Shown: positions 1-64,000, numbered from the stretch's first letter. The stretch: 64,000 nt of DNA from Candidatus Poseidoniaceae archaeon (GCA_943788295.1 CALSPS010000002.1:44442-108441), one strand, 5' to 3'. Made by a program: numbers and translations. Notes: generated by a model not told the origin, from the sequence alone.

Positions 1-36
1 AACGGAGTCGAGGCAGCGTTTAGCGAACATCGATTC

Positions 37-1875
37 ATGCTCGTGGTTGACGATGTATCCTTGGGCTCTCAAGTGAGCATCGACCTTTCTGATGGAGAAG
101 TACCGGTTGATTTCATCGGCCTTGATGACGGTGCGCTGTTGTTCACCACCGTCGATGGCGAACTCCACGCCAGAAGCATCACTTCCTCAATGTCAATTCA
201 AACAGACATCTTGCTCGAAGACATGTGGGGCGGCGAACTTGCTGTGCTCGAGCGAGAAGATGGAGCGATTCATGCGGCATGGACGCGCAAGAGCGTGAGT
301 GCGGATGGATACACCCTGACCAACATCGGAATGACCTCTCTTTCAAAGGTCGAAATGATCACACCCGTCCACTACCAAATGCCGGCAGTCAAACTGTCTG
401 AAGGCGCTTATTGGGGCCTTGCCCTGACTGAATACGACGATACGGTTGTGCTTGCTGGATACCACCGCGACATAGCAACAGGTGGTTCTTGGCAGGACGT
501 AACTTCGATTTTCACACTCGTTTCGATGAATCCGGATAGCCCTACGAGTTGGGGCAGTCCAATCAATGTCCTTTCCAACATCGACATTCGTCAATCGAAG
601 GGTGACCCACTTGCTGTTTCGTACGGTGCCGAAAATCTGCACATCTTGTACCAAGAAATGCGAAACGATGTGACCGGAATCGACCGTGTGGGCTTGATGT
701 ACACCCATGGGGAGCCAACGATTTCCGCTTGGAATTTCCAATCCTCCATTGGAGACGATACCTCTGGCGCCAAATTGATTGTGACACAACTGGAGAACGA
801 TGACGTGCTCACTGCCGCTTGGATTGAAGGACGGGGGCGAGATGCTCAAGTTGCCTATGCTGTGACCGACAACGCTTGGAGCATCGATGATGCTTCAAGA
901 ATCGGAGCACCAGGTGTCATGAATCTTGAATTGCATGAAGCACCACAAGGCATCCAGATCATGTACGACGAAATCAACACCTACGGGCCAACAACGAGGT
1001 ACGGTTTGCTCACTGACTCGGATCAGCAGCCAGTTTCAGGTATGTCTGCCCTTATGGCACAGGGCTTCCTTGAAGGCTTTGCAGGCATGGAATACGATGG
1101 TATTGTGATGCTCTCGACAGCTTCAGGTTCGCTCAAACTACGAACGCTTGCCTCCTTGTCTGCAGCCGATAATCCAATTGTCGAAGATCGTTCATTCATC
1201 GATGCCTTGCTTGCTCCACTGCCAGGTTCTCAGCAGATGAAAATCACCATTTTGTCAGTGGTAGGCCTCACTATGGTTGTGTTCCTCACTGCCGTTGTGG
1301 TGTCAATTCGAAAAGGAAGAAAGGAAGAACAAAAAGCGTTGGTTGCTACTGCAATTGTTGGCGAAACAGATGAAGGAATTGAATTGATGATTCAACCTGA
1401 AGACGACCAAGGACCACTTCTAGCCATCGACACCGAACAAGACGACTTGGTCGTGACTGAATCATCGCCTGTTGCGGTGATGGAAGAAGATGAGCCAAGC
1501 CTTGCTGATAGCCTCGAAGCCAAAGCAGAATCTGGAGAAGGCAACGCCCGCCTCAACAGGCGAATGAAGCGAAAGCAACAACGGGAGTTCGCAGAAATCA
1601 CAGAGAAAATCCAATCTGCACCAGCACCTGTTGTGGAATCACCACTCCCTCCACCTTCAGAATTGCCCGCACTCCCAGCACCTGGAGCACTCCCGCCACT
1701 CCCACTTCCAGGGCCCGGCGGTCTTCCCCCATTGGATGGTTTGCCTCCACTACCGGGGATCGCCCCACCTCAGCGTGATGTGGTTTGCCCTGATTGCAAC
1801 GCGAAGTTTGTTGTGAAAGACATGACGTTGAGAAAGGTAGCCTGCCCGATTTGTTCGAGCACGGTCTCTTGCTGA
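37..1875 (+). CDS. Type-I membrane protein with an extracellular repeat domain, one TM helix, a charged linker, a PPLP-rich tract and a C-terminal MJ0042-like zinc ribbon. The 5' end may lie upstream of the window.
   Basis: 612-aa ORF. Hydrophobic segment [22 protein letters not shown] is followed by RKGRKEEQK. The tail reads [39 protein letters not shown], then CPDCNAKF..(12)..CPICSS. The frame has no stop between base 1 and the ATG at 37. Confidence 0.6.
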
Positions 1876-1885
1876 GGGTGATATC

Positions 1886-3707
1886 ATGTGTGGAATTTTT
1901 GGTTATATTGGCCCACATCAAGCGGCACCATTGCTCTTAGAAGGGCTACGCCGTCTGGAATATCGTGGTTATGATTCAACGGGGATTGCCGTCAAAAATG
2001 GGACCATCAACGTTCACAAGAAGGTCGGAAAGGTCCAAGACTTACGTACGGTTTTACCACCCAGCATCCCAGGAACAATCGGGCATCGCCCACACCCGAT
2101 GGGCCACACATGGGGGCGTGACCGATGAGAACGCACATCCACATGAGTCTGCGGAAGGAAAGGTCGTGATTGTCCACAACGGGATCATCGAGAATGCTCG
2201 AATGTTGAGAACATCCCTCTCCGTGCAGGGTGTAGCCTTGTCAAGTGAGACGGATTCTGAAGCCCTTGCACACATCATTGAGCGCGAACTTTCGGTCGAC
2301 AATAACCCCGAAGAAGCAGTCCGACGTGCACTGCGCCAAGCGCGTGGAACATGGGGTATTTGTGCTCTCTTCAAAGATCATGATACCATTGTTTGCGCAC
2401 GCAATGGCTCCCCTTTGATCATTGGCCAAGGTGTGGATGAAATGTTCATTTCAAGCGATCCACATGCGCTCACAGCTCACACCCAACAGGTGATTTACCT
2501 CGAAGATGGTGACCTTGCTACCTTGACCGCAACTTCGGTCAAATTGTCCACCCTAAAAGGCGGAAAAAGCCAGACAAAGAGCAGCATTCTTGAATCAGAA
2601 TGGGGTGAGTCCGAACTCGGTGAATTCCCGCATTTCATGCTCAAAGAGATCTATGAACAGCCAGACGCCATACGCCATTGCATCAGCGGTCGCTTAGACC
2701 GTGCGGGCGGCAGCGGGAGGCTTGGAGGGTTGAAACTCAATCCCTCAGATTTGGCAAAAGTCCCGCATGTGCGCCTGCTTGGTTGTGGGACATCGTACAA
2801 CGCTGCAGAAATTGGCCAATTGCTGATCGAGAAATTGGCTCGTATTCCAGCCATGGCTCACATTTCAAGTGAATTTAGGCACAACGACCCCGTGATCAAC
2901 CCAAGCGCCCTTCACTTTGCAGTCACGCAATCGGGTGAAACAGCGGACACACTTTCCGCCATCAAAGAAATCCAACTCAAAGGAGGTAATGTGCACGGTG
3001 TTGTCAACGTCGTAGGCTCCTCCATCGCACGGCTCTGCGGTCAAGGTGTCTACATCCACTCCGGGCCTGAGCAAGCCGTTGCTTCTACCAAGGCATTCTC
3101 GAATATGGTTGCGGCTTTGTCTATGTTCGCTCTTCAGGTTGGCCGTTCGCGCAACATCAGCAAAGAGCGAGGTGTTGAATTGATTCATGGTCTTCAACAA
3201 GTGCCACACTTGGTCGAGGAATACCTTGCCAATCAAGGACCAATTCAAGAAGCAGTTGACCTCGTCAAAGACGCAAAGAGTGTCCTGTTCCTTGGCCGGG
3301 GGATTTCAGCCCCCGTTGCTCAAGAAGGTGCTTTGAAATTGATGGAAATCGCCTACATCCCTTGTTTAGCTTATCCAGCGGGAGAAATGAAACACGGCCC
3401 GATTGCTTTGTTAGAAGAGGGCAGCCCAGTCATTTTCGTCGCTCCAAATGACCACGTGAAAGCAAAGACTGTATCTGCAATTCACGAATGTCGAGCGCGT
3501 GGTGCAAAGATCATTCTCATTCACGAAGAAGGAGATGAGATCGCTCAGGAAGGCGATGTTTGTATCTCGGTTCCACCGGTACACAACCTTGTTTCGCCTC
3601 TGTTGACCGTTGTTCCTTTGCAGTTGATCGCTTATCATACAGCGCTCGCCCTAGGTTGCGATGTCGACCGGCCAAGAAATTTGGCGAAGTCCGTCACTGT
3701 TGAATGA
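1886..3707 (+). pseudogene. glmS: Glutamine--fructose-6-phosphate aminotransferase (GlmS), split by a 1-nt frameshift near 2081-2083. This could be a real pseudogene or an assembly error.
   Basis: MCGIFGYIG...RGYDSTG is in the frame of 1886 and stops at 2128. [11 protein letters not shown], two SIS domains and the C-terminal RPRNLAKSVTVE are in the frame of 1965..3707. A GAGGGTGA Shine-Dalgarno-like site precedes the ATG at 1886. Confidence 0.85.
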
Positions 3708-3712
3708 AGCGT

Positions 3713-4501
3713 TCACAGAATAGTGAAGCGTTGTTCGTTCTCCTTCCAGTTGAAGGGTTTGTAACCTAAGCTGTGCCGCGTGTGGCGCATCTTGACAATG
3801 CCCAGTTTCCTCTTGACATCGTCACCAGAACGCTCCATCACAAGATGCAATACGCCGTCTGAAAGATAATCTTCTACACCATACTCACCGAATTGCTTGT
3901 GGTCTTCTCCAGTCATTTCACAGATGAAGAATGATGTCAAGCCGAGCCTTCGTACTGCTTCGAAAAGACGGAAAATTTCGTCACGAGGATTTTCCATTTT
4001 TGTGAGGGTGAAGAACGCCCCGAGTGAATCGAAAACGAGAAGTTCGAAACCAATCGCTTCTCGATACGATGTCAGTTGCTTGATGAGTTGGCCCATCCAA
4101 TCGACACGATCGCTCATCCCTTGCTTGTCGAGTTCAACACGCAAGTCGGAAAGATCGATGATTGCGATTCGGTTTCGAACTCGAGCATCATCCACGTTCA
4201 TGCCCATGTTGGCCATGTGGGAACGCAGCGAATCCTTGCCTTGTTCGAGGGTGACGTAGATTCCACTTGTTTCACCGTAAAGCACTGCGTTGTAGAGCAT
4301 AGAGAAAGTCAAACTCGACTTCATTGCACCTGACGCACCAGCCACAATACAAATGTGGCCTTGAGGGACGCCACCTTGCATATTTTCATCCAATCCTTCA
4401 ATGTGGGTAGGGATTCTTTCAACGTCGCTCATGCCGGCACCGTTTGCTGGAAGACGGGTCGATTCTTCAACCTCTCCCTCAAAACGGTTCACTTCAATCA
4501 T
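3713..4501 (-). CDS. Single-domain KaiC/RecA-superfamily ATPase (COG0467-like).
   Basis: IEGLDENMQGGVPQGHICIVAGASGAMKSS (Walker A), LLVFDSL (Walker B-like) and a KaiC-type C-terminal KMRHTRH motif. ATG at 4501; the alternative ATG at 4432 (MSDVERIP) is equally plausible. Confidence 0.75.
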   Translation of the reverse strand: MIEVNRFEGEVEESTRLPANGAGMSDVERIPTHIEGLDENMQGGVPQGHICIVAGASGAMKSSLTFSMLYNAVLYGETSGIYVTLEQGKDSLRSHMANMGMNVDDARVRNRIAIIDLSDLRVELDKQGMSDRVDWMGQLIKQLTSYREAIGFELLVFDSLGAFFTLTKMENPRDEIFRLFEAVRRLGLTSFFICEMTGEDHKQFGEYGVEDYLSDGVLHLVMERSGDDVKRKLGIVKMRHTRHSLGYKPFNWKENEQRFTIL

Positions 4502-4555
4502 GGCTTGAGCATGGAAAGTGTAAATGAGATAGGTCGCTTCGTGAAGTTGAATCAG

Positions 4556-5122
4556 ATGGTCTCATTTTGGCTAGCATCCCAGTCCCTGCGTCGGGCAAGC
4601 ATGGTCGAAGGACTGTTTTCCTCGGTTCGATGTGAGGGGATTGATGGGGTGGATGAAACGCCAACGGTGCGAGGTTCAATTGCTGACCAAGTCACTTCCA
4701 TCTGCAAACAAAAAGCCGCTGCTGTACCCCAAAATCACGGGTATGACGTGGTGATGGTCTGCGACACCGTTCTCGCAGATCCTGACGAGGTGGATGGCTT
4801 ACTCGGAAAACCGCGCGACGCTATCCATGCTGCAACAATGCTCCATCGATTGTCTGGACGGAGGCATCAAGTTTGGTCTGCTGCAGGTATCTTGTTGCAT
4901 GGCCAATGGCAATTTTTTGTCGAACATGCTGTTGTTGAAATCGAAGCATTGAGCGATGAGGCGCTTGTTGAACTTGTGATGAATGAGTCTTGGAAAGGAA
5001 AAGCAGGTGGCTATGACCTCGCTGGTCCAATGGGAGCGTATGCATCATTGATTGATGGGTCGGAATCGACAGTGCTCGGTATCCCGCAATCCGCTTTGGA
5101 TGCGCTTGAATTATTCCAGTGA
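4556..5122 (+). CDS. maf: Maf-like nucleoside triphosphate pyrophosphatase.
   Basis: LASQSLRR (canonical LASxSPRR), DTVL..DG...GKP and KGKAGGYDLAG...I.GS...V.G.P. The ORF-track start at 4355 overlaps the divergent KaiC-like gene. ATG 4556 (or 4511) matches family length. Confidence 0.75.
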   Translation: MVSFWLASQSLRRASMVEGLFSSVRCEGIDGVDETPTVRGSIADQVTSICKQKAAAVPQNHGYDVVMVCDTVLADPDEVDGLLGKPRDAIHAATMLHRLSGRRHQVWSAAGILLHGQWQFFVEHAVVEIEALSDEALVELVMNESWKGKAGGYDLAGPMGAYASLIDGSESTVLGIPQSALDALELFQ

Positions 5123-6433
5123 CTTGTTTTGGATGTATCTGCCATAGAACATCGGTATTCTGTGCCAGGTGTCCAAACTCAGCATGGTTCTGCGCAAGAA
5201 ATCCACCGTTAGGAGGATGGATCCAATGACGATTGATGCAACCCAAATGGTTTGTTCCGTGTTGGTTGGCCCCAAGTCCAACCAATTTTTGATGAACAAA
5301 ATTTGAATGGAAACAAATCCGGTCAAGAAAAACATCAAGAAAAGCGGGTTTGAACTCCGTTTGTGGATGTTGATGTGCAGGTGGTCCTCATGCAGGTACA
5401 TGGAATACCCCCAAACAGCCAGAAGGGCTGATGTGCTGAGAAAGGTAGCATATCCGGGTGTTCCAGGTCTGTCGATGTACTGTGAAGAATTGAATGCGTG
5501 GAATGAGCAAAACGGTAGCATCCAGAGGGCAGCAAAGACCAATCGATTGTGCCCCATCCCGCCGTTGAACAATGCCTTCTTTGCCACCGCGAGGGGGTTG
5601 CATAGAATGAACGCCCATAGGAGGGTTAATCCGAGTGAATAATCGCTCATCTGAGCCAGTAAAGTGTGTGTGTCTGAACCCTCACGTCCCGTAAGGAATG
5701 AGAAGAGGATATGTGTGCAGAGGAAGACTGCAAAGACGGTCAATCGAGTTTGTAATTTTTCAGGAGGGATGATGTTCCAATTCAATCGACGATTGAAATG
5801 ACTCACGATAATGACAACGGTAACCAGGATGTAAAGCGCGACCATGACCGATCGCCCAAGTTCGAGCATCCCGGGAGTGTCTCTTAACAACCAGCAGAAG
5901 ATGATGGTGGTAGCAAAAAAAGGAAACACCGCTCCCGGGAGCAATGACATGACACCAACTTCGTCCCTTTCTTTCGACATTTTAGATTCGGAGGCGAGGC
6001 GCCTTCCCGGCAGGCCAAGCAAAAGCACGCCTAAAGAAAGCAAGACAATGCCCACAGTTGAAAATTCATCAATCATCTCTCGTGTGGACATGAATGTGGA
6101 CAGGGTGAGGAAAAATTGTCCACTGATGTTGAGGATGATAAATTGCCTCATTGTGGATTCATGGAAGGGGGCAGCACCATGAATAAGCGGTAAGACATCA
6201 AACCCAATTCCCGCAATTAAAGCCATGAGCCAACCCAAGGTTACCCATGCCATAATGATGTAAATTATTGTGGTGTAATCAGCAGACAGGATCTCATAAT
6301 ATGCTGATTTAGTGGCATAATGGTACGCCATTGCAGCAATGAAAATGACCGTTGTGATGCCTGATGCAAAAAATAATGCAAGATAGGACCCCGTAGAGGT
6401 AGTCCTAAAACTCGCAAATTTGCTCATGGCCAT
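5111..6433 (-). CDS. Polytopic integral membrane protein (about 12 hydrophobic segments), function unknown.
   Basis: 440 aa from ATG 6433 (MAMSKFASF...), almost entirely hydrophobic helices. The longer ORF start at 6517 would overlap the upstream SepF-like gene by 47 nt. Confidence 0.6.
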   Translation of the reverse strand: MAMSKFASFRTTSTGSYLALFFASGITTVIFIAAMAYHYATKSAYYEILSADYTTIIYIIMAWVTLGWLMALIAGIGFDVLPLIHGAAPFHESTMRQFIILNISGQFFLTLSTFMSTREMIDEFSTVGIVLLSLGVLLLGLPGRRLASESKMSKERDEVGVMSLLPGAVFPFFATTIIFCWLLRDTPGMLELGRSVMVALYILVTVVIIVSHFNRRLNWNIIPPEKLQTRLTVFAVFLCTHILFSFLTGREGSDTHTLLAQMSDYSLGLTLLWAFILCNPLAVAKKALFNGGMGHNRLVFAALWMLPFCSFHAFNSSQYIDRPGTPGYATFLSTSALLAVWGYSMYLHEDHLHINIHKRSSNPLFLMFFLTGFVSIQILFIKNWLDLGPTNTEQTIWVASIVIGSILLTVDFLRRTMLSLDTWHRIPMFYGRYIQNKSLE

Positions 6434-6470
6434 CACTAAAGCCCAAAGCGTATAAGTTCGTTGCCGATGA

Positions 6471-7043
6471 TTACGGGTTAAGCAAAGCGCCCAGTCCGAG
6501 TTCGTGGCTTTGTACATCGACCACTACATCGTTTCCGGGCATTAACAGCAGTTTGTCTTCTGCATCAAGAGCAAACACGCCAACACCAACTTCGTCACTC
6601 ATCTGTTTCAATTCCCTTCGGCAGACGTTTTGGTGCGTATCCATGTGGACAAGGGGTCGAAGATCAACAATCACCGTATCGCCTTGGTTGATGCGTTTTG
6701 CGATTCCCCGTGTGGGAATGCGGTTCATCACATCGGGGGCGACATAACGCAAAGCTCTGTTTGGAATGACAGGTGTGGCTTTGTGCAACGCACCTAAGTC
6801 ATGAAATGGTTCGCCATCTGAAGTGACGGGTCCTTGCCATCCAAGTGGAATTTCTTTACGCGTCGGTTGGACACCGACTGGCTCTGGAATCAAAGCGGGG
6901 GCTTGAGGCTCTTCAATCGGCTTTGGGGTGATTTGCTGCTGGGTGGCCAGGGGCCTCACTGCGGGCTGTTGAACCTCATTCCGATTTGCATTCTGTCCTG
7001 CTTCGGGATCTGGTAGACCAAAAAATTGCCAAAGACTTGCCAT
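6471..7043 (-). CDS. sepF: SepF-like cell-division protein (FtsZ membrane anchor).
   Basis: N-terminal amphipathic MASLWQFFGL, a Pro/Gln-rich linker, then a C-terminal domain INQGDTVIVDLRPL...CRRELKQMSDEVGVGVFALDAEDKLLLMPGNDV. This resembles the DUF552/SepF core (g..vivnL..l....a.R..Dfl.G.....G....i...v.l..P). Confidence 0.5.
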   Translation of the reverse strand: MASLWQFFGLPDPEAGQNANRNEVQQPAVRPLATQQQITPKPIEEPQAPALIPEPVGVQPTRKEIPLGWQGPVTSDGEPFHDLGALHKATPVIPNRALRYVAPDVMNRIPTRGIAKRINQGDTVIVDLRPLVHMDTHQNVCRRELKQMSDEVGVGVFALDAEDKLLLMPGNDVVVDVQSHELGLGALLNP

Positions 7044-7054
7044 ACACTCACCGC

Positions 7055-10000
7055 TTACAAATCAAGATCATCAAGCAATCCGGAGATGTTTGATGGTTGA
7101 GATGCCGGTGTGGTATCAGTAGTTACCGGTTGAATTGCAGCCGGTTGGCCCTGTTGGGCAGACAAGTATTGAGCGCCATAGTGGCTCCATTGTTCCATTG
7201 ACCATCCTTCGGGGAGTCCAGTTGCAGGCAATGGCGGCCCGGTTTGCACAGGTGCAGGAGCAAGAGCGGCAGGTGCTGGCGTTGGGTCCACCAAAGCAGC
7301 GAATGGATCTTCCTTTGATGCTGGTGCGGGTGTGTAAGTTTGAGCGGGAGCAAACGCCTGTTCTTGGGTTGCAGCTGGCGGTGCATAGGCGGCCTGTGCA
7401 TAGATGTCTTGTTGAGGCGCAGGAGCTGCGTAGTCCATTGGTTGGGTAACAGTTGCGTTGATGGCAGGTGCAGGTGGTTCACCAGCAGGCATGCTTGCGA
7501 AATTGGAGAAATTATCCATTTCAGAATTGTTTTTCCTTCGTGTCAGCAGAAGGAATCCGGCGAGCAGGACAACAATGATTCCAAGCGCACCAATGATTGC
7601 GGTAGGTACGGTTCCAATTGTATTGCTCACAGATTCGATCCAATTGTCAGGTGGGCGCTCAGTGACCGTAAGTTGAATCGTATCGGTGGAGGATTCACCA
7701 TCATCGTCGATCACTGTGAGTTGCACGGTCCATTGACCGGCAGGGAGATCCTCAATGGTGTACATTGGTCCCGTGAAATCAACATCTCCAGTTTTCACTC
7801 CGTCCAAATCCCCGTCAATGTGGTCGCTGTCCCATTGGTAGGTGAGGGTTAATTTGTCGCCCTCGGTTTCACGAGAAGTCATTCCCGAGAGGGTGATGTT
7901 TTCCCCCTCCATGAGCGAAATGACGCTCGTGGAATTGGTAATGGTGGCCGAAGGTGGCAGATTAAGCACGCTGACATTGACCGATGCCAGTGCTTGAGCA
8001 CCATCGTCATCAGTCACGGTTGCCGTGATTTGGCGAACCCCTCGTGTTGTCCAAGCCGCAGTAATATCGATTCCAGTTTGGTCACAGTCGTTGACAGGGT
8101 TTCCGTCGCTGTTGCTGTCAACTGCTGCGTCCATATCCCAGCACACCACAAGCGTCTGTAGATCTGATGCGGTGTCATCAACGATGGCGGTGAACGATAC
8201 ATTTGCGTCTTCAAACACAGGAACATCCGAACCCAAGCCAGTGATGGTTGGTGGGACGTTTAGAATGTTGACTTTGGCCGTTTGGATCATCGACTGAGCA
8301 CCGTCGTCATCGTAGGCGACCACTGAGATGTTGTGCAGGCCCGAAGCGGACCAGGACACGGTTGCGGTTGACGCAGGTCCCCGAGTGGTTTCTGTCCAGT
8401 TCGCTTCTCTGTCGGATGGTGTCCACTCGACATTGATGTCGTCTCGGTCGGACAACGTGTCGTCGGCACCGATGCGCAAGAGCGCAACTTGGTCTTCATC
8501 TAAAGTCCAAACGCCATCGATTGCGGTCAAGTTAGAGCCGCCGTACCAGAGTTCTGGGTTGGCAAGGGTCGGAGCAACGTTGAGCACATCAAGCGGTGCT
8601 TCAATCGTCGTGGTGGCTCCGTCATCGTCCGTCGCAACGGCAGTGACCATCATCACGCCTTCTGCCATTGGGGTGAAGGTGCACGTGGGTTGAGTCAATC
8701 CTTCTTCACATGCCATTCCCGGCCATGAAATGCTGACTTGCTGTCCTGAAGGTGAAATGGTATCGGTATCGCCGCTGTCCGTTGCATCGATAGTAATCGA
8801 AGTTTCCACATCGATGCTTGGCACCAGTGACAAGTTGAGGTATGGATCCCGGTTGAGAACAGTGACGTTGAGCATCATGATGTCCGTATCGAGTTCTTCA
8901 TCAGTAACGATGAGTTTGACCGCCCATTCGCCATCGTCGGTCCAGTTCCATTGAGTCCAACAGTCGGGTGCTTCGATGACATCGATTAAACCCGGGCGTG
9001 ATTCGATTTCAAACACACAGTCGACATCCCCGCCGTCTTCGTCAAAGCTTGCCGTGGCATTGAGTGTGATGTTTTCAAAGGTGAGTTTGTTGTCGCCAAT
9101 ATCGACCATTGCGGTCGGCGCTCGGCCAATAAAGAGGTTGATTTGAGCATCGTTGTTGCTCCTGTTTGCATCCTCAGTGACCGCTTCATCAGGGTCAACG
9201 GTAAACGATAGCGTCTGATTGCCTATTGCAGAGTTCGCTGGGACAGTCCAATTGACGCTAATCCTTGCTTCACTGTATGATGGAATTGCAGGGATGTCCT
9301 CTCGAATGGTCGTGCCGTCTGGTGTCGTGACTTCCATTTGAGTCGCTGGAGAGGTCAGAACCCCTCGGTTTTGAGCGGGGATCGAGAACCCAATCAAATC
9401 TCCTGGTAGAGCGCCGTAACCAGTGACCCGGCTCAGGATTGAAGTCTCTCCGTCGCGGGTCCGGCTGACGATGATTGAATCAGCTTGTGCTACCAAATCA
9501 ACGCCAACGACTGACAAGTCGACGACGACTGTGGTCGCCCCGATGATTTCTGTGGCAGGATCCCAAACGATGACACCGTTGCTGGTGAAGTCATCGCTGG
9601 AAGGTGTGGTATCCACTTGGCTGGAGACATTCAATTGGTAGGTGATTTCTCCGCTGCCATCGGTGGTTGGGCTTGCTAAATCATTGTTGATTTCATACCT
9701 AACTTGCAAATTCTTGTTGGCTTGAGGTGTAGCGCTTGGTGAGGTCAAATAACTTGCAGTCAGCGTTTGCTCAGTGTCTGGGAGGGTTGCCAATAATTGC
9801 AAATCGACATCAATCTCGACGTTGCGGGTTCCGGGTGTTGAGCTTGCCGAAACGCCGTAGGAGTCCGTTGGATTGTATTCCTTGAGCAACCAGTCGATGG
9901 TGAATCCAGCCGCATTGGTGACAGAGATCCACGAATTGTATCTGACCGCAGGGCAGTACCAATTGTAGCCTTGTGAGACTCCCGTTTCGTTCACTTCATT

Positions 10001-10759
10001 GATTTTGTAGGAATCACCGCAGCCGGTGTACTGGATGTTATCCGTCCCATCAGTCGGGGTTCCCTTTGCGGTGATTTGCCAACTGTTGTTTTCTCCACCA
10101 GCCGTGTCAAATTCACTTGGGTCGAAGTAATCAGATGTGCCTGTGACTCCGGTACCAGATTGGAACGGCATGTACCATTGGTCGCCCAGATGGACGGGGA
10201 AGTCATACTTCTCCTTTGGTGGGTCATAAAAAGTATCGAATGTGATTTCAGCAATGTCCTGCTCGAGGAAACCAAGATTGAACGGGCGGAATTTGACATC
10301 GAGGGTAAACTCGGAATTGATGACCGCGAGGTCGCGAACTCGAACGAGGTCTTCGCTGTCATACCCGATGTTCAAACGTCCTGAGACGCCTTCGAGGGTT
10401 GCACCGCTGTTGCCTGATGTAAACTCTCCACTGATTTCCAGTTTGTAAGCGAGGGTCTGAACGCCGTCAACTGTGGTGAACAAGATATCTGCCACGGTGT
10501 AGGTCGTTTCCCCAGTGAGGGTGTTGAGCGAGGCGGAAACGTTCGCTTGAGCGATGAGTTGCGCCACATCGAATTTGGTGTCGTAAACCCACTCGTCACC
10601 AACGCGCCAAGTTGGCACATCGATGTCCTTGTCCCACCCTTCTGCGTGGGATGCTTTGTGATCCTCATCAAGGAAATGAGATGAGGTGACATAAGCGCCA
10701 AAAGGAGACGCGAACATCAAAAAAATTAGTCCAAAAACAATCGGTCGAAGTTGACCCAT
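7055..10759 (-). CDS. Large surface protein (1234 aa) with a signal peptide, a WRVGDxW N-domain, a CARDB-like module, multiple PKD-like repeats, a C-terminal TM anchor and a Pro/Ala-rich cytoplasmic tail.
   Basis: ATG at 10759 gives MGQLRPIVFGLIFLMFASPFGA. PKD-type segments include VTDEELDTD, ATDDDGATTT, AYDDDGAQS, VTDDDGAQALASVNVSVLNLPP and VIDDDGESS. The TM is AIIGALGIIVVLLAGFLLLTRRK. It is a paralog of the upstream gene. Confidence 0.85.
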   Translation of the reverse strand: MGQLRPIVFGLIFLMFASPFGAYVTSSHFLDEDHKASHAEGWDKDIDVPTWRVGDEWVYDTKFDVAQLIAQANVSASLNTLTGETTYTVADILFTTVDGVQTLAYKLEISGEFTSGNSGATLEGVSGRLNIGYDSEDLVRVRDLAVINSEFTLDVKFRPFNLGFLEQDIAEITFDTFYDPPKEKYDFPVHLGDQWYMPFQSGTGVTGTSDYFDPSEFDTAGGENNSWQITAKGTPTDGTDNIQYTGCGDSYKINEVNETGVSQGYNWYCPAVRYNSWISVTNAAGFTIDWLLKEYNPTDSYGVSASSTPGTRNVEIDVDLQLLATLPDTEQTLTASYLTSPSATPQANKNLQVRYEINNDLASPTTDGSGEITYQLNVSSQVDTTPSSDDFTSNGVIVWDPATEIIGATTVVVDLSVVGVDLVAQADSIIVSRTRDGETSILSRVTGYGALPGDLIGFSIPAQNRGVLTSPATQMEVTTPDGTTIREDIPAIPSYSEARISVNWTVPANSAIGNQTLSFTVDPDEAVTEDANRSNNDAQINLFIGRAPTAMVDIGDNKLTFENITLNATASFDEDGGDVDCVFEIESRPGLIDVIEAPDCWTQWNWTDDGEWAVKLIVTDEELDTDIMMLNVTVLNRDPYLNLSLVPSIDVETSITIDATDSGDTDTISPSGQQVSISWPGMACEEGLTQPTCTFTPMAEGVMMVTAVATDDDGATTTIEAPLDVLNVAPTLANPELWYGGSNLTAIDGVWTLDEDQVALLRIGADDTLSDRDDINVEWTPSDREANWTETTRGPASTATVSWSASGLHNISVVAYDDDGAQSMIQTAKVNILNVPPTITGLGSDVPVFEDANVSFTAIVDDTASDLQTLVVCWDMDAAVDSNSDGNPVNDCDQTGIDITAAWTTRGVRQITATVTDDDGAQALASVNVSVLNLPPSATITNSTSVISLMEGENITLSGMTSRETEGDKLTLTYQWDSDHIDGDLDGVKTGDVDFTGPMYTIEDLPAGQWTVQLTVIDDDGESSTDTIQLTVTERPPDNWIESVSNTIGTVPTAIIGALGIIVVLLAGFLLLTRRKNNSEMDNFSNFASMPAGEPPAPAINATVTQPMDYAAPAPQQDIYAQAAYAPPAATQEQAFAPAQTYTPAPASKEDPFAALVDPTPAPAALAPAPVQTGPPLPATGLPEGWSMEQWSHYGAQYLSAQQGQPAAIQPVTTDTTPASQPSNISGLLDDLDL

Positions 10760-10779
10760 GACCCACCGAGGCGGTACTC

Positions 10780-13700
10780 CTACTTGAGTTCGGTGCCATT
10801 TTGGGAAAAAGTTACGTTTTGAGACCCTTGAGCGGCAAGATACTGATGGCCGTAGTGGCCCCATTGTTCCATCGTCCATCCGTCAGGGAGTCCTGCCTCT
10901 GGAATCGGTGGGCCTGCTTCTTTGCCTCCCATTTCAGGCACGGGTGCTGGAGGTGCCTCGAAAGAAGGATCGATTTGCTGTGTGGGTGGCACCACGCTCT
11001 CTTGGATGAAATGACTCATCGGTGGCGGAGTTGAGGGACGTCTTGCTTGTGCCTGTTCAATCATTGTAGGTGTGTCAAATGCATCGTCGAGCATGCCTTC
11101 TTCAGAACCAGCCCAAGGGGATTCAGAGGGCGCTTTTCGCCTTCGTGTCAGCAGGGCCAACAACAGCAGGATTCCGATGAGTAGACCAAATTGTGCGACC
11201 GAATTCGCTTCTTCACCGATCAGCCCGGCACTGATTTGTTCGATTGAGTTTCGCTCTGGCGGGGCGACATCGATCACCATTGTCGCTTGGCCCGGTCGTT
11301 CCGGATTTTCATCCCAAGCCATGGCCTTGACACGCACCATGCCAGAGGTGCGGAAGATGTGTTGGACGGTGGTTCCAACCAAATCAGCGTCGTTGTCCTT
11401 GATGCCGTCTCCGTTGCTGTCAACGGTGATGTCGAGGTCCCAGACAATGGTCAACGTGTCGATATCATTCGCTGAATCGATGGTTTGTTCAGCGCTCATC
11501 ACACAAGTTTGGTAAGCCATACAAGCAAGGTTTTGCAACCTCACGATTGGAGGCATGTTGAGCACTTCCACGGTGAGGACCTCGCTGGTTTGCGCACCAT
11601 CGTCATCTGTGACGTGGTAGATAATCGTATGAGTGCCACTGCGATTCCACACATAGGTCAATTCATCACCCTTGATGTCACAATCATCGTCTGCACCACC
11701 GAAATCATCGCTGTCGATACCAGGGTCGACATCCCAGCATTTCACAAGCGTTGCTCGATCGCTTGGCGTGTCGGTTGAGTTGCCAGTGATGGTGATGGAT
11801 TGGCCTTCTGCGATTGGAAGAATGGAGACCAGGGGTTCAATCACAGGCGGTACGTTGCGCACATTGACCCAGCGTTCATTCACTGCGCTTGAGACGCCGT
11901 CGCTATCGGTCACTTCCAAACGGACGGTGTGCAACCCAGAGGTGGACCACATCATTGGGAAGTTGGACACTCGGCCCGAGTAAGTGTACATGAGCGATGG
12001 TTCTTGACCGTCTGGCCACCATGTGTGCGTCAAGGATTCAAGATCGTCGATCGAATCGAGCGCTTGGCCACGCACATTGACGATTTCATCCTCATCCAGC
12101 TGCCATATTTGCTGTTCATCGCTTTCCAAAAAGGCGTCATCAATCAGCAAAGCAATGGTTGTACCGTGGGGTGCGATGTTGGTGAATTGAATGTCGATGG
12201 TGGCGGTGGTTGTCGATGAATCGTCATCGGTCCCAACAGCAGTAAAGGTATGAATTCCTTCTGTCGGAGCGGTCGTGGTGCATACCCTGGTGTAGTAGCC
12301 TTCTTGGCACAAAGCGTCGGGCCAAAACACATCGACCACGCCGGGCCAAATGTCCTCAGAATCCGAATCGTTAGCGTAAGCATAGAGCGTGATTGGATGT
12401 TCGACCTTCGCCTCACTTCGTGCGCTCTTGATCTCAATTTTTGGCGCCCTGTTACCGATCGATGCCAGCAGAGTGGCCGTTGTTTCATCACGTTCTTCAT
12501 CGAGAACCGTAACCTGTACAGGGTAGTCGCCATCATCCATCCAAGTCCAATTGACACTGCAGTCGTCGGAAGGAAGAGTGATGTAATCCCATGTGCGTGT
12601 ACCATCATCAAACGGAATTTCAAATTCACAGGTGATGTTTCCACCGTCTTCATCAAAACTGTTGGCAGCACTCAGGGTCACTTCTTCCAGTGTGAGTGCT
12701 GTTGCGTTTTCAACCACCGGCGTTGGAAGCCTGCCTACGAACATGGCTAACTGTGCGATGTCGTTGCCCTCATTGACATCAGCAGCGTTGACATCGTTGG
12801 GGTCAGCGTTCCAAGTGATTGGTAGCACACCAATCGATTGATCTTCTGGCACAGTCCAACTGAAATTCACTTTGTGTGCGGAGTAACTCGCCAATGGCGG
12901 TAGCGTGTAAGCGGTAGTTTGCCCGTCAGGTCCGGTCACATCGAGTGTGGAGGTTGCTGAAGTGGTGATGCCTCTGTTTTGCACCCCCACTTCGACCATT
13001 AATTCATCACCAGGAAGGACATTCCAGCCCGAAAGTGAGTTCAATTCAGTCAGCGTTCCACTTCGGTTGCGGAGCACCTTGGCAAGGTCTTCGCTGGCGA
13101 TTAAATCCAATCCGACAATGAATTCATCGAGGGTCACAGTGGTGACGCCAACCGTTGTTGTTGGGGATTGACTCGAAGGATTGATTCGGGCGACAATGCC
13201 ATGGCTCGCCCAATCAAGTAAGGTGGCGGATGAATCCTTTGCATCGCCCACTTGGAGCGTAAAGTAGGCCGTACCGTTGCTTGCTGTTGAGGCGTATTGG
13301 AGTGAACCGGTGGTTTCGTGACGCAATTCAATTCCGATGTTGTCTATGTTGGAGAAACATGAGGTGGAGGCATTTACCCACACACCCATTGGCGAGTTTA
13401 GAGCGGTAATTGGATTTTCGAGGTCCACATTGAGGCACACGTCTCGTGTTCCAGGATTGCTGTATTCATCAACTCCACTCGCCCCAATCGGAATGTAGCG
13501 TTTGAGCCTGAAGTCAATGGTAAGGCCAATGTCATCCTCTGTGTGGAGCCACGCATAATTCGAAACTTCGGGGCAATACCACCTGTAGCCATTTGAGACA
13601 CCATCGCTGTTGACTGATTGAAGCTCATACGAAGCATTGCATCCACCATAGCCAATCGTTTGGCCGTAGGCGTTGCTTGGTTTTCCGACGCTTGCCACTT

Positions 13701-14382
13701 CCCAAGTGGTGCTGTTGGTGTCGCTTACTGGGGGTGGGAACGGTGTGATGTAATCGCTTGATCCCGACCACTGTGCAAATGAGGTGGTTGTGGTTGTCCA
13801 CTGTTCATCAAGACGCAATGGGAAGTCGTAAGTTTCCGAGACTGGACTGTAACTTGTTGTGATCGTAATGTCGCCAAGGATTTGAGTCAGGCTTGAGATT
13901 CCATACGGAACGAAGCGAATGTACATGTCAAGTTCGCTTCGAAGGCTGGCTAAATCGCTGACACGGAGGTATTCTGTTTGGCTGTATGTGATGTAGACGT
14001 TGCCATCATAGCCTTCTAGCGAAACTCCGGACTTGTCGAAATTGGCAGATGAGCGAAGGGTATAGGCCAGCACCGACATGTTGTCGACGGACTGTTCAGT
14101 GATGCCGAGCACCTCCATCGTGGTGTCGCCATTAATTTCTCCGACCGTGGCTTGAACGCCAGTGTTGGTCACGAGCAATGTTGGATCAAAGATGCCCGAG
14201 TAAATCCATTTGTCTCCAACTCGCCATGTGGGTACATCGCTCACACCAGGGTCTTGGCTGCTTGACAACATGGGCGTCGTCGGGCTTTCAAGACTGCTTT
14301 GGAGCAGCGGAGTTTGCACGCTTGCGAACAACAAGAAGACCAGCAAAAATGCCGGAATGGCTCGCGTCACGCTCGGGCGCAT
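10780..14382 (-). CDS. Large surface protein (about 1200 aa), tandem paralog of 7055..10759 with the same architecture.
   Basis: ATG at 14382 gives MRPSVTRAIPAFLLVFLLFASVQ; the track start at 14400 is TTG. It shares DVPTWRVGDKWIY, CGGCNASYE.., YRWYCPEV, a CARDB-like VEVGVQNRGITTSATS, and PKD-like VLDEERDETT, GTDDDSSTTT, VTDSDGVSS, VTDDDGAQT. The TM is LLIGILLLLALLTRRRK. Confidence 0.85.
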   Translation of the reverse strand: MRPSVTRAIPAFLLVFLLFASVQTPLLQSSLESPTTPMLSSSQDPGVSDVPTWRVGDKWIYSGIFDPTLLVTNTGVQATVGEINGDTTMEVLGITEQSVDNMSVLAYTLRSSANFDKSGVSLEGYDGNVYITYSQTEYLRVSDLASLRSELDMYIRFVPYGISSLTQILGDITITTSYSPVSETYDFPLRLDEQWTTTTTSFAQWSGSSDYITPFPPPVSDTNSTTWEVASVGKPSNAYGQTIGYGGCNASYELQSVNSDGVSNGYRWYCPEVSNYAWLHTEDDIGLTIDFRLKRYIPIGASGVDEYSNPGTRDVCLNVDLENPITALNSPMGVWVNASTSCFSNIDNIGIELRHETTGSLQYASTASNGTAYFTLQVGDAKDSSATLLDWASHGIVARINPSSQSPTTTVGVTTVTLDEFIVGLDLIASEDLAKVLRNRSGTLTELNSLSGWNVLPGDELMVEVGVQNRGITTSATSTLDVTGPDGQTTAYTLPPLASYSAHKVNFSWTVPEDQSIGVLPITWNADPNDVNAADVNEGNDIAQLAMFVGRLPTPVVENATALTLEEVTLSAANSFDEDGGNITCEFEIPFDDGTRTWDYITLPSDDCSVNWTWMDDGDYPVQVTVLDEERDETTATLLASIGNRAPKIEIKSARSEAKVEHPITLYAYANDSDSEDIWPGVVDVFWPDALCQEGYYTRVCTTTAPTEGIHTFTAVGTDDDSSTTTATIDIQFTNIAPHGTTIALLIDDAFLESDEQQIWQLDEDEIVNVRGQALDSIDDLESLTHTWWPDGQEPSLMYTYSGRVSNFPMMWSTSGLHTVRLEVTDSDGVSSAVNERWVNVRNVPPVIEPLVSILPIAEGQSITITGNSTDTPSDRATLVKCWDVDPGIDSDDFGGADDDCDIKGDELTYVWNRSGTHTIIYHVTDDDGAQTSEVLTVEVLNMPPIVRLQNLACMAYQTCVMSAEQTIDSANDIDTLTIVWDLDITVDSNGDGIKDNDADLVGTTVQHIFRTSGMVRVKAMAWDENPERPGQATMVIDVAPPERNSIEQISAGLIGEEANSVAQFGLLIGILLLLALLTRRRKAPSESPWAGSEEGMLDDAFDTPTMIEQAQARRPSTPPPMSHFIQESVVPPTQQIDPSFEAPPAPVPEMGGKEAGPPIPEAGLPDGWTMEQWGHYGHQYLAAQGSQNVTFSQNGTELK

Positions 14383-14445
14383 GCTACGCCACACGCTCAA
14401 TAGAACATCAACACTTCTCCTGTTGGAGAATGACTCTGTTTAGAA

Positions 14446-15066
14446 TCAATATTCCAGCAAGTCTGCCAGTTCGTCCTTGATGATTTCAACAGCCTCGAGG
14501 ATTTCGTCCTTGTGTCGAGCACCGGTGATCACCATCTTGCCGCTGCCGAAAATCAAGCAGACGACCTTAGGATAGTCAAGGCGGTAGATGAGGCCAGGGA
14601 ATTGCTCTGGCTCATATTCAACCTTGTCGAATGGTAGGTGGAAGGTCAAGTTGTTCAAGTTCAGTTTGCGAGGCACACCGGCTTGTGGTTCTCCGGTGAA
14701 CTTGTCGTTTCCAGGGTAGTCTTCAGGGTAGTGAAGGGCGTAGGTTGCGACCATGTTTTGGACTTCAATTTCGACTTGGTCGAGGTTCCAAGTTTCGATG
14801 CCAGCAGCCCGTAGGTCGTTGATCATGCGTTCGATACCTGTGTGAATGTTGTCTTCGTTCTTTCCACCGGTGCACACTGCACGGCCTGAACGGAACATGA
14901 GAATAGCGAGCTTTGGCTCGGTCACTCGGTACACGACACCAGGAAATTGTTCTGGCTCGTATTCGCAATTCAATTGAATTGCAATATCTGGTAGGTCTAG
15001 TTCCTCAGCAACTCGAGTGCTGGCAACCACGTTCACGACGGTTAGACGTTCTTCATCAGTAGTCAT
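14446..15066 (-). CDS. tbp: TATA-box binding protein.
   Basis: Two TBP repeats are present: VNVVASTRV...EYEPEQFPGVVYRV..P..A.L.F.SGR.V.TG and VQNMVATYAL...EYEPEQFPGLIYRL..P....LIF.SGK.V.TG. ATG 15066 is preferred over the TTG at 15084 because the TATA box lies at 15089-15096. Confidence 0.92.
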   Translation of the reverse strand: MTTDEERLTVVNVVASTRVAEELDLPDIAIQLNCEYEPEQFPGVVYRVTEPKLAILMFRSGRAVCTGGKNEDNIHTGIERMINDLRAAGIETWNLDQVEIEVQNMVATYALHYPEDYPGNDKFTGEPQAGVPRKLNLNNLTFHLPFDKVEYEPEQFPGLIYRLDYPKVVCLIFGSGKMVITGARHKDEILEAVEIIKDELADLLEY

Positions 15067-15088
15067 ATTCAAAGCGAATGTCAACCAG

Positions 15089-15096
15089 TATATAAA
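15089..15096 (-). promoter_or_regulatory. Archaeal TATA box (TTTATATA on the minus strand) for tbp. Its spacing implies a leaderless or near-leaderless mRNA.
   Basis: The minus strand reads CCTTTTCTTTATATACTGGTTGACATTCGCTTTGAATATG. The 3' edge of the box is 23 nt from the A of ATG (15066). Confidence 0.55.
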
Positions 15097-15138
15097 GAAA
15101 AGGCAGGGTCCATAACATCGTTTTTCACAATAAACGCA

Positions 15139-16308
15139 TTAAGATGAACTGCTTTGAGGTGACCAAAAAGGCTCGCAGTCAGGCGTTTCAAGGCGCAATC
15201 CATGGTTGCCAAATTTTGAGACGAGAGCCTTCCCGCCAGCATTCTTGATTGCTTCGCTTGTCATCTCGGGATTGCGGGTGAGGGCAACCATACAACCGCC
15301 GCCTCCAGCCCCCGTGAGTTTTGCACCAAGCGAAGAGGGGGCTGCGGCCCGAACAAGGTCGTCCAACTCATGACAGGAGACGCCCAATCCTCTGAGCATC
15401 ACTTGATTCTCTGTCATGGCCCTTCCAACCGCTTCATAATCACCGTTTTTCAGAGCTTCAATGCCCCGGCGAGCAATCAATCCGATGGTTTCGATTTCCT
15501 TCATTCGCTCAGGCTCATCCTGAATTGCTTTGGCCACCTTGGCAACCTGATCGGCTGTTGGGGCATGCACGCCAGTGTTCCCAATGACGAGATAGACTTC
15601 TTCTCCTCCTTTCGGAACGCCAAGGTCGTGCAGTTCCCAAGTGCGCATTCCATCGCTCATCTCCAATTGACGCTGGTACAGATAATCGTTATCCGACTCG
15701 ATTTGATCGCTGAGTAAAATAACGCCCCCATGAGCGCAAGTTGAGGCGTCCATGGGCGATGCTCGACCACCTTGAGCAGCTGCTTCAACTGCATGACCAA
15801 TCATCGAACATTCGTCAAGATCTAACGCTTCATTGCCCAAAAGTTGACGTTCTTTTTTGGCGTAGATGCCAGCGCGGATTCCTGAGTTTTCGCCTGTGTA
15901 GGCATCGGTGTCTTCGATTTCGCTCGAATAACCTTCAGCCCAAACACGACCCTGTTCTGATTCGATGACCCAACGGCCTCGAGCTGCTCGCAATGCTGCT
16001 GAAGCGGCCACACTCAACGCTGCAGACGAGCCAAGCCCCGATGCACGGGGGATGTCTCCATGGATTTCAATTGAAAGTGCAGGAGCGCCGTCTTTCCTTG
16101 GCCACAACAGCCTACGCAACATGTTGAGGTGAGGGTGCTTTCTTGGATTCAACTTCGTGCCTTCAAGCGTCCAGTCTTCGCCTTCAATAGGCTGGATGCT
16201 GACATGGATTCGCTGCTCAATAGCCACTGCGACAGCAGGCTGACCAAAGACAACAGCATGCTCTCCAAACAGGATGCATTTTCCCGGAGCGCTCGCTTCG
16301 ATGTTCAT
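15139..16308 (-). CDS. mvk: Mevalonate kinase (GHMP kinase family), longer than typical archaeal MVKs.
   Basis: APGKCILFGEHAVVFGQPAVAVAI (MVK N-motif), GHMP motif IPRASGLGSSAALSVA and C-terminal KLTGAGGGGCMVAL. At 389 aa it has an apparent 50-70 aa insertion (VIESEQ...LDLDEC) after the GHMP motif. Confidence 0.85.
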   Translation of the reverse strand: MNIEASAPGKCILFGEHAVVFGQPAVAVAIEQRIHVSIQPIEGEDWTLEGTKLNPRKHPHLNMLRRLLWPRKDGAPALSIEIHGDIPRASGLGSSAALSVAASAALRAARGRWVIESEQGRVWAEGYSSEIEDTDAYTGENSGIRAGIYAKKERQLLGNEALDLDECSMIGHAVEAAAQGGRASPMDASTCAHGGVILLSDQIESDNDYLYQRQLEMSDGMRTWELHDLGVPKGGEEVYLVIGNTGVHAPTADQVAKVAKAIQDEPERMKEIETIGLIARRGIEALKNGDYEAVGRAMTENQVMLRGLGVSCHELDDLVRAAAPSSLGAKLTGAGGGGCMVALTRNPEMTSEAIKNAGGKALVSKFGNHGLRLETPDCEPFWSPQSSSS

Positions 16309-16457
16309 TTCACAAGCCCCCTCACCAAGACCATGTGCCCGCGCTTCATATCCCTTGTTGAAACCACAGCGAGATTGATGGTATTTTTACGGTGCATTCA
16401 AGGATTGGTTTTCTCTGGAGGTGCTTAGGGGAACCTTTGCCCCCACGGTGATGCTAG

Positions 16458-18494
16458 ATGGAACATCCTCTCTTAATGTCATACGGCCCCCTACCCGGAT
16501 GGCTGCTTTTGCTCGTTCTTGGAACGATTTCGATCGGTTTTTTCCTCTATCAAGTCATCAAAGCAACTCGCTTGGTGATGGTTGGGGCACCCGACGACCG
16601 TTTCGACAACTGGGGCGCTCGAATCAAAGAGGTCATCACTGGATGGCTCGGGCAGAAGCGGGTTCTGGAAGACAAAATTGCAGGCGGCATTCACGTGCTC
16701 ATGTTTTGGGGGTTCCTTATGCTCTCAACCGACATGTTTGATTTGGCAACTGCAAACTGGTTTTCTCACAACCTCCTTCCTGATTTGGTCCGAGGCCCTT
16801 GGAACTTAATCGTCGAAACAGGGTACACAATCGCACTGATTGGATGCGTTGCAGCATTGCTGCGCCGGGTCGTTTTTACCCCTGAGAAACTCAAAGGAAA
16901 GTCTCAGTTAGAAGGCAACTTCATTCTCTTGCTCATCATGACCATCACCCTCACCTCCTTCGTGGTCGAGGCAGGCGAAACCGGCGTGTCTTCGACCTGG
17001 GAGCCAATCGGTGCATGGGTCGCGAGTGCCTTGGAACCCAGCACCCTCCTTGTTGTTGCTTCCTATTGGATGCACATGCTTGCCATTTCGACCTTCCTTT
17101 TCCTCATACCTCTCTCAAAGCACATGCACCTTGTCATGGCCTTCCCGAATGTGTTCTTCCATGACATGCGGCCCATGGCAACCATGGAGCCATTGGCTCG
17201 TGGCGAAGATGGTAAGGCAATCCTGCTCGATGATTTGGACATCGAGTCGTTTGGAACGGTCAATTACACTGATTTGACTTGGCGCAATCTCATCGACGGA
17301 TGGGCGTGCACGTCGTGCGCTCGGTGCCAAGATGTCTGCCCGGCATACGCAAGCGGCAAAGCCCTCAACCCAATGCAAATCATCCACGATGTACGTCATT
17401 ATGCCAATGAGAATTCCACTGCGCTCATGGCAGGAGAAACTCCAGAGCAGGACATCATCGCCCGATTTGGAGAAGACGCAATTTGGGCGTGCACCACCTG
17501 CCATGCTTGCGTAGAGGCTTGTCCAATCTACATCGATCACGTCCCCAAGCTCACCGATGCTCGACGCCACTTGATGATGGAACGAATGGAATTCGACGAA
17601 AGCGTCGAAGACACCATCATGCCTTTGATGGCCACCATTGAGAACCTTGAATCCGATTCAAATCCTTACGGACTCCCCGCACATGAACGTGGCGATTGGG
17701 CAGAAGGTCTGGATGTGAAGGTTGCAGAGCCTGCAGAATACATCTACTTCGCTGGATGCGCAGCATCGTTTGATGAGCGAAATAAGAAGGTTGCACGCGA
17801 CACCATCAGCGTCATGAAAGAAGCCGGCCTTGATGTTGGTATTCTTGGTATGCAAGAGGGTTGCAGCGGTGACTCAGCACGACGGGCTGGAAACGAATAC
17901 TTGTTCCAAATGCTCGCAGAAACGAACCTTGCCACGTTCGAAGAAATCGGCGTGAAGAAGATTGTTGCCTCATGCCCACACTGCTTCCACACCCTTGGAA
18001 AGGAATACAAGGATTACGGCGGAGAGGACATCGAAGTGATGCACCACTCACAACTCATCAACCACCTTCAGCAAGAAGGAAAACTCCCTGATCCAAAGCA
18101 CGACCCGTCTGTCACCTTCCACGATCCGTGTTACTTGGGTCGAATTGGTGGCGAACTGGATGCTCCCCGAAACGCCATCGGTGGCGTGGATGTCGAGATT
18201 GAGCGCCACGGAAAACAATCCTTCTGCTGTGGAGCAGGAGGTGCCCAAATGTGGATGGAAGAAGATGCAGATCAGCGCGTGAACGTCATCCGAGCAAAAG
18301 AAATTGCAGAAACTGGCGCAGAAACCGTTGCGGTTGGCTGTCCGTTCTGTTCCACAATGGTCAGCGATGGACTCACGGCAATCGATTCGGAAATGGAAGT
18401 CAAGGACATTGCAGAGATTGTTTGGGAGCAAATCAAGGCCAACGACGCTGCGATTGAGGCAAAGAAAGCAGCAACTGCAGAAGCTGAAGCCTGA
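16458..18494 (+). CDS. Membrane-bound Fe-S oxidoreductase: an N-terminal polytopic (NarI/HdrE-like) domain fused to an HdrD/GlpC-like 2x[4Fe-4S] plus two CCG domains.
   Basis: About 5-6 hydrophobic helices lie in the first 250 aa. Motifs are CTSCARCQDVCP and CTTCHACVEACP, plus CCG-type ASCPHCFHTL / DPCYLGR and CCGAGG / VGCPFCSTM. Confidence 0.8.
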   Translation: MEHPLLMSYGPLPGWLLLLVLGTISIGFFLYQVIKATRLVMVGAPDDRFDNWGARIKEVITGWLGQKRVLEDKIAGGIHVLMFWGFLMLSTDMFDLATANWFSHNLLPDLVRGPWNLIVETGYTIALIGCVAALLRRVVFTPEKLKGKSQLEGNFILLLIMTITLTSFVVEAGETGVSSTWEPIGAWVASALEPSTLLVVASYWMHMLAISTFLFLIPLSKHMHLVMAFPNVFFHDMRPMATMEPLARGEDGKAILLDDLDIESFGTVNYTDLTWRNLIDGWACTSCARCQDVCPAYASGKALNPMQIIHDVRHYANENSTALMAGETPEQDIIARFGEDAIWACTTCHACVEACPIYIDHVPKLTDARRHLMMERMEFDESVEDTIMPLMATIENLESDSNPYGLPAHERGDWAEGLDVKVAEPAEYIYFAGCAASFDERNKKVARDTISVMKEAGLDVGILGMQEGCSGDSARRAGNEYLFQMLAETNLATFEEIGVKKIVASCPHCFHTLGKEYKDYGGEDIEVMHHSQLINHLQQEGKLPDPKHDPSVTFHDPCYLGRIGGELDAPRNAIGGVDVEIERHGKQSFCCGAGGAQMWMEEDADQRVNVIRAKEIAETGAETVAVGCPFCSTMVSDGLTAIDSEMEVKDIAEIVWEQIKANDAAIEAKKAATAEAEA

Positions 18495-18511
18495 CGACCG
18501 GAGGTGGCTCG

Positions 18512-19468
18512 TTGCGCCAATCCATCGACCAAGCCTCATTGATGGCGTGGTTTGCTGAGCATCAACGCAACTTGCCTTGGCGAGCCACGAAAGATCCGTG
18601 GGCCATTCTTCTCTCGGAAATTCTCTTGCAACAGACTCAAGTGAGTCGCGGCATTCTTTTTTGGCAACGCCTCTCCTCAAGGTACCCAACCGTTATCGAG
18701 ATGGCCTCATCCACCGAGGAGGAAGTGCTGCATCTATGGCAAGGTGCTGGGTACTACAGTCGAGCAAGACGTCTGTTTCAATTGTCCAAGCTCGTCTGTG
18801 AGTCTTCTGAACATGGAGGCTTCGATGGTGTTCTCCCAACCGATTCAAAGACCCTCAAAACTCTTCCAGGAATCGGCCCCTACACGGCCGCAGCGGTAGC
18901 AAGCATCGCCCATGGTGAGGCCGTCGCCTGTGTCGATGGGAACATTCGCAGAGTGATGGCGCGCCAAACTGCAAATGAGAACCCAAGTTCGAATTTGGTC
19001 CAAGAATGGGCTGATCAATCGCTTTGGAAAGCAGACGCTGGCAATTGGAATCAAGCGTTGATGGAACTGGGTGCAACCTTGTGCACGCCTAAGCGTCCTG
19101 ACTGTGCCGCCTGCCCCGTGCAGCCTTCATGCTCAGGCATGGCTGAACCAACTCGGTATCCAGCACCAAAAGTTCGCACCAAAAAGCGCCTTGATTTGAT
19201 GTGCATCCTCCGAGTAGATGAGAACGGTCTTCCTGAACTCGTTCAACGAGGTTCGACAGGGATCCTCGCAGGCATGTGGGGTCCAGTGATGGGCGAATCG
19301 CTTGATGTTGATTCTCTCACCTACCTTGGGGAAGTGCATCATGTTCTTTCTCACCGAGACATGCACATTCGTGTGTGGAAAGGCAAGGTGGAAACAGGCG
19401 TTGATCCAAAAAGCGTCCCGCTTTCGTCCTTGGATGTGAAAATACTCCGACTCGGTGACATAGATTGA
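18512..19468 (+). CDS. mutY: A/G-specific adenine DNA glycosylase (MutY).
   Basis: NLPWRATKDPWAILLSEILLQQTQV, HhH-GPD LPGIGPYTAAAVASIAHGE..A.VDGN..RV and the Fe-S loop CTPKRPDCAACPVQPSC. TTG start at 18512 is preceded by GGAGGTGG; ATG at 18542 (MAWFAEH) is an alternative. Confidence 0.9.
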   Translation: MRQSIDQASLMAWFAEHQRNLPWRATKDPWAILLSEILLQQTQVSRGILFWQRLSSRYPTVIEMASSTEEEVLHLWQGAGYYSRARRLFQLSKLVCESSEHGGFDGVLPTDSKTLKTLPGIGPYTAAAVASIAHGEAVACVDGNIRRVMARQTANENPSSNLVQEWADQSLWKADAGNWNQALMELGATLCTPKRPDCAACPVQPSCSGMAEPTRYPAPKVRTKKRLDLMCILRVDENGLPELVQRGSTGILAGMWGPVMGESLDVDSLTYLGEVHHVLSHRDMHIRVWKGKVETGVDPKSVPLSSLDVKILRLGDID

Positions 19469-19469
19469 T

Positions 19470-19490
19470 GCAGGAACAGACGTTTCCTGC
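19470..19490. terminator. Perfect 7-bp stem / 7-nt loop hairpin between convergent genes.
   Basis: GCAGGAA-cagacgt-TTCCTGC lies in the 32-nt spacer between the mutY stop (19468) and the stop of the minus-strand membrane protein (19501). Confidence 0.35.
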
Positions 19491-19500
19491 GACGAATCCT

Positions 19501-20229
19501 CTAAGCGCCAATCGTTGGTTTCTCTTGGCGTGCCTCGGCAAGGTCGTGGTCAAAGGACGCTAACATCATGACGACGCTAAAGAAAAACAGGTATTCAGCG
19601 GGAGCAGCGATGTTGATCGAGGATTGGGCGAGGTTCATCACTTCGGTGCCTCCAGTCAATCCCTGCTCGAGGACCAACCGGCGAGCAGACTGAGCGAGTG
19701 CGAGGTTCATCACGAGGTAGGATAGCCCTCCAATGGCCAACCATACTCGCCGCTTTTCATGGCCAGTTCCTCGTTTGTGCGAGTTCGAGGCATGCATGCT
19801 GTACGACCAAACATAGGCTCCAACAAACGTGATGGAGGCAAAAATAACGTGAATCACAAGATGCTCATGCATGCTAAACCAAGACAACAAGATGGTTGAG
19901 ATGCCCGTGATCATCCCGCTTGATTGAGCGATCGTTCTCAGTCGTGTGTTGTGTGAGAGGTCCAGTGCATGGGGGAGCCTCAAGGCAAGACAACACAGCA
20001 TCAGTCCGGTTGCGTTCAAACCGCCCCTGAACACCATTCGTTCCAAACCGGGGAAATCTGATTCTGAAATGAAAAACGGGATGGCTCTTGCGTTCCCTGA
20101 AAGAGCGTGGATTGCCATGGAGGCAGTGCACGCGCAAAGCATGGTCATCCACGCAGTGCGCAACAATAAGCGGTCATCGACCTCGACGCCATTGAGGATG
20201 AGTCCATTTTTTCCAGAGAACTGAATCAT
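19501..20229 (-). CDS. Integral membrane protein (about 6 TM), function unknown.
   Basis: 242-aa hydrophobic ORF. Its ATG overlaps the stop of the upstream SDR gene (ATGA at 20226-20229), implying co-transcription. Confidence 0.55.
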   Translation of the reverse strand: MIQFSGKNGLILNGVEVDDRLLLRTAWMTMLCACTASMAIHALSGNARAIPFFISESDFPGLERMVFRGGLNATGLMLCCLALRLPHALDLSHNTRLRTIAQSSGMITGISTILLSWFSMHEHLVIHVIFASITFVGAYVWSYSMHASNSHKRGTGHEKRRVWLAIGGLSYLVMNLALAQSARRLVLEQGLTGGTEVMNLAQSSINIAAPAEYLFFFSVVMMLASFDHDLAEARQEKPTIGA

Positions 20230-21254
20230 TGGAACTCCCTCACCGTATCATGGATGCAATCGTCAAAAGAACGCCATTCGATGCCGAGCACGTCGGTTGC
20301 TTTCTGCGATGATAAGTTGGAATCCCCCTTGAAGTAGCCCTTGACGGCTTTTCTTGTCATCCGGCGAGGTGCGCCAAACAGGCCCATCAGCCAGTCTTGA
20401 AACACAACGATGAACATGAGGGATACGGGGATTGCTCGTTTTGGAGATTTCGTGTTCGGGTAGAGTTCACGGATGCGTTTGCACACAGCAGCAACTGTGG
20501 AATTGTTATGTGGCGCGAGAATGAACCGTCCTTCTGCCTCTTCGATTTCGTATGCTTTTCGATGCGCAAGAGCGACATCCGCTACGTGAACAAAGGCCAT
20601 TGGAATCTTTGGCGCTGCTGGAAAGACACCTTTCATGGCATCTTCAAACCACTCCACGCTCGGTGTTGGGCGTACAAACCCTCCACCCAGAACGCCGCCT
20701 GGATTGACGATTCGAACATCCAGCGACATCTCTTCGGCTAAAGCCCAAGCTAATTGTTCAGATTCCGTTTTGGCGATGACATAAGGCGAACTTCGATCGG
20801 TTTGCCAGTCGTTTTCAGTCTTCTCTCTCCCCTTTGGGGTCGAGCCGACGGCGGCGATGCTGGACGTGTAGACAATGCGCTGAATGCCACAAGTTTTTGC
20901 CGCAGAAAACAGGTGTTGAGTGCCAAGATTAGCCGTATCAATGATGGTTGTTGCCTCTCCACTCGTGGCGTACACTGTTGCTGTATGGAACAAACCATCG
21001 CACCCGTTTAGGTGGCCTTCCCAAACATCAGCATCCAAGACATCCCCTTCGACCAGTTCGAGCCGTTCAGGGACGCCCAAATCGATGGCGTGCTGACGAA
21101 CATGATCGACCTTCTTTGGGTCGTTTAAATCTCGAACAGAGCCTTTGAGCGAGTACCCATGAGCAAGAAGGTCACGGACGATGTGATTGCCAATGTGGCC
21201 GTTCACCCCTGTGACGAAAATCGTCTGCCCGTTCGCAACAATTTCCTCGCTCAT
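20226..21254 (-). CDS. NAD(P)-dependent epimerase/dehydratase-family reductase (extended SDR, dihydroflavonol/cinnamoyl-CoA reductase-like).
   Basis: IFVTGVNGHIGNHIV (GxxGxxG) and catalytic YVIAK (YxxxK). Confidence 0.75.
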   Translation of the reverse strand: MSEEIVANGQTIFVTGVNGHIGNHIVRDLLAHGYSLKGSVRDLNDPKKVDHVRQHAIDLGVPERLELVEGDVLDADVWEGHLNGCDGLFHTATVYATSGEATTIIDTANLGTQHLFSAAKTCGIQRIVYTSSIAAVGSTPKGREKTENDWQTDRSSPYVIAKTESEQLAWALAEEMSLDVRIVNPGGVLGGGFVRPTPSVEWFEDAMKGVFPAAPKIPMAFVHVADVALAHRKAYEIEEAEGRFILAPHNNSTVAAVCKRIRELYPNTKSPKRAIPVSLMFIVVFQDWLMGLFGAPRRMTRKAVKGYFKGDSNLSSQKATDVLGIEWRSFDDCIHDTVREFQ

Positions 21255-21311
21255 GGATTTCCGAAACGCCCAACCATCTTAACCTTCAAGTGAGGATGGG
21301 CTCACCCCAAC

Positions 21312-22808
21312 ATGAATCCCATGCCCATCCGCTTGCATGACACCCGCCGCCGAACCAAGGTCGATTTCACGACCATGGAACCAGGAAAGGTGTCCATGTA
21401 TGTCTGTGGCGTAACGGTCTATGACCGATGTCACCTTGGCCATGCCAGATGTTACCTTGCGTTTGATTTGATTCACCGCTGGCTCGAATCATCTGGTTTT
21501 GACGTTCATTATGTCCAAAATTTCACTGACATTGATGACAAAATCATCGTGAGAGCCAATGAATTGGATGGGGATTGGAAAGCGCTGGTGGACGCCAACA
21601 TCGAGGCCTACTACGAAGACATGGACGCCCTCAACATCTTGCGGGCTGACGATTACCCGCGATGCACTGAATACGTTGATGACATGATTCGAATCATACA
21701 GGATCTCATCGACAAAGATCATGCCTACCACGCCAATGATGGCGTCTATTTCCACATTGACTCCGCACCAGAAAAGTACGGTGCACTGACCGGGCAAAAC
21801 ATCGAAGCAGTCCGCTCAGGCGCAGGTGGTCGCGTTGACCTCACAGGTTCGGGAAAGCGAGATCACAAGGATTTCGCATTGTGGAAAGCAGCGAAACCGG
21901 GTGAACCAACCTGGGACTCGCCATGGGGGCCCGGTCGGCCCGGGTGGCACATAGAATGCACAGCGATGAGCATGGATCACTTTGGCGCTCAATTTGACAT
22001 TCATGGTGGTGGCCATGATTTGAGATTCCCCCACCACGAGGCAGAAATTTTCCAAGGCGAGTGTCACACTGGGTGCTCACCAGTTGTCCATCACTGGCTT
22101 CACAACGGTTTCGTGAACATCGATGGGGAAAAGATGAGTAAATCCCTTGGAAATTTTTGGACAATAAGCGACATCTTACAACAAGTCGATGCAATGGTGC
22201 TGCGGTTTGCATTGGTGAACGCCCACTACCGCTCACCAATTGATATGAATGAAACATTGTTGAAAAACGCAGAGCGCAATTACAACAAAGTGCTCGAGAC
22301 CTACGTGACAGCACTCAAGAATCGAATCACAGAAAAGCCAGTTGAATTGCCGCAAGCAGACATCACCTCCTCCCTCCCCCTTTCGAAATCACTCGGATTG
22401 TTAGAGAAAATGGGCGAAGGTTTCGCCAAGGCAATGGATGATGATTTCAACAGCCGTGAAGCGGTTGCCAAAGTGCTTGGGGCGGTGCGAGAGATGAGCA
22501 AAACCATGTCAAGTGATTTGGACGCTGCAGACGCAGATGCATTTGCTCACTATGCAGTGGACTGGCTTGAAGAAAGCGCTGGCGCTGTGCTTGGCGTGCT
22601 GCCTTCTCGAGAAATGGCCCTAGCAGAACCTGAAGAGGACCCTCGAAAGGCCGCTATTGCTGAACAAGTGGAAGATTTACTTCTTCAGCGTGGCGAAGCT
22701 CGTGGGGCGAAGGATTGGCCAAGAGCAGACAAGATACGTGATCAACTCGGGGAACTTGGCGTTATTGTGACCGATACTGCCTCTGGTCCCACTTGGGACC
22801 TCGCCTGA
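21312..22808 (+). CDS. cysS: Cysteine--tRNA ligase.
   Basis: [18 protein letters not shown] (HIGH region), WHIECTAM and KMSKSLGN. Confidence 0.95.
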
Positions 22809-22811
22809 TGC

Positions 22812-25529
22812 TTACTCGGCTTCATCTGCAGCAGAATCCATCGCATCCATTGGTGGTGGCGCTGGAACGAAAACGGAGTCTGACGATGAAGGTTCAAGTT
22901 CCTCCTCATCCCAAATTTTCTCGATTCGCGCCTCCTCGCTCAGGTTCAAATCTTCTCCACCAGTTTTGCTGATTAAGAACAAACCAAGACCCATCACGAC
23001 CATGATTCCAACCATTGCCAACAGTGCTTTCTGCTTGATGTCCTCCGAATCTGATGCATCTGAATCAACCGCTGATGATCCGTCATCACCGGAATTTGGA
23101 TTGACGATGCAAGGAGGAAGGCTTCCATCCTCGCACAACACAATGGTGGTTCCATCGCCGTTGTCTGCGTTGTTTTGCCCATCACCGTTGTTTGTTGTGC
23201 CATCGTTTGTACCGGAACCATCGTTGGTGTTGGAGCCATCATTGCCTCCATCACTGTTTCCGCCCGTGTTGCCCCCGGTGTTGTCGTTGCTTCCAGTGTT
23301 GTCTTCAGTGTCTGTTCCAAGATTCACGTCAACCTCAATTCGGTTCCCATCAGCGTCCATTTCGATGTCATAATAGGCGTACAGTTGAGTGAGGTCAACA
23401 TGCGTGTTTCCGTGAGAACTTCGATTGATGACATCGAAGTATCGCTCATCACCTGTGGTGAAAATTGGATCGACGGTCATGTTCTTCAAACGGTTCTGAT
23501 TGTCTTTGTAATCGCCGTCAAACGAGCTCCCTAGCCAAGTGTTGATTTCAGCATCTGACATGCCAGATACATCGTTCCAATGTGTCTTGATGTCTTCAAA
23601 GTTATTTTGCATAGCCATGGTCATGCCTTCTTCGATGGAGGCCCATGTTTGGCTTCCGTCAGTTTCACTCAATGAGGTCACGTCGACTGCCTTGTTGACG
23701 CCTCCACCACTGATTGGCTCCCAATCATCTTGATTGATTGCAGTCATGATGTCAACGTCTCCAAACACGGCTTTGCCTTGGACGACCGTCAACCGAACAT
23801 CGGCATCGATGGATTCAATCAAGTTTCGATAAGGATCTTCATGGAAGGTGTCCATGACCACGAGGTCTGCGTACATCCCTGCCTTCAGTTGTCCGACAAA
23901 AGAGTCCCATTTTGCCGCCTTAGCCGGGTTGCTGGTGACCATTTTAGCCATGTCATAATCTGAAAAGTACGAGTCCATCACGTCCCTGTTCCACAGATCG
24001 GCTACCTTCAACTCGTGGAGGTTGTTCTTTGAGCCACTTGGACCCCAATCCGGTGCGATTGAGATTGGAACTCCTGCCGCATCAGCGGCACGAACATTGG
24101 TCGTGTTTCCGTAAAGGAGGAGGTTGGAGACTGGAGACCACACCAAGTCTGAACCAACTGTCGCCATCTTGTCGAATTGAGCACGGTCAAGAGCAGTCCC
24201 GTGAATCACAACGGTCTCATCCATGATGAGTCCCTTGTTCCAAAGAGCATCAAATTCTGCCTTACTGCTGCTGTCCACGCCTTCTGCGAGGTGAACAAAC
24301 CAACCGTTGAGGGAGCCAGATTGGTTCTGAGAAATCAAGTGACTTCCAGTGTAATCTGAATCAGCCGCACCACAGACTGCACAGGTCGTGATGCCATCTT
24401 GCCCGAAGTTGTACAACTCGATGTTCCTCGAAAGCATGCTGTCCCAAGCGTCGGTGTTTGAACCAGGGGATCCTTGGACGGCTGTCACGCCACCAGAGAC
24501 TGCTTGAACTTCTGCATACTTCATTTGCTCACTTGCCATGTCCCACCGGTTGTAGGACTGCACGTTTGTTTTCATCCATGTGATGCTTGGACCGTAGTCC
24601 CAGTTGTTGCCCCACTGGTACCTGTTGGTGTACCCACCTTCGTCGGAGCGTTGGTTTTCATTCAAGTGGACCTCAAAATCCCACAGCGGAATGTGGTTGT
24701 AATGCATGTGGTTGTGCAAGTCAATCAGACCGGGGTAAATCGTACCGTTGGTCTCAATGACAGGAACATTCGTCAAATCCACATTGGCTGGAATGGACAG
24801 GTCGGATGACCACACGCCTTCGATTTTACCATCTCGGATCAGCACGTTTCCTTGGTTAAACACGCTGTCTTGGTTTTCCATGGTCACGACGCGTCCTTTG
24901 AGAATGTAAGCGTCCGAACTCTGCTCTTGCACCTTGTAACATTTGACGATGTTGACGGCAGTGTTGGATGCCGGGTCTTCGGGTCCAAATCCAGGTGTGG
25001 GCGTGACTTCAATGAGCGTGCCCGATGAATCTTCAACGACTGAATTGCCCCAAAACGCAAATTGCGGAGAAACGCTCATTGTGTCCATGACGGAGCCTGA
25101 GGTGTCTGAAACGGACACGGTTTCACCATCGAAATAATCCAACATGAGTCCCGAGTCGGCACTAAAAATAACGATTCGCCCATCGGCAGGAACTGTTGTG
25201 TTCCATGCAAGTTGACAAGGTGCACTGCCTGAGGTGATGCTCAAGATCCAATCTGAAACGTCCACTCCAGTTGAACCAGTGTTCCACAATTCAATGAATT
25301 GGTCGGAATATTTTCCATATTCGCCATCCCCATTCCAATCGACTGCGCCATAGATGTTCTGCGTGGTGTCATTGGAAACAAGATTGTTTGGGCTGATGAA
25401 GACTTCAGAGACCACAAGCGTTGATTCACGGCCCTGTGTCGGTGTCGAATCATTGCTTGCTCCTACGGTGAGGAGAGGTACGAGCATAATCAGTAGGACG
25501 AGGCCGGTGGCAAACTGCGTGAGGCGCAT
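22812..25529 (-). CDS. Secreted, C-terminally anchored protein with a lamin-tail-like (LTD) domain, an amidohydrolase domain, an N/G/D/T-rich stalk and a TM helix.
   Basis: ATG 25529 gives the signal MRLTQFATGLVLLIMLVPLLTVGA. LTD-like: VVSEVFISPNN...DQFIELWNTG...VDVSDW. Metal-dependent hydrolase: YPGLIDLHNHMHYNH, VHLAEG, IHGTAL. Low-complexity NTGGNTGGNSDGGNDGSNTNDGSGTNDG. The TM is ALLAMVGIMVVMGLGLFLI. Confidence 0.75.
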   Translation of the reverse strand: MRLTQFATGLVLLIMLVPLLTVGASNDSTPTQGRESTLVVSEVFISPNNLVSNDTTQNIYGAVDWNGDGEYGKYSDQFIELWNTGSTGVDVSDWILSITSGSAPCQLAWNTTVPADGRIVIFSADSGLMLDYFDGETVSVSDTSGSVMDTMSVSPQFAFWGNSVVEDSSGTLIEVTPTPGFGPEDPASNTAVNIVKCYKVQEQSSDAYILKGRVVTMENQDSVFNQGNVLIRDGKIEGVWSSDLSIPANVDLTNVPVIETNGTIYPGLIDLHNHMHYNHIPLWDFEVHLNENQRSDEGGYTNRYQWGNNWDYGPSITWMKTNVQSYNRWDMASEQMKYAEVQAVSGGVTAVQGSPGSNTDAWDSMLSRNIELYNFGQDGITTCAVCGAADSDYTGSHLISQNQSGSLNGWFVHLAEGVDSSSKAEFDALWNKGLIMDETVVIHGTALDRAQFDKMATVGSDLVWSPVSNLLLYGNTTNVRAADAAGVPISIAPDWGPSGSKNNLHELKVADLWNRDVMDSYFSDYDMAKMVTSNPAKAAKWDSFVGQLKAGMYADLVVMDTFHEDPYRNLIESIDADVRLTVVQGKAVFGDVDIMTAINQDDWEPISGGGVNKAVDVTSLSETDGSQTWASIEEGMTMAMQNNFEDIKTHWNDVSGMSDAEINTWLGSSFDGDYKDNQNRLKNMTVDPIFTTGDERYFDVINRSSHGNTHVDLTQLYAYYDIEMDADGNRIEVDVNLGTDTEDNTGSNDNTGGNTGGNSDGGNDGSNTNDGSGTNDGTTNNGDGQNNADNGDGTTIVLCEDGSLPPCIVNPNSGDDGSSAVDSDASDSEDIKQKALLAMVGIMVVMGLGLFLISKTGGEDLNLSEEARIEKIWDEEELEPSSSDSVFVPAPPPMDAMDSAADEAE

Positions 25530-25616
25530 GGGTGCCCCTTGAGCACCAAGCACATGAAGCCGTCGCACGGGAAATCTCCTGTGGTATTGAAGAACCTCCT
25601 CTCCTGACATCCCCTC

Positions 25617-25997
25617 ATGGCTGCTGTGAACCTTACTGAACCAGAATTTGCTGATGTTGTCGACACCAATGAAATTGTCCTGCTTGATTTTTGGGCAGAG
25701 TGGTGCGGGCCTTGCAAGGCGTACGGCCCGGTGTATGAACGAGTGTCCGAGGATTTTCCAGATGTCGTATTTGGCAAAATCGACACAGAAGCAGAGCCTC
25801 AACTCGCACAGGCATTCAACATTCGTTCAATCCCAACAACCATTGCCTTCAAGCAAGGCATTGGCGTTTTCATGCAACCTGGCGCCCTTCCAGAAGATGC
25901 TCTACGCGATCTTGTGACGAAACTTGGCGGCCTTGACATGGACGAAGTTCGAGCCGAACTTGAGGCCCAAAAGGCACAAGAAGATTCGGCAGAATAA
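25617..25997 (+). CDS. trxA: Thioredoxin.
   Basis: VLLDFWAEWCGPCKAYGPV...FGKIDTE....A..F.IRSIPT. Confidence 0.9.
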   Translation: MAAVNLTEPEFADVVDTNEIVLLDFWAEWCGPCKAYGPVYERVSEDFPDVVFGKIDTEAEPQLAQAFNIRSIPTTIAFKQGIGVFMQPGALPEDALRDLVTKLGGLDMDEVRAELEAQKAQEDSAE

Positions 25998-26022
25998 CCA
26001 CAGATTGTCTGGCTCTTGCCCC

Positions 26023-26028
26023 TTTTTT
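26023..26028 (+). terminator. Oligo-T tract (T6) downstream of trx, a candidate archaeal intrinsic terminator.
   Basis: GCTCTTGCCCCTTTTTTCA lies 26 nt after the trx stop, before the next gene's ATG at 26098. Confidence 0.35.
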
Positions 26029-26097
26029 CATCTCCTGCTGGTAAGGTGGCCGCCATTCCAGTGTTATCCAAGGAACCAATGCGTTCAAAAATCACTC

Positions 26098-27921
26098 ATG
26101 GCAGGGATGGCCATGCACCTGCGCACATTGTTCCTCGTTTCAGTGATGATGAGCGCCAGTCTTTCGGGTTGCTTCGGCGAACAAAAAATCGATGACGGTG
26201 GCATTGAAGCCCCCTACGATGTCTATCCAGAACCGTGGGACCGAACTGAAATGAAGTACGATGATTCAGATGTCTTTGCACGGGTAACCATCAACGGCTC
26301 TTATGGAATTGACCAAGTTCGTTCCGTCTTTGTCCCAGTCCCAAGCATCACAGCGGCAGATGGTGGGGCAGGCCTCACGGGAGGAGCGGAAGTTCATCTT
26401 GGATTGTGGCTACCAGTCATCGAAGGTTGCGATTGGGAATCTGGGAATGTTTCAGAGGAATGTCAAGTTCCAGTGATTGCTGAGGTTGGTCCTTACTACA
26501 ACGACGGGGACGTCGATGCCCTCACACCAGCCGACCGGTTAGGACGTATGCTGATTGAGAACTATGTTCCACACGGCTACGGCGTGGCCCAAGTGTCTGT
26601 GTTCGGCACAGGCGATTCAAACCACTGCATGGACTTGATGGGAACCGATGAACAACGAGGCATCGATGCTGCGGTAACTTGGCTCGGCACCCAAGGTTGG
26701 TCCAACGGAAAAGTTGGATTGATCGGTAAGTCGTACGACGGTTCTACCCCTTGGCAAGCAGCAACATTCGGCAACCCTCACTTAGCTACAATTGTTCCAA
26801 TGTCTGGCCTGATTGGCGTTCACGAATTGATGTGGCGCAACGGCAGCATGGAAGCACGGGGCATGATCATGCACAATGGCGTCTATGGCTCCTTTGGCGT
26901 TGATGGTGACGGAGGCGATGCCGAAAACCTCTGCGAAGGTTACATCCAAGGCTACGCAAATGGACCTGCAGCCTACCTGTCAGGTGGCATGGTTGACTAC
27001 GCTGGCAATGACTACTGGACCTCTCGCTCTTTCCTCGGAAGGGTTGTCGAGAATTACAACGGCTCGGTGTACATCATTCAAGGAATGCAAGATTGGAACG
27101 TCGATCCGCACATGGCGTTCCCCACTCACCAAATCGTCGAAGACGCAGGCCTCGAAGTCAAGACGTTAGCAGGTCAATGGGCGCACGATTATCCAGACCG
27201 ACGCACAGGCCATGAATCTCTTCCATCTGGCGAGGGTGCTGAAGCATACCCCTACACCCTTCGTTGGGATTGGGCTGATGAAATGCTCTACTGGTTCGAT
27301 TGGTACCTCCGCGACGAGGGCCGAGCCCCTACACTTGGTGTTGAAATGCAAGACAACCAAGGGGGATGGAGATTCGAAGCAACCTACCCTTCCGATGACA
27401 CTGAATACCTCATTGTCAATGCTGCCGAACTCAATCCTAGCAGCGCAGGCATGGTCACAACGACTGAAACGATCACGCTGACCTATGGGCCGTTTGAGGA
27501 GGACACCTACATTGCAGGAATGCCTTCATTCCACATTGCCGTGACTCCACACACAACGAACGGTGCTCACGCCTTTTTGGACATGACCGATTCCTCGGGA
27601 ATGCACCTTGGACACGCTGTGATGGATTTCAGATTCGCAGACGGTGGCCGTGATGGCACCGAATTGATGCCTGCTTTCTCAACCGTTATCGGGAAAATGG
27701 AATTCATGCCAATGGATGTGTTCATTGCAGCTGGCGAATCGATCACCATCACCATGACTCAAACAGGCCGTGACTACGTTCCTTCACCAGGGGCTGCAGG
27801 TGGCTACAGCGTAAACTGGGCCAGTTCAGAATTGACCCTCCCCATCGTCTACCGCACCTGTGAAGATTTATTCCAAGCACCTCTTCACCAATACGGTGAC
27901 GAAAGCGGTCGACTCTGTTGA
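26098..27921 (+). CDS. Secreted lipoprotein, X-Pro dipeptidyl-peptidase / CocE-NonD family (peptidase S15) hydrolase.
   Basis: ATG 26098 gives MAGMAMHLRTLFLVSVMMSASLSGC (lipobox-like). Nucleophile elbow GLIGKSYDGSTPWQAA (GxSYxG). A large C-terminal beta-sandwich region is typical of S15. Confidence 0.7.
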   Translation: MAGMAMHLRTLFLVSVMMSASLSGCFGEQKIDDGGIEAPYDVYPEPWDRTEMKYDDSDVFARVTINGSYGIDQVRSVFVPVPSITAADGGAGLTGGAEVHLGLWLPVIEGCDWESGNVSEECQVPVIAEVGPYYNDGDVDALTPADRLGRMLIENYVPHGYGVAQVSVFGTGDSNHCMDLMGTDEQRGIDAAVTWLGTQGWSNGKVGLIGKSYDGSTPWQAATFGNPHLATIVPMSGLIGVHELMWRNGSMEARGMIMHNGVYGSFGVDGDGGDAENLCEGYIQGYANGPAAYLSGGMVDYAGNDYWTSRSFLGRVVENYNGSVYIIQGMQDWNVDPHMAFPTHQIVEDAGLEVKTLAGQWAHDYPDRRTGHESLPSGEGAEAYPYTLRWDWADEMLYWFDWYLRDEGRAPTLGVEMQDNQGGWRFEATYPSDDTEYLIVNAAELNPSSAGMVTTTETITLTYGPFEEDTYIAGMPSFHIAVTPHTTNGAHAFLDMTDSSGMHLGHAVMDFRFADGGRDGTELMPAFSTVIGKMEFMPMDVFIAAGESITITMTQTGRDYVPSPGAAGGYSVNWASSELTLPIVYRTCEDLFQAPLHQYGDESGRLC

Positions 27922-29922
27922 TCACTTGAACATCGTCAGGATGTCTTTGAACAGGCTCTGTGCAGGCCCGTCGCTGCGCTCGACCAATCGCTTCACAATC
28001 AATTCGGGTGTTGAGCGAGCCAAATGATTTCGCTTTGGTGTGCGGTCGACCATCAATTCGAGATCAGCATCCAGGCCCGTTGCCTCAATGCCGTCGACGC
28101 GTAAATCCTTGCGCCCTGTCGCCTCCAATATTGCTGGGGCAAGGTGGGTGACCAGCATCATCGTCGTGTCCTCTTGCGCTTCAGCGGCCAACAGCATTCC
28201 AGCAATAATTCGAGCGCCAGCACCTGGTTCAGTGATCGCTTCTAGTTCATCTGCGAGGATCAGTTTTGGTGTTGGGTCGCTGACCACATTGGCTAATTCC
28301 ACCAGCGTTTGTTCAAGGGCGCCGGCGCTCTGTGTCCCTCCTGCCTTTGCAAGGATGTGCAGAGCCTCCACTTGCCCAACCCTGGCATGATCTGCTGGTA
28401 CAGGCAGGCCCATGTGAGCGAGGATGCTTGTGTGTGCGAGCAATTCGAGCAACGTCGTCTTACCACCGGAGTTTGCTCCGGTCAACAACGCAAGCGTTTG
28501 CCGATCTTTTGCGTCCGCACAACGGCCTAATCCGTATGTCACAGCGTCAGGCTCGACGCCCAAGAGGAGGTGCCGTCCTTGTTCGATATGGATGCCGTGG
28601 TCCGCGAGTTCGGGCATGGTGCATTGATGATCAAGCGCCCATCTCGCCACAGCGACCCACTGGTCCAATTCGACCAGTGTCCGTACTGCAGTTTCACATT
28701 TTGGCTGAAGCGGGCCGAGGTTTTTGGCCAGCGTCAACATTCGTTCAGTTTCTCCTGTTGCCAACTTTGCGCCCAAGGCAGTGTCAAGTTCATCAATGAC
28801 CTTACGGTCGATTTTGGCCGGCCAATCCTTCGTGAAAATCGAGTATGGGACCCGTACGCCAGTTCCTTCCAATTCTTCTGACAGACGCTGCTTGGCGGCT
28901 TCCATAGCATCGGTGATGACGTCACTCGTTGCTTGTTGCAATTTCCGTTGAAATGCAGCACCATCGGAAAGCGCTTCAAGCAATTCGCTTCCACTCAAAT
29001 TCATCTTAGCGTTGTTCATTGCCTCAGCCACTTCTTCGTTCACTTCAGCTTCGAGTGATTTTCCAATTTTCCACAATCTGTCTTTCACATCAGCGATGGT
29101 ATCGAGGTCACCTTGCTCATCGATGTTTCCAAGCCATTCAGGCAACTTTTCCAAACCTGCAACGGTTTGATGAATCTCTGCAAGAAACTCATGTCCATCG
29201 TGACCCTTTCGAGCGTCTTCGACAAGGGCGACAAGGGCTGAAAGCGGACGTTGATTGGTACGGAACCAGTCGATGGTTCGTTCAGGGATCACCATTTCAG
29301 CGGCAGGGTTCGCACTGAGAACAACCCAGCCGTCCGGTGCATCTGAAGGAGCTCCACTTCCGATCCATGTGACGAGTTTGAACACCGTGTAATCTTTCCA
29401 AGTCTCTCCCTCACCTGGTTGAATGACACGGCATGATTTCTTGAGGTGGTCCATTGGACGGGTGCTGACCACGACTCGTTCGTAGCGCTCACTGCTGTGT
29501 CTTGTTTGACCTAGACCCTTCAAAATAGACGATAAGGCTTCCATGCGTTCAGGGTCCTTTGCGGCAAACGACATCGCTGAGGTTGACATTTCTCTTCGCT
29601 TCGTGGGGTCTTGAACTGGCATAAGCAATTGCATGCGCTGTCGGGTTGCAGGTGCAGAAGCATAGCCTTGAATGTGGTTGAGGATTTCTTTGTGCAACCG
29701 TTCCGCCTCTTTCGTGGCGAGGAATGAACCAGAATCTCCTGCCACCATTCGAGCCAAGGAAAGGGCGCGCTTCGGAGACACACCATCAATTTCAGCAACC
29801 CTTGCAATATCCCCGCAACGCAATGAGGCTAGGGCCAATTGCTCATCACCAAAATGATCGGTGATTTTCTTGGCCAATCGTTCTCCTACGCCGGGCAATG
29901 CACTCAGAACCATGCCCTTCAT
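27922..29922 (-). CDS. Archaeal MutS2-like ATPase (MutS domain V), with no Smr domain seen and an N-terminal helix-hairpin-helix.
   Basis: LSALPGVGERLAKKI (HhH), Walker A LLTGANSGGKTTLLE and Walker B LILADELEAITEPGAG. Confidence 0.75.
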   Translation of the reverse strand: MKGMVLSALPGVGERLAKKITDHFGDEQLALASLRCGDIARVAEIDGVSPKRALSLARMVAGDSGSFLATKEAERLHKEILNHIQGYASAPATRQRMQLLMPVQDPTKRREMSTSAMSFAAKDPERMEALSSILKGLGQTRHSSERYERVVVSTRPMDHLKKSCRVIQPGEGETWKDYTVFKLVTWIGSGAPSDAPDGWVVLSANPAAEMVIPERTIDWFRTNQRPLSALVALVEDARKGHDGHEFLAEIHQTVAGLEKLPEWLGNIDEQGDLDTIADVKDRLWKIGKSLEAEVNEEVAEAMNNAKMNLSGSELLEALSDGAAFQRKLQQATSDVITDAMEAAKQRLSEELEGTGVRVPYSIFTKDWPAKIDRKVIDELDTALGAKLATGETERMLTLAKNLGPLQPKCETAVRTLVELDQWVAVARWALDHQCTMPELADHGIHIEQGRHLLLGVEPDAVTYGLGRCADAKDRQTLALLTGANSGGKTTLLELLAHTSILAHMGLPVPADHARVGQVEALHILAKAGGTQSAGALEQTLVELANVVSDPTPKLILADELEAITEPGAGARIIAGMLLAAEAQEDTTMMLVTHLAPAILEATGRKDLRVDGIEATGLDADLELMVDRTPKRNHLARSTPELIVKRLVERSDGPAQSLFKDILTMFK

Positions 29923-29999
29923 CGATTGTCAAGGGCTTTTGAGGATATTGCTCAAAAAGTGTAATTCGACGGTTAAATCGATGTGTTCTGTGCTCGCCC

Positions 30000-31397
30000 T
30001 CAGGCTTCAGGCAGTTCCAATTCGACGGCAAACAAAGGGTCTGGGTCAGTTGAGTCATGGTAAGCAACAACCACCCCACCGTCGTTCAGGATGGCCAGAG
30101 AAGCAAAGTCGAAGCGAATATCATTGCCTGCACCGGATGTAGAGTCAAGGTCCCCTTGGCCGATGTAGGTCATGGTGTCTGGAGCCAGACTTTCGCTGTA
30201 CCCTCGCACGTGGAACACAGTGTCCACGTCTGGTCCTTCGCTGCTTTGATAGCGAACATTGAGAATAAACAGGTCCAATTCCCCGTTGGCTTGAAATTCC
30301 CATTCTTCAATTTGTGTTGCCATGGCTCCCATTTCGTAGGATTGGTTGGTCCAAGTTTGTGCACCATCAAGCGACATGTAATGGGTGAATGTAGTGCCGC
30401 TGTTGGACACACAGTGAAGAGCGCCAGAGCGGTCGATCTGGCAATATTCGGATGGGAATTGGACGGCAAGTTCGTTCCATGAAAGCGAGGTGTCCATGAA
30501 GGCAGCGTTCCCGTTGTCGAAGTAACTCGGGAACAGCAGTCCGCCGCTTGGCACCGGGAACGCCCTCATTTCCTTGTGCGGCTTATTGACGTCCCAGTAG
30601 GCGGGCAGGTCCGCTGAGGTGAAATCCAAATCCAGTTCAATTGCAGGCTCTCCACCATCTCGGCCAGGGAATTGGAAGGGGTAGTAATTGAGTCCATCAA
30701 CGCTGATTTGTCCACCTGCGTTTTGAGTTTGGTGCCAAAAATTAGAGACCACAATGCTTGCCCATTCACCATTACCGAGCGATGAACTGACTGGCCCAAT
30801 GACTTCGACTTGCCACGAGCGATCGTAGAACGGCTCAGTGATTCGGTTGTAACACCAACTCCACTCATCTTCCGATTCGTCGTAAAGGATGGCGTAGAAT
30901 TTGTCGAGTTTCAAATCTCCACCGACGTATGGGAACCAGGACATTGAGATGATGTCACCATTCGTGGCTTGGACGATGCTTCCTTCACCCAACCCCTCTT
31001 GTCCTTCGTTGGTTGGCACGAAGGTTCGGCATTGTGAATCAGGGATGAATCCCGGGATGTAGGTGTCCCAAGTGTGGGCCCTGTCCATCGAGTAAACGGG
31101 GTACTCTCCACCAATGTTGAGGATCTGCCCCTCGATTGAAGTGGCGATGTAATGCTCGCAGCAATTGCCACCCTTTGATTTGTCAAAGACCGCCCATGAT
31201 GTGTTCGTGGTTTGGTTGGTTGCCAAATCCACGGTCATGAACATCCTCGCATCTTCGTGAGGAGCGGAATCAATGAGTGCGTATGTGGTCCAGATTGGCT
31301 CTTCATTGGCCTCATTGACAATGGTTTCCCCACCACCAAAGCAGCCTGCAAGGACCATTGAGGACATCAGCAGAACACTCAGGACCGCTCGACGCAT
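30000..31397 (-). CDS. Secreted lipoprotein, probably a BNR/Asp-box (sialidase-like beta-propeller) fold.
   Basis: MRRAVLSVLLMSSMVLAGCFGGG (lipobox). Asp-box-like SLDGAQTWT and SMDRAHTWD. Confidence 0.55.
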   Translation of the reverse strand: MRRAVLSVLLMSSMVLAGCFGGGETIVNEANEEPIWTTYALIDSAPHEDARMFMTVDLATNQTTNTSWAVFDKSKGGNCCEHYIATSIEGQILNIGGEYPVYSMDRAHTWDTYIPGFIPDSQCRTFVPTNEGQEGLGEGSIVQATNGDIISMSWFPYVGGDLKLDKFYAILYDESEDEWSWCYNRITEPFYDRSWQVEVIGPVSSSLGNGEWASIVVSNFWHQTQNAGGQISVDGLNYYPFQFPGRDGGEPAIELDLDFTSADLPAYWDVNKPHKEMRAFPVPSGGLLFPSYFDNGNAAFMDTSLSWNELAVQFPSEYCQIDRSGALHCVSNSGTTFTHYMSLDGAQTWTNQSYEMGAMATQIEEWEFQANGELDLFILNVRYQSSEGPDVDTVFHVRGYSESLAPDTMTYIGQGDLDSTSGAGNDIRFDFASLAILNDGGVVVAYHDSTDPDPLFAVELELPEA

Positions 31398-31451
31398 GGA
31401 GGGTGGTCATTGTGGTTCAATTTGAAGGCGTCGCTTCGCCAAGTCCCTGAT

Positions 31452-32213
31452 TCACGAGGCTTCGTTCAAGGTTTTATGGAGCGTTTCCAATCCTGCAAGT
31501 GTGGCTGTGCCGAACCAAGTCAAAGCTTCCCCGTCAATGCATGTCGAACGCACAACTTGGCCGCCTAACTTGCGTATTTCTGCTGCGATTGCTTCGCCCT
31601 CTTCAAGGGCGAAATCGTGTGGTTCACTTGAGAGAAGCAACCACTCCACATTGTGTTCGATTAAGGCCTCTGGCGTGACGACGGGGTATCCATTTCCACC
31701 CTCAACCAACGCCGGCACCTCTAACCCGAGGGCAGTGAGCAAACCTCCAGCGTACTTCTCCGGGCCAACCGACATCAACGGTTCATGCCAAATCATGGGG
31801 GCCACCCTCGCGCTTTGAAGTGGGTTGAGTTTCATCGATTGCAACTTGGATTCGATGGAGGATGCCCATTCTTCAGCGGCCTCTTGGCGCTCGATTGCCT
31901 TACCGAGTTGCCGCAACATTTCGGGGACCTCTGAGGGATGTTCGACGGATGAAACGAACACATTGATGCCTGCTGCAACCAATTCATCGTGGATGCTTTT
32001 TGGGTTTTCTTCTCGATCAAGCACCACAAGTGCAGGCTCCAGCGCCATGATCTTCTTGACATTGGGAGTTTTTGTCCCACCTACGACTTGAACATGTTCA
32101 ACGGCATCTTTCGGATGAATGCACCAAGGTGTGCGCCCGACGATTTCTTCGACGGTGCAGCCCAATTCAAACAACGTCAATGTGAGGCTTGGGACCAACG
32201 AGACGATTCTCAT
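31452..32213 (-). CDS. BtuF/TroA-like (helical-backbone) binding-protein homolog without a signal peptide.
   Basis: ATG 32213 gives MRIVSLVPSLTLTLFELG, the typical class III SBP N-strand, then ...V.GGTK.PN..KI.AL.P.LV. The ORF-track start at 32360 would overlap ileS. Confidence 0.6.
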   Translation of the reverse strand: MRIVSLVPSLTLTLFELGCTVEEIVGRTPWCIHPKDAVEHVQVVGGTKTPNVKKIMALEPALVVLDREENPKSIHDELVAAGINVFVSSVEHPSEVPEMLRQLGKAIERQEAAEEWASSIESKLQSMKLNPLQSARVAPMIWHEPLMSVGPEKYAGGLLTALGLEVPALVEGGNGYPVVTPEALIEHNVEWLLLSSEPHDFALEEGEAIAAEIRKLGGQVVRSTCIDGEALTWFGTATLAGLETLHKTLNEAS

Positions 32214-32226
32214 CTGGAGTTCGCCC

Positions 32227-35200
32227 CTACGAGACCGCAAACCAAACGGTGATTCCATCAACTTCGAACGAATCTGCATCGGCTGGTGCTTGCACGTCGG
32301 TTGGGTGGAAAGCGGCCGCAGCACACCGTGTCTCGTTGACAATCCATTGTTGGTCCTCATCGAACAATTCTGGGGCGTCTTTCATCCAAATTTCAAGGTC
32401 AATGGTCGCTTCAATTTCCATATTGAGGGTTTTCCGCTTTGCTTGAATTCGACGGGTGATGTCCCGAGCCAATCCCTTGGAGAGAAGTGCTGGAGTATCG
32501 TTCATGTCCAAGACGAGGCTGATGTGGCTGGCCTCATCGCCTTGCCCGATTTGAACGGTGGATGCAGCAAACCCTTCCCGCTCAGCTCGCTTCAGTTCGA
32601 CATCTGACATCTCAATTTGAATGCCCATGATTTCGCAAGTTCCTGCCTCAATAGCAGCGAGAAGAGCCTCTGGGTCTTGGCTGGCTTTGATTTCATTGGC
32701 CACAGCGTTGACGTTTGCCCTTGCCTTGGGTGCAAGCGCTCTGAAGTTTGGCGCCAACTCAATGCGTTGGAAGCGGTCCAAGTCTTGTTCCACTTCAATG
32801 GCTTCAACGTTCAATTCCTCAGCAAGAATGTCGTGGAAGTCAGCCAGATCAGGTCCGGCGACAATCCATCCTTGGGCGCATGGTAATCGCTGACGGCGAC
32901 CAGCATCAACACGGATGCGGCGACCGACTTCTGCCAGCTCACGAACAAGCGCCATTGAGGCTTCAAGATCAAGGTCTTGAGGTGGTAAATCTGCTGTAGC
33001 GGCAGCGGCATCAAGGTCCCATGAATCGGCGGTTGCACCTTCGAGGGTACCAGGGACTCCTAACGGCCATGAAGCCTGATGGACAGTTTCGCCAGTGAGG
33101 TTTCGGTGGATGATGTCAACCATGAATGGACTCACAGGTGCCATCAGTTTGCACACGGTGGTCAGCACTTCGTGAAGGGTGTGTTGGCAGGCGAGTTTAT
33201 CGGTCGATTCTGCATCATCCCAAAGCCGTCGGCGGCTGCGACGTACGTACCAGTTTGACAAGTCGTTCACGACAAACTCCTCTAAATCTCGGCAAGCCTT
33301 GTGGAAATTCCATCCAACAAAATCCGCATGGTAATTCGTTGCTGTTGAGGCCAAGCGGGAGAGAATCCATCGATCCAAGGTCGGTCGTTGTTCCACTGGC
33401 ACTGGGTTGTGTTCAGGGTCAAACCCGTCCAAAGCAGCGTAATCTGCATGGAACTTGTAGATGTTCCACAGCGTTAAGAACATCTTCGCATAGGTTTCTC
33501 GAACTCCGTTTGAATCAAATTTTAGAGGGTTCCATGGTGCTCCTGCGGTGACCATGTACCACCGGGTTGCATCCGCACCTTCTCGGTTGAAATGGTCCCA
33601 AGGGTCGACGATGTTCCCTTTTGATTTTGACATTTTCTTGCCTTCAGCATCGAGGATCAATCCGAGGCTCAAGCATCGCTTGTAGGCGGGTTTGTCAAAC
33701 ACGGCCGTGGACACGGCCAAGAGCGTGTAGAACCACCCTCGCGTCTGGTCGACGCCTTCACAGATGTAATCCACAGGGGAAGATGCCTCGAAGGTCTCTC
33801 CGCCATCGAAGGGGTGGTGCCATTGGGCGAATGGAGCGCATCCAGAGTCGAACCAGCAATCCATCACAAAGGGTTCTCTGTGCATTGGTTTTCCTTGTTC
33901 ATCGACAAGGGTGAATGCATCAACGACAGGTCGATGCAAATCGACATCATCAGGGCAAGGTGGATTTTCGATGCCAGCAGCGACTGCTTTTGCCACTTCA
34001 GATTGCAACTCAGCAATTGAACCAACGCACTTCATTTCGCCGTTTTCTCCGCGCCATACAGGGAGTGGAGTACCCCAGTAGCGCTCACGAGAAATAGCCC
34101 AATCCTTGACGTTGCGCAACCACTCACCGAATCGGCCTTCACCGACCCAATCAGGAGCCCATTCAACGCCATCGTTGAATTCTAACAGCCGCTCCTTGAC
34201 CGCAGTCATCCGCACAAACCATGAATCCATGGCGTAATACAACAACGGGTGGTCGGTTCGCCAGCAGTGAGGGTAGTCGTGGAGGTAGGCTTTTTCTCTG
34301 TACAGAAGCCCACTTGAGGGTCCTTTGCCATTGCTTCCACCTTGTGCTGAGAGCAAATCGATCACGGTTTGATCGCAATCCTTGACGTAACGCCCGTCGA
34401 GTTGAGGATGGGTGCCTTCAATGAAGGCTCCATCCATACCCACGGTGTGGTGGGCAGGCAGTCCCGCTGCCATACCAAGGTTGTAATCGTCTTCACCATA
34501 CATGACGGCGGTGTGAACGACACCGGTTCCGTCGGTTGTGGTCACCCAGTCGGCTTCCAATACGGTCCATGCGGTTGTGGAATCATTGCGAGGTACTGCA
34601 TCTGGGAACAACGGTTCATAGGCCATGCCGACCAGTGATTTCCCTTGAATTTCTTCGATAATTTCGACGTTGTGACGAAGGACTTCCTTCATCAAATCCT
34701 TTGCCAAGATCACCACCTCGCCGACCTCTGCGCCTCCTGCACCGGTCCAATTTTCGGCTTGTTCGGTCACACGAGCGCGAACATAGGTGACTTCAGGCCC
34801 AACCGCCAAACCTACGTTGCCGGGAAGGGTCCAAGGGGTGGTGGTCCAGGCGAGGATGCTTGCATCCTCGTCGACGAGTTTGAATTTGACATACACCGAT
34901 GGTTCTTCGACTTCTTTGTAGCCCAGTGCCACTTCGTGGCTGGAATACGAGGTGCCCGTTTGTGGGCAATAAGGCAACACTTTGTGGCCTCTGTACAGCA
35001 GTCCTTTGTCGAACATTTGCTTCAATGCCCACCAGCATGATTCGACATAATTGTTGTCGAGGGTGACGTACGGGTTGTCCAAATCGACCCAGTAGGCCAT
35101 TCGCTCAGTCATTTCCCTCCATGCCGATTCATAGGTCCATACAGATTCTCTGCACGCTTGGTTGAAGTTGTCCATTCCGAAGGCTTCAATGGCCTCGTTT

Positions 35201-35514
35201 GACATCAAATCCATTCGCTTCTGCACTTCGATTTCGACAGGCAAACCGTGTGTGTCCCAACCACCTTTGCGTTGCACTTGGAATCCTTCCATCGTCTTCC
35301 ATCGGCACACGAGATCCTTGTAGGCTCTGGCAACAACGTGGTGAATTCCTGGTTTGCCGTTCGCCGTAGGAGGCCCTTCAAGGAAAATGAAAGGAGCACC
35401 GTTGCTTCGTGTATCAATGGAGGCTTGGAAGGCGTTTTCTTGTTTCCAAGCCTCGAGCAGAGCCGTCTCAAGTGCAACTGCGTCGAGTTCGCCAGCAGCC
35501 TGGGGTTGAGCCAT
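32227..35514 (-). CDS. ileS: Isoleucine--tRNA ligase.
   Basis: 1095 aa with PPTANGKPGIHHV (HIGH-type), a CP1 editing region, KMSKSKGN and a long archaeal-type C-terminal extension. Confidence 0.95.
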   Translation of the reverse strand: MAQPQAAGELDAVALETALLEAWKQENAFQASIDTRSNGAPFIFLEGPPTANGKPGIHHVVARAYKDLVCRWKTMEGFQVQRKGGWDTHGLPVEIEVQKRMDLMSNEAIEAFGMDNFNQACRESVWTYESAWREMTERMAYWVDLDNPYVTLDNNYVESCWWALKQMFDKGLLYRGHKVLPYCPQTGTSYSSHEVALGYKEVEEPSVYVKFKLVDEDASILAWTTTPWTLPGNVGLAVGPEVTYVRARVTEQAENWTGAGGAEVGEVVILAKDLMKEVLRHNVEIIEEIQGKSLVGMAYEPLFPDAVPRNDSTTAWTVLEADWVTTTDGTGVVHTAVMYGEDDYNLGMAAGLPAHHTVGMDGAFIEGTHPQLDGRYVKDCDQTVIDLLSAQGGSNGKGPSSGLLYREKAYLHDYPHCWRTDHPLLYYAMDSWFVRMTAVKERLLEFNDGVEWAPDWVGEGRFGEWLRNVKDWAISRERYWGTPLPVWRGENGEMKCVGSIAELQSEVAKAVAAGIENPPCPDDVDLHRPVVDAFTLVDEQGKPMHREPFVMDCWFDSGCAPFAQWHHPFDGGETFEASSPVDYICEGVDQTRGWFYTLLAVSTAVFDKPAYKRCLSLGLILDAEGKKMSKSKGNIVDPWDHFNREGADATRWYMVTAGAPWNPLKFDSNGVRETYAKMFLTLWNIYKFHADYAALDGFDPEHNPVPVEQRPTLDRWILSRLASTATNYHADFVGWNFHKACRDLEEFVVNDLSNWYVRRSRRRLWDDAESTDKLACQHTLHEVLTTVCKLMAPVSPFMVDIIHRNLTGETVHQASWPLGVPGTLEGATADSWDLDAAAATADLPPQDLDLEASMALVRELAEVGRRIRVDAGRRQRLPCAQGWIVAGPDLADFHDILAEELNVEAIEVEQDLDRFQRIELAPNFRALAPKARANVNAVANEIKASQDPEALLAAIEAGTCEIMGIQIEMSDVELKRAEREGFAASTVQIGQGDEASHISLVLDMNDTPALLSKGLARDITRRIQAKRKTLNMEIEATIDLEIWMKDAPELFDEDQQWIVNETRCAAAAFHPTDVQAPADADSFEVDGITVWFAVS

Positions 35515-35641
35515 GCTTCGCCGAGCGGCGGTATTGTCTTGAACCTCACCCTTCTTCTCGCATCAGAAAAGATACATTTCTCTGCTGAAGTTCTTTGCAA
35601 AATCACCTTTCTACTCAGCATTTTCCGAAATCTGTTGGGGT

Positions 35642-38600
35642 ATGTTTGAAGTTCTTGAACGCATAGGCAGAAGCATGGCGGGTGCCTCGGGGCTGAAAAC
35701 TGCGTTGTTTCTCGGCCTGTTGATGGTCCTTGGTGGTCCATTGAACACCATGATGCTCGACCATCCAGCATCGGCACCAACACCGGTTCTCGAAGAAATG
35801 AATGTGGCATCCGCTATGGCGGGTGAAAACGCTTCATTCCTGCTCCCTGGTAACAACCTCGCTTCGACCTCATTCACAGTGGACGTGCCAAGCGATGCTC
35901 CCGTGACGAGCATCCATCTCGAAATGCAACCCGCTGTTCAACCCACACAGACAGGCTTCGTTTGGAATGACAATACGGCGTGGTCCGCATCAACAGCGAC
36001 CCACAACGGCACGTTCGGTTCCGACGGTTACCTGACCGGGGACGGAGGAGGGACCCTTTGGGACTTCAATTCAGGTCTCCAAGGATGGACGGTTTCAGCC
36101 TCGACCTATGTTGGCCGATACACGGGTACCGGTGCTGGTTCGGGTGCAACTGGATGTGGGTACAACGGCAGCGCCGGAGGTTCGATCAAAACTCAAGCCC
36201 AGTCCACGCCAGAACACGCCACCTCACCGATTGTCAATCTCGCTGGATTGAACACGATTCCACTTCACGCATGGATCCGGCAAGGTTCCTCAAGTTGCGG
36301 CGAAGAAGCTGACAGCGGAGAAGATCTCAAGGTGCAATACAAAACCACATCCGGTTCTTGGACCACGCTCAACACATGGTCAGGAGCGACCTCTGGTGGC
36401 GCGCCAACTCAATGGATGGGTACCTTGCCTGCTGCAGCACTCCATGCAAACACCCAAATCAGGTTTGAGCAAGTTCGCGGTTCAGGTACATGCTGTGATT
36501 TTTGGTTCATCGATGACGTCCACCTTGCATTGCCCCCTTCAGCAGATTGGACAAGCCCCACAATTGGATTCTCTCAGAGCGATCATCAGCGGGTGAACGG
36601 CGGACCATGGGCGCCTCTCTACATCAACGCAGAAGTTCCTGCGGGTGCTCACCTCAATTGGACGGTGCTTGACGCATCAACCGGCGAGCCAATCGATGGT
36701 ATGTCAGGCAGCAACGATCGCGTGATTCCTGTCAACGCATTGGATTGGCAAACATACACTTCGCTGCAAGTGCAGTTGCTGCTCAAACCATCACCAAGCG
36801 GAGAAATGGCGACGGTGTATTCCATCAGCGGTGATGGGCATTACTCGGTCGATTCAACACACAGCGCCGCTTTCGACGGTTGGATCAGTGAAACTGGCGG
36901 CGTGAATTTCATAGAAGGCATGGACGTTTATGTCGGTGAAGTGAATGATTCCTTCACTTCGCCATGGTTCACGCCTTCAGCAGCGCTTTCAGAAATCACC
37001 ATCGACGCAACCATGTCCCTTGCACAGGCCCAAATTCGAACGCCAGGAAATATGCTCTGGACCAACATCACCCTGCCTTACAGCCTCGATCTTGTTGGTC
37101 ATGAAGGCACCTTTGGCATGCACCAAGTCCAATTTATTGCAGCCTCAAACAACTCAAGTGACATGTGGGAACTCACAGCGTTTAAGACCAGTTCTCTCGG
37201 AGGATTGCAACCCACCAGCCCCTCCATCGATTTCGGCCAAGATGGCCTTATCGAATGGGGAGGAAGCGATGCAAGGGTTGGTTCGTGGGGTTGGCAAGAC
37301 CGTTTTGAAAACGGTGAGACTTCAATTGATGCAAATCCAGGTATTTCGGGAAGTTCATCAGCAAAAGCATGGGTTCCAGTGACCGACCTCACGTCGTTCG
37401 CATTCACCGCACTGTCCAGCCAAGGGACCCTTGATGGCGTCACGCTCCGTATTGGAAACGATCAGATCGCTTCCTGGGACTTAAACGGTTCAACTTCCCT
37501 TGCCCTCAACGCCACCCAACTCGAATCAATGAGCACCGTTTTGGCCAGCCTTACTTCCACAGTGGGTGCTCTTGGTACTTCTTTTGCAGAAGTGACGTTT
37601 GAGGTGATTGGTACAGGGAACGTGACGCTCGGAGGTCTTGGTGTTCCATACAGTGTCTCAGCCTCGGTCGACACAGGTTCGGATTCCTCTTTCGTCTTGG
37701 CGTTAAACGCCGCACGCTACGGACTTTCACCGAGCAATGGTTTGCACCAAATAACGCTCCCTTTTGCCTCTGAAACACCCGGTGGGATTCGAGTTTCAAT
37801 CGAAGGATTGAACAGTTCTTCCGCTGTTCAAATGGTCAGTTCACAGATGCTTGTCGACGAACCAGTCTTGACTCCAAGTCAACACTGGCAGACGATGAAC
37901 ACCACATACAATGTCTATGGTTCACAAGCTTCGATGGCTCGTCTGGAAGTCAGCGATGGAACCACCTCTGGGACATGGTTGTTGCCGTTTGCAGGTGGTT
38001 CGGTCGGTCTTGGTGCATCCGAACACATTGAACTTCATCCCGATCACGCATTGGTGGTGATCGAAAGTGGCGTTCAAATCACCACCAGCGTCACCTTCCG
38101 CATCGAACCGACTTGGGATGATGCTGAAGTCATGACCGTTCGTTCTAGGTTGGTGCTCTCCAACAGCGTCATTTCGATTCCGTCGGTTCATGTGTGGGGG
38201 GCCATTGGTGGACAAGGCTACGAAAACGACCTTGAAATCAAAGAGGTTATGTTCACCGATGTGGGGGCATCTCGAACCCTTAATTCAGCAGATTACTATC
38301 TCAAAGCAGGAATTGATGTCGATCTCTCAGTGCGTGTTGGTTTTGAGGGCCTTGACACGACAGACGCTTTCGCAGATGGCGATGCGATGTTATCGTTGTA
38401 CCGCGGAGAAACCATGGTGGCAAACACCACGATGCTCGATGAGAATTACTGGAACTACTCCGATGTGGTTCCGTTCACCTTTGGAACGTTGACGTGGCGA
38501 ATTGAATTGACTTCGCTCAACGGTTCGGGTTTGACCGAGGATGCCATCTTTGAACGGACCTTCCACGTGGACTCTGTCAATCCACAGGTGCTCTCGACCT

Positions 38601-40822
38601 CGATGGATCTCTACGATCACCGCACGCCCTCAAGCACTCAAACCATCCAAATCCAAATCACAGACCAGCCTGTGCTTCCAACCAATGTTCAAGCCATGGT
38701 ATGGCGCGAATGGATCGATGATGACAATGCCAATCAATGGCCAGATCCAGGTGAATACCAGGGCCTTGGCTTGTATGTGCCCAATGATTTGACGTCGTTG
38801 ATTGGCCAGTACACACTGCTTCTCGATGACACCGGTGGTAGCCTTGGGCAGAAGGTGTCAGTGTACATTTCAGGCACCGATGACGCTGGCCAAGCAATCG
38901 AGAAAGGTGGGTCCAACGAAAGTGGCGAACACCTGTTCATGTACCAACTCGCAATTGACGGTGCCCCTGCCGTCGCCTCAGGTGCGTTTGCTTACGAAAC
39001 AGGACGCGAACCTTGGCTGCACCCTCAGACGCCTTACACCATCAACGTCGACCTTACAGAGCCGAACGGAGGTTCTGACCTCACCGATGTCTTCGTGGAA
39101 TTGGCCTCGAACCAAGGCAGCGACACCTTGCCAATACAATGGGATTTCTCGACCGGTAACTGCACCACAACAAGCCCTCATCTCATCATCATTGATTGCA
39201 CCATGTTAGGGGCAAACGGGCCAGCAGACCCTTACGAACGGGACATTACACTGAACATTGAATTCATGCTCGCGTGGACCACTCCCGATTTGGGAGAGAC
39301 CCGCAGAGAGCCTGGCGTGCGCGTCATTGACCGAGCTGGTCAAGAGGTGTTCAAGGCCTTCCCCGAACACCGGTGGCGCTTCTCTGCAGCAATGGAAATC
39401 CCCGAGGAATCCGTTGGTCTGATCCTCTCCCAAGGCTCACTGCTTGGCGACGGTGCGCGACTTGCCCCGAACAGTCCGCTTGAGGTCGCTGGTGGGGTTG
39501 TGTTTAGCCAAACCAATGCTGTGCCGGTCTTTGATTGTGAAGTGAATGTCTTGTTTGCAGGTACGACCTATTCTGCGACAACCTACGAGGGCGTCTGGTC
39601 GATGGAACTCCGGGCACCCTCCCAGTCAGGCACTCTGCCACTGACCTGGAGCGTTGGATGTTTACAAGGTCAAGGCGTTGATGCAACCGACAAGGAAACT
39701 TCAGTTCGGTGGATCGTCGTCGATGGAACCGGGCCGGAGCCTGTCGAAGTACTGAATCCGAGACCCGCAGCGATCTTAGCTGCAGATCTTCACGAAGTTC
39801 GAGTCATGCTTTCCGAAGAAGGTGGACTTGAGGTGGATTCCCTCGAACTTGTCTGGTGGGTTGAAGAAAAAGCGACCGGTGACCGACTTCGTAATGGCGT
39901 GGAACCATTGACGCTGGTCGGTACTGAAATTTCAGGCCTGAGGTTGGAAGTCTTCGGCAGCATTGATTTGAGCGTGGTCACGGCAGAGATGCTTGAGAAC
40001 CGATTGGAACTGCATGTCGTCGTTACTGGTCGGGACCTAGCCGACAATGAAGTCTTGGGGCTCGGGGCAACTCCAGTCGGAACGCCGGTTGGCGTTTGGG
40101 AAATGGAGTGGCTCAAGCCGCAGTTCGAAATTGAACAGGGGTCTGTCGAATACTCACGTGTGATCATTGAAGTCGGTCAAACATCGATTGTGACAGCCTA
40201 TGTGAAAAACACCGGCACCCTTGATGGGAGCGTCGATGTCGTGTTCACCATCGTGAACGCAGATGGCAACCGCTCCACACTAAGGCGGACTTCAGCAGAA
40301 GTTCAGCAAGGGGGCGAAGTGCCTGTTCAGGTCGATTGGAATCCAGAATCACCTGGTCTTCAATGGATTGAAGTCACGCTTGAAAACGACCAAACTTCGA
40401 GTGGACCGTCCATCGATGTGCGGCCAACACGAGCAGAATCCTTGTCCGAGCGTGTGTTTGGCAATGTCAATCCCGTTCTCGGCAGCGTTGCTGCCTTGTT
40501 GTTTGTCTCGATCATCGTCACCGGTCTTCTCTATGCTGCGAGGATGACCCGTCGTAAAGGTTCCAAAGCCGAATACGATTGGGACGAGTATTCCTCTGAG
40601 TTGGAAGACGATGAGTATGAAGATGAAGTTGAAGATGAAGCGGTTCGCGTCGAAGCAACTGCAGCTGCGGCAACCGCAAGCACAGCGGCCACCAGCACCA
40701 ATGCAGATTCAGAAGAAACCGATTGGGTTCGAGGCTCCGATGGCTACTGGTGGTATCACGATAAAGCCGCCAACGAATGGTGGTACAAAGATTCAGAAGG
40801 GAACATCGTGCGGCACGATTGA
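35642..40822 (+). CDS. Giant surface protein (1726 aa) with a signal peptide, a MAM/concanavalin-like module, long beta-rich repeats, a CARDB-like module, a TM anchor and an acidic tail ending in a WW-like aromatic motif.
   Basis: Signal: GLKTALFLGLLMVLGG. The MAM-like module (nt about 36050-36526) runs LWDFNSGLQGWTV...LKVQYKT.SGSWTTL...IRFEQVRG...FWFIDDVHL. CARDB-like: YVKNTGTLDGSVDVVFTI. The TM is VLGSVAALLFVSIIVTGLLYAARMTRRKG. Tail: EYDWDEYSSELEDDEYEDE...DGYWWYHDKAANEWWYKD. Confidence 0.85.
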   Translation: MFEVLERIGRSMAGASGLKTALFLGLLMVLGGPLNTMMLDHPASAPTPVLEEMNVASAMAGENASFLLPGNNLASTSFTVDVPSDAPVTSIHLEMQPAVQPTQTGFVWNDNTAWSASTATHNGTFGSDGYLTGDGGGTLWDFNSGLQGWTVSASTYVGRYTGTGAGSGATGCGYNGSAGGSIKTQAQSTPEHATSPIVNLAGLNTIPLHAWIRQGSSSCGEEADSGEDLKVQYKTTSGSWTTLNTWSGATSGGAPTQWMGTLPAAALHANTQIRFEQVRGSGTCCDFWFIDDVHLALPPSADWTSPTIGFSQSDHQRVNGGPWAPLYINAEVPAGAHLNWTVLDASTGEPIDGMSGSNDRVIPVNALDWQTYTSLQVQLLLKPSPSGEMATVYSISGDGHYSVDSTHSAAFDGWISETGGVNFIEGMDVYVGEVNDSFTSPWFTPSAALSEITIDATMSLAQAQIRTPGNMLWTNITLPYSLDLVGHEGTFGMHQVQFIAASNNSSDMWELTAFKTSSLGGLQPTSPSIDFGQDGLIEWGGSDARVGSWGWQDRFENGETSIDANPGISGSSSAKAWVPVTDLTSFAFTALSSQGTLDGVTLRIGNDQIASWDLNGSTSLALNATQLESMSTVLASLTSTVGALGTSFAEVTFEVIGTGNVTLGGLGVPYSVSASVDTGSDSSFVLALNAARYGLSPSNGLHQITLPFASETPGGIRVSIEGLNSSSAVQMVSSQMLVDEPVLTPSQHWQTMNTTYNVYGSQASMARLEVSDGTTSGTWLLPFAGGSVGLGASEHIELHPDHALVVIESGVQITTSVTFRIEPTWDDAEVMTVRSRLVLSNSVISIPSVHVWGAIGGQGYENDLEIKEVMFTDVGASRTLNSADYYLKAGIDVDLSVRVGFEGLDTTDAFADGDAMLSLYRGETMVANTTMLDENYWNYSDVVPFTFGTLTWRIELTSLNGSGLTEDAIFERTFHVDSVNPQVLSTSMDLYDHRTPSSTQTIQIQITDQPVLPTNVQAMVWREWIDDDNANQWPDPGEYQGLGLYVPNDLTSLIGQYTLLLDDTGGSLGQKVSVYISGTDDAGQAIEKGGSNESGEHLFMYQLAIDGAPAVASGAFAYETGREPWLHPQTPYTINVDLTEPNGGSDLTDVFVELASNQGSDTLPIQWDFSTGNCTTTSPHLIIIDCTMLGANGPADPYERDITLNIEFMLAWTTPDLGETRREPGVRVIDRAGQEVFKAFPEHRWRFSAAMEIPEESVGLILSQGSLLGDGARLAPNSPLEVAGGVVFSQTNAVPVFDCEVNVLFAGTTYSATTYEGVWSMELRAPSQSGTLPLTWSVGCLQGQGVDATDKETSVRWIVVDGTGPEPVEVLNPRPAAILAADLHEVRVMLSEEGGLEVDSLELVWWVEEKATGDRLRNGVEPLTLVGTEISGLRLEVFGSIDLSVVTAEMLENRLELHVVVTGRDLADNEVLGLGATPVGTPVGVWEMEWLKPQFEIEQGSVEYSRVIIEVGQTSIVTAYVKNTGTLDGSVDVVFTIVNADGNRSTLRRTSAEVQQGGEVPVQVDWNPESPGLQWIEVTLENDQTSSGPSIDVRPTRAESLSERVFGNVNPVLGSVAALLFVSIIVTGLLYAARMTRRKGSKAEYDWDEYSSELEDDEYEDEVEDEAVRVEATAAAATASTAATSTNADSEETDWVRGSDGYWWYHDKAANEWWYKDSEGNIVRHD

Positions 40823-40839
40823 GACGGGCGTTGAGTTCA

Positions 40840-42600
40840 ATGAACCGGACAATTGCATTGCTTCAAGTCGACTCCACAGTGGGTGATCTAAGCGGTAATG
40901 CTAGCCGCATCGAATCGCTTGCGGCCCTCGCTGCAACCAACGGTGCAGCCCTTGCATTGAGCACTGAACTTGCCATTTGTGGTTACCCACCCCGGGATTT
41001 ACTGCTCCAAGCAGAATTTGTCGCCCTCGCTCAAACGAAGGCTCGTGAACTCAAAGTGGCCATGCCAGTGCTCGTCGGAACCCCTCTGTCACCCGACAAC
41101 GACAAACAATTGCCAAGCAACGGCGTTGTTCGATGTGGCCCCTCGGCAACCTCTGAGCATTCGAACAGAATTGTTGCCCGAAAGCAACTCCTTCCAACCT
41201 ACGATGTCTTTGATGAAGCGCGTTACTTCAAGCCCGATAATCGCTCGGGGATCGCCCGAACAATCGCGGGTTTAGATCTCGGTGTGACGATTTGCGAAGA
41301 CGCTTGGCAGGCTGCTGGCATGACACCATCCGCATACGCAGCCGACCCAATCGAATCGCTCGCTGAATGGGGTCGCCAAGGCGTGCACCTCGATGCAACG
41401 GTGAACCTCTCTGCATCACCCTACCATGCTGACAAATTAGCAGATCGCATTCATGTGTGCCGAACAGCCGCTTCCGTGCTTGGTCATCCATTCCTCATGG
41501 CGAACCAAGTGGGTGGAAACGATGACCTCCTGTTCGATGGCAACTCCCTTGCCGCTTGGCCAGATGGACGGGTGGTTATTGCCCCTGCTTGGAAAGAAGG
41601 TGTGCTCATGGTTGACCTTGATGATCCCGATGCTTGCGTTTGGATTGCTTCAACTTCAGACGATGCTTTGGACGTTGGCAATGATGCACTTCGGCAAGTT
41701 TCTCCTCACGAAGACGGCAGAGAACACGAGCGAGAAATTCTCGATGATTTGGCGGATGCTGTGGTGACTGGCTTGAGCGATTATTGCCGAAAGTCCGGTA
41801 TCACCTCGATTGTTCTGGGGCTTTCTGGCGGGATTGATTCCGCTGTCGCAGCGTGTGTTGCAGCAGCAGCGGTTGGACCGCACAATGTGACTGGGTTGGC
41901 GCTCCCATCTCGGCATTCTTCGCAACATTCCATCGATGACGCCGCTCATACTGCGCAAGCGCTTGGGTTGGTGTTTGAAACCATTCCAATTGACGGCATG
42001 CATGTGGCGGTTGAAGCCTCCATTGGTTCAATGCTTGATGCGGGTGCAGCGGTCGCCGGTGAGAACCTGCAAGCGAGGCTGCGTGGATTGACGGTCATGG
42101 CTCATGCCAACGCACAAGGTAAAATGGCCATTGCTACAGGAAATAAATCTGAACTGGCTCAAGGGTATTGTACCCTCTATGGAGACATGGCTGGCGGATA
42201 CACGCCCCTTGGCGACCTCTACAAAATGCAGGTCTATGGCTTGGCAGAAGTCTTCAATCGACGCGCCATCGAAGGCGGCCTCACACCTCCGGTCAACGCT
42301 TCCACACTGACAAAACCTCCATCTGCTGAACTTGCACCCGATCAAATTGATGAAGATTCACTGCCGCCATATCCCGAACTTGACGCAATTCTGAGTGCGC
42401 ACATCGAAGAAGGCTTGGACGGAACAAGCATTGCCGAGCGTGGGCATGACCCTGCCGTCGTTCTCGATGTCCTCACAAGGCTTGAGCGCAACGAACACAA
42501 GCGCTGGCAAATGTCACCTGCGCCTCGCGTTTCAACCAGAGCCTTCGGCCAAGGATGGCGTCGACCGCTTGCATCACGCCATGATTGGCGTCGCTCCTGA
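40840..42600 (+). CDS. nadE: Glutamine-dependent NAD+ synthetase (CN-hydrolase domain plus NAD synthase domain).
   Basis: ATG 40840 gives MNRTIALLQV. Nitrilase-type LGVTICEDAW, PP-loop VLGLSGGIDSAVAA and KSELAQGYCTLYGD. Confidence 0.9.
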   Translation: MNRTIALLQVDSTVGDLSGNASRIESLAALAATNGAALALSTELAICGYPPRDLLLQAEFVALAQTKARELKVAMPVLVGTPLSPDNDKQLPSNGVVRCGPSATSEHSNRIVARKQLLPTYDVFDEARYFKPDNRSGIARTIAGLDLGVTICEDAWQAAGMTPSAYAADPIESLAEWGRQGVHLDATVNLSASPYHADKLADRIHVCRTAASVLGHPFLMANQVGGNDDLLFDGNSLAAWPDGRVVIAPAWKEGVLMVDLDDPDACVWIASTSDDALDVGNDALRQVSPHEDGREHEREILDDLADAVVTGLSDYCRKSGITSIVLGLSGGIDSAVAACVAAAAVGPHNVTGLALPSRHSSQHSIDDAAHTAQALGLVFETIPIDGMHVAVEASIGSMLDAGAAVAGENLQARLRGLTVMAHANAQGKMAIATGNKSELAQGYCTLYGDMAGGYTPLGDLYKMQVYGLAEVFNRRAIEGGLTPPVNASTLTKPPSAELAPDQIDEDSLPPYPELDAILSAHIEEGLDGTSIAERGHDPAVVLDVLTRLERNEHKRWQMSPAPRVSTRAFGQGWRRPLASRHDWRRS

Positions 42601-42639
42601 TGTCGGAATGACTCAAAAACAGGACCTACTGCCCCAAGC

Positions 42640-43464
42640 ATGGAGCAGGCAATTGTGAACATAGCGGGGTACCGTTTTGTTGACTTGCCCGACCGCGATT
42701 CCCTTCGCCAACCCATGATTGATGCCTGCGCATCCTCTCAATTGAGGGGAACCATCCTTCTTGCTCATGAAGGCATCAATTTTTTCTTGGCTGGTGACGA
42801 ACAAGGCATCGAGGCCTTCTTGTCTTTTCTTGATCAGGATGTTCGGTTCCTCGATATCCCGCTCAAACGATCCCACACCACCTACCAACCGTTCAATCGA
42901 ATGAACGTGAGGTTGAAGCAAGAAATTATTTCGATTGGAATGGATGAAGTCAAGCCAGCAGAATTCACTGGAGAAACGATTGCACCAAACGAGTTCAAAC
43001 AATGGCTCGATGAAGGAAAAAGCGTTACTGTCCTCGATACCCGCAACGATTACGAGATTCGCTTAGGGACATTCGAGAACGCTGTCGATCTTGACATCAC
43101 CAGTTTCCGAGCCTTCCCAGCCGCCATTGAAGCCTTGCCAGAAGACATCAAAGACACGCCAGTGGTGATGTTTTGCACGGGAGGCATTCGATGTGAGAAA
43201 GCCAGTGTTGTCATGCTTGAAGCTGGCTTCAAAGATGTTCGTCAACTTGAGGGTGGAATTCTTGGTTACTTCGAACAGGTAGGCGGCGCACACTGGAACG
43301 GAGATTGTTTTGTCTTTGATCATCGTGTGGCTTTGACTCCCGAACTGGAGGAATCAGATGCAGTGCAGTGCTTTGCCTGCAGGCAACCTCTCTCAATGGA
43401 AGAGCAAGAATCTCCGGATTATGTGGTGGAAGTGTCCTGCCCTTACTGCATTCACCTTCGGTGA
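42640..43464 (+). CDS. trhO: Rhodanese-domain protein of the UPF0176/TrhO family (tRNA uridine-34 hydroxylase-like).
   Basis: IVNIAGYRFV.L.D, rhodanese active-site loop MFCTGGIRCEKAS and the C-terminal Cys pairs CFACRQP...CPYC. Confidence 0.75.
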   Translation: MEQAIVNIAGYRFVDLPDRDSLRQPMIDACASSQLRGTILLAHEGINFFLAGDEQGIEAFLSFLDQDVRFLDIPLKRSHTTYQPFNRMNVRLKQEIISIGMDEVKPAEFTGETIAPNEFKQWLDEGKSVTVLDTRNDYEIRLGTFENAVDLDITSFRAFPAAIEALPEDIKDTPVVMFCTGGIRCEKASVVMLEAGFKDVRQLEGGILGYFEQVGGAHWNGDCFVFDHRVALTPELEESDAVQCFACRQPLSMEEQESPDYVVEVSCPYCIHLR

Positions 43465-45675
43465 TTATGCCGGCCAAATCAACCATTCACCGTTTAGACT
43501 TCCGTGGCTGAATGCTTGCCATTCATGGCCTGTTGTTCCATCGTTGGCAATGAAAAACACTTGATGTTCGGACACCACAAGCCCTCCAAAGGTCCCTGCG
43601 TTGGAGTTGTTGTTGAGACCCGACCACGGGTCGTGAACCATCTGTGGTGGGTTTGTTTCATCCAACACCCAAAGGCATGAACCAGTTTCTACGCCATCGA
43701 TTTGACCACTGGCGATCATAAACAGAACCTCGCCCGATGTTGCAAAACCACGAATAAGAGCGCTGGCTGAACCTGCACGCAAGTCCGTTTCAGTTCGGGT
43801 TCCAGGTGCAGTGCCATCGGTGGAGCACACCTCTTGAGCAATCGATGGTGCGACGCAATCGAACCACAATCGGTCCTGATGCACAACGCCCCCAGCCAAA
43901 TCACCCGGGGCCAGAATGGTTTCAGAAAGCAAAGAGGTTGTCGCCTCAGTCAAGTGATGGCTCCACACCTGGGGATCGACACCGGAGGTGAGGGCATCAA
44001 ACACAATCACATCGCCAAGCAGGTGTAGCCCAAGGTGCTCCCCCACGTATTGAGTTGGATTCCCCGTTCCAGAGTGACTCATGGCCGTCAGCCAAAGGTG
44101 CGATGAATCGTGATTCAAACGAACCAATTGCCGACCTTGACCGTTGTCTGCGACCGTCACGAGGCCTCCTGAGACACCGACTGAAGCACTCGGGGTTGAA
44201 TCGCCCTGTGTCAAATCCCAACTTCGCAACATTCCATTCTCATTCAAGGCGTATGGTTCAATTCCTGCAGATGATTTTGCGCTGAACCACAACCATCCTT
44301 CTTCGACCGTCAACAATGACGACTGGTATGAGGTGAGGTTGGCCATCATCGCTCGTTCGTTGGCTCCCAAGGCAACGTTGAGTCTTGGATGATCAAACGC
44401 ATCGATGGTTGAACTTCCGTTGGTCCATAAGAGTGCGTCAATTCCATTGAGCATCACCACGCCATCGAGCCACGCTACAGATTGGACCGGGCCATTGACG
44501 TTGGTGTTCACCGGGCCGTTGAGCCTCTGGGTTCCAGCTGCCGTACCGTCGGTCATCCAAAGATGCCGACCATTGATGCCATCGTCAGCATCGAAGACAA
44601 CCGCTTCTGTACCGTTGTTGTTCAAGGGTATGAATCCAGTGTATCGCCCGGGGAGGGAATCTCCTGTGGGGTTCAAATCGACCAGCATCGATGCTGTTCC
44701 AGTGCTGTTTTTCGACCACAATTCACACCCGTGGGACCCGTCGCTACCAGCGGTGATCAGCACCGAGGATTGGGGCATCCATGCCAGTTGGTCGCAACCA
44801 GGTGCGACTCCATCAGAATTGCCAGAGTTGAAATCCCCAACAGGGCCTGAGTTGAGCGGTTGGCTGCACAAGTTGAGGCTGCTGCGGACTTCATCTGCAT
44901 GAAGCATGCCATCAAAGGCTTGGCCCTCACCCATGCCGTCATCGATTCCAAATTGGATGCTGATGCCGCTTGAACAGACGCTGGCTAAAGGTGTGCGTTG
45001 TTCCACAAGCGCTGGAGCGCCGTCCACGCCACTCGCACCGTTGGACCCTTGGCCACCGTTCGCACCTGACGGGCCAACGGCTCCATTGCAAAGCAACTGA
45101 ACTTCCAAAACTTCGTCAGAATCGAGGCCTCCATTGGCATTTTCGTCAACGCCGGTCGAAATGGCCGAACCGCCTGAAGGACAGGTTTCATTGCCAAACG
45201 GTATGGGTTCTGTTTCGACCCAACTCGACGGCCCTGTTGCTCCAACGATTGAAACGCCATTGTTACCACGTTCACCGTGGCAAAGGTTCGTGGTTGAGGT
45301 GACTTCCTCGCCATCCAAGTACTGATTGAGGTTGTGATCAACGCCGATGAGGATGAGAGAACCACCTTCAGCGCACAGTCCATCCGCATCGCGTCCCTCG
45401 GTTCGGACGAGCAATTCATTGGGCTCAGTTGTCCGATCGGATTCTTCCGTCCATGTGGCAACGGTGTACGCAGCATAACTGGAACCGGCTAAGGCAAGCA
45501 TGAGCATGAAGACTTGGAGCACAGCAAGGACCATCGGTTTTCGGGCTGGACTGACGCTTTGTGGCGCGGTGGAGTGTTGCCTCGCCGTTAGAGCAGGCAC
45601 CGGTTTTGATGCGGTGTCGGTTGCAGGTTCGCCTGCGATAAGTCTGGGGCCTTCCAGTTCGTCGGGGGGTGACAT
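43465..45675 (-). CDS. N-terminally anchored surface protein with three Cys-bounded D/N-rich repeats, a short collagen-like G-X-Y run and ELWxxDGT-type repeats.
   Basis: ATG 45675 (MSPPDELEG), TM MVLAVLQVFMLMLALAG. Repeats are GVDHNLNQYLDGEEV..LCHG, GVDENANGGLDSDEV..LCNG and GIDDGMGEGQAFDGMLHADEV..LCS. (G-X-Y)x8 at 45013-45084. ELWSKNSTGT, HLWMTDGTAAGT, LLWTNGSS, EVCSTDGTAPGT. Confidence 0.75.
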   Translation of the reverse strand: MSPPDELEGPRLIAGEPATDTASKPVPALTARQHSTAPQSVSPARKPMVLAVLQVFMLMLALAGSSYAAYTVATWTEESDRTTEPNELLVRTEGRDADGLCAEGGSLILIGVDHNLNQYLDGEEVTSTTNLCHGERGNNGVSIVGATGPSSWVETEPIPFGNETCPSGGSAISTGVDENANGGLDSDEVLEVQLLCNGAVGPSGANGGQGSNGASGVDGAPALVEQRTPLASVCSSGISIQFGIDDGMGEGQAFDGMLHADEVRSSLNLCSQPLNSGPVGDFNSGNSDGVAPGCDQLAWMPQSSVLITAGSDGSHGCELWSKNSTGTASMLVDLNPTGDSLPGRYTGFIPLNNNGTEAVVFDADDGINGRHLWMTDGTAAGTQRLNGPVNTNVNGPVQSVAWLDGVVMLNGIDALLWTNGSSTIDAFDHPRLNVALGANERAMMANLTSYQSSLLTVEEGWLWFSAKSSAGIEPYALNENGMLRSWDLTQGDSTPSASVGVSGGLVTVADNGQGRQLVRLNHDSSHLWLTAMSHSGTGNPTQYVGEHLGLHLLGDVIVFDALTSGVDPQVWSHHLTEATTSLLSETILAPGDLAGGVVHQDRLWFDCVAPSIAQEVCSTDGTAPGTRTETDLRAGSASALIRGFATSGEVLFMIASGQIDGVETGSCLWVLDETNPPQMVHDPWSGLNNNSNAGTFGGLVVSEHQVFFIANDGTTGHEWQAFSHGSLNGEWLIWPA

Positions 45676-45810
45676 GTGATTGGAAAATGACCTCAATGGT
45701 ATCAAATCCTTCGGTTGAAGCGAAATTTCGCAGATTATAGAGGTTTGAGCGAACTTCCGTTGTGATTTTTGAGGGGGTGAGTTCATGAGCGTCCTTTGCG
45801 TGCGTCACTC

Positions 45811-47583
45811 ATGGAGTTGCCACCTCGCCTCTCAGCCCAACTGAATGGAGATGAAGGTCCAACTCGGCAAAAAGCCGCACGCTTGGTCGTTGACCTTGCC
45901 ATCACCGCCAATGCAAGCGGGTTCATTGAAGTGGACCATGCACACGTTTCAGGCGTTTCTGTCATCACTGGCGGGCATGGACTTCGCCGTTTTCTGGCCG
46001 ACCTCTCGAGTTCAGGCGACGGAAAAGTGGTCATCCCGACCACATTGAACTCAGCCGGTTGCGATAAGGAAAAGATGGAAGAGATGGATATTGAATGGCC
46101 AGACTTCCTTGAACAACAATTCGAAATCGTCCAAGCATACGATGCTCTCGGGCTCGAGGCGACGCTATCCTGTACGCCATACGACCGTGGTATTGAGCAA
46201 GAAGAGGGGGTGGCCTCTTGGGCTGAATCAAATGCAGTGTGTTTCTCAAACACATGGACCTCCTTGATCACAAACCGTGAGTCTGGCCTATCTGCACTTG
46301 CCACCGCATTAACCGGTTTCGCTCCTAAATGGGGCCTTCATCTGGAATCTAACAGAACGCCAAACATTCGTGTTCAGGTTGAATGTGAACTCCATACACT
46401 TGCGGATTGGTCGGTTCTTGGGGATTGGATTGGCAAGCAAGTTCTCCCTGGATGGAAGCTTCCTTGGGGCCCGATGCCGTTTATCCAAGGGTTGCCTCAA
46501 CGAGCAACTTTTGCCCGTAAAAAAGCACTCACTGCAGCAGCAGCGAATTATGGAACACCTATGCTTTGGGCAGAAGGTTTGTCGCAGGCCCCTCCGTTGA
46601 AGCAAGACGAGGATGGAGCATGGAGCGCACCTGATGGAGGCTGGCAAGGGGAACTCACCTTTACCGCAGACGACCTCGCCTCTCGGTACGCTGACCTTGC
46701 GCCTGAGGGCCAAGTTGATTTGGTCGTGATTGGATGCCCACAAGCAAGTTTGGAAGAAATCAGAATCACGGCTTCAACCGTTCGCTCCTATGCCGAAATG
46801 GGCTCCAAAATTCCAGACCAACGGCTTTGGGTGTTCACAAGCGGGGCCAATTACGATCTTGCTCTTGCCGATGGCAGCATCGAATTGCTCGAGCAAGCTG
46901 GCGCTGTCATTTTGAAGGACACCTGCCCCGAAGTGACGCCTTACAACCGAACCAAATACAATCACCTGCTGACCAACTCGCTCAAGGCAGAGCATTACCT
47001 CACCAGCGGCTTGAATCGCCTGCCAACGAGCGTCCTTCCCATTCAACAGTGTGTTGCCCACGCCTTTGACCCCGATCTTTCATCGGGTGAACGTCCGCAA
47101 CTGGCAGCAAAAGCACAACCGCAGCATGCAAGCAATAAGACGCCACAAACTGGTTTGGTGACCCTCAAAGGAGAAGGTCTGCTGAGTCAAAAGGAGTTCT
47201 CGGTTCGCGGCCGAGCGATGGTAACCGATGTGCCCATCACCTACCTTGGCTATGTGAATCGGGACACAGGTGTGGTGGAAGAATTTGGTCACCCACTTGA
47301 TGGTCGGGCCATTGAAGACACGATTTTGATGTATCCAAAGGGCTCAGGTTCGACGGTTGCGCCCTATGTCTTGATGGGTTTGCTCTACACTGGTAAGGGC
47401 CCGAAAGCCATCGTCAACAGCGATGTTTGCCCACTCACCTTGCCAGCATGTTCCCTGCTCAACCTCCCCTACGGTCACGCCTTTGATCAAGACCCATGCA
47501 TGAACATCAACGATGGTGATCTGATTGAAATGACCTCTTTGGATGGCGTGGTCCACATCAAGGTCCTTGAACGTGCGAGTTGA
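45811..47583 (+). CDS. Fused aconitase-X family protein (DUF521 catalytic domain plus DUF126 swivel domain).
   Basis: DUF521-like: IEVDHAHVSGVS....G..G..FL..L...G.KV.IPTTLNSAGCD, LSCTPY and ASWAESNAVCFSNTW..LITNRESG.SAL..ALTG..P.WGLHL. DUF126-like C-terminus: GRAMV....ITYLGYVNRDTGVV....HPL.G..I.D.IL.YPKGSGSTV. The ORF-track start at 45796 is TTG; ATG is at 45811. Confidence 0.8.
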   Translation: MELPPRLSAQLNGDEGPTRQKAARLVVDLAITANASGFIEVDHAHVSGVSVITGGHGLRRFLADLSSSGDGKVVIPTTLNSAGCDKEKMEEMDIEWPDFLEQQFEIVQAYDALGLEATLSCTPYDRGIEQEEGVASWAESNAVCFSNTWTSLITNRESGLSALATALTGFAPKWGLHLESNRTPNIRVQVECELHTLADWSVLGDWIGKQVLPGWKLPWGPMPFIQGLPQRATFARKKALTAAAANYGTPMLWAEGLSQAPPLKQDEDGAWSAPDGGWQGELTFTADDLASRYADLAPEGQVDLVVIGCPQASLEEIRITASTVRSYAEMGSKIPDQRLWVFTSGANYDLALADGSIELLEQAGAVILKDTCPEVTPYNRTKYNHLLTNSLKAEHYLTSGLNRLPTSVLPIQQCVAHAFDPDLSSGERPQLAAKAQPQHASNKTPQTGLVTLKGEGLLSQKEFSVRGRAMVTDVPITYLGYVNRDTGVVEEFGHPLDGRAIEDTILMYPKGSGSTVAPYVLMGLLYTGKGPKAIVNSDVCPLTLPACSLLNLPYGHAFDQDPCMNINDGDLIEMTSLDGVVHIKVLERAS

Positions 47584-47587
47584 AGGT

Positions 47588-48595
47588 ATGGCATTGCAAA
47601 TTCTTGTCACCGGTGGCGCTGGGTTCCTCGGCTCGTCCTTGTGCGAGGCTTTGATTGCAGATGGGCATCGAGTGGTGGCCTTAGACTCCTTGTTCCGAGG
47701 TTCGCTCGACAACATCGCCTCACTTGAATCTCATCCAGATTTTTTCTTTGTCCAGGGTGACGTGAGAAGCATTGAGGCACTGGATGCCTGTGCTGAAATG
47801 CTGGGCGGTCTCGACCTCATCTATCACCTGGCTGCAATTAATGGGACCAAATGGTTTCATGAAGCAGCCCATTCCGTGATTGATGTCAACATCAATGGGA
47901 CCTTGAGAACCCTTGAATTAGCTATGGCGCACGACGCTCGGTATGTTTTGGCCTCATCTCCCGAAGCGTTTGGAGAGGCGGAAATCCAGCCGATCAAGAA
48001 TGGAAACCCAATGTCGTTCACCGACCCACAGGTCCATCAACGCCACTCCTATGGTGCGAGCAAGTACCTCGATGAAGTCGCGGCACAACACGCTGCACGC
48101 GACGGTTTAGATGTTCGAATTGTGCGGCCCTTCAATGCCTACGGCCCTCGTTTGAACGGGGGCGCCTACGGGCAAGTTGTGGCGATGTTCTTTGAGGCCA
48201 TCCTCTCTTCGAATCCAATAGAGATTCATAATCAGGGCACCCAAACGCGCTCGTTCACGTGGATTGATGACATCACCGATGGATTCCTCAAAGCAGGACT
48301 TACGCCAGATGACGCTTCCAAACGCTTGAGCAGTGTGGCGTTCAACATTGGTTCTTCAGAGGAAGTCAGCATCACAGAATTGCAAGAAAAAATCTACAGA
48401 ATTGTCCAAAGCGATTCAAAATGGACCTCGGCCTTACCTGAGGTTAAGTTCACTCCTGGGTACCATGGTGACGCTCAACGACGGTTGCCAGATGCTTCAT
48501 TGAGTCAGTCGTTGCTTGACTGGAAGCCAACCACTAGCCTCGATGAAGGGCTGGCGTTCATGTGGGCTCGTCTGCGTGATGATCAGCGGTTGTAG
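47588..48595 (+). CDS. NAD-dependent nucleotide-sugar epimerase/dehydratase (UDP-glucuronate decarboxylase / dTDP-glucose dehydratase-like).
   Basis: ATG 47588 preceded by GAAGGT. ILVTGGAGFLGSSL and catalytic YGASK. Confidence 0.8.
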   Translation: MALQILVTGGAGFLGSSLCEALIADGHRVVALDSLFRGSLDNIASLESHPDFFFVQGDVRSIEALDACAEMLGGLDLIYHLAAINGTKWFHEAAHSVIDVNINGTLRTLELAMAHDARYVLASSPEAFGEAEIQPIKNGNPMSFTDPQVHQRHSYGASKYLDEVAAQHAARDGLDVRIVRPFNAYGPRLNGGAYGQVVAMFFEAILSSNPIEIHNQGTQTRSFTWIDDITDGFLKAGLTPDDASKRLSSVAFNIGSSEEVSITELQEKIYRIVQSDSKWTSALPEVKFTPGYHGDAQRRLPDASLSQSLLDWKPTTSLDEGLAFMWARLRDDQRL

Positions 48596-49389
48596 TGCTT
48601 TTGCACCTTTTCACCCCAGCCGCTTGGGGCTGGAGATAACCGATCATGGCCGTGTTGGCACAGCACATCGAGACCTTCTGGTGGCAATGTTTGCTCCGTA
48701 GTCCACAGCGCCTTTACTCGAAGCACTGCCAATCGAGCTACGGCATCTGGAAGCGGGCGATCTTCTATGAATTCAACTTCGATGGCAGCTACAGCCTCAT
48801 TGATGAGCAGTGGTTCATCTGCATGATGGGTGAAGGCCGTCATGTTCCATTCGCTCTCATCGCTGGGCAATGGTGCCGCAGTTTCATCGACGGCTTTGAC
48901 GGTGGACAGATTCGCTGGCATCAGGTGGAGCATGGCTCGCTTCGTCGCTCTTAGGTTGTGCAATGTGTCCCGGTATGTTCCATCCCGATTGCAACTGAAA
49001 GAGGCAATAAGCAACGGGGGGCCGGTGGATACAGCCATCACCGAAGTGTACGGTGCGAGATTGAAATGGCCGTTTTCATCTTGAGTTGAAGCGACGATCA
49101 GTGGTCGTGGGGACAGGATGCCAGACAGCCATCCTGCGCGAACAGCGTGGTCAAGTTGGTCAGCATCCAGCCTGCGAGCATCGCTCAAGGAGTGCGTCGG
49201 TGCAGGTGTGAACCATGCATCGAGTTTGCCGTTTCCAAGTTCTTCTATGGCGTGTTCATTGAACGCGATGTAACTTCGCCATGCATCGAGTTCGGAATCT
49301 TCCCCACGCTCGGTTTTCCGAGCAATCGATGCTTCTGCATAGGCATTGCATTTTTTCAAATAATCAACAATGACGCCCTTTTCATCCAT
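48583..49389 (-). CDS. Flavin reductase-like (FMN-binding split-barrel) domain protein with an extra N-terminal helical region.
   Basis: SPRPLIVASTQDENGHFNLAPYTSVMAVSTGPPLLIASFS resembles the Flavin_Reduct core. The 3' end overlaps the convergent epimerase gene by 13 nt. Confidence 0.5.
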   Translation of the reverse strand: MDEKGVIVDYLKKCNAYAEASIARKTERGEDSELDAWRSYIAFNEHAIEELGNGKLDAWFTPAPTHSLSDARRLDADQLDHAVRAGWLSGILSPRPLIVASTQDENGHFNLAPYTSVMAVSTGPPLLIASFSCNRDGTYRDTLHNLRATKRAMLHLMPANLSTVKAVDETAAPLPSDESEWNMTAFTHHADEPLLINEAVAAIEVEFIEDRPLPDAVARLAVLRVKALWTTEQTLPPEGLDVLCQHGHDRLSPAPSGWGEKVQKHYNR

Positions 49390-49872
49390 TCAATCCTCTC
49401 CATTTGTTGTGCTTTCTCGACCGCCTTTGCGTTCGTACTCTTCTCGAGTTGAGTGGTACCGTGCGGGTGTTCCGACCCATACCTCGTTTTTTGGAAGGTT
49501 ACGTGTGAGGGTGGCCCCGGCTCCAAGAACTGAATTTTCACCGATGCTCACGCCAGCCACCACTGTGGCTCCACCTCCAACCACTGCTCCAGAAGCGACT
49601 CGGACGGGCAACCATTTGGTTGAATCCTTCGAGGGTGGATAGAGATCGTTCAGGAGCGTTGCATTTGGCCCGATGAACACATTGCTGCCAAGAATCGATC
49701 CATCAGCGATGTAAGCCCCTCCTTGAATCCGGCAACCATTGCCAAGCCGCACGTTTCTTCCAATGTGCGCAAGTGCGCCGATTGAACACTCACGGCCAAC
49801 CGTCAGTCCTTCTCCAAGGTGACAAGGGCTCCACGCAACGCTTTCTGCGCCAACGTCGATTCTTTCGTTCAT
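49390..49872 (-). CDS. Hexapeptide-repeat (left-handed beta-helix) acyl/acetyltransferase.
   Basis: Repeated [LIV]G motifs: IGRNVRLGNGCRIQGGAYIADGSILGSNVFIGPNA and GAVVGGGATVVAGVSIGENSVLGAGATL. The stop abuts the next gene's ATG. Confidence 0.8.
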   Translation of the reverse strand: MNERIDVGAESVAWSPCHLGEGLTVGRECSIGALAHIGRNVRLGNGCRIQGGAYIADGSILGSNVFIGPNATLLNDLYPPSKDSTKWLPVRVASGAVVGGGATVVAGVSIGENSVLGAGATLTRNLPKNEVWVGTPARYHSTREEYERKGGRESTTNGED

Positions 49873-49882
49873 GGCCCCACGC

Positions 49883-50413
49883 TCATTCGGTCATACCGAG
49901 TTCACGCATCAACATGGGTACGTGTCCTTTGGCTTTGACGTTGTATCGGAGCCATTCGAAGCATCCCTCCGGGCCAATCACAAACGTTGATCGGGCGCAC
50001 CCCATGTATTCTCTTCCGTAATTCTTCTTCATTCGCCAAGTTCCAAAGGCCTCATGGAGCACACCTTCGGAATCAAGCAGGAGCGGGAAATTGAGGTCTT
50101 GCTTCTGAATGAATTTCTCGTGGGAAGCCGCAGAGTCTTTTGAAACTCCAAGGACGACATAGCCTTCGTGGACGAGGCGTTCCATTGAGTCGCGGAAATC
50201 GCAGGCTTGGGTGGTGCATCCGGGGGTTGAATCTCTCGGGTAGAAGTAAAGAATGACCGTTTTTCCCTCGGCCATGTAGGCTTCAAGGTCGTGTTGGTGG
50301 CCAGCAGAGTCTTGCACAGAGAACCTTGGGGACTCTGACCCAACAGTGTGTGAAATGGCTTCGTTCATGGTGTATGCAACCGCTGGTACATCATGAAGGG
50401 TTGCTTTTTCCAA
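49883..50413 (-). CDS. bcp: Thiol peroxidase / peroxiredoxin Bcp.
   Basis: GKTVILYFYPRDSTPGCTTQACDFRD. The track start at 50413 is TTG. ATG at 50368 (MNEAISHTVGSESPRF) gives a family-typical N-terminus. Confidence 0.88.
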   Translation of the reverse strand: MEKATLHDVPAVAYTMNEAISHTVGSESPRFSVQDSAGHQHDLEAYMAEGKTVILYFYPRDSTPGCTTQACDFRDSMERLVHEGYVVLGVSKDSAASHEKFIQKQDLNFPLLLDSEGVLHEAFGTWRMKKNYGREYMGCARSTFVIGPEGCFEWLRYNVKAKGHVPMLMRELGMTE

Positions 50414-50566
50414 TTCGGAGGTATTTGACCCTGTTTCGCGAGCCTTTTTGGGTTTAAATCGACCTCTGTATACCTTTTATGCGAAATGCATAGATGTCGA
50501 CTCAGATGTGGTAAAACCTATAATGGTGACCGATTCTTTCAATAACCGGCAGGTAAACGAAGCGGT

Positions 50567-50998
50567 ATGGTCGCATCGCGTATGTCTCGACGTTCTCGTC
50601 GGTACTTCAAGCGCATACAGCGTGTGACGACCAAGTTTGATCTTCAGGCCATAGCCAGCTCGATTCAAACTGATTTGGACAAAAGAAACGTGTCGTACGA
50701 TGAGGCTCTCACACTGGGCAACTTGATTCAACACCGTGCCGATCAGTTGCCCGGGGACACCATTGTCTATGCGATTTCAGACCGTGACGCTTACCGGCGC
50801 ACCCTCGAACTCTATCTTCGCGACGCCTTGCTCACACGCACTGAACAACTGCTTCTTTGGGAGGAGCGACGTCGATTAGGGATTTCAGAGCAAGAGCATG
50901 ATCGCCTCCTCCACCAATTGCTGTTGCAGTGGAAGTCACAAGGCAAGCGAGTCACCATTGACCGCTTTGACAAACCGGGAGGGGAAGCCTCTGCGTGA
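50567..50998 (+). CDS. Small basic cytoplasmic protein, unknown function; first gene of the same-strand block leading into the archaellum operon.
   Basis: 143-aa ORF with an Arg-rich N-terminus (SRMSRRSRRYFKR) and a helical C-half (LLTRTEQLLLWEERRRLGISEQEHDRLL). I recognise no family. Confidence 0.45.
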   Translation: MVASRMSRRSRRYFKRIQRVTTKFDLQAIASSIQTDLDKRNVSYDEALTLGNLIQHRADQLPGDTIVYAISDRDAYRRTLELYLRDALLTRTEQLLLWEERRRLGISEQEHDRLLHQLLLQWKSQGKRVTIDRFDKPGGEASA

Positions 50999-53900
50999 AC
51001 ACCGCTCCTCAACGACGAAGCTTGCTTTGGCGTTGGTCATCCTCTTCTTGGTCCCAATGGCCACTCCCCTGATTGGGAGCAGTGGCGCTCAAACTTCGGG
51101 CAGGGCTGCACCTGACTTTGGTGTCACCCTCCTGACCTTTAGCGGAGCAGGATCGATTGACCGCGGGGTTGGAATTTATCTCGAACCAGCAGAACATGAT
51201 GTGCGAGTTGTTGTTCGAAACACAGGCGATTTGAGCGGAAGTGCGTCCCTGCAACTCGTTCACAAAGGCTCGCCTACATCCGGCGAGTACATCGTGACCA
51301 CCATCGCCCTGGGGTCCATTCCTGCGCTCACCACTTCCAATCCAATCGTTATTCCTTGGACAGCCACCACCGGGGACGCTCAAACGCTCTTTGCCCGTGT
51401 CTCTGGCGCAGGTGACAGCAACCCGGGCAACAACGAACAACGCAAGGATTTCGATGTCAAAAACAACCACAGCGGAATCACAACCGATGACAACCTCCCG
51501 GACATTTCACCTGGCGAAACAGAAGTTGGTATCACTCGCACCATGAAGACATTCAATGTCTCGGTTCGAAATGCTGGGGTGAAAACAATTTCAGCAGTGA
51601 TGAATATAACCGTGACCGATTCGAACGACCCCTCCACTTCCTTCACGTTCTGGTCGAACACCCAGACGCTTCAAGCAGGCTCCCTGTTTTCCGCCTCGGG
51701 TGTTGAGAATTTGACCTACTCGTTCGATTCTTCCACCTTTAGTGGCCTTTGGGAGATGACCTTCACGGTGACCTACAACGGTACAATGTGGAATTACAAC
51801 GAAACTGTTGATTCATTCACGGCACGATTCTCCAACTATACAGCCTCCTTGTCTTCGCTGGGCGACCGCTCCATCGAACCGGGTCAAACGGGAACCCTCA
51901 CGTTCCTTCTGAAGAACACAGGTGGCTTGATGGATTCCTATCGCATACAATCGATCAGCGCTTCGCCCGTCAGTCGAAGTTGGGCCGACACCTCACTTGT
52001 CACCACATCCACTCCCACGATTGCCCCTGGCGCAACGACCTCCATCGCCATTGCCGTGACGGTTCCAGTGGACGAAAACAGGACCAATGCGACCTCCATC
52101 ACACTCACTCTTCTGTCGCTTCAAGACGGATACACTCTGGTGACAACCGCTGTGGTCCAAGCTGGCGAGTCCTACCTTGCATCAATCGAAATGCCAAGCA
52201 CCACGACCATGCTCAAACCAGGCGTTTCAGCCTCGGTGATGGCCAACATCACCAATGAGGGGAACGTAGGCGGAGAATTCACCTTTGATTGTGGCCTCTC
52301 CGTGGCTGCAGTGAACTGGGTGTTGGACCTTCAAGGTCAGCCATGCGAGGAAGTTTCGATGTACATCAATCGTTCCCAAACCATTCAAGTTCCAATCGAC
52401 ATCAAGGTTCCACCAATCAAGAGCCCGTTGGATCCTGGCGAATTCAATCTGGCAGGCCAACCGCTCCAAGTTTGGTTGCAGGTTCAGGCAAATGGTGGCG
52501 GCCTCCCAGTTCAAAACTCCTCCAACATCGAAGTCCTTCCAACGATTGTGGTGGACCCAGGTTTGCCTGTTGAGGAAATGACCTTGACCGCAGAAGATGT
52601 AATTGCAGCAAGAAACGGTCAAGGCCTCGAAGACATCTTGTCGCTTGATGTCGAAGTCCGACACAATTTGTTTTCCAACATTGATGAAACACTCTCCGCT
52701 GAAGTTGTGGTGTCGAGCATTTCTTTCCTAGCAGCAAACACTGGCGGTTTCACCGAAGCCGAACGTTGGTCCGCCTCAGTTTCTCCACCAAGTTTGACCG
52801 GACTGCGCCCGGGCGATACGCAACCGGCAATCCTCGCCATTCAAGGTCCCGATGATGACTATCCCTTGGCAGGTACGCTCACCCTCTCAGTGACTGTGAC
52901 GCCCTTCCTCGGTGGCGTGCACACTGGTAGCGGCGTTGGCGCCACGTCAGTCACACGAAACTTATCGATCATCATTCCAACCGTCTACGGTGCGGATATT
53001 CTAGAAGACGGACCGGTCGATGTGATGGTCGGTGTCCAAACTCCTGTGGCCTTCCAACTGGCAAACACCGGAAACGACCTCACATCTTACCGATTGCGAG
53101 TGGCAGATGTACCAAGCGACTGGACTGTTGAATTCAATGGAACCACTGACACAATCGATAACCTCTCTGCGGATGTTGCTGACCACCCAGATGTCGGAGG
53201 TGCTCACAAAACTATTGTTGAGTTGCTGATCACAACCGACCCCTTTGTTCCAGCAAATTCGATTATCCCACTCACCCTTACGGTTGAACACCGAGACACA
53301 GGCGAGATCATCACCGAACACATTCTGCCGATTCGAGTTGGTGAAATCCGCAATGGTACTCTTTTCCCGCTGACCCAAACTCTATCTCTGGCACCTACGG
53401 ATGTGGGCGAATTCAAGACCATCAAGATCACAAACACTGGAAACGCTCCAACGACCTTCTATGTCTGGCTTGACAACAGCGAAGCAGGCGACGTCATGTT
53501 CGAACTTGATTCGAATCCATCGATGTTAATCGCTCCCAATTACGAGGACATCATCAAGGTGAGGGCTACACCTTCCTCCACTGCCAGTGCTGATCAAAAC
53601 TACGTCACCACCGTTTGGGTCGAAGATTCAAGCGGCGTCGTCAACATGTCTGCAAACATTACAGCCAACATCACCAAGAGTTCGGACATTCAAGTCGAAG
53701 GCCCTCAGGTCGTTGCTGTCACACCTGGTGAAATGACCATGGTCGAGTTCAATGTGACCAACATTGGCAACCTTCAGGAGTCAGTGGTGGTCAAGCCTAC
53801 TGTTGAAGGAGAATGGTCAACCGATGTCAGTGAAATCGGCATGACCTTGTCGATCAACCAAACCATTGCAGGGCAGGTTGTTGTGAGCGTTCCAAGCCTC

Positions 53901-55901
53901 GGTGGCGAAACCACGTTGCTCGACGGTTCAGTGCACAACTTGACGATCTCAGTGTACGATGCCGATTCCTCCGCTTTCAAAACAAGCATAGTGATTCAAC
54001 TGAGGGTTGGTGCGCTGTTCACCTTGGAAGCAGAAGACTGGCCTACAGAGATGGAATTTTATCGCCAAGGCACACGAACATGGGAAGTGTCGTTGCTCAA
54101 CACTGGAAACCGAGATGTTGAGGTTGAAGTCGGTTACGTCATTCATGCACCCGGTCTGACCATCCAATCGACGGATTGGGCAATGGTTTCAGACGCTCCA
54201 ACCACGCTTTTATTGCCAATTGGTGTCCCTGTGACTCATATCTTTAGCGTCGAGGCTCTGAATTTCGAACCCGATTTGTCGACAACTGCAGACTTCAAAA
54301 TCTACTACCAGCCAAGCGATGCGCTGGTCGAAGGAAACGCCTCGTTCGCAACTCAACTCAAGATGTCTCGGTTCTTCAGCACTGGCGAAATTGTGCTTCG
54401 CCCGGAAGTCGGTGACCCACCATTGGACATCGACCTGACGTATTCTCACATTCCAAACGGCCAAGCATTGAGCGCTGCTTATGAGCTTGAATTGTGCGGC
54501 GCTACCCGCATGCTGGACTTCAGTTCTTTGAACCTGAACGAAGCAGACTACCCATGGTCATTCACAGTCATCCTCCCAGATGCCAACAACACGGAAATCA
54601 CTTTGCCGCTTGAGTCCTCTTCTTGTGCCACTGGTACCCAAGGCGAGGCGGCCAGAATCTCTCTGCCAGAACGCAGTGCGTGGGACACAACCGACCCGAT
54701 TAAGATCCGAGTCCAAACCCCCGTTCGTCCAAACATCCTCTCTGGAGATGGATGGGACTTAGAATTCCGTTTGTACCATCCTACGGAGAACGCCGGTTAC
54801 ACGAATTTCGTTCCAGAAACCTTCAGTTTTGCCTTGGATGTCTTTGCAGATCCGCTGGTCGAAGCAATGGATGAGGTGAGTCTTGCTGAGGGTGAAGAAT
54901 ACGACCTTACGCTTACCGTGCTCAACGCTGGTACAGCATCAGCAATCGGTATCGATGTGGCGCTTGTATGCTCTGACGCAGTGATTCTCAATATCCCAAC
55001 AAACCCGAGTGGTGGACCAATGATTGGTCTGCTTGGACCGGGCCAATCGGTAGAACTTACATGGGTCATCCAACCGAATGCCATCGATTGGTGGATTCAA
55101 TCCAAATCTTCAACCTGCACCGCAACCGTCGATGCCGTGTACATGGCAAAGAACGTTGTAGGCAATGACGTTCGCACCATTGAACTTGATGTCGAATCGT
55201 CATCACCAGGTGTATCGACCAGCTTCATCGCACTCATCATTTGTTTCCTCACATCGTTCATTCTTTTGCGCTTAACAGGTCAAAATGAGAAATTCCGCCT
55301 TCTATCGGTCTACTCGGGTGTGCTTGGCTTCGGCTTCGCGTTCCACGTCCTTGACGTTCCATTCTGGGGGCTTTCCGTGCTTCTGCTCGCAGCCCTTTGG
55401 ATTTGGCGAATGAGTTGGGCCAGCGCTGAAGAGTTCAAACTGATTCACGAAGATTACCAAAGAGCCCGCCGTGGTGTTTCCACGCTTTATGCGGATCACT
55501 TCGATGCTCTGCGTGACAGCAGAAGACAACTCAGCGTCATTCTCGCCGTGCCGGTGTTGGGATTCTTGGTGGTTGTCCTCGGCCTACCTCCACAAATCTA
55601 CAACGACCAAAACAACCTTGTTTCCCTGGTCGTTTATGTCACCATTGTCATGCTTGGCGTTTGGATGATCATCCTCCGCGCTGACCGTGCTTACGGTAAT
55701 CTCTATGGTCGCTTGACGGACATCGAGGTCAAGGCCACTCGCATCGAGCGCGACCTTGGCGACCCGGCGCGCCTGTTCAACGAACTGGCTAACGATGGCT
55801 TAGATTTGGACGAAATCTTTGGAGAACTTTCCGCTACTGCAACCGTTGGCTCCATCGTTTCCGGTGAGGCTCCAACAGAGGAGGTGAACGACGATGTCTA
55901 A
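50898..55901 (+). CDS. Giant envelope protein (about 1640-1667 aa) with at least 9 CARDB/NEW3-like beta-sandwich modules followed by a C-terminal 5-helix membrane domain and an acidic tail. Start uncertain.
   Basis: Signal-like KLALALVILFLVPMATPLIG. Recurrent xVxNxGN motifs: VVVRNTGDLSG, VSVRNAGVKT, LLKNTGGLMD, ANITNEGNVG, QLANTGNDLT, KITNTGNAPT, NVTNIGNLQE, SLLNTGNRDV, TVLNAGTASA. Hydrophobic helices lie at nt about 55214-55680. The annotated ATG overlaps the upstream ORF by 101 nt; an in-frame TTG at 50967 is possible. Confidence 0.8.
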   Translation: MIASSTNCCCSGSHKASESPLTALTNREGKPLREHRSSTTKLALALVILFLVPMATPLIGSSGAQTSGRAAPDFGVTLLTFSGAGSIDRGVGIYLEPAEHDVRVVVRNTGDLSGSASLQLVHKGSPTSGEYIVTTIALGSIPALTTSNPIVIPWTATTGDAQTLFARVSGAGDSNPGNNEQRKDFDVKNNHSGITTDDNLPDISPGETEVGITRTMKTFNVSVRNAGVKTISAVMNITVTDSNDPSTSFTFWSNTQTLQAGSLFSASGVENLTYSFDSSTFSGLWEMTFTVTYNGTMWNYNETVDSFTARFSNYTASLSSLGDRSIEPGQTGTLTFLLKNTGGLMDSYRIQSISASPVSRSWADTSLVTTSTPTIAPGATTSIAIAVTVPVDENRTNATSITLTLLSLQDGYTLVTTAVVQAGESYLASIEMPSTTTMLKPGVSASVMANITNEGNVGGEFTFDCGLSVAAVNWVLDLQGQPCEEVSMYINRSQTIQVPIDIKVPPIKSPLDPGEFNLAGQPLQVWLQVQANGGGLPVQNSSNIEVLPTIVVDPGLPVEEMTLTAEDVIAARNGQGLEDILSLDVEVRHNLFSNIDETLSAEVVVSSISFLAANTGGFTEAERWSASVSPPSLTGLRPGDTQPAILAIQGPDDDYPLAGTLTLSVTVTPFLGGVHTGSGVGATSVTRNLSIIIPTVYGADILEDGPVDVMVGVQTPVAFQLANTGNDLTSYRLRVADVPSDWTVEFNGTTDTIDNLSADVADHPDVGGAHKTIVELLITTDPFVPANSIIPLTLTVEHRDTGEIITEHILPIRVGEIRNGTLFPLTQTLSLAPTDVGEFKTIKITNTGNAPTTFYVWLDNSEAGDVMFELDSNPSMLIAPNYEDIIKVRATPSSTASADQNYVTTVWVEDSSGVVNMSANITANITKSSDIQVEGPQVVAVTPGEMTMVEFNVTNIGNLQESVVVKPTVEGEWSTDVSEIGMTLSINQTIAGQVVVSVPSLGGETTLLDGSVHNLTISVYDADSSAFKTSIVIQLRVGALFTLEAEDWPTEMEFYRQGTRTWEVSLLNTGNRDVEVEVGYVIHAPGLTIQSTDWAMVSDAPTTLLLPIGVPVTHIFSVEALNFEPDLSTTADFKIYYQPSDALVEGNASFATQLKMSRFFSTGEIVLRPEVGDPPLDIDLTYSHIPNGQALSAAYELELCGATRMLDFSSLNLNEADYPWSFTVILPDANNTEITLPLESSSCATGTQGEAARISLPERSAWDTTDPIKIRVQTPVRPNILSGDGWDLEFRLYHPTENAGYTNFVPETFSFALDVFADPLVEAMDEVSLAEGEEYDLTLTVLNAGTASAIGIDVALVCSDAVILNIPTNPSGGPMIGLLGPGQSVELTWVIQPNAIDWWIQSKSSTCTATVDAVYMAKNVVGNDVRTIELDVESSSPGVSTSFIALIICFLTSFILLRLTGQNEKFRLLSVYSGVLGFGFAFHVLDVPFWGLSVLLLAALWIWRMSWASAEEFKLIHEDYQRARRGVSTLYADHFDALRDSRRQLSVILAVPVLGFLVVVLGLPPQIYNDQNNLVSLVVYVTIVMLGVWMIILRADRAYGNLYGRLTDIEVKATRIERDLGDPARLFNELANDGLDLDEIFGELSATATVGSIVSGEAPTEEVNDDV

Positions 55902-56955
55902 GCAAGATCTTGATGTCATCGACGACCCAGATATGCTGCTTGACGAAGTCGATGCAGGATTCGAGGTTCCTAATGCGGAATTGGATGAATCGGTGGCGAC
56001 AACCAGTGAGATGTCCGAGGGTGAAGTCGAGGAAGCGCGGGCTGCTATCGCAGCAAGCAAAGATTCGGCAGACCGCTTGATTTCTGCATCGAGAGAACTC
56101 GAATCGCTTGTCTTTGGCGTCATACAAGACGAGGGCAATTCGTTAGCCGGAACCGAAGTTGACATCGCAGACGCAAAACAATTCCTCCACACGCACAACC
56201 TCCGAAAGGCCCGCAAGTCGGTCAAGAAAGCCGAACAATCACTTGCACTGCTTGAGGAAGATGTTCTTCATTTGCGCCGAAACATCGCTATGCTTCACCG
56301 ACTCTTGAGTGAGAAAAAAATCAACGAATCGGAAGTAGAAACCATCCTCCTGCGTTTGAGATCTGCAACCGGTGCTGCAGAAATTGGTGATGTGGCCATC
56401 GCTGCAGGCGAAGTCGAACACCTTGTCGATGACCTGATTGGCGGCAACACATCCACACTCAACCCCTTCTTATTCCGCCACTTCTGGCTCGGTCTTGACA
56501 CTCGATGGCCTGCTGGTGGCGATGAAGGCGTGTTGATCGTGCGGATCATCAACGATGGCCCAGTAGCCATGCCAAACATGCGACTCGCTCCTCCTGTACC
56601 AGAGGGCTGGACTTGCGTTCCTTCTTCGGTTGACCTTCCAATCATTGCACCTGGCGGAAACCTACCGTTGCGGTTTGAAGTCAAAGCAAACCGAAGGTAT
56701 GGGGCGGATGAAATTCCGTTGTCAAGAAAACTCGCTATTGCAACTTCATACGAAATGCGTACAGGTGAAATCACAGCCACTATTCGTGCGCAAAACCGCT
56801 CGATGGAACCCCTCCAAGACATCGTGTTGTCGCCGTGGATACCACCCGGTTTTACAACACCTAAGGTCCCCTTCATCAATCGTCTCGCACCAGACGAAGT
56901 CGCTCTTATTCGCATGCCTCTGCGCATCAAAATCGGTTCGGGAGGCAACGCCTGA
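55894..56955 (+). CDS. Cytoplasmic protein with an acidic N-terminus, a helical/coiled-coil middle, an NPFL motif and C-terminal NEW3/CARDB-like beta-sandwich(es). Translationally coupled to the giant gene.
   Basis: ATGTCTAA overlap with the upstream stop (55894-55901). No signal peptide or [88 protein letters not shown]. Confidence 0.7.
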
Positions 56956-56983
56956 ACCACTCCAATTCCACCCTACGTGGGGG

Positions 56984-56992
56984 ATACAAAAA
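56984..56992 (+). promoter_or_regulatory. A-rich TATA-like element upstream of arlB1 (weak call).
   Basis: GGGGATACAAAAAAAACAAAAAATGGTGAAAAATATG. The element centre is about 26 nt from ATG 57014, which would make the archaellin mRNA leaderless. Confidence 0.25.
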
Positions 56993-57013
56993 AAACAAAA
57001 AATGGTGAAAAAT

Positions 57014-57574
57014 ATGAAAGAAAATACGAACGAAAACAGCGATAACCTCGCTGCAATTGGTATTGGTGCAATGATTGTCTTCATTGCCCTGATTCTTGTT
57101 GCGGCGGTTGCAGCAGCGGTCATTATTCAGACTGCAGAACAATTGCAACAAAACGCCCAGTCCACTGGCGAAGAAACAACTGACTTGTTGTCCTCCAAGG
57201 TGAACATCAAGGGTGCAGTGATTACCGGCACTGGTGCAAACCAGGTCTACATCACATTCGAACTCGCACCGGGATCTGACTCTGTTACAGCAAGCACTGT
57301 GGCATGGTCGATCATGTGCAGCGGTACCCCAAGTGGTACTGACTACGGAACCTTCGGTGCCGCATTGGAAGTTGGCGGCGGTACTCTTACTGGCGGCCTC
57401 CTCAATCCAGGTACAACCTACACAATGGAAATCACAGCCGCTGGCGGCCTTGCCACCTGCGTACCAACAGCAAATCAAGACCATTCATTGATGATTCAAT
57501 CCGGAAAGGGTGGATTCACCTACGAATTGCTCAACTACGGTGGTAACATCGCAGCAGGCGAGGTGATTGTATGA
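57014..57574 (+). CDS. arlB: Archaellin (archaeal flagellin) 1.
   Basis: Class III signal plus conserved hydrophobic N-terminus: [49 protein letters not shown]. An alternative ATG lies at 57002. The ORF-track start at 56630 overlaps the preceding gene. Confidence 0.9.
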
Positions 57575-58152
57575 AGTCCATCAACAATGAAGATCCACAA
57601 AACGACACAGTTGCAGCGATCGGTATTGGTGCAATGATTGTGTTCATCGCGCTTATCCTTGTTGCAGCAGTTGCAGCAGCAGTGATTATTCAAACCGCTG
57701 AACAACTCCAACAAAACGCTCAGAAGACCGGTGAAGACACCGCTGACAACATGGCTGGTAAAGTTATGATCAACTCAATTTACGTTGACACCAACGCTGC
57801 TGGAGAGGATTACCTCCTCTACGTCCGCTTGGCTCCTGGCAGCGAAGCGACAACCACCACGACCATCTCTTACCAGGTGTTCTGTCCAAACGGTGTTGCA
57901 GAAGGTGAACTTCTCGCTAGCGACGTTGCTCCAATGACCACTGGTACCTTTGGAGTAGCCACAATGGCTCCTTCAACTGGGTTCATTATGACCATCGATG
58001 GAAACGAGGGCGGAGCTGATTGCAGCCCCGACGCTCAAAGCGGCGGAAACCCAATCGCATCGGCACAATTGTTCATTCACGTCGGAAAGGGTGGCACAAC
58101 CTACGAAACCCTAACCATCGACAGCAGTGACGCCGGAAGCCGAATTGTCTGA
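57571..58152 (+). CDS. arlB: Archaellin (archaeal flagellin) 2.
   Basis: [55 protein letters not shown] overlap with the arlB1 stop. Confidence 0.9.
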
Positions 58153-58159
58153 TGTTCAT

Positions 58160-58192
58160 CTAAGGGCCATGCGCAACATTGCGCACCCTTAG
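58160..58192 (+). promoter_or_regulatory. Strong interrupted RNA stem-loop (7 + 6 bp) immediately after the second archaellin gene.
   Basis: CTAAGGG cca TGCGCA acat TGCGCA CCCTTAG starts 8 nt after the arlB2 stop. GAGGAGG and the ATG at 58206 follow it. Confidence 0.6.
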
Positions 58193-58205
58193 AGGAGGAA
58201 TTATC

Positions 58206-59039
58206 ATGGCATGGCCATTTGGCAACAGTGCAAATGAGGACATTGATGAAGACGCAGCTCTCACCGAAGATCGACTCAAAATAATGGCAAACATCGCCAT
58301 TGAGCAGGTCCCTCTCCCTGAAGAGGGTGAACTCGGTGAGGAAGATGCGTGGACCATCTCTCCAGGTCCTACAAAAGCACGCCTCAACAGCATCGGCAGT
58401 GTGCCGAGCGTCGCAGCAAGCCTCGCTCCAGCACCCGCCACTCCTGTGAACGCCACAGTCGACACCTCTGGACTTGAACGCATGATCAGCAGCCGCCTCG
58501 ACATGGTCGAGGATGTGCTCCGGAATGTCGAAGTTCGTCTAGAAACGACCTCTGAAGCACCCGCAGCAGAAGGCGAGGCATCCGAAGACGGTGAAGACCC
58601 AACTGCGCTTGATGGAGACATGATTGTCACCGCAAGCGGAGAAGTGATCTCCGTCACAGGCAACGACCGACTGAAGGAAGTCGATGAAGCGCCCTTGGTG
58701 GAATTGTACGAAGCGCAAGCTCTCGCTGCAAATCCATTCTTGCACGCTCCATCGCATGGTGCGACCACTGCTGGTAACAGCGTGGGTGCACCGACAGTTT
58801 CTGCCCTCTTGCTCGACAACATGTCGGGTATGGCGGCAGTCAGTTTCACTCAGAAGGCCATGTCTTCTGGTATGCTGAACGACGAAGAAGGTCGGTCTGT
58901 TTTGGCAATTGTTCAACTTGCAGCACCCGGTGAAGCCGAGGCTGCGCTTGATGATCATCTGCCGCACAAGGATTTGCTAACGTTCTCATCACTCGTCAGT
59001 TCCTGGCGAAGTGTGAGTTCTCTCCGAGGTGGAGCCTGA
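58206..59039 (+). CDS. Acidic hypothetical protein occupying the arlC/D/E position of the archaellum operon.
   Basis: ATG 58206 sits 7 nt after GAGGAGG; the track's TTG at 58179 lies inside the hairpin. No TM. Acidic N-terminus, helical RMISSRLDMVEDVLRNVEVRLE, VELYEAQALAANPFLH. The antisense 229-aa ORF is compositional. Confidence 0.6.
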   Translation: MAWPFGNSANEDIDEDAALTEDRLKIMANIAIEQVPLPEEGELGEEDAWTISPGPTKARLNSIGSVPSVAASLAPAPATPVNATVDTSGLERMISSRLDMVEDVLRNVEVRLETTSEAPAAEGEASEDGEDPTALDGDMIVTASGEVISVTGNDRLKEVDEAPLVELYEAQALAANPFLHAPSHGATTAGNSVGAPTVSALLLDNMSGMAAVSFTQKAMSSGMLNDEEGRSVLAIVQLAAPGEAEAALDDHLPHKDLLTFSSLVSSWRSVSSLRGGA

Positions 59040-59040
59040 A

Positions 59041-59682
59041 ATGGCTGGCTCGGTGGGTATTGGTGGCCTCATTATTGGGGTGTCGTTATTGGTCGTGTTT
59101 TCCATGGCCGTTCAAACGATTGGAAATCAGTTTGAATCCTCAATGGATTCGATTGAAGCCGCTGCTGAGCCTCTACCGAGCTTCACCGTTGATTCGAGTG
59201 ACATCTGGCTTTTCGCCCTTGAAGACATCACCATCACGAGCGGAGGAACAGATTACGTCAACGGGACCCTTGTTGCGTCCTCGTGTACAGGGTTTAGCGC
59301 AAGTTTCACAGTTGACAGCAATGGAGTCATCGACGCCGTGTCCATCACCAGCACCGGCGATTGTTCGACATCCACTCCTGTCATCTCTTTTGGAACACCC
59401 GCTCAGACACCTACACTTTCTGCAACACTTACGCCTGTGATGAAGACATACGTCTTTGCCGTACTCACCAACGATGGTGCAGTGACCCTCCCTACGGAGG
59501 ATGTTTGGCTGTTCCTCGATGGAACAGATCCGCAAACTCTCTCAGCATCGAACCCGATTGGCTTGTCCAGCGGGTATTGGTATTCTGGGGAAACACTTGA
59601 CTTGCGTTGGGAATTATCGCCGACAAACCATGCCCGCCTCGCCTTCACCTATGGCGGTACAACAGTGGGTACTACGCTCTGA
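59041..59682 (+). CDS. arlF: ArlF (FlaF)-like archaellum stator / S-layer-binding protein.
   Basis: N-terminal archaellin-like hydrophobic helix MAGSVGIGGLIIGVSLLVVFSMAV followed by a beta-rich domain. Position in the operon supports the call. GAGGTGGAG precedes the ATG. Confidence 0.55.
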   Translation: MAGSVGIGGLIIGVSLLVVFSMAVQTIGNQFESSMDSIEAAAEPLPSFTVDSSDIWLFALEDITITSGGTDYVNGTLVASSCTGFSASFTVDSNGVIDAVSITSTGDCSTSTPVISFGTPAQTPTLSATLTPVMKTYVFAVLTNDGAVTLPTEDVWLFLDGTDPQTLSASNPIGLSSGYWYSGETLDLRWELSPTNHARLAFTYGGTTVGTTL

Positions 59683-59691
59683 GGACTGGCT

Positions 59692-60183
59692 ATGGCAGAC
59701 GGTGGCGCATCAACCTTCATCATGCTCATCACGGGCTTGTTGATTTCAAGTTCTGTAAGTGCACTGCTGATCACAGAGTGGTCGGCAATGGCGAGAACGG
59801 CTCAAAAAAATCAGCAGGGCATCACCTTCACGGGTGAACTCGGCTTGGATTTTGCCGGCGACCCAATGATGGTGGATGTTGACACCAGCGGTTCGACACC
59901 GTCCATCACCTTCTACCTGCAAAACACCGGAATCCATCCACTGGATGAACAACTCATCGCCGTGCTCGTGAACGGCGAAGCGCCAACAAGCGTCTCCGCC
60001 ACAATCACTGGAACCACTTGGGATCCAAATGAACTCGCAGAAATCGTGATTGAAGATACCTCATACGGCACCACACCGTTTGCGTCTGGCGAAGATGTGA
60101 ACCTCTACGCTATTGCCACCTCAGAAGTTGTGGGTGGCATGTCCTCAAGTGCATCAATGAATGTCGAGGTGAGGCTCTCTTGA
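59692..60183 (+). CDS. arlG: ArlG (FlaG)-like archaellum protein.
   Basis: MADGGASTFIMLITGLLISSSVSALLI hydrophobic N-terminus plus a beta-rich domain of about 120 aa. Position between arlF and arlH. Confidence 0.55.
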   Translation: MADGGASTFIMLITGLLISSSVSALLITEWSAMARTAQKNQQGITFTGELGLDFAGDPMMVDVDTSGSTPSITFYLQNTGIHPLDEQLIAVLVNGEAPTSVSATITGTTWDPNELAEIVIEDTSYGTTPFASGEDVNLYAIATSEVVGGMSSSASMNVEVRLS

Positions 60184-60908
60184 AGGAGGATCCATTCCTA
60201 ACGGCTCACAAGCCGATAGAAGACGGTTTTCCTTTCGATCTGGAAACAGACTCCTTGGGCGATTCCATGGGATTGCGGTTACCAAACCGTTCCCTGTATG
60301 TCCTCCAAGGAGGCGTGGGTGGCGGTAAATCACTCATCTCACAACGACTTGCCTATGGTATGGTCGAAAACGGTGTGAAAGTACTCGTTATCACAACTGA
60401 ACTCACGACTCGCGGATGGATTGAGCAAATGGAATCCATTGGTTACGGTATCACAGATGCCATTCGGGAAGGCCAACTGATGGTCTTCTCTCGCTTTGGA
60501 ACTATTGCAGAAGCCCTACCGGATGTCGGACTTAACGAACTGCTTGAATCAGAGGCAATCGCTCTCGCAGACGTCGTGATTATCGATGCAGCGAGTTCAC
60601 TGATGCCTGATTCGCTCGACGAATCTCAACGTTTTACCATGATGCAGCGACTTCGTCGCATATGTGCCGATGGTCGCTCGCTCATGTTGTGCGTTGACCC
60701 TGAAGAAATGGACCACAAAATGATGCACACCTTGCGTGCATCGGCAGAAATTGTTCTTGATCTCACCACCGCAATGATCGGTGGAGAAATTAAGAGAAAC
60801 ATCGTGGTTACGAGGTTTTTGAGGGCAGCAGGCCCTGTTCAAACCTCGGTTGGATGGCGTGTTGAGCCGAGCATGGGCTTCATCGTCGACATTACGGCGG
60901 TCAGCTGA
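60180..60908 (+). CDS. arlH: ArlH (FlaH), KaiC-like ATP-binding archaellum motor component.
   Basis: SLYVLQGGVGGGKSLISQRLAYGMVENG (Walker A) and VVIIDA. TTG start overlaps the arlG stop (cTTGA) and is preceded by GAGGTGAGG. Confidence 0.8.
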   Translation: MKEDPFLTAHKPIEDGFPFDLETDSLGDSMGLRLPNRSLYVLQGGVGGGKSLISQRLAYGMVENGVKVLVITTELTTRGWIEQMESIGYGITDAIREGQLMVFSRFGTIAEALPDVGLNELLESEAIALADVVIIDAASSLMPDSLDESQRFTMMQRLRRICADGRSLMLCVDPEEMDHKMMHTLRASAEIVLDLTTAMIGGEIKRNIVVTRFLRAAGPVQTSVGWRVEPSMGFIVDITAVS

Positions 60909-60922
60909 AGGAGGTACCATGA

Positions 60923-62638
60923 ATGTCCGATGATCCTCCATTCGCAAAAGGTGACCTCAACGGGGTCATGGCAGCCCACCAGCACGTCGCAGACTGGGTT
61001 CGTGATTTTGAGGCTCGCTACGGCTCTCGTCCGATCTACTATGGCGAACTTGACAGGGATGCCAAAAAAGAACGTCCCCTTAACCTCATTTACCTTGCCA
61101 AAGAACCTATTTTCATTCACATTTACGAACCTCCTGCCGATGAAGAGGGTGGGGGCCAAATTTTGTGGTTTGGTCTTGAGCCTCAACTCACAGAAGAGGA
61201 AGAAAACATTCGTAGAGAATTAACTGAAACCCTCCTCCAAGAAGCGCCAGCTGCTCCCTCATTTACAACTGATAATGAGTTTGAAAACATCCTCCGTCAG
61301 ATGGTTGCTCGTTACACCGTTCTCGATACAGAAATTGGTGTCGCACCTCGGCGCCAAGGGCGTCTTTGGGAAATGCTGGGGCTAGAAGATCGGCGCCTGG
61401 TTGTCAATCAAGAGCAACGCACACGCTTGGAGTACATCGTGATTCGTGACCTCATTCGAAACGGACCGCTTGAACCCCTTCTTTCTGATGAGATGCTGGA
61501 AGATATTCACTCAATTGGCCTGAAACACGTCCACATGGATCACAAGGTGTTCGGCATGGTCACATCCAACATTCGCTTTAGGGACCGAGAAATTCTTTCC
61601 CGTTTCCTCAGAGCAATGTCTGAGCGTATTGGGCGTCCTGTTTCGGACAACAAGCCAATTATTGATGGCGCATTGCTCGATGGCTCTCGTATCAACATCA
61701 TTTTCTCCGATGACGTGTCCATGTTAGGACCATCATTCACGATTCGTAAGTTTGCTGAAGAAACAATTTCCATCACACAACTCATTGCTTGGGGCACCAT
61801 TTCTTCCCAGGTCGCAGCCTACATCTGGATTTGCCTTGAATACGGTATGTCGGTTCTTGTGTCCGGGGAAACTGCATCTGGTAAAACCACAACCCTCAAC
61901 GCTATTCTCCCTTTTATTGACCACAATGTCAAGATTTACTCGGCAGAAGACACGCCTGAAGTCAAGGTGCGCCACAAGATTTGGCAGCGCCTCGTGACCC
62001 GTTCATCAAAGAACGAAGAATCCCGCGTGGAAATGTTCGATTTGCTCAAGGCAGCACTGCGTAGCCGACCACGGTACATCATCATTGGTGAAATTCGTGG
62101 TGTTGAAGGAGCGACAGCGTTCCAGGCAATGCAGACGGGCCACCCGGTCATTGCGACGTTCCACGCATCGTCAATTGTGAAGATGATTCAACGGTTTACC
62201 GGTGACCCAATCAATGTTCCAATCCGTTTCTTCGATAACTTAAATTTCGCTATTTTCCAAGAGGTCGTCGAAGCACCTGGGGGAGGAATCGCCCGTCGTG
62301 TTACAGGGATTGACGAAGTGATTGGATACAACAAACACAGTGACGGTGTGTTGACCCGTGGTATGTTCGAATGGGATCCTGTGAAGGACAAACACTACTT
62401 CCGCGGAATGTTTCAGAGCCATTTGCTTGAAAACAAAATTGCTGCAATGGCAGGTTTTGCAAATAAGCGTGATATTTACGATGAAATGCTCAAGAGGGCA
62501 GAAGCGCTCCAGAGAATGGTTGATCGAGACCTTACCCATTACGATGACGTGTTTGATTTGCTTGGAATCTATTACAACAGCGGCTGGGAACACTTCGACC
62601 GTGCCGTCGATTCATGGAAGGGCATCAATCACGAGTGA
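60923..62638 (+). CDS. arlI: ArlI (FlaI), archaellum assembly/motor ATPase of the type II/IV secretion ATPase superfamily.
   Basis: VLVSGETASGKTTTLNAIL (Walker A), RPRYIIIGEIRGVEG (Walker B / Asp box) and TGHPVIATFHA (His box). GAAGGAGG precedes the ATG. Confidence 0.95.
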   Translation: MSDDPPFAKGDLNGVMAAHQHVADWVRDFEARYGSRPIYYGELDRDAKKERPLNLIYLAKEPIFIHIYEPPADEEGGGQILWFGLEPQLTEEEENIRRELTETLLQEAPAAPSFTTDNEFENILRQMVARYTVLDTEIGVAPRRQGRLWEMLGLEDRRLVVNQEQRTRLEYIVIRDLIRNGPLEPLLSDEMLEDIHSIGLKHVHMDHKVFGMVTSNIRFRDREILSRFLRAMSERIGRPVSDNKPIIDGALLDGSRINIIFSDDVSMLGPSFTIRKFAEETISITQLIAWGTISSQVAAYIWICLEYGMSVLVSGETASGKTTTLNAILPFIDHNVKIYSAEDTPEVKVRHKIWQRLVTRSSKNEESRVEMFDLLKAALRSRPRYIIIGEIRGVEGATAFQAMQTGHPVIATFHASSIVKMIQRFTGDPINVPIRFFDNLNFAIFQEVVEAPGGGIARRVTGIDEVIGYNKHSDGVLTRGMFEWDPVKDKHYFRGMFQSHLLENKIAAMAGFANKRDIYDEMLKRAEALQRMVDRDLTHYDDVFDLLGIYYNSGWEHFDRAVDSWKGINHE

Positions 62639-62648
62639 GGGATGATGG

Positions 62649-64000
62649 ATGCAGCGAATGTCGATGTGGCAAATCGCTTTACGGCGTCTTGAAATGCCCA
62701 TTTTGAATTTCCTTGCATACTTTGTAGGTGGTGCGGCTTTTGCAGGTTTGTTCTCCGCAGTTGTCATCATTCTCCTCACGGGTGGTATTTCGGAAGGGGC
62801 CTTGTTTTCCGGCTTCGCAGGGATCTTCCTTCTTTTGTTGCTTCCCACTCTTGCAGGTGGTGCAGCAATTGCTTTTCCCCTTCTCGATGTTCAACGCTCA
62901 GCAGCGTTGATTGAGAAAGAAATGCACATGTTCATCACTCGAATGGGCATTCTCTCCTTGGGTGAAGTGGGTGCCCAGTCTATTTTCGACATCCTCAAAC
63001 AAATGAGGGATTATGGCGAGTTGGCCAGTGAAGTTCAGCGAATTGAAACCCTTGTTGACAAGTGGCACACGTCGCTTCCAGAAGCTTCACGAATCGTTGC
63101 CCAACAAAGTCCGTCTCCATTGTGGGCTGATTTCCTCGACAGAATGGCGTTTTCCATTGAAGCAGGCCAACCAATCGATGAGTTCATGCGTTCCGAACAG
63201 GAAACAATTGCAGAACAGTACACGACTTTGTACGACACGCGTCTTGAATCTGTAGACACCATGAAGGAAATCTATGTGTCTCTTGTTTCTGCTGGATTGT
63301 TTGGCCTTGTGATCGCTGGAATTCACTTGGTGCTGTTCGAAGTTGGATCTGCAGGTGATCTTCCAATCGAAGTGGCGAGTCGTCTGCGGTTCCTTTTGTT
63401 AGCGGGTTTGTTGTTTACAGTAATCCAAGTTGGAGGAGTTTATGCGTTCAATTCGACCATCCCAGAAGACCCGACCTTCGCACGCGACGAAATGGACACT
63501 CCGTTTCGAATTAATTTTCTCAGGGCCCTCATTGGTGCCTCGCTCCTTTCGATTCTTCTCCTCGCCACCACCGTAATTATCATCCTAGCTTCTTGGCAAG
63601 AGGTCAGCAGCCAATGGGATCGGTACGGCTTACTTCTTTTTGCTGCCCCACTTTCCCCTATGCTTATTCCAGCATTTATGGTTGGCCGAGAAGAAAGTGC
63701 TGTTCTGCGCCGAGATGAAACTTATCCAGATTTTATCCGTGCTCTTGGAGGCACTGCACAAGCGCGTTCTGCCGAGCCTTCGGCCACCATCAAAGCCCTT
63801 CGTGGCATTGACTTTGGTGTCCTCGATGATTCCATCGACCGCTTGGAAAAGCGACTCTCGACCCGGATTAACTCGGATCGTGCTTGGGATTATTTTACCG
63901 CAGACACAAACTCTGCAGTCATTTCTCGATACACACGAATTTACATCGAAGGGTCACAATCGTCTGGCCAACCAGCAGGAACCGCAGAGATGGTTTCTCG
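62649..64000 (+). CDS. arlJ: ArlJ (FlaJ), polytopic archaellum platform protein; 3' end outside the window.
   Basis: Not in the ORF track because it has no stop in the window. My translation from ATG 62649 is open to base 64000: MQRMSMWQIALRRLEMPILNFLAYFVGG...EKEMHMFITRMGILSLGE...YPDFIRALGGTAQARS. This shows two T2SS-F-like cytoplasmic domains separated by TM helices. Confidence 0.8.
   Translation, partial: MQRMSMWQIALRRLEMPILNFLAYFVGGAAFAGLFSAVVIILLTGGISEGALFSGFAGIFLLLLLPTLAGGAAIAFPLLDVQRSAALIEKEMHMFITRMGILSLGEVGAQSIFDILKQMRDYGELASEVQRIETLVDKWHTSLPEASRIVAQQSPSPLWADFLDRMAFSIEAGQPIDEFMRSEQETIAEQYTTLYDTRLESVDTMKEIYVSLVSAGLFGLVIAGIHLVLFEVGSAGDLPIEVASRLRFLLLAGLLFTVIQVGGVYAFNSTIPEDPTFARDEMDTPFRINFLRALIGASLLSILLLATTVIIILASWQEVSSQWDRYGLLLFAAPLSPMLIPAFMVGREESAVLRRDETYPDFIRALGGTAQARSAEPSATIKALRGIDFGVLDDSIDRLEKRLSTRINSDRAWDYFTADTNSAVISRYTRIYIEGSQSSGQPAGTAEMVS

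Follow-up and report, generated by a model that had tools for sequence, protein, structure and literature searches.

Two genes, encoding a giant envelope protein and a 353-aa partner (p353), head the conserved part of the archaellum cluster of Ca. Poseidoniales: the order giant, p353, arlB, arlB, unk, arlF-J was found in every readable locus from both families of this order. Judged from their sequences, the two may form a cassette of the Poseidoniales archaellum cluster that serves as a lineage-specific, envelope-spanning scaffold, an interpretation that we regard as plausible but far from secure.

The most abundant archaea in the surface ocean, Marine Group II (MGII), are uncultured, and whether their filament serves swimming or sticking is debated. 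The MGII archaellum cluster lacks both known cytoplasmic scaffolds (ArlCDE and ArlX) as well as all chemotaxis genes, and the lineage-restricted giant and p353 at its head are the obvious candidates for the missing parts. If the two do constitute a third scaffold, they would explain how archaella are held firm in a group whose relatives lack a rigid S-layer. Structural biologists are offered two defined proteins to work with. The value of the finding is tempered by the earlier publication of the synteny.

Layout of the archaellum locus

The window (the whole stretch of 64,000 nucleotides that was analysed) belongs to the genome of a Ca. Poseidoniaceae (Marine Group IIa) archaeon. ORF calling placed all genes of the locus on the plus strand, at or close to the coordinates given in a preliminary description of this DNA, in the order small basic protein, giant, p353, arlB1, arlB2, unk286, arlF-G-H-I-J. 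This amounts to 11 genes in the window instead of the 12 counted earlier; the 12th gene of the published operon (see below) encodes a 149-aa membrane protein 3' of arlJ, past the window end. The window had also been said to contain no che genes, and a domain scan confirmed this, detecting no che-type domains in ORFs of at least 150 aa upstream (1-50600) or in the scanned genes of the locus. MGII genomes in general are reported to be without chemotaxis genes (PMC6461757, PMC6864105). Other large surface proteins of the PKD/CARDB type are encoded in the window (7055-14400), with no linkage to the arl genes.

The first gene (50567-50998) encodes a basic protein of 143 aa (pI 9.9) that lacks a TM helix and has no match in Pfam, NCBIfam or the PDB. 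It had been described as overlapped by a giant that starts at ATG 50898; the resulting overlap of 101 nt is probably an artefact of choosing the earliest ATG. Many relatives have stop codons in the giant's frame up to 43-88 nt ahead of the small gene's stop, and most have a start for the giant 16 nt ahead of this stop. TTG 50958 is the start candidate common to the window and its 97% relative (L002), and these comparisons suggest that the giant most likely starts there and not at ATG 50898, from which the frame is open. Such a start would leave an overlap of 41 nt with the small gene and a giant of about 1647 aa (50958-55901).

The tiny or negative spacers ascribed to the locus were recovered as overlaps between giant and p353 and between arlB1 and arlB2. 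The first of these is ATGTCTAA (55894-55901), in which the TAA of the giant overlaps the ATG of p353 (55894-56955); a stop-start overlap or a spacing of 0-1 nt between the two genes is retained in both families. The second is the expected 4-nt ATGA (57571-57574), shared by arlB1 (57014-57574) and arlB2 (57571-58152), both of which score above the Pfam cut-off for the archaellin family PF01917 (E 2e-23 and 1.6e-19, respectively).

The gap of 46-58 nt noted ahead of arlB1 reflects two candidate starts, measuring 46 nt if translation begins at ATG 57002 and 58 nt if it begins at ATG 57014. The latter suits arlB2 and relatives better, and the alignment of arlB1 with arlB2 begins at 57014. The resulting spacer (56956-57013) holds a conserved TTCCAC element, an A-rich tract and GGTGA ahead of the ATG, along with a short GC stem whose arms vary between relatives yet stay complementary, and which is no more stable than shuffled sequence (z -0.06). 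From its sequence, the spacer probably contains arlB's own promoter or leader. Since its conserved elements resemble a separate promoter, the giant and p353 may be transcribed apart from the archaellins. A hairpin reported after arlB2 proved to be a stable stem-loop (58159-58193; dG -22.8 kcal/mol, z -4.6), with none of 200 shuffles folding as well. It sits directly 3' of arlB2 and directly 5' of the GGAGG and ATG of unk286, and Poseidoniaceae relatives carry hairpins of equal strength but unrelated sequence at the same place.

Architecture of the giant and p353

The giant begins with a Sec-type signal peptide, followed by an acidic ectodomain of ~1400 aa with beta-sandwich repeats of the CARDB/NEW3/Ig_VWA7 type and 24 N-glycosylation sequons. 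Topology prediction places five TM helices at the C-terminal end, with a conserved basic loop and a tail on the cytoplasmic side. It has no paralogue inside the window and no PDB sequence match, and apparent stand-alone matches to its C-terminal domain turned out to be frameshifted giants in the same loci. Its earlier designation as a CARDB/NEW3 protein holds for NEW3 (PF10633), which reaches 28.9 bits against a Pfam gathering score of 24.4, but not for CARDB, which at 14.4 bits fails in the window protein. Matches to Ig_VWA7, NEW3, FixG_C and CARDB recur in 9-10 of 12 giant family members (CARDB in nine of them).

Five TM helices and an acidic tail had been described for the C-terminus. The helices and the cytoplasmic loop are present order-wide, the five-TM topology conforms to the positive-inside rule, and the loop motif is kept across families, whereas the acidic tail is confined to Poseidoniaceae. 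The suggestion that this tail could contact p353 is not supported, the tail being absent from the divergent, Thalassarchaeaceae-type family. Beside the conserved basic loop, a membrane-proximal helix of the giant is predicted to be exposed to the cytoplasm.

The partner, p353, is predicted to be cytoplasmic, with neither an export signal nor a TM-like segment. Its N-terminal stretch (residues 1-41) is acidic and disordered and is followed by a helical domain of the spectrin/EzrA type (42-182) and by beta-sandwich structure (197-345) with a NEW3-like match; NEW3 was matched by 26 of 29 family members (best E 1.8e-5), and the fold matches were generic Ig-like only. In a set of 1.84 billion representative proteins the family accounts for only 62 clusters, and every named cluster that was sampled is from Poseidoniales. 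These searches indicate that p353 has no relatives outside this order.

Repeats of the CARDB/NEW3/Ig-like kind are typical of adhesins, and the giant could be one that is co-inherited and co-regulated with an archaellum itself serving to attach the cell to particles, with p353 as its cytoplasmic anchor or signalling partner and neither protein in the motor. The lack of chemotaxis genes in MGII fits this reading, as does the adhesion role for the filament argued by Rinke et al. The spacer before arlB, in its resemblance to an independent promoter region, and the fast evolution of the ectodomain (24% identity between families, versus 69% for ArlI) point the same way. We nonetheless consider it somewhat unlikely: a five-helix anchor, a conserved loop and a coupled partner, all kept order-wide, are more than a plain adhesin needs, and the cluster would otherwise be without an ArlCDE or ArlX equivalent. 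The absence of a paralogue in the window, and the fact that the other PKD/CARDB surface proteins encoded there are unlinked to arl, also argue against it.

A multi-pass membrane domain with a conserved cytoplasmic loop would also suit a pair that acts in biogenesis, whether as an export or assembly chaperone, as a platform for archaellin glycosylation or as a sensor that, via p353, controls archaellum expression. Sugar-modifying genes lie just upstream in Poseidoniaceae, and a 7TM receptor module was matched weakly (E 0.27). That match is far below significance, however, the sugar genes are unlinked to the cluster in the divergent family, and searches of the giant and p353 found no domain with an enzymatic or signalling function, all of which makes a role in biogenesis very improbable.

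Conservation of the gene neighbourhood

The preliminary description had proposed a three-gene module ahead of the archaellins, to be tested by whether the neighbourhood is conserved, and this proved to be so for two of the three. Among readable loci, to which all these counts refer, arlB is immediately preceded by the giant and p353 in 73/73 and 77/77 cases in Poseidoniaceae and in 26/26 and 25/25 cases in the divergent Thalassarchaeaceae-type group. Divergent loci carry a full-length homologue of the giant at the same position. Between the families the two proteins share only 24-30% identity, 24% for the giant (over residues 1-1621) and about 30% for p353.

The small basic protein behaves differently. 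It is present in all 58 Poseidoniaceae loci, at 70-99% identity, and in none of 14 divergent loci, which makes it only a Poseidoniaceae neighbour and the conserved unit one of two genes, not three. It is an addition specific to Poseidoniaceae, where an overlap of 17-41 nt couples it to the giant, and could act as a regulator or chaperone.

The flanks of the cluster differ between the families. Upstream of it, Poseidoniaceae encode AcnX, an epimerase, a flavin reductase, a hexapeptide transferase and a peroxiredoxin, while in Thalassarchaeaceae-type loci the cluster is preceded by DUF373, PriL and a PPC protein and followed by a peptidase-like gene and PolD. Because the flanks are conserved within each family, the independent evidence comes down to one change of context plus deep sequence divergence.

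Within-family synteny reaches well past the arl genes, and the position of the pair might be inherited synteny with no specific functional tie, the giant being a general S-layer-like glycoprotein and p353 its membrane-skeleton partner. In its large size, acidity, abundance of sequons, Ig-like repeats and C-terminal anchor, the giant does resemble archaeal S-layer proteins. But all flanking genes differ between the families and the pair still abuts arlB, and in all 99 readable loci (99/99) the p353 family member was beside arlB. A general surface glycoprotein should also occur in the roughly half of Thalassarchaeaceae genera from which, according to the literature, the archaellum operon is missing. 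On balance we judge this explanation quite improbable.

Motor genes, scaffold candidates and known systems

The unknown gene after the archaellins had been described as followed by arlF-G-H-I-J, and these identities were borne out for arlH-I-J and tentatively for the stator pair, most weakly for arlF. The arlF-like stator gene (59029-59682, starting at GTG 59029 or ATG 59041) matched NF052590 (ArlF) at E 1e-4, and arlG (59692-60183) matched NF052591 at E 3e-13 and PF01917 at E 2e-8. The ArlF and ArlG family matches are below curated cut-offs; both proteins have an N-terminal TM helix, and their position is conserved. The core of arlH, arlI and arlJ follows in that order: arlH (60180-60908), encoding a KaiC-like ATPase (NF052589, E 4e-52; 177 bits, below its cut-off of 215); arlI (60923-62638), encoding the motor ATPase (NF058587, 677 bits, above its cut-off of 550); and arlJ (62649-64000), encoding the platform protein (NF004704, E 3e-100), which is cut by the window end and is 600 aa long in a relative (L001).

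The cytoplasmic scaffold of the archaellum motor is ArlX in Thermoproteota and ArlC/D/E in Euryarchaeota. The usual arlC/D/E slot is occupied here by unk286 (58206-59039), a gene conserved in both families whose product, 277 aa from ATG 58206, is acidic and cytoplasmic. The window protein has no family match in Pfam, NCBIfam or PDB searches. FlaC_arch (PF05377) was matched weakly by 8 of 22 unk286 family members (E 0.03-0.1, best E 0.033) and Arch_fla_DE by none, and neither domain was matched by any of 29 p353 family members. From these faint matches, unk286 may be a very diverged ArlC-like protein. Apart from them, no gene of the cluster has a significant Pfam or NCBIfam match to ArlC/D/E or ArlX. 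CheF and CheY, the partners of ArlCDE, are absent from MGII, and ORFs of at least 150 aa in the window contain no che domains.

Like ArlX and ArlC/D/E, p353 and unk286 are cytoplasmic, coiled-coil-rich and encoded in an arl cluster, in this case one without either scaffold. Neither can be assigned to ArlC/D/E, for which no domain reached a significant score, or to ArlX, for which both lack a TM-like segment and a family match; ArlX has one N-terminal TM helix ahead of a cytoplasmic coiled coil and is encoded beside arlG/F/H, whereas p353 has no TM helix and is encoded upstream of the archaellins.

In the scaffold interpretation, the giant and p353 would form an envelope-spanning complex beside the archaellum motor. 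Outside the cell, the ectodomain would be a fixed, S-layer-like structure onto which the ArlF/G stator holds or through which the filament passes. Inside, p353 would dock on the giant's cytoplasmic loop and, perhaps with unk286, take the place of the static scaffold that other archaea build in the cytoplasm from ArlX or ArlCDE. That such a complex exists, sits at the motor and touches ArlF/G or ArlH/I/J is inferred throughout. Poseidoniales archaella might even use a third type of motor scaffold, neither ArlCDE nor ArlX, with the giant and p353 as a static frame that acts as a stator anchor outside and a ring or cap inside, though we think this unlikely. Anchoring of the stator in Thermoplasmatales that lack an S-layer has been raised as an open question (PMC12448462).

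The layout itself is already published and is not new. The preliminary description held that the giant and its cytoplasmic partner figure in no known archaellum description, but S-layer-like multi-Ig proteins are known in such loci, and Tully et al. 2019 (Nat Commun 10:271, PMC6336850, Fig. 4, Supplementary Table 3) include all three upstream genes, as hypotheticals, in a 'putative MGII motility operon' of 11-12 proteins and 13.8-14.6 kb. They also note that MGIIa and MGIIb share unannotated orthologues in synteny. Their operon is the same locus, with the small basic protein as its first gene: its start in SAT95 (PAJM01000030:39983) and in ARS60 (NYZH01000002:58034) is the start of the small-protein homologue in our loci L033 and L029, respectively. 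The upstream genes appear there only as black 'hypothetical' boxes, and nothing is said of their domains, their topology, their coupling or their occurrence beyond MGII. The order-wide pair is not separated from the MGIIa-only small gene, and no link is made to the missing ArlCDE or ArlX.

Multi-Ig, S-layer-like proteins in archaellum or type IV pilus loci include arCOG05057 of Methanococcales and a similar protein of Thermococcales (bioRxiv 10.64898/2026.04.22.720090), and S-layer-like proteins with a C-terminal TM helix occur in filament loci (Makarova et al. 2016, PMC4858521). A role in adjusting the envelope locally to the filament has been proposed for such proteins, and cytoplasmic coiled-coil proteins likewise have precedent in archaellum and pilus loci (PMC4858521, bioRxiv 10.64898/2026.04.22.720090). 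In architecture the giant resembles the arCOG05057 type: it is encoded inside a filament locus, carries a signal peptide, has multiple Ig-like folds and is anchored in the membrane by its C-terminus. It differs in its size (~1650 aa), in its anchor, which has five helices and a conserved cytoplasmic loop instead of one helix, and in being always coupled to a dedicated cytoplasmic partner.

The coiled-coil region of p353 matched chain 8qox_B, which we take to be SlaB, in one profile search (E 7e-4), and a second profile did not reproduce the match. The likeness of the pair to the two-component SlaA/SlaB S-layer of Sulfolobales is one of architecture only, a large Ig-rich surface protein with a partner that combines beta-sandwich domains and a long coiled coil; unlike p353, for which a cytoplasmic location is predicted, SlaB is an extracellular protein anchored in the membrane.

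Organization of the locus

Eleven genes lie on the plus strand from 50567 to the end of the window, rather than the 12 originally counted, in the order small143 (a basic 143-aa protein, 50567-50998), a giant envelope protein gene (50958-55901), p353 (353 aa, 55894-56955), arlB1, arlB2, unk286 (277 aa, 58206-59039), arlF, arlG, arlH, arlI and arlJ, the last cut by the window end. In Pfam and NCBIfam scans ArlI scored above cut-off, ArlH, ArlJ and ArlG gave clear matches under the curated cut-offs, and the ArlF match was weak. The giant is coupled to p353 by a stop-start junction (ATGTCTAA), arlB1 is preceded by a spacer of 46 or 58 nt, and arlB1 and arlB2 share an ATGA overlap; these features and the hairpin after arlB2 are as the preliminary description had them, and its observation of the locus is confirmed with minor corrections. 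Its statement that the window lacks che genes likewise held, with no chemotaxis-type domains in ORFs of at least 150 aa upstream of the locus; chemotaxis genes have been reported absent from MGII genomes (PMC6461757, PMC6864105).

No cluster gene matched ArlC, ArlD, ArlE or ArlX (cytoplasmic motor scaffold proteins of other archaea) in Pfam or NCBIfam, in single or family-wide scans. The slot of arlC/D/E is occupied by unk286, for which 8 of 22 relatives gave faint FlaC_arch matches (best E 0.033).

The reported overlap of small143 with the giant is real, but its extent of 101 nt followed from the first-ATG rule of the ORF list, which set the giant start at 50898. In many relatives the giant frame is closed up to 43-88 nt before the small143 stop, and most place a start codon 16 nt upstream of this stop. 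The window and L002, a 97% relative, share a TTG at -40 (50958), the likely start; translated from this codon, the giant begins like an ordinary Sec signal, with a basic n-region followed by a hydrophobic core and GSSGA. The overlap is therefore 17-41 nt, and its retention across Poseidoniaceae suggests that small143 and the giant are coupled.

The p353-arlB spacer contains a TTCCAC motif (in the region 56965-56985), found ~46-58 nt upstream of the arlB start codon in Poseidoniaceae as well as in divergent, Thalassarchaeaceae-type loci (spacers of the retrieved loci L001-L114), together with an A-rich tract and a GGTGA ahead of the ATG. In Poseidoniaceae the motif is followed by a short GC stem whose arms vary yet stay complementary (CCCTC/GAGGG, CCCGC/GCGGG), and in the divergent family by TAATATCATAAGTGATTA in place of the stem; the stem is no stabler than shuffled sequence (z -0.06). 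Judged from sequence, TTCCAC may be a promoter or operator, and the spacer elements are compatible with a putative promoter of arlB's own, as in other archaea. The hairpin downstream of arlB2 (58159-58193, dG -22.8 kcal/mol, z -4.6) has counterparts at the equivalent site of most Poseidoniaceae loci, L013, L033, L045 and L069 among them (z -2.9 to -4.2 in relatives), and is less evident in divergent loci. Its structure is kept between genera while its sequence is wholly different (CTAAGGG..CCCTTAG, CTGAGTCC..GGACTCAG, CTTGCTGTTGAGAA..TTCTCGATGGCAAG), and in every case it stops immediately ahead of the unk286 GGAGG. This position fits a candidate role as an attenuator or mRNA 3'-end element that would part the abundant archaellin message from accessory genes; a study of P. 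furiosus appears to indicate intergenic terminators in that organism (PMC10665913). A scan for sigma-70 promoters and intrinsic terminators found nothing above chance, with models that do not apply to archaeal promoters.

Association of the giant and p353 with arl genes

The window belongs to a genome of Ca. Poseidoniaceae (Marine Group II a). The Poseidoniaceae set comprised 80 species-level loci recovered with p353 and examined by tblastn of all window proteins. Close relatives of p353 and these loci carried the names Poseidoniaceae, Poseidoniales or unspecific Euryarchaeota/Methanobacteriota, and one locus is from the original MG-II genome (CM001443). Two of the loci, each with the full Poseidoniaceae giant-p353-arl arrangement, sit in genome bins named as Alphaproteobacteria, L037 (CAXQWT010000116, Salipiger bermudensis) and L047 (CALDQY010000305, Rhodobiaceae bacterium), likely reflecting binning contamination in the public records.

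Wherever a Poseidoniaceae contig reached far enough, arlB directly followed p353 (73/73), the giant directly preceded it (77/77), and small143 (58/58) and arlI (50/50) were present. These counts alone prove little, since synteny in this family extends far past the arl genes, with AcnX, an epimerase, a flavin reductase, a hexapeptide transferase and a peroxiredoxin upstream. More telling is the comparison with the divergent loci, for which gene neighbourhoods were retrieved by exact-protein look-ups and a single metagenome scan. They encode a giant of 1560-1720 aa that is 24% identical to the window giant over residues 1-1621 and is abutted, at a spacing of 0-1 nt, by a p353 homologue of ~30% identity. 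There follow arlB, arlB, an unk286 homologue (~30%), arlF to arlJ and a prepilin-peptidase-like gene. In these loci arlB was next to p353 in 26 of 26 cases and the giant in 25 of 25, while small143 was found in 0 of 14.

Flanks of the divergent loci (DUF373, PriL and a PPC-domain protein upstream, PolD-DP2 downstream) are wholly unlike those of Poseidoniaceae and are conserved among the divergent loci themselves; the evidence therefore amounts to a single switch of genomic context together with coupling that has survived very deep divergence. A general surface protein held beside arl by passive synteny would suit the long shared gene order within Poseidoniaceae; set against the co-location retained through this change of context, we consider it improbable. 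Of the three-gene, archaellum-linked module originally described, the giant and p353 thus stand as order-wide companions of arl and small143 does not: conservation covers the giant-p353 pair. A p353 profile search of 1.84 billion representative proteins returned only 62 clusters, and the sampled clusters with names were Poseidoniales or Thalassarchaeaceae, such that p353 is restricted to Poseidoniales among them.

The divergent gene after arlJ (L083 18924-19910, L081 18426-19454, L100 18838-19797) encodes 320-340 aa with weak Peptidase_A24 and Arc_PepC_II matches and may be an ArlK-like prepilin peptidase. The same slot in Poseidoniaceae holds a 149-aa membrane protein (L001 18578-19027), the 12th gene of the published operon.

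Features of the upstream proteins

In the giant (~1650 aa) an N-terminal signal precedes an acidic ectodomain, which has a pI of 4.15 and bears 24 N-X-S/T sequons. Ig-like matches run along its length in 12 diverse family members (Ig_VWA7 10/12, NEW3 10/12, FixG_C 9/12, CARDB 9/12); the earlier label of a CARDB/NEW3 protein stands for NEW3, the sole Pfam match to pass cut-off in the window protein; CARDB stays under its cut-off there. As previously described, the C-terminal block consists of five hydrophobic helices, with basic residues in the predicted cytoplasmic segments, but the acidic tail beyond the conserved C-terminal helix is confined to Poseidoniaceae. The best-conserved parts are the amphipathic helix following helix 5 and the loop following helix 3, which carries the motif W-x-S-S-x-E-[FL]-x-x-I-H. 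The giant had no sequence relative in the PDB and no paralogue in the window. Proteins of ~250 aa matching its C-terminal domain were considered as stand-alone paralogues and rejected: three of four sampled contexts were frameshifted giants in arl loci of long-read assemblies, and the fourth contig was too short. In three long-read 'pilon' assemblies (L115, L116, L117) the giant is split into many short called genes, as are most locus genes in L117, consistent with residual frameshift errors that raise the count of 'short' family members in protein databases.

No hydrophobic segments were found in p353. An AlphaFold model from 16 close homologues was unusable (pLDDT 56); a 29-sequence alignment including the divergent family raised pLDDT to 70.9, with predicted disorder at residues 1-41, a helical domain at 42-182 and a beta-sandwich at 197-345. 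Among the 29 family members 26 matched NEW3, and 12-15 weakly matched EzrA spectrin-like repeats. In Foldseek searches of the model against the PDB no match reached E <= 0.001, and all those obtained were generic beta-sandwiches of Ig-like or appendage type. A profile match to 8qox_B (E 7e-4), which we take to be SlaB, was located in the coiled coil and disappeared with another profile, and was therefore dismissed as compositional.

An invariant N/S-P-F-L motif ends a helical region in both p353 (residues 189-193, ~56458-56472) and unk286 (residues 176-179, ~58731-58742), and might be a docking motif common to the two. As paralogues they were rejected (hhalign probability 1.4%), a 16-column stretch around the common 'NPFL' being all that aligns. 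The small143 protein is basic (pI 9.9) and highly conserved, with no matches in Pfam, NCBIfam or the PDB, profile searches included.

Possible role and published precedents

In the best-supported reading, which we hold tentatively and at somewhat less than even confidence, the giant and p353 would together be an envelope-spanning archaellum accessory specific to this lineage. The ectodomain would serve as an S-layer-like outer frame, the five-helix anchor would pass the membrane, and a cytoplasmic scaffold partner, possibly with unk286, would replace ArlX or ArlCDE; binding of p353 by the giant, a place at the motor and the part that the pair would brace are likewise conjectural. A co-inherited adhesin with its anchor we judge unlikely, though a more serious contender than passive synteny; a role of the pair in biogenesis or sensing appears very improbable. 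For an accessory that spans the envelope there are parallels in known archaellum loci with S-layer-like and coiled-coil extras. Among the recurrent extras of archaeal type IV pilus loci, Makarova et al. (2016, PMC4858521) listed coiled-coil proteins inside the cell and S-layer-like proteins held by a C-terminal TM anchor. According to a 2026 preprint, archaellum loci of Methanococcales encode multi-Ig proteins of S-layer-like type (arCOG05057), with a similar one in Thermococcales, and these are proposed to adapt the envelope locally to the filament (bioRxiv 10.64898/2026.04.22.720090). Bracing of the ArlF/G stators in S-layer-less Thermoplasmatales has been stated as an open problem (PMC12448462).

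The preliminary description knew of no archaellum description that includes the upstream genes, yet the operon of Tully et al. (2019) starts at small143. That study reported a "putative MGII motility operon" with "several orthologous proteins lacking annotations", of 11-12 proteins and 13.8-14.6 kb in its Supplementary Table 3 (PMC6336850). For SAT95 (PAJM01000030) the published operon start, 39983, is the small143 start in L033 (35283 + 4701 - 1), and for ARS60 (NYZH01000002) the published end, 58034, is the small143 start in the reversed L029 (62452 - 4419 + 1). Because these bounds coincide with small143 starts, the extended locus was already published in 2019 with its three upstream genes, depicted there as unannotated boxes only.

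Just upstream of the locus, at 47543-49872 (2441-4561 in L115 and L116), all Poseidoniaceae examined encode an NAD-dependent sugar epimerase/dehydratase, a flavin-reductase-like protein and a hexapeptide acyltransferase, which might supply surface glycoproteins with a modified sugar; in the divergent family these genes are unlinked to the cluster. Elsewhere in the window, two adjacent large surface proteins of 1274 and 1206 aa, encoded on the minus strand at 7055-10879 and 10780-14400 and containing PKD and CARDB domains, are without arl linkage and dissimilar to the giant, and a 1726-aa ORF (35642-40822, plus strand) with no Pfam matches at E <= 0.001 is followed by NAD synthase. A stand-alone KaiC-family ATPase (3713-4501, minus strand, E 5e-46) lies 46 kb from the arl cluster; Makarova et al. 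(PMC4858521) list KaiC-family proteins as potentially regulating type IV pilus systems of archaea.
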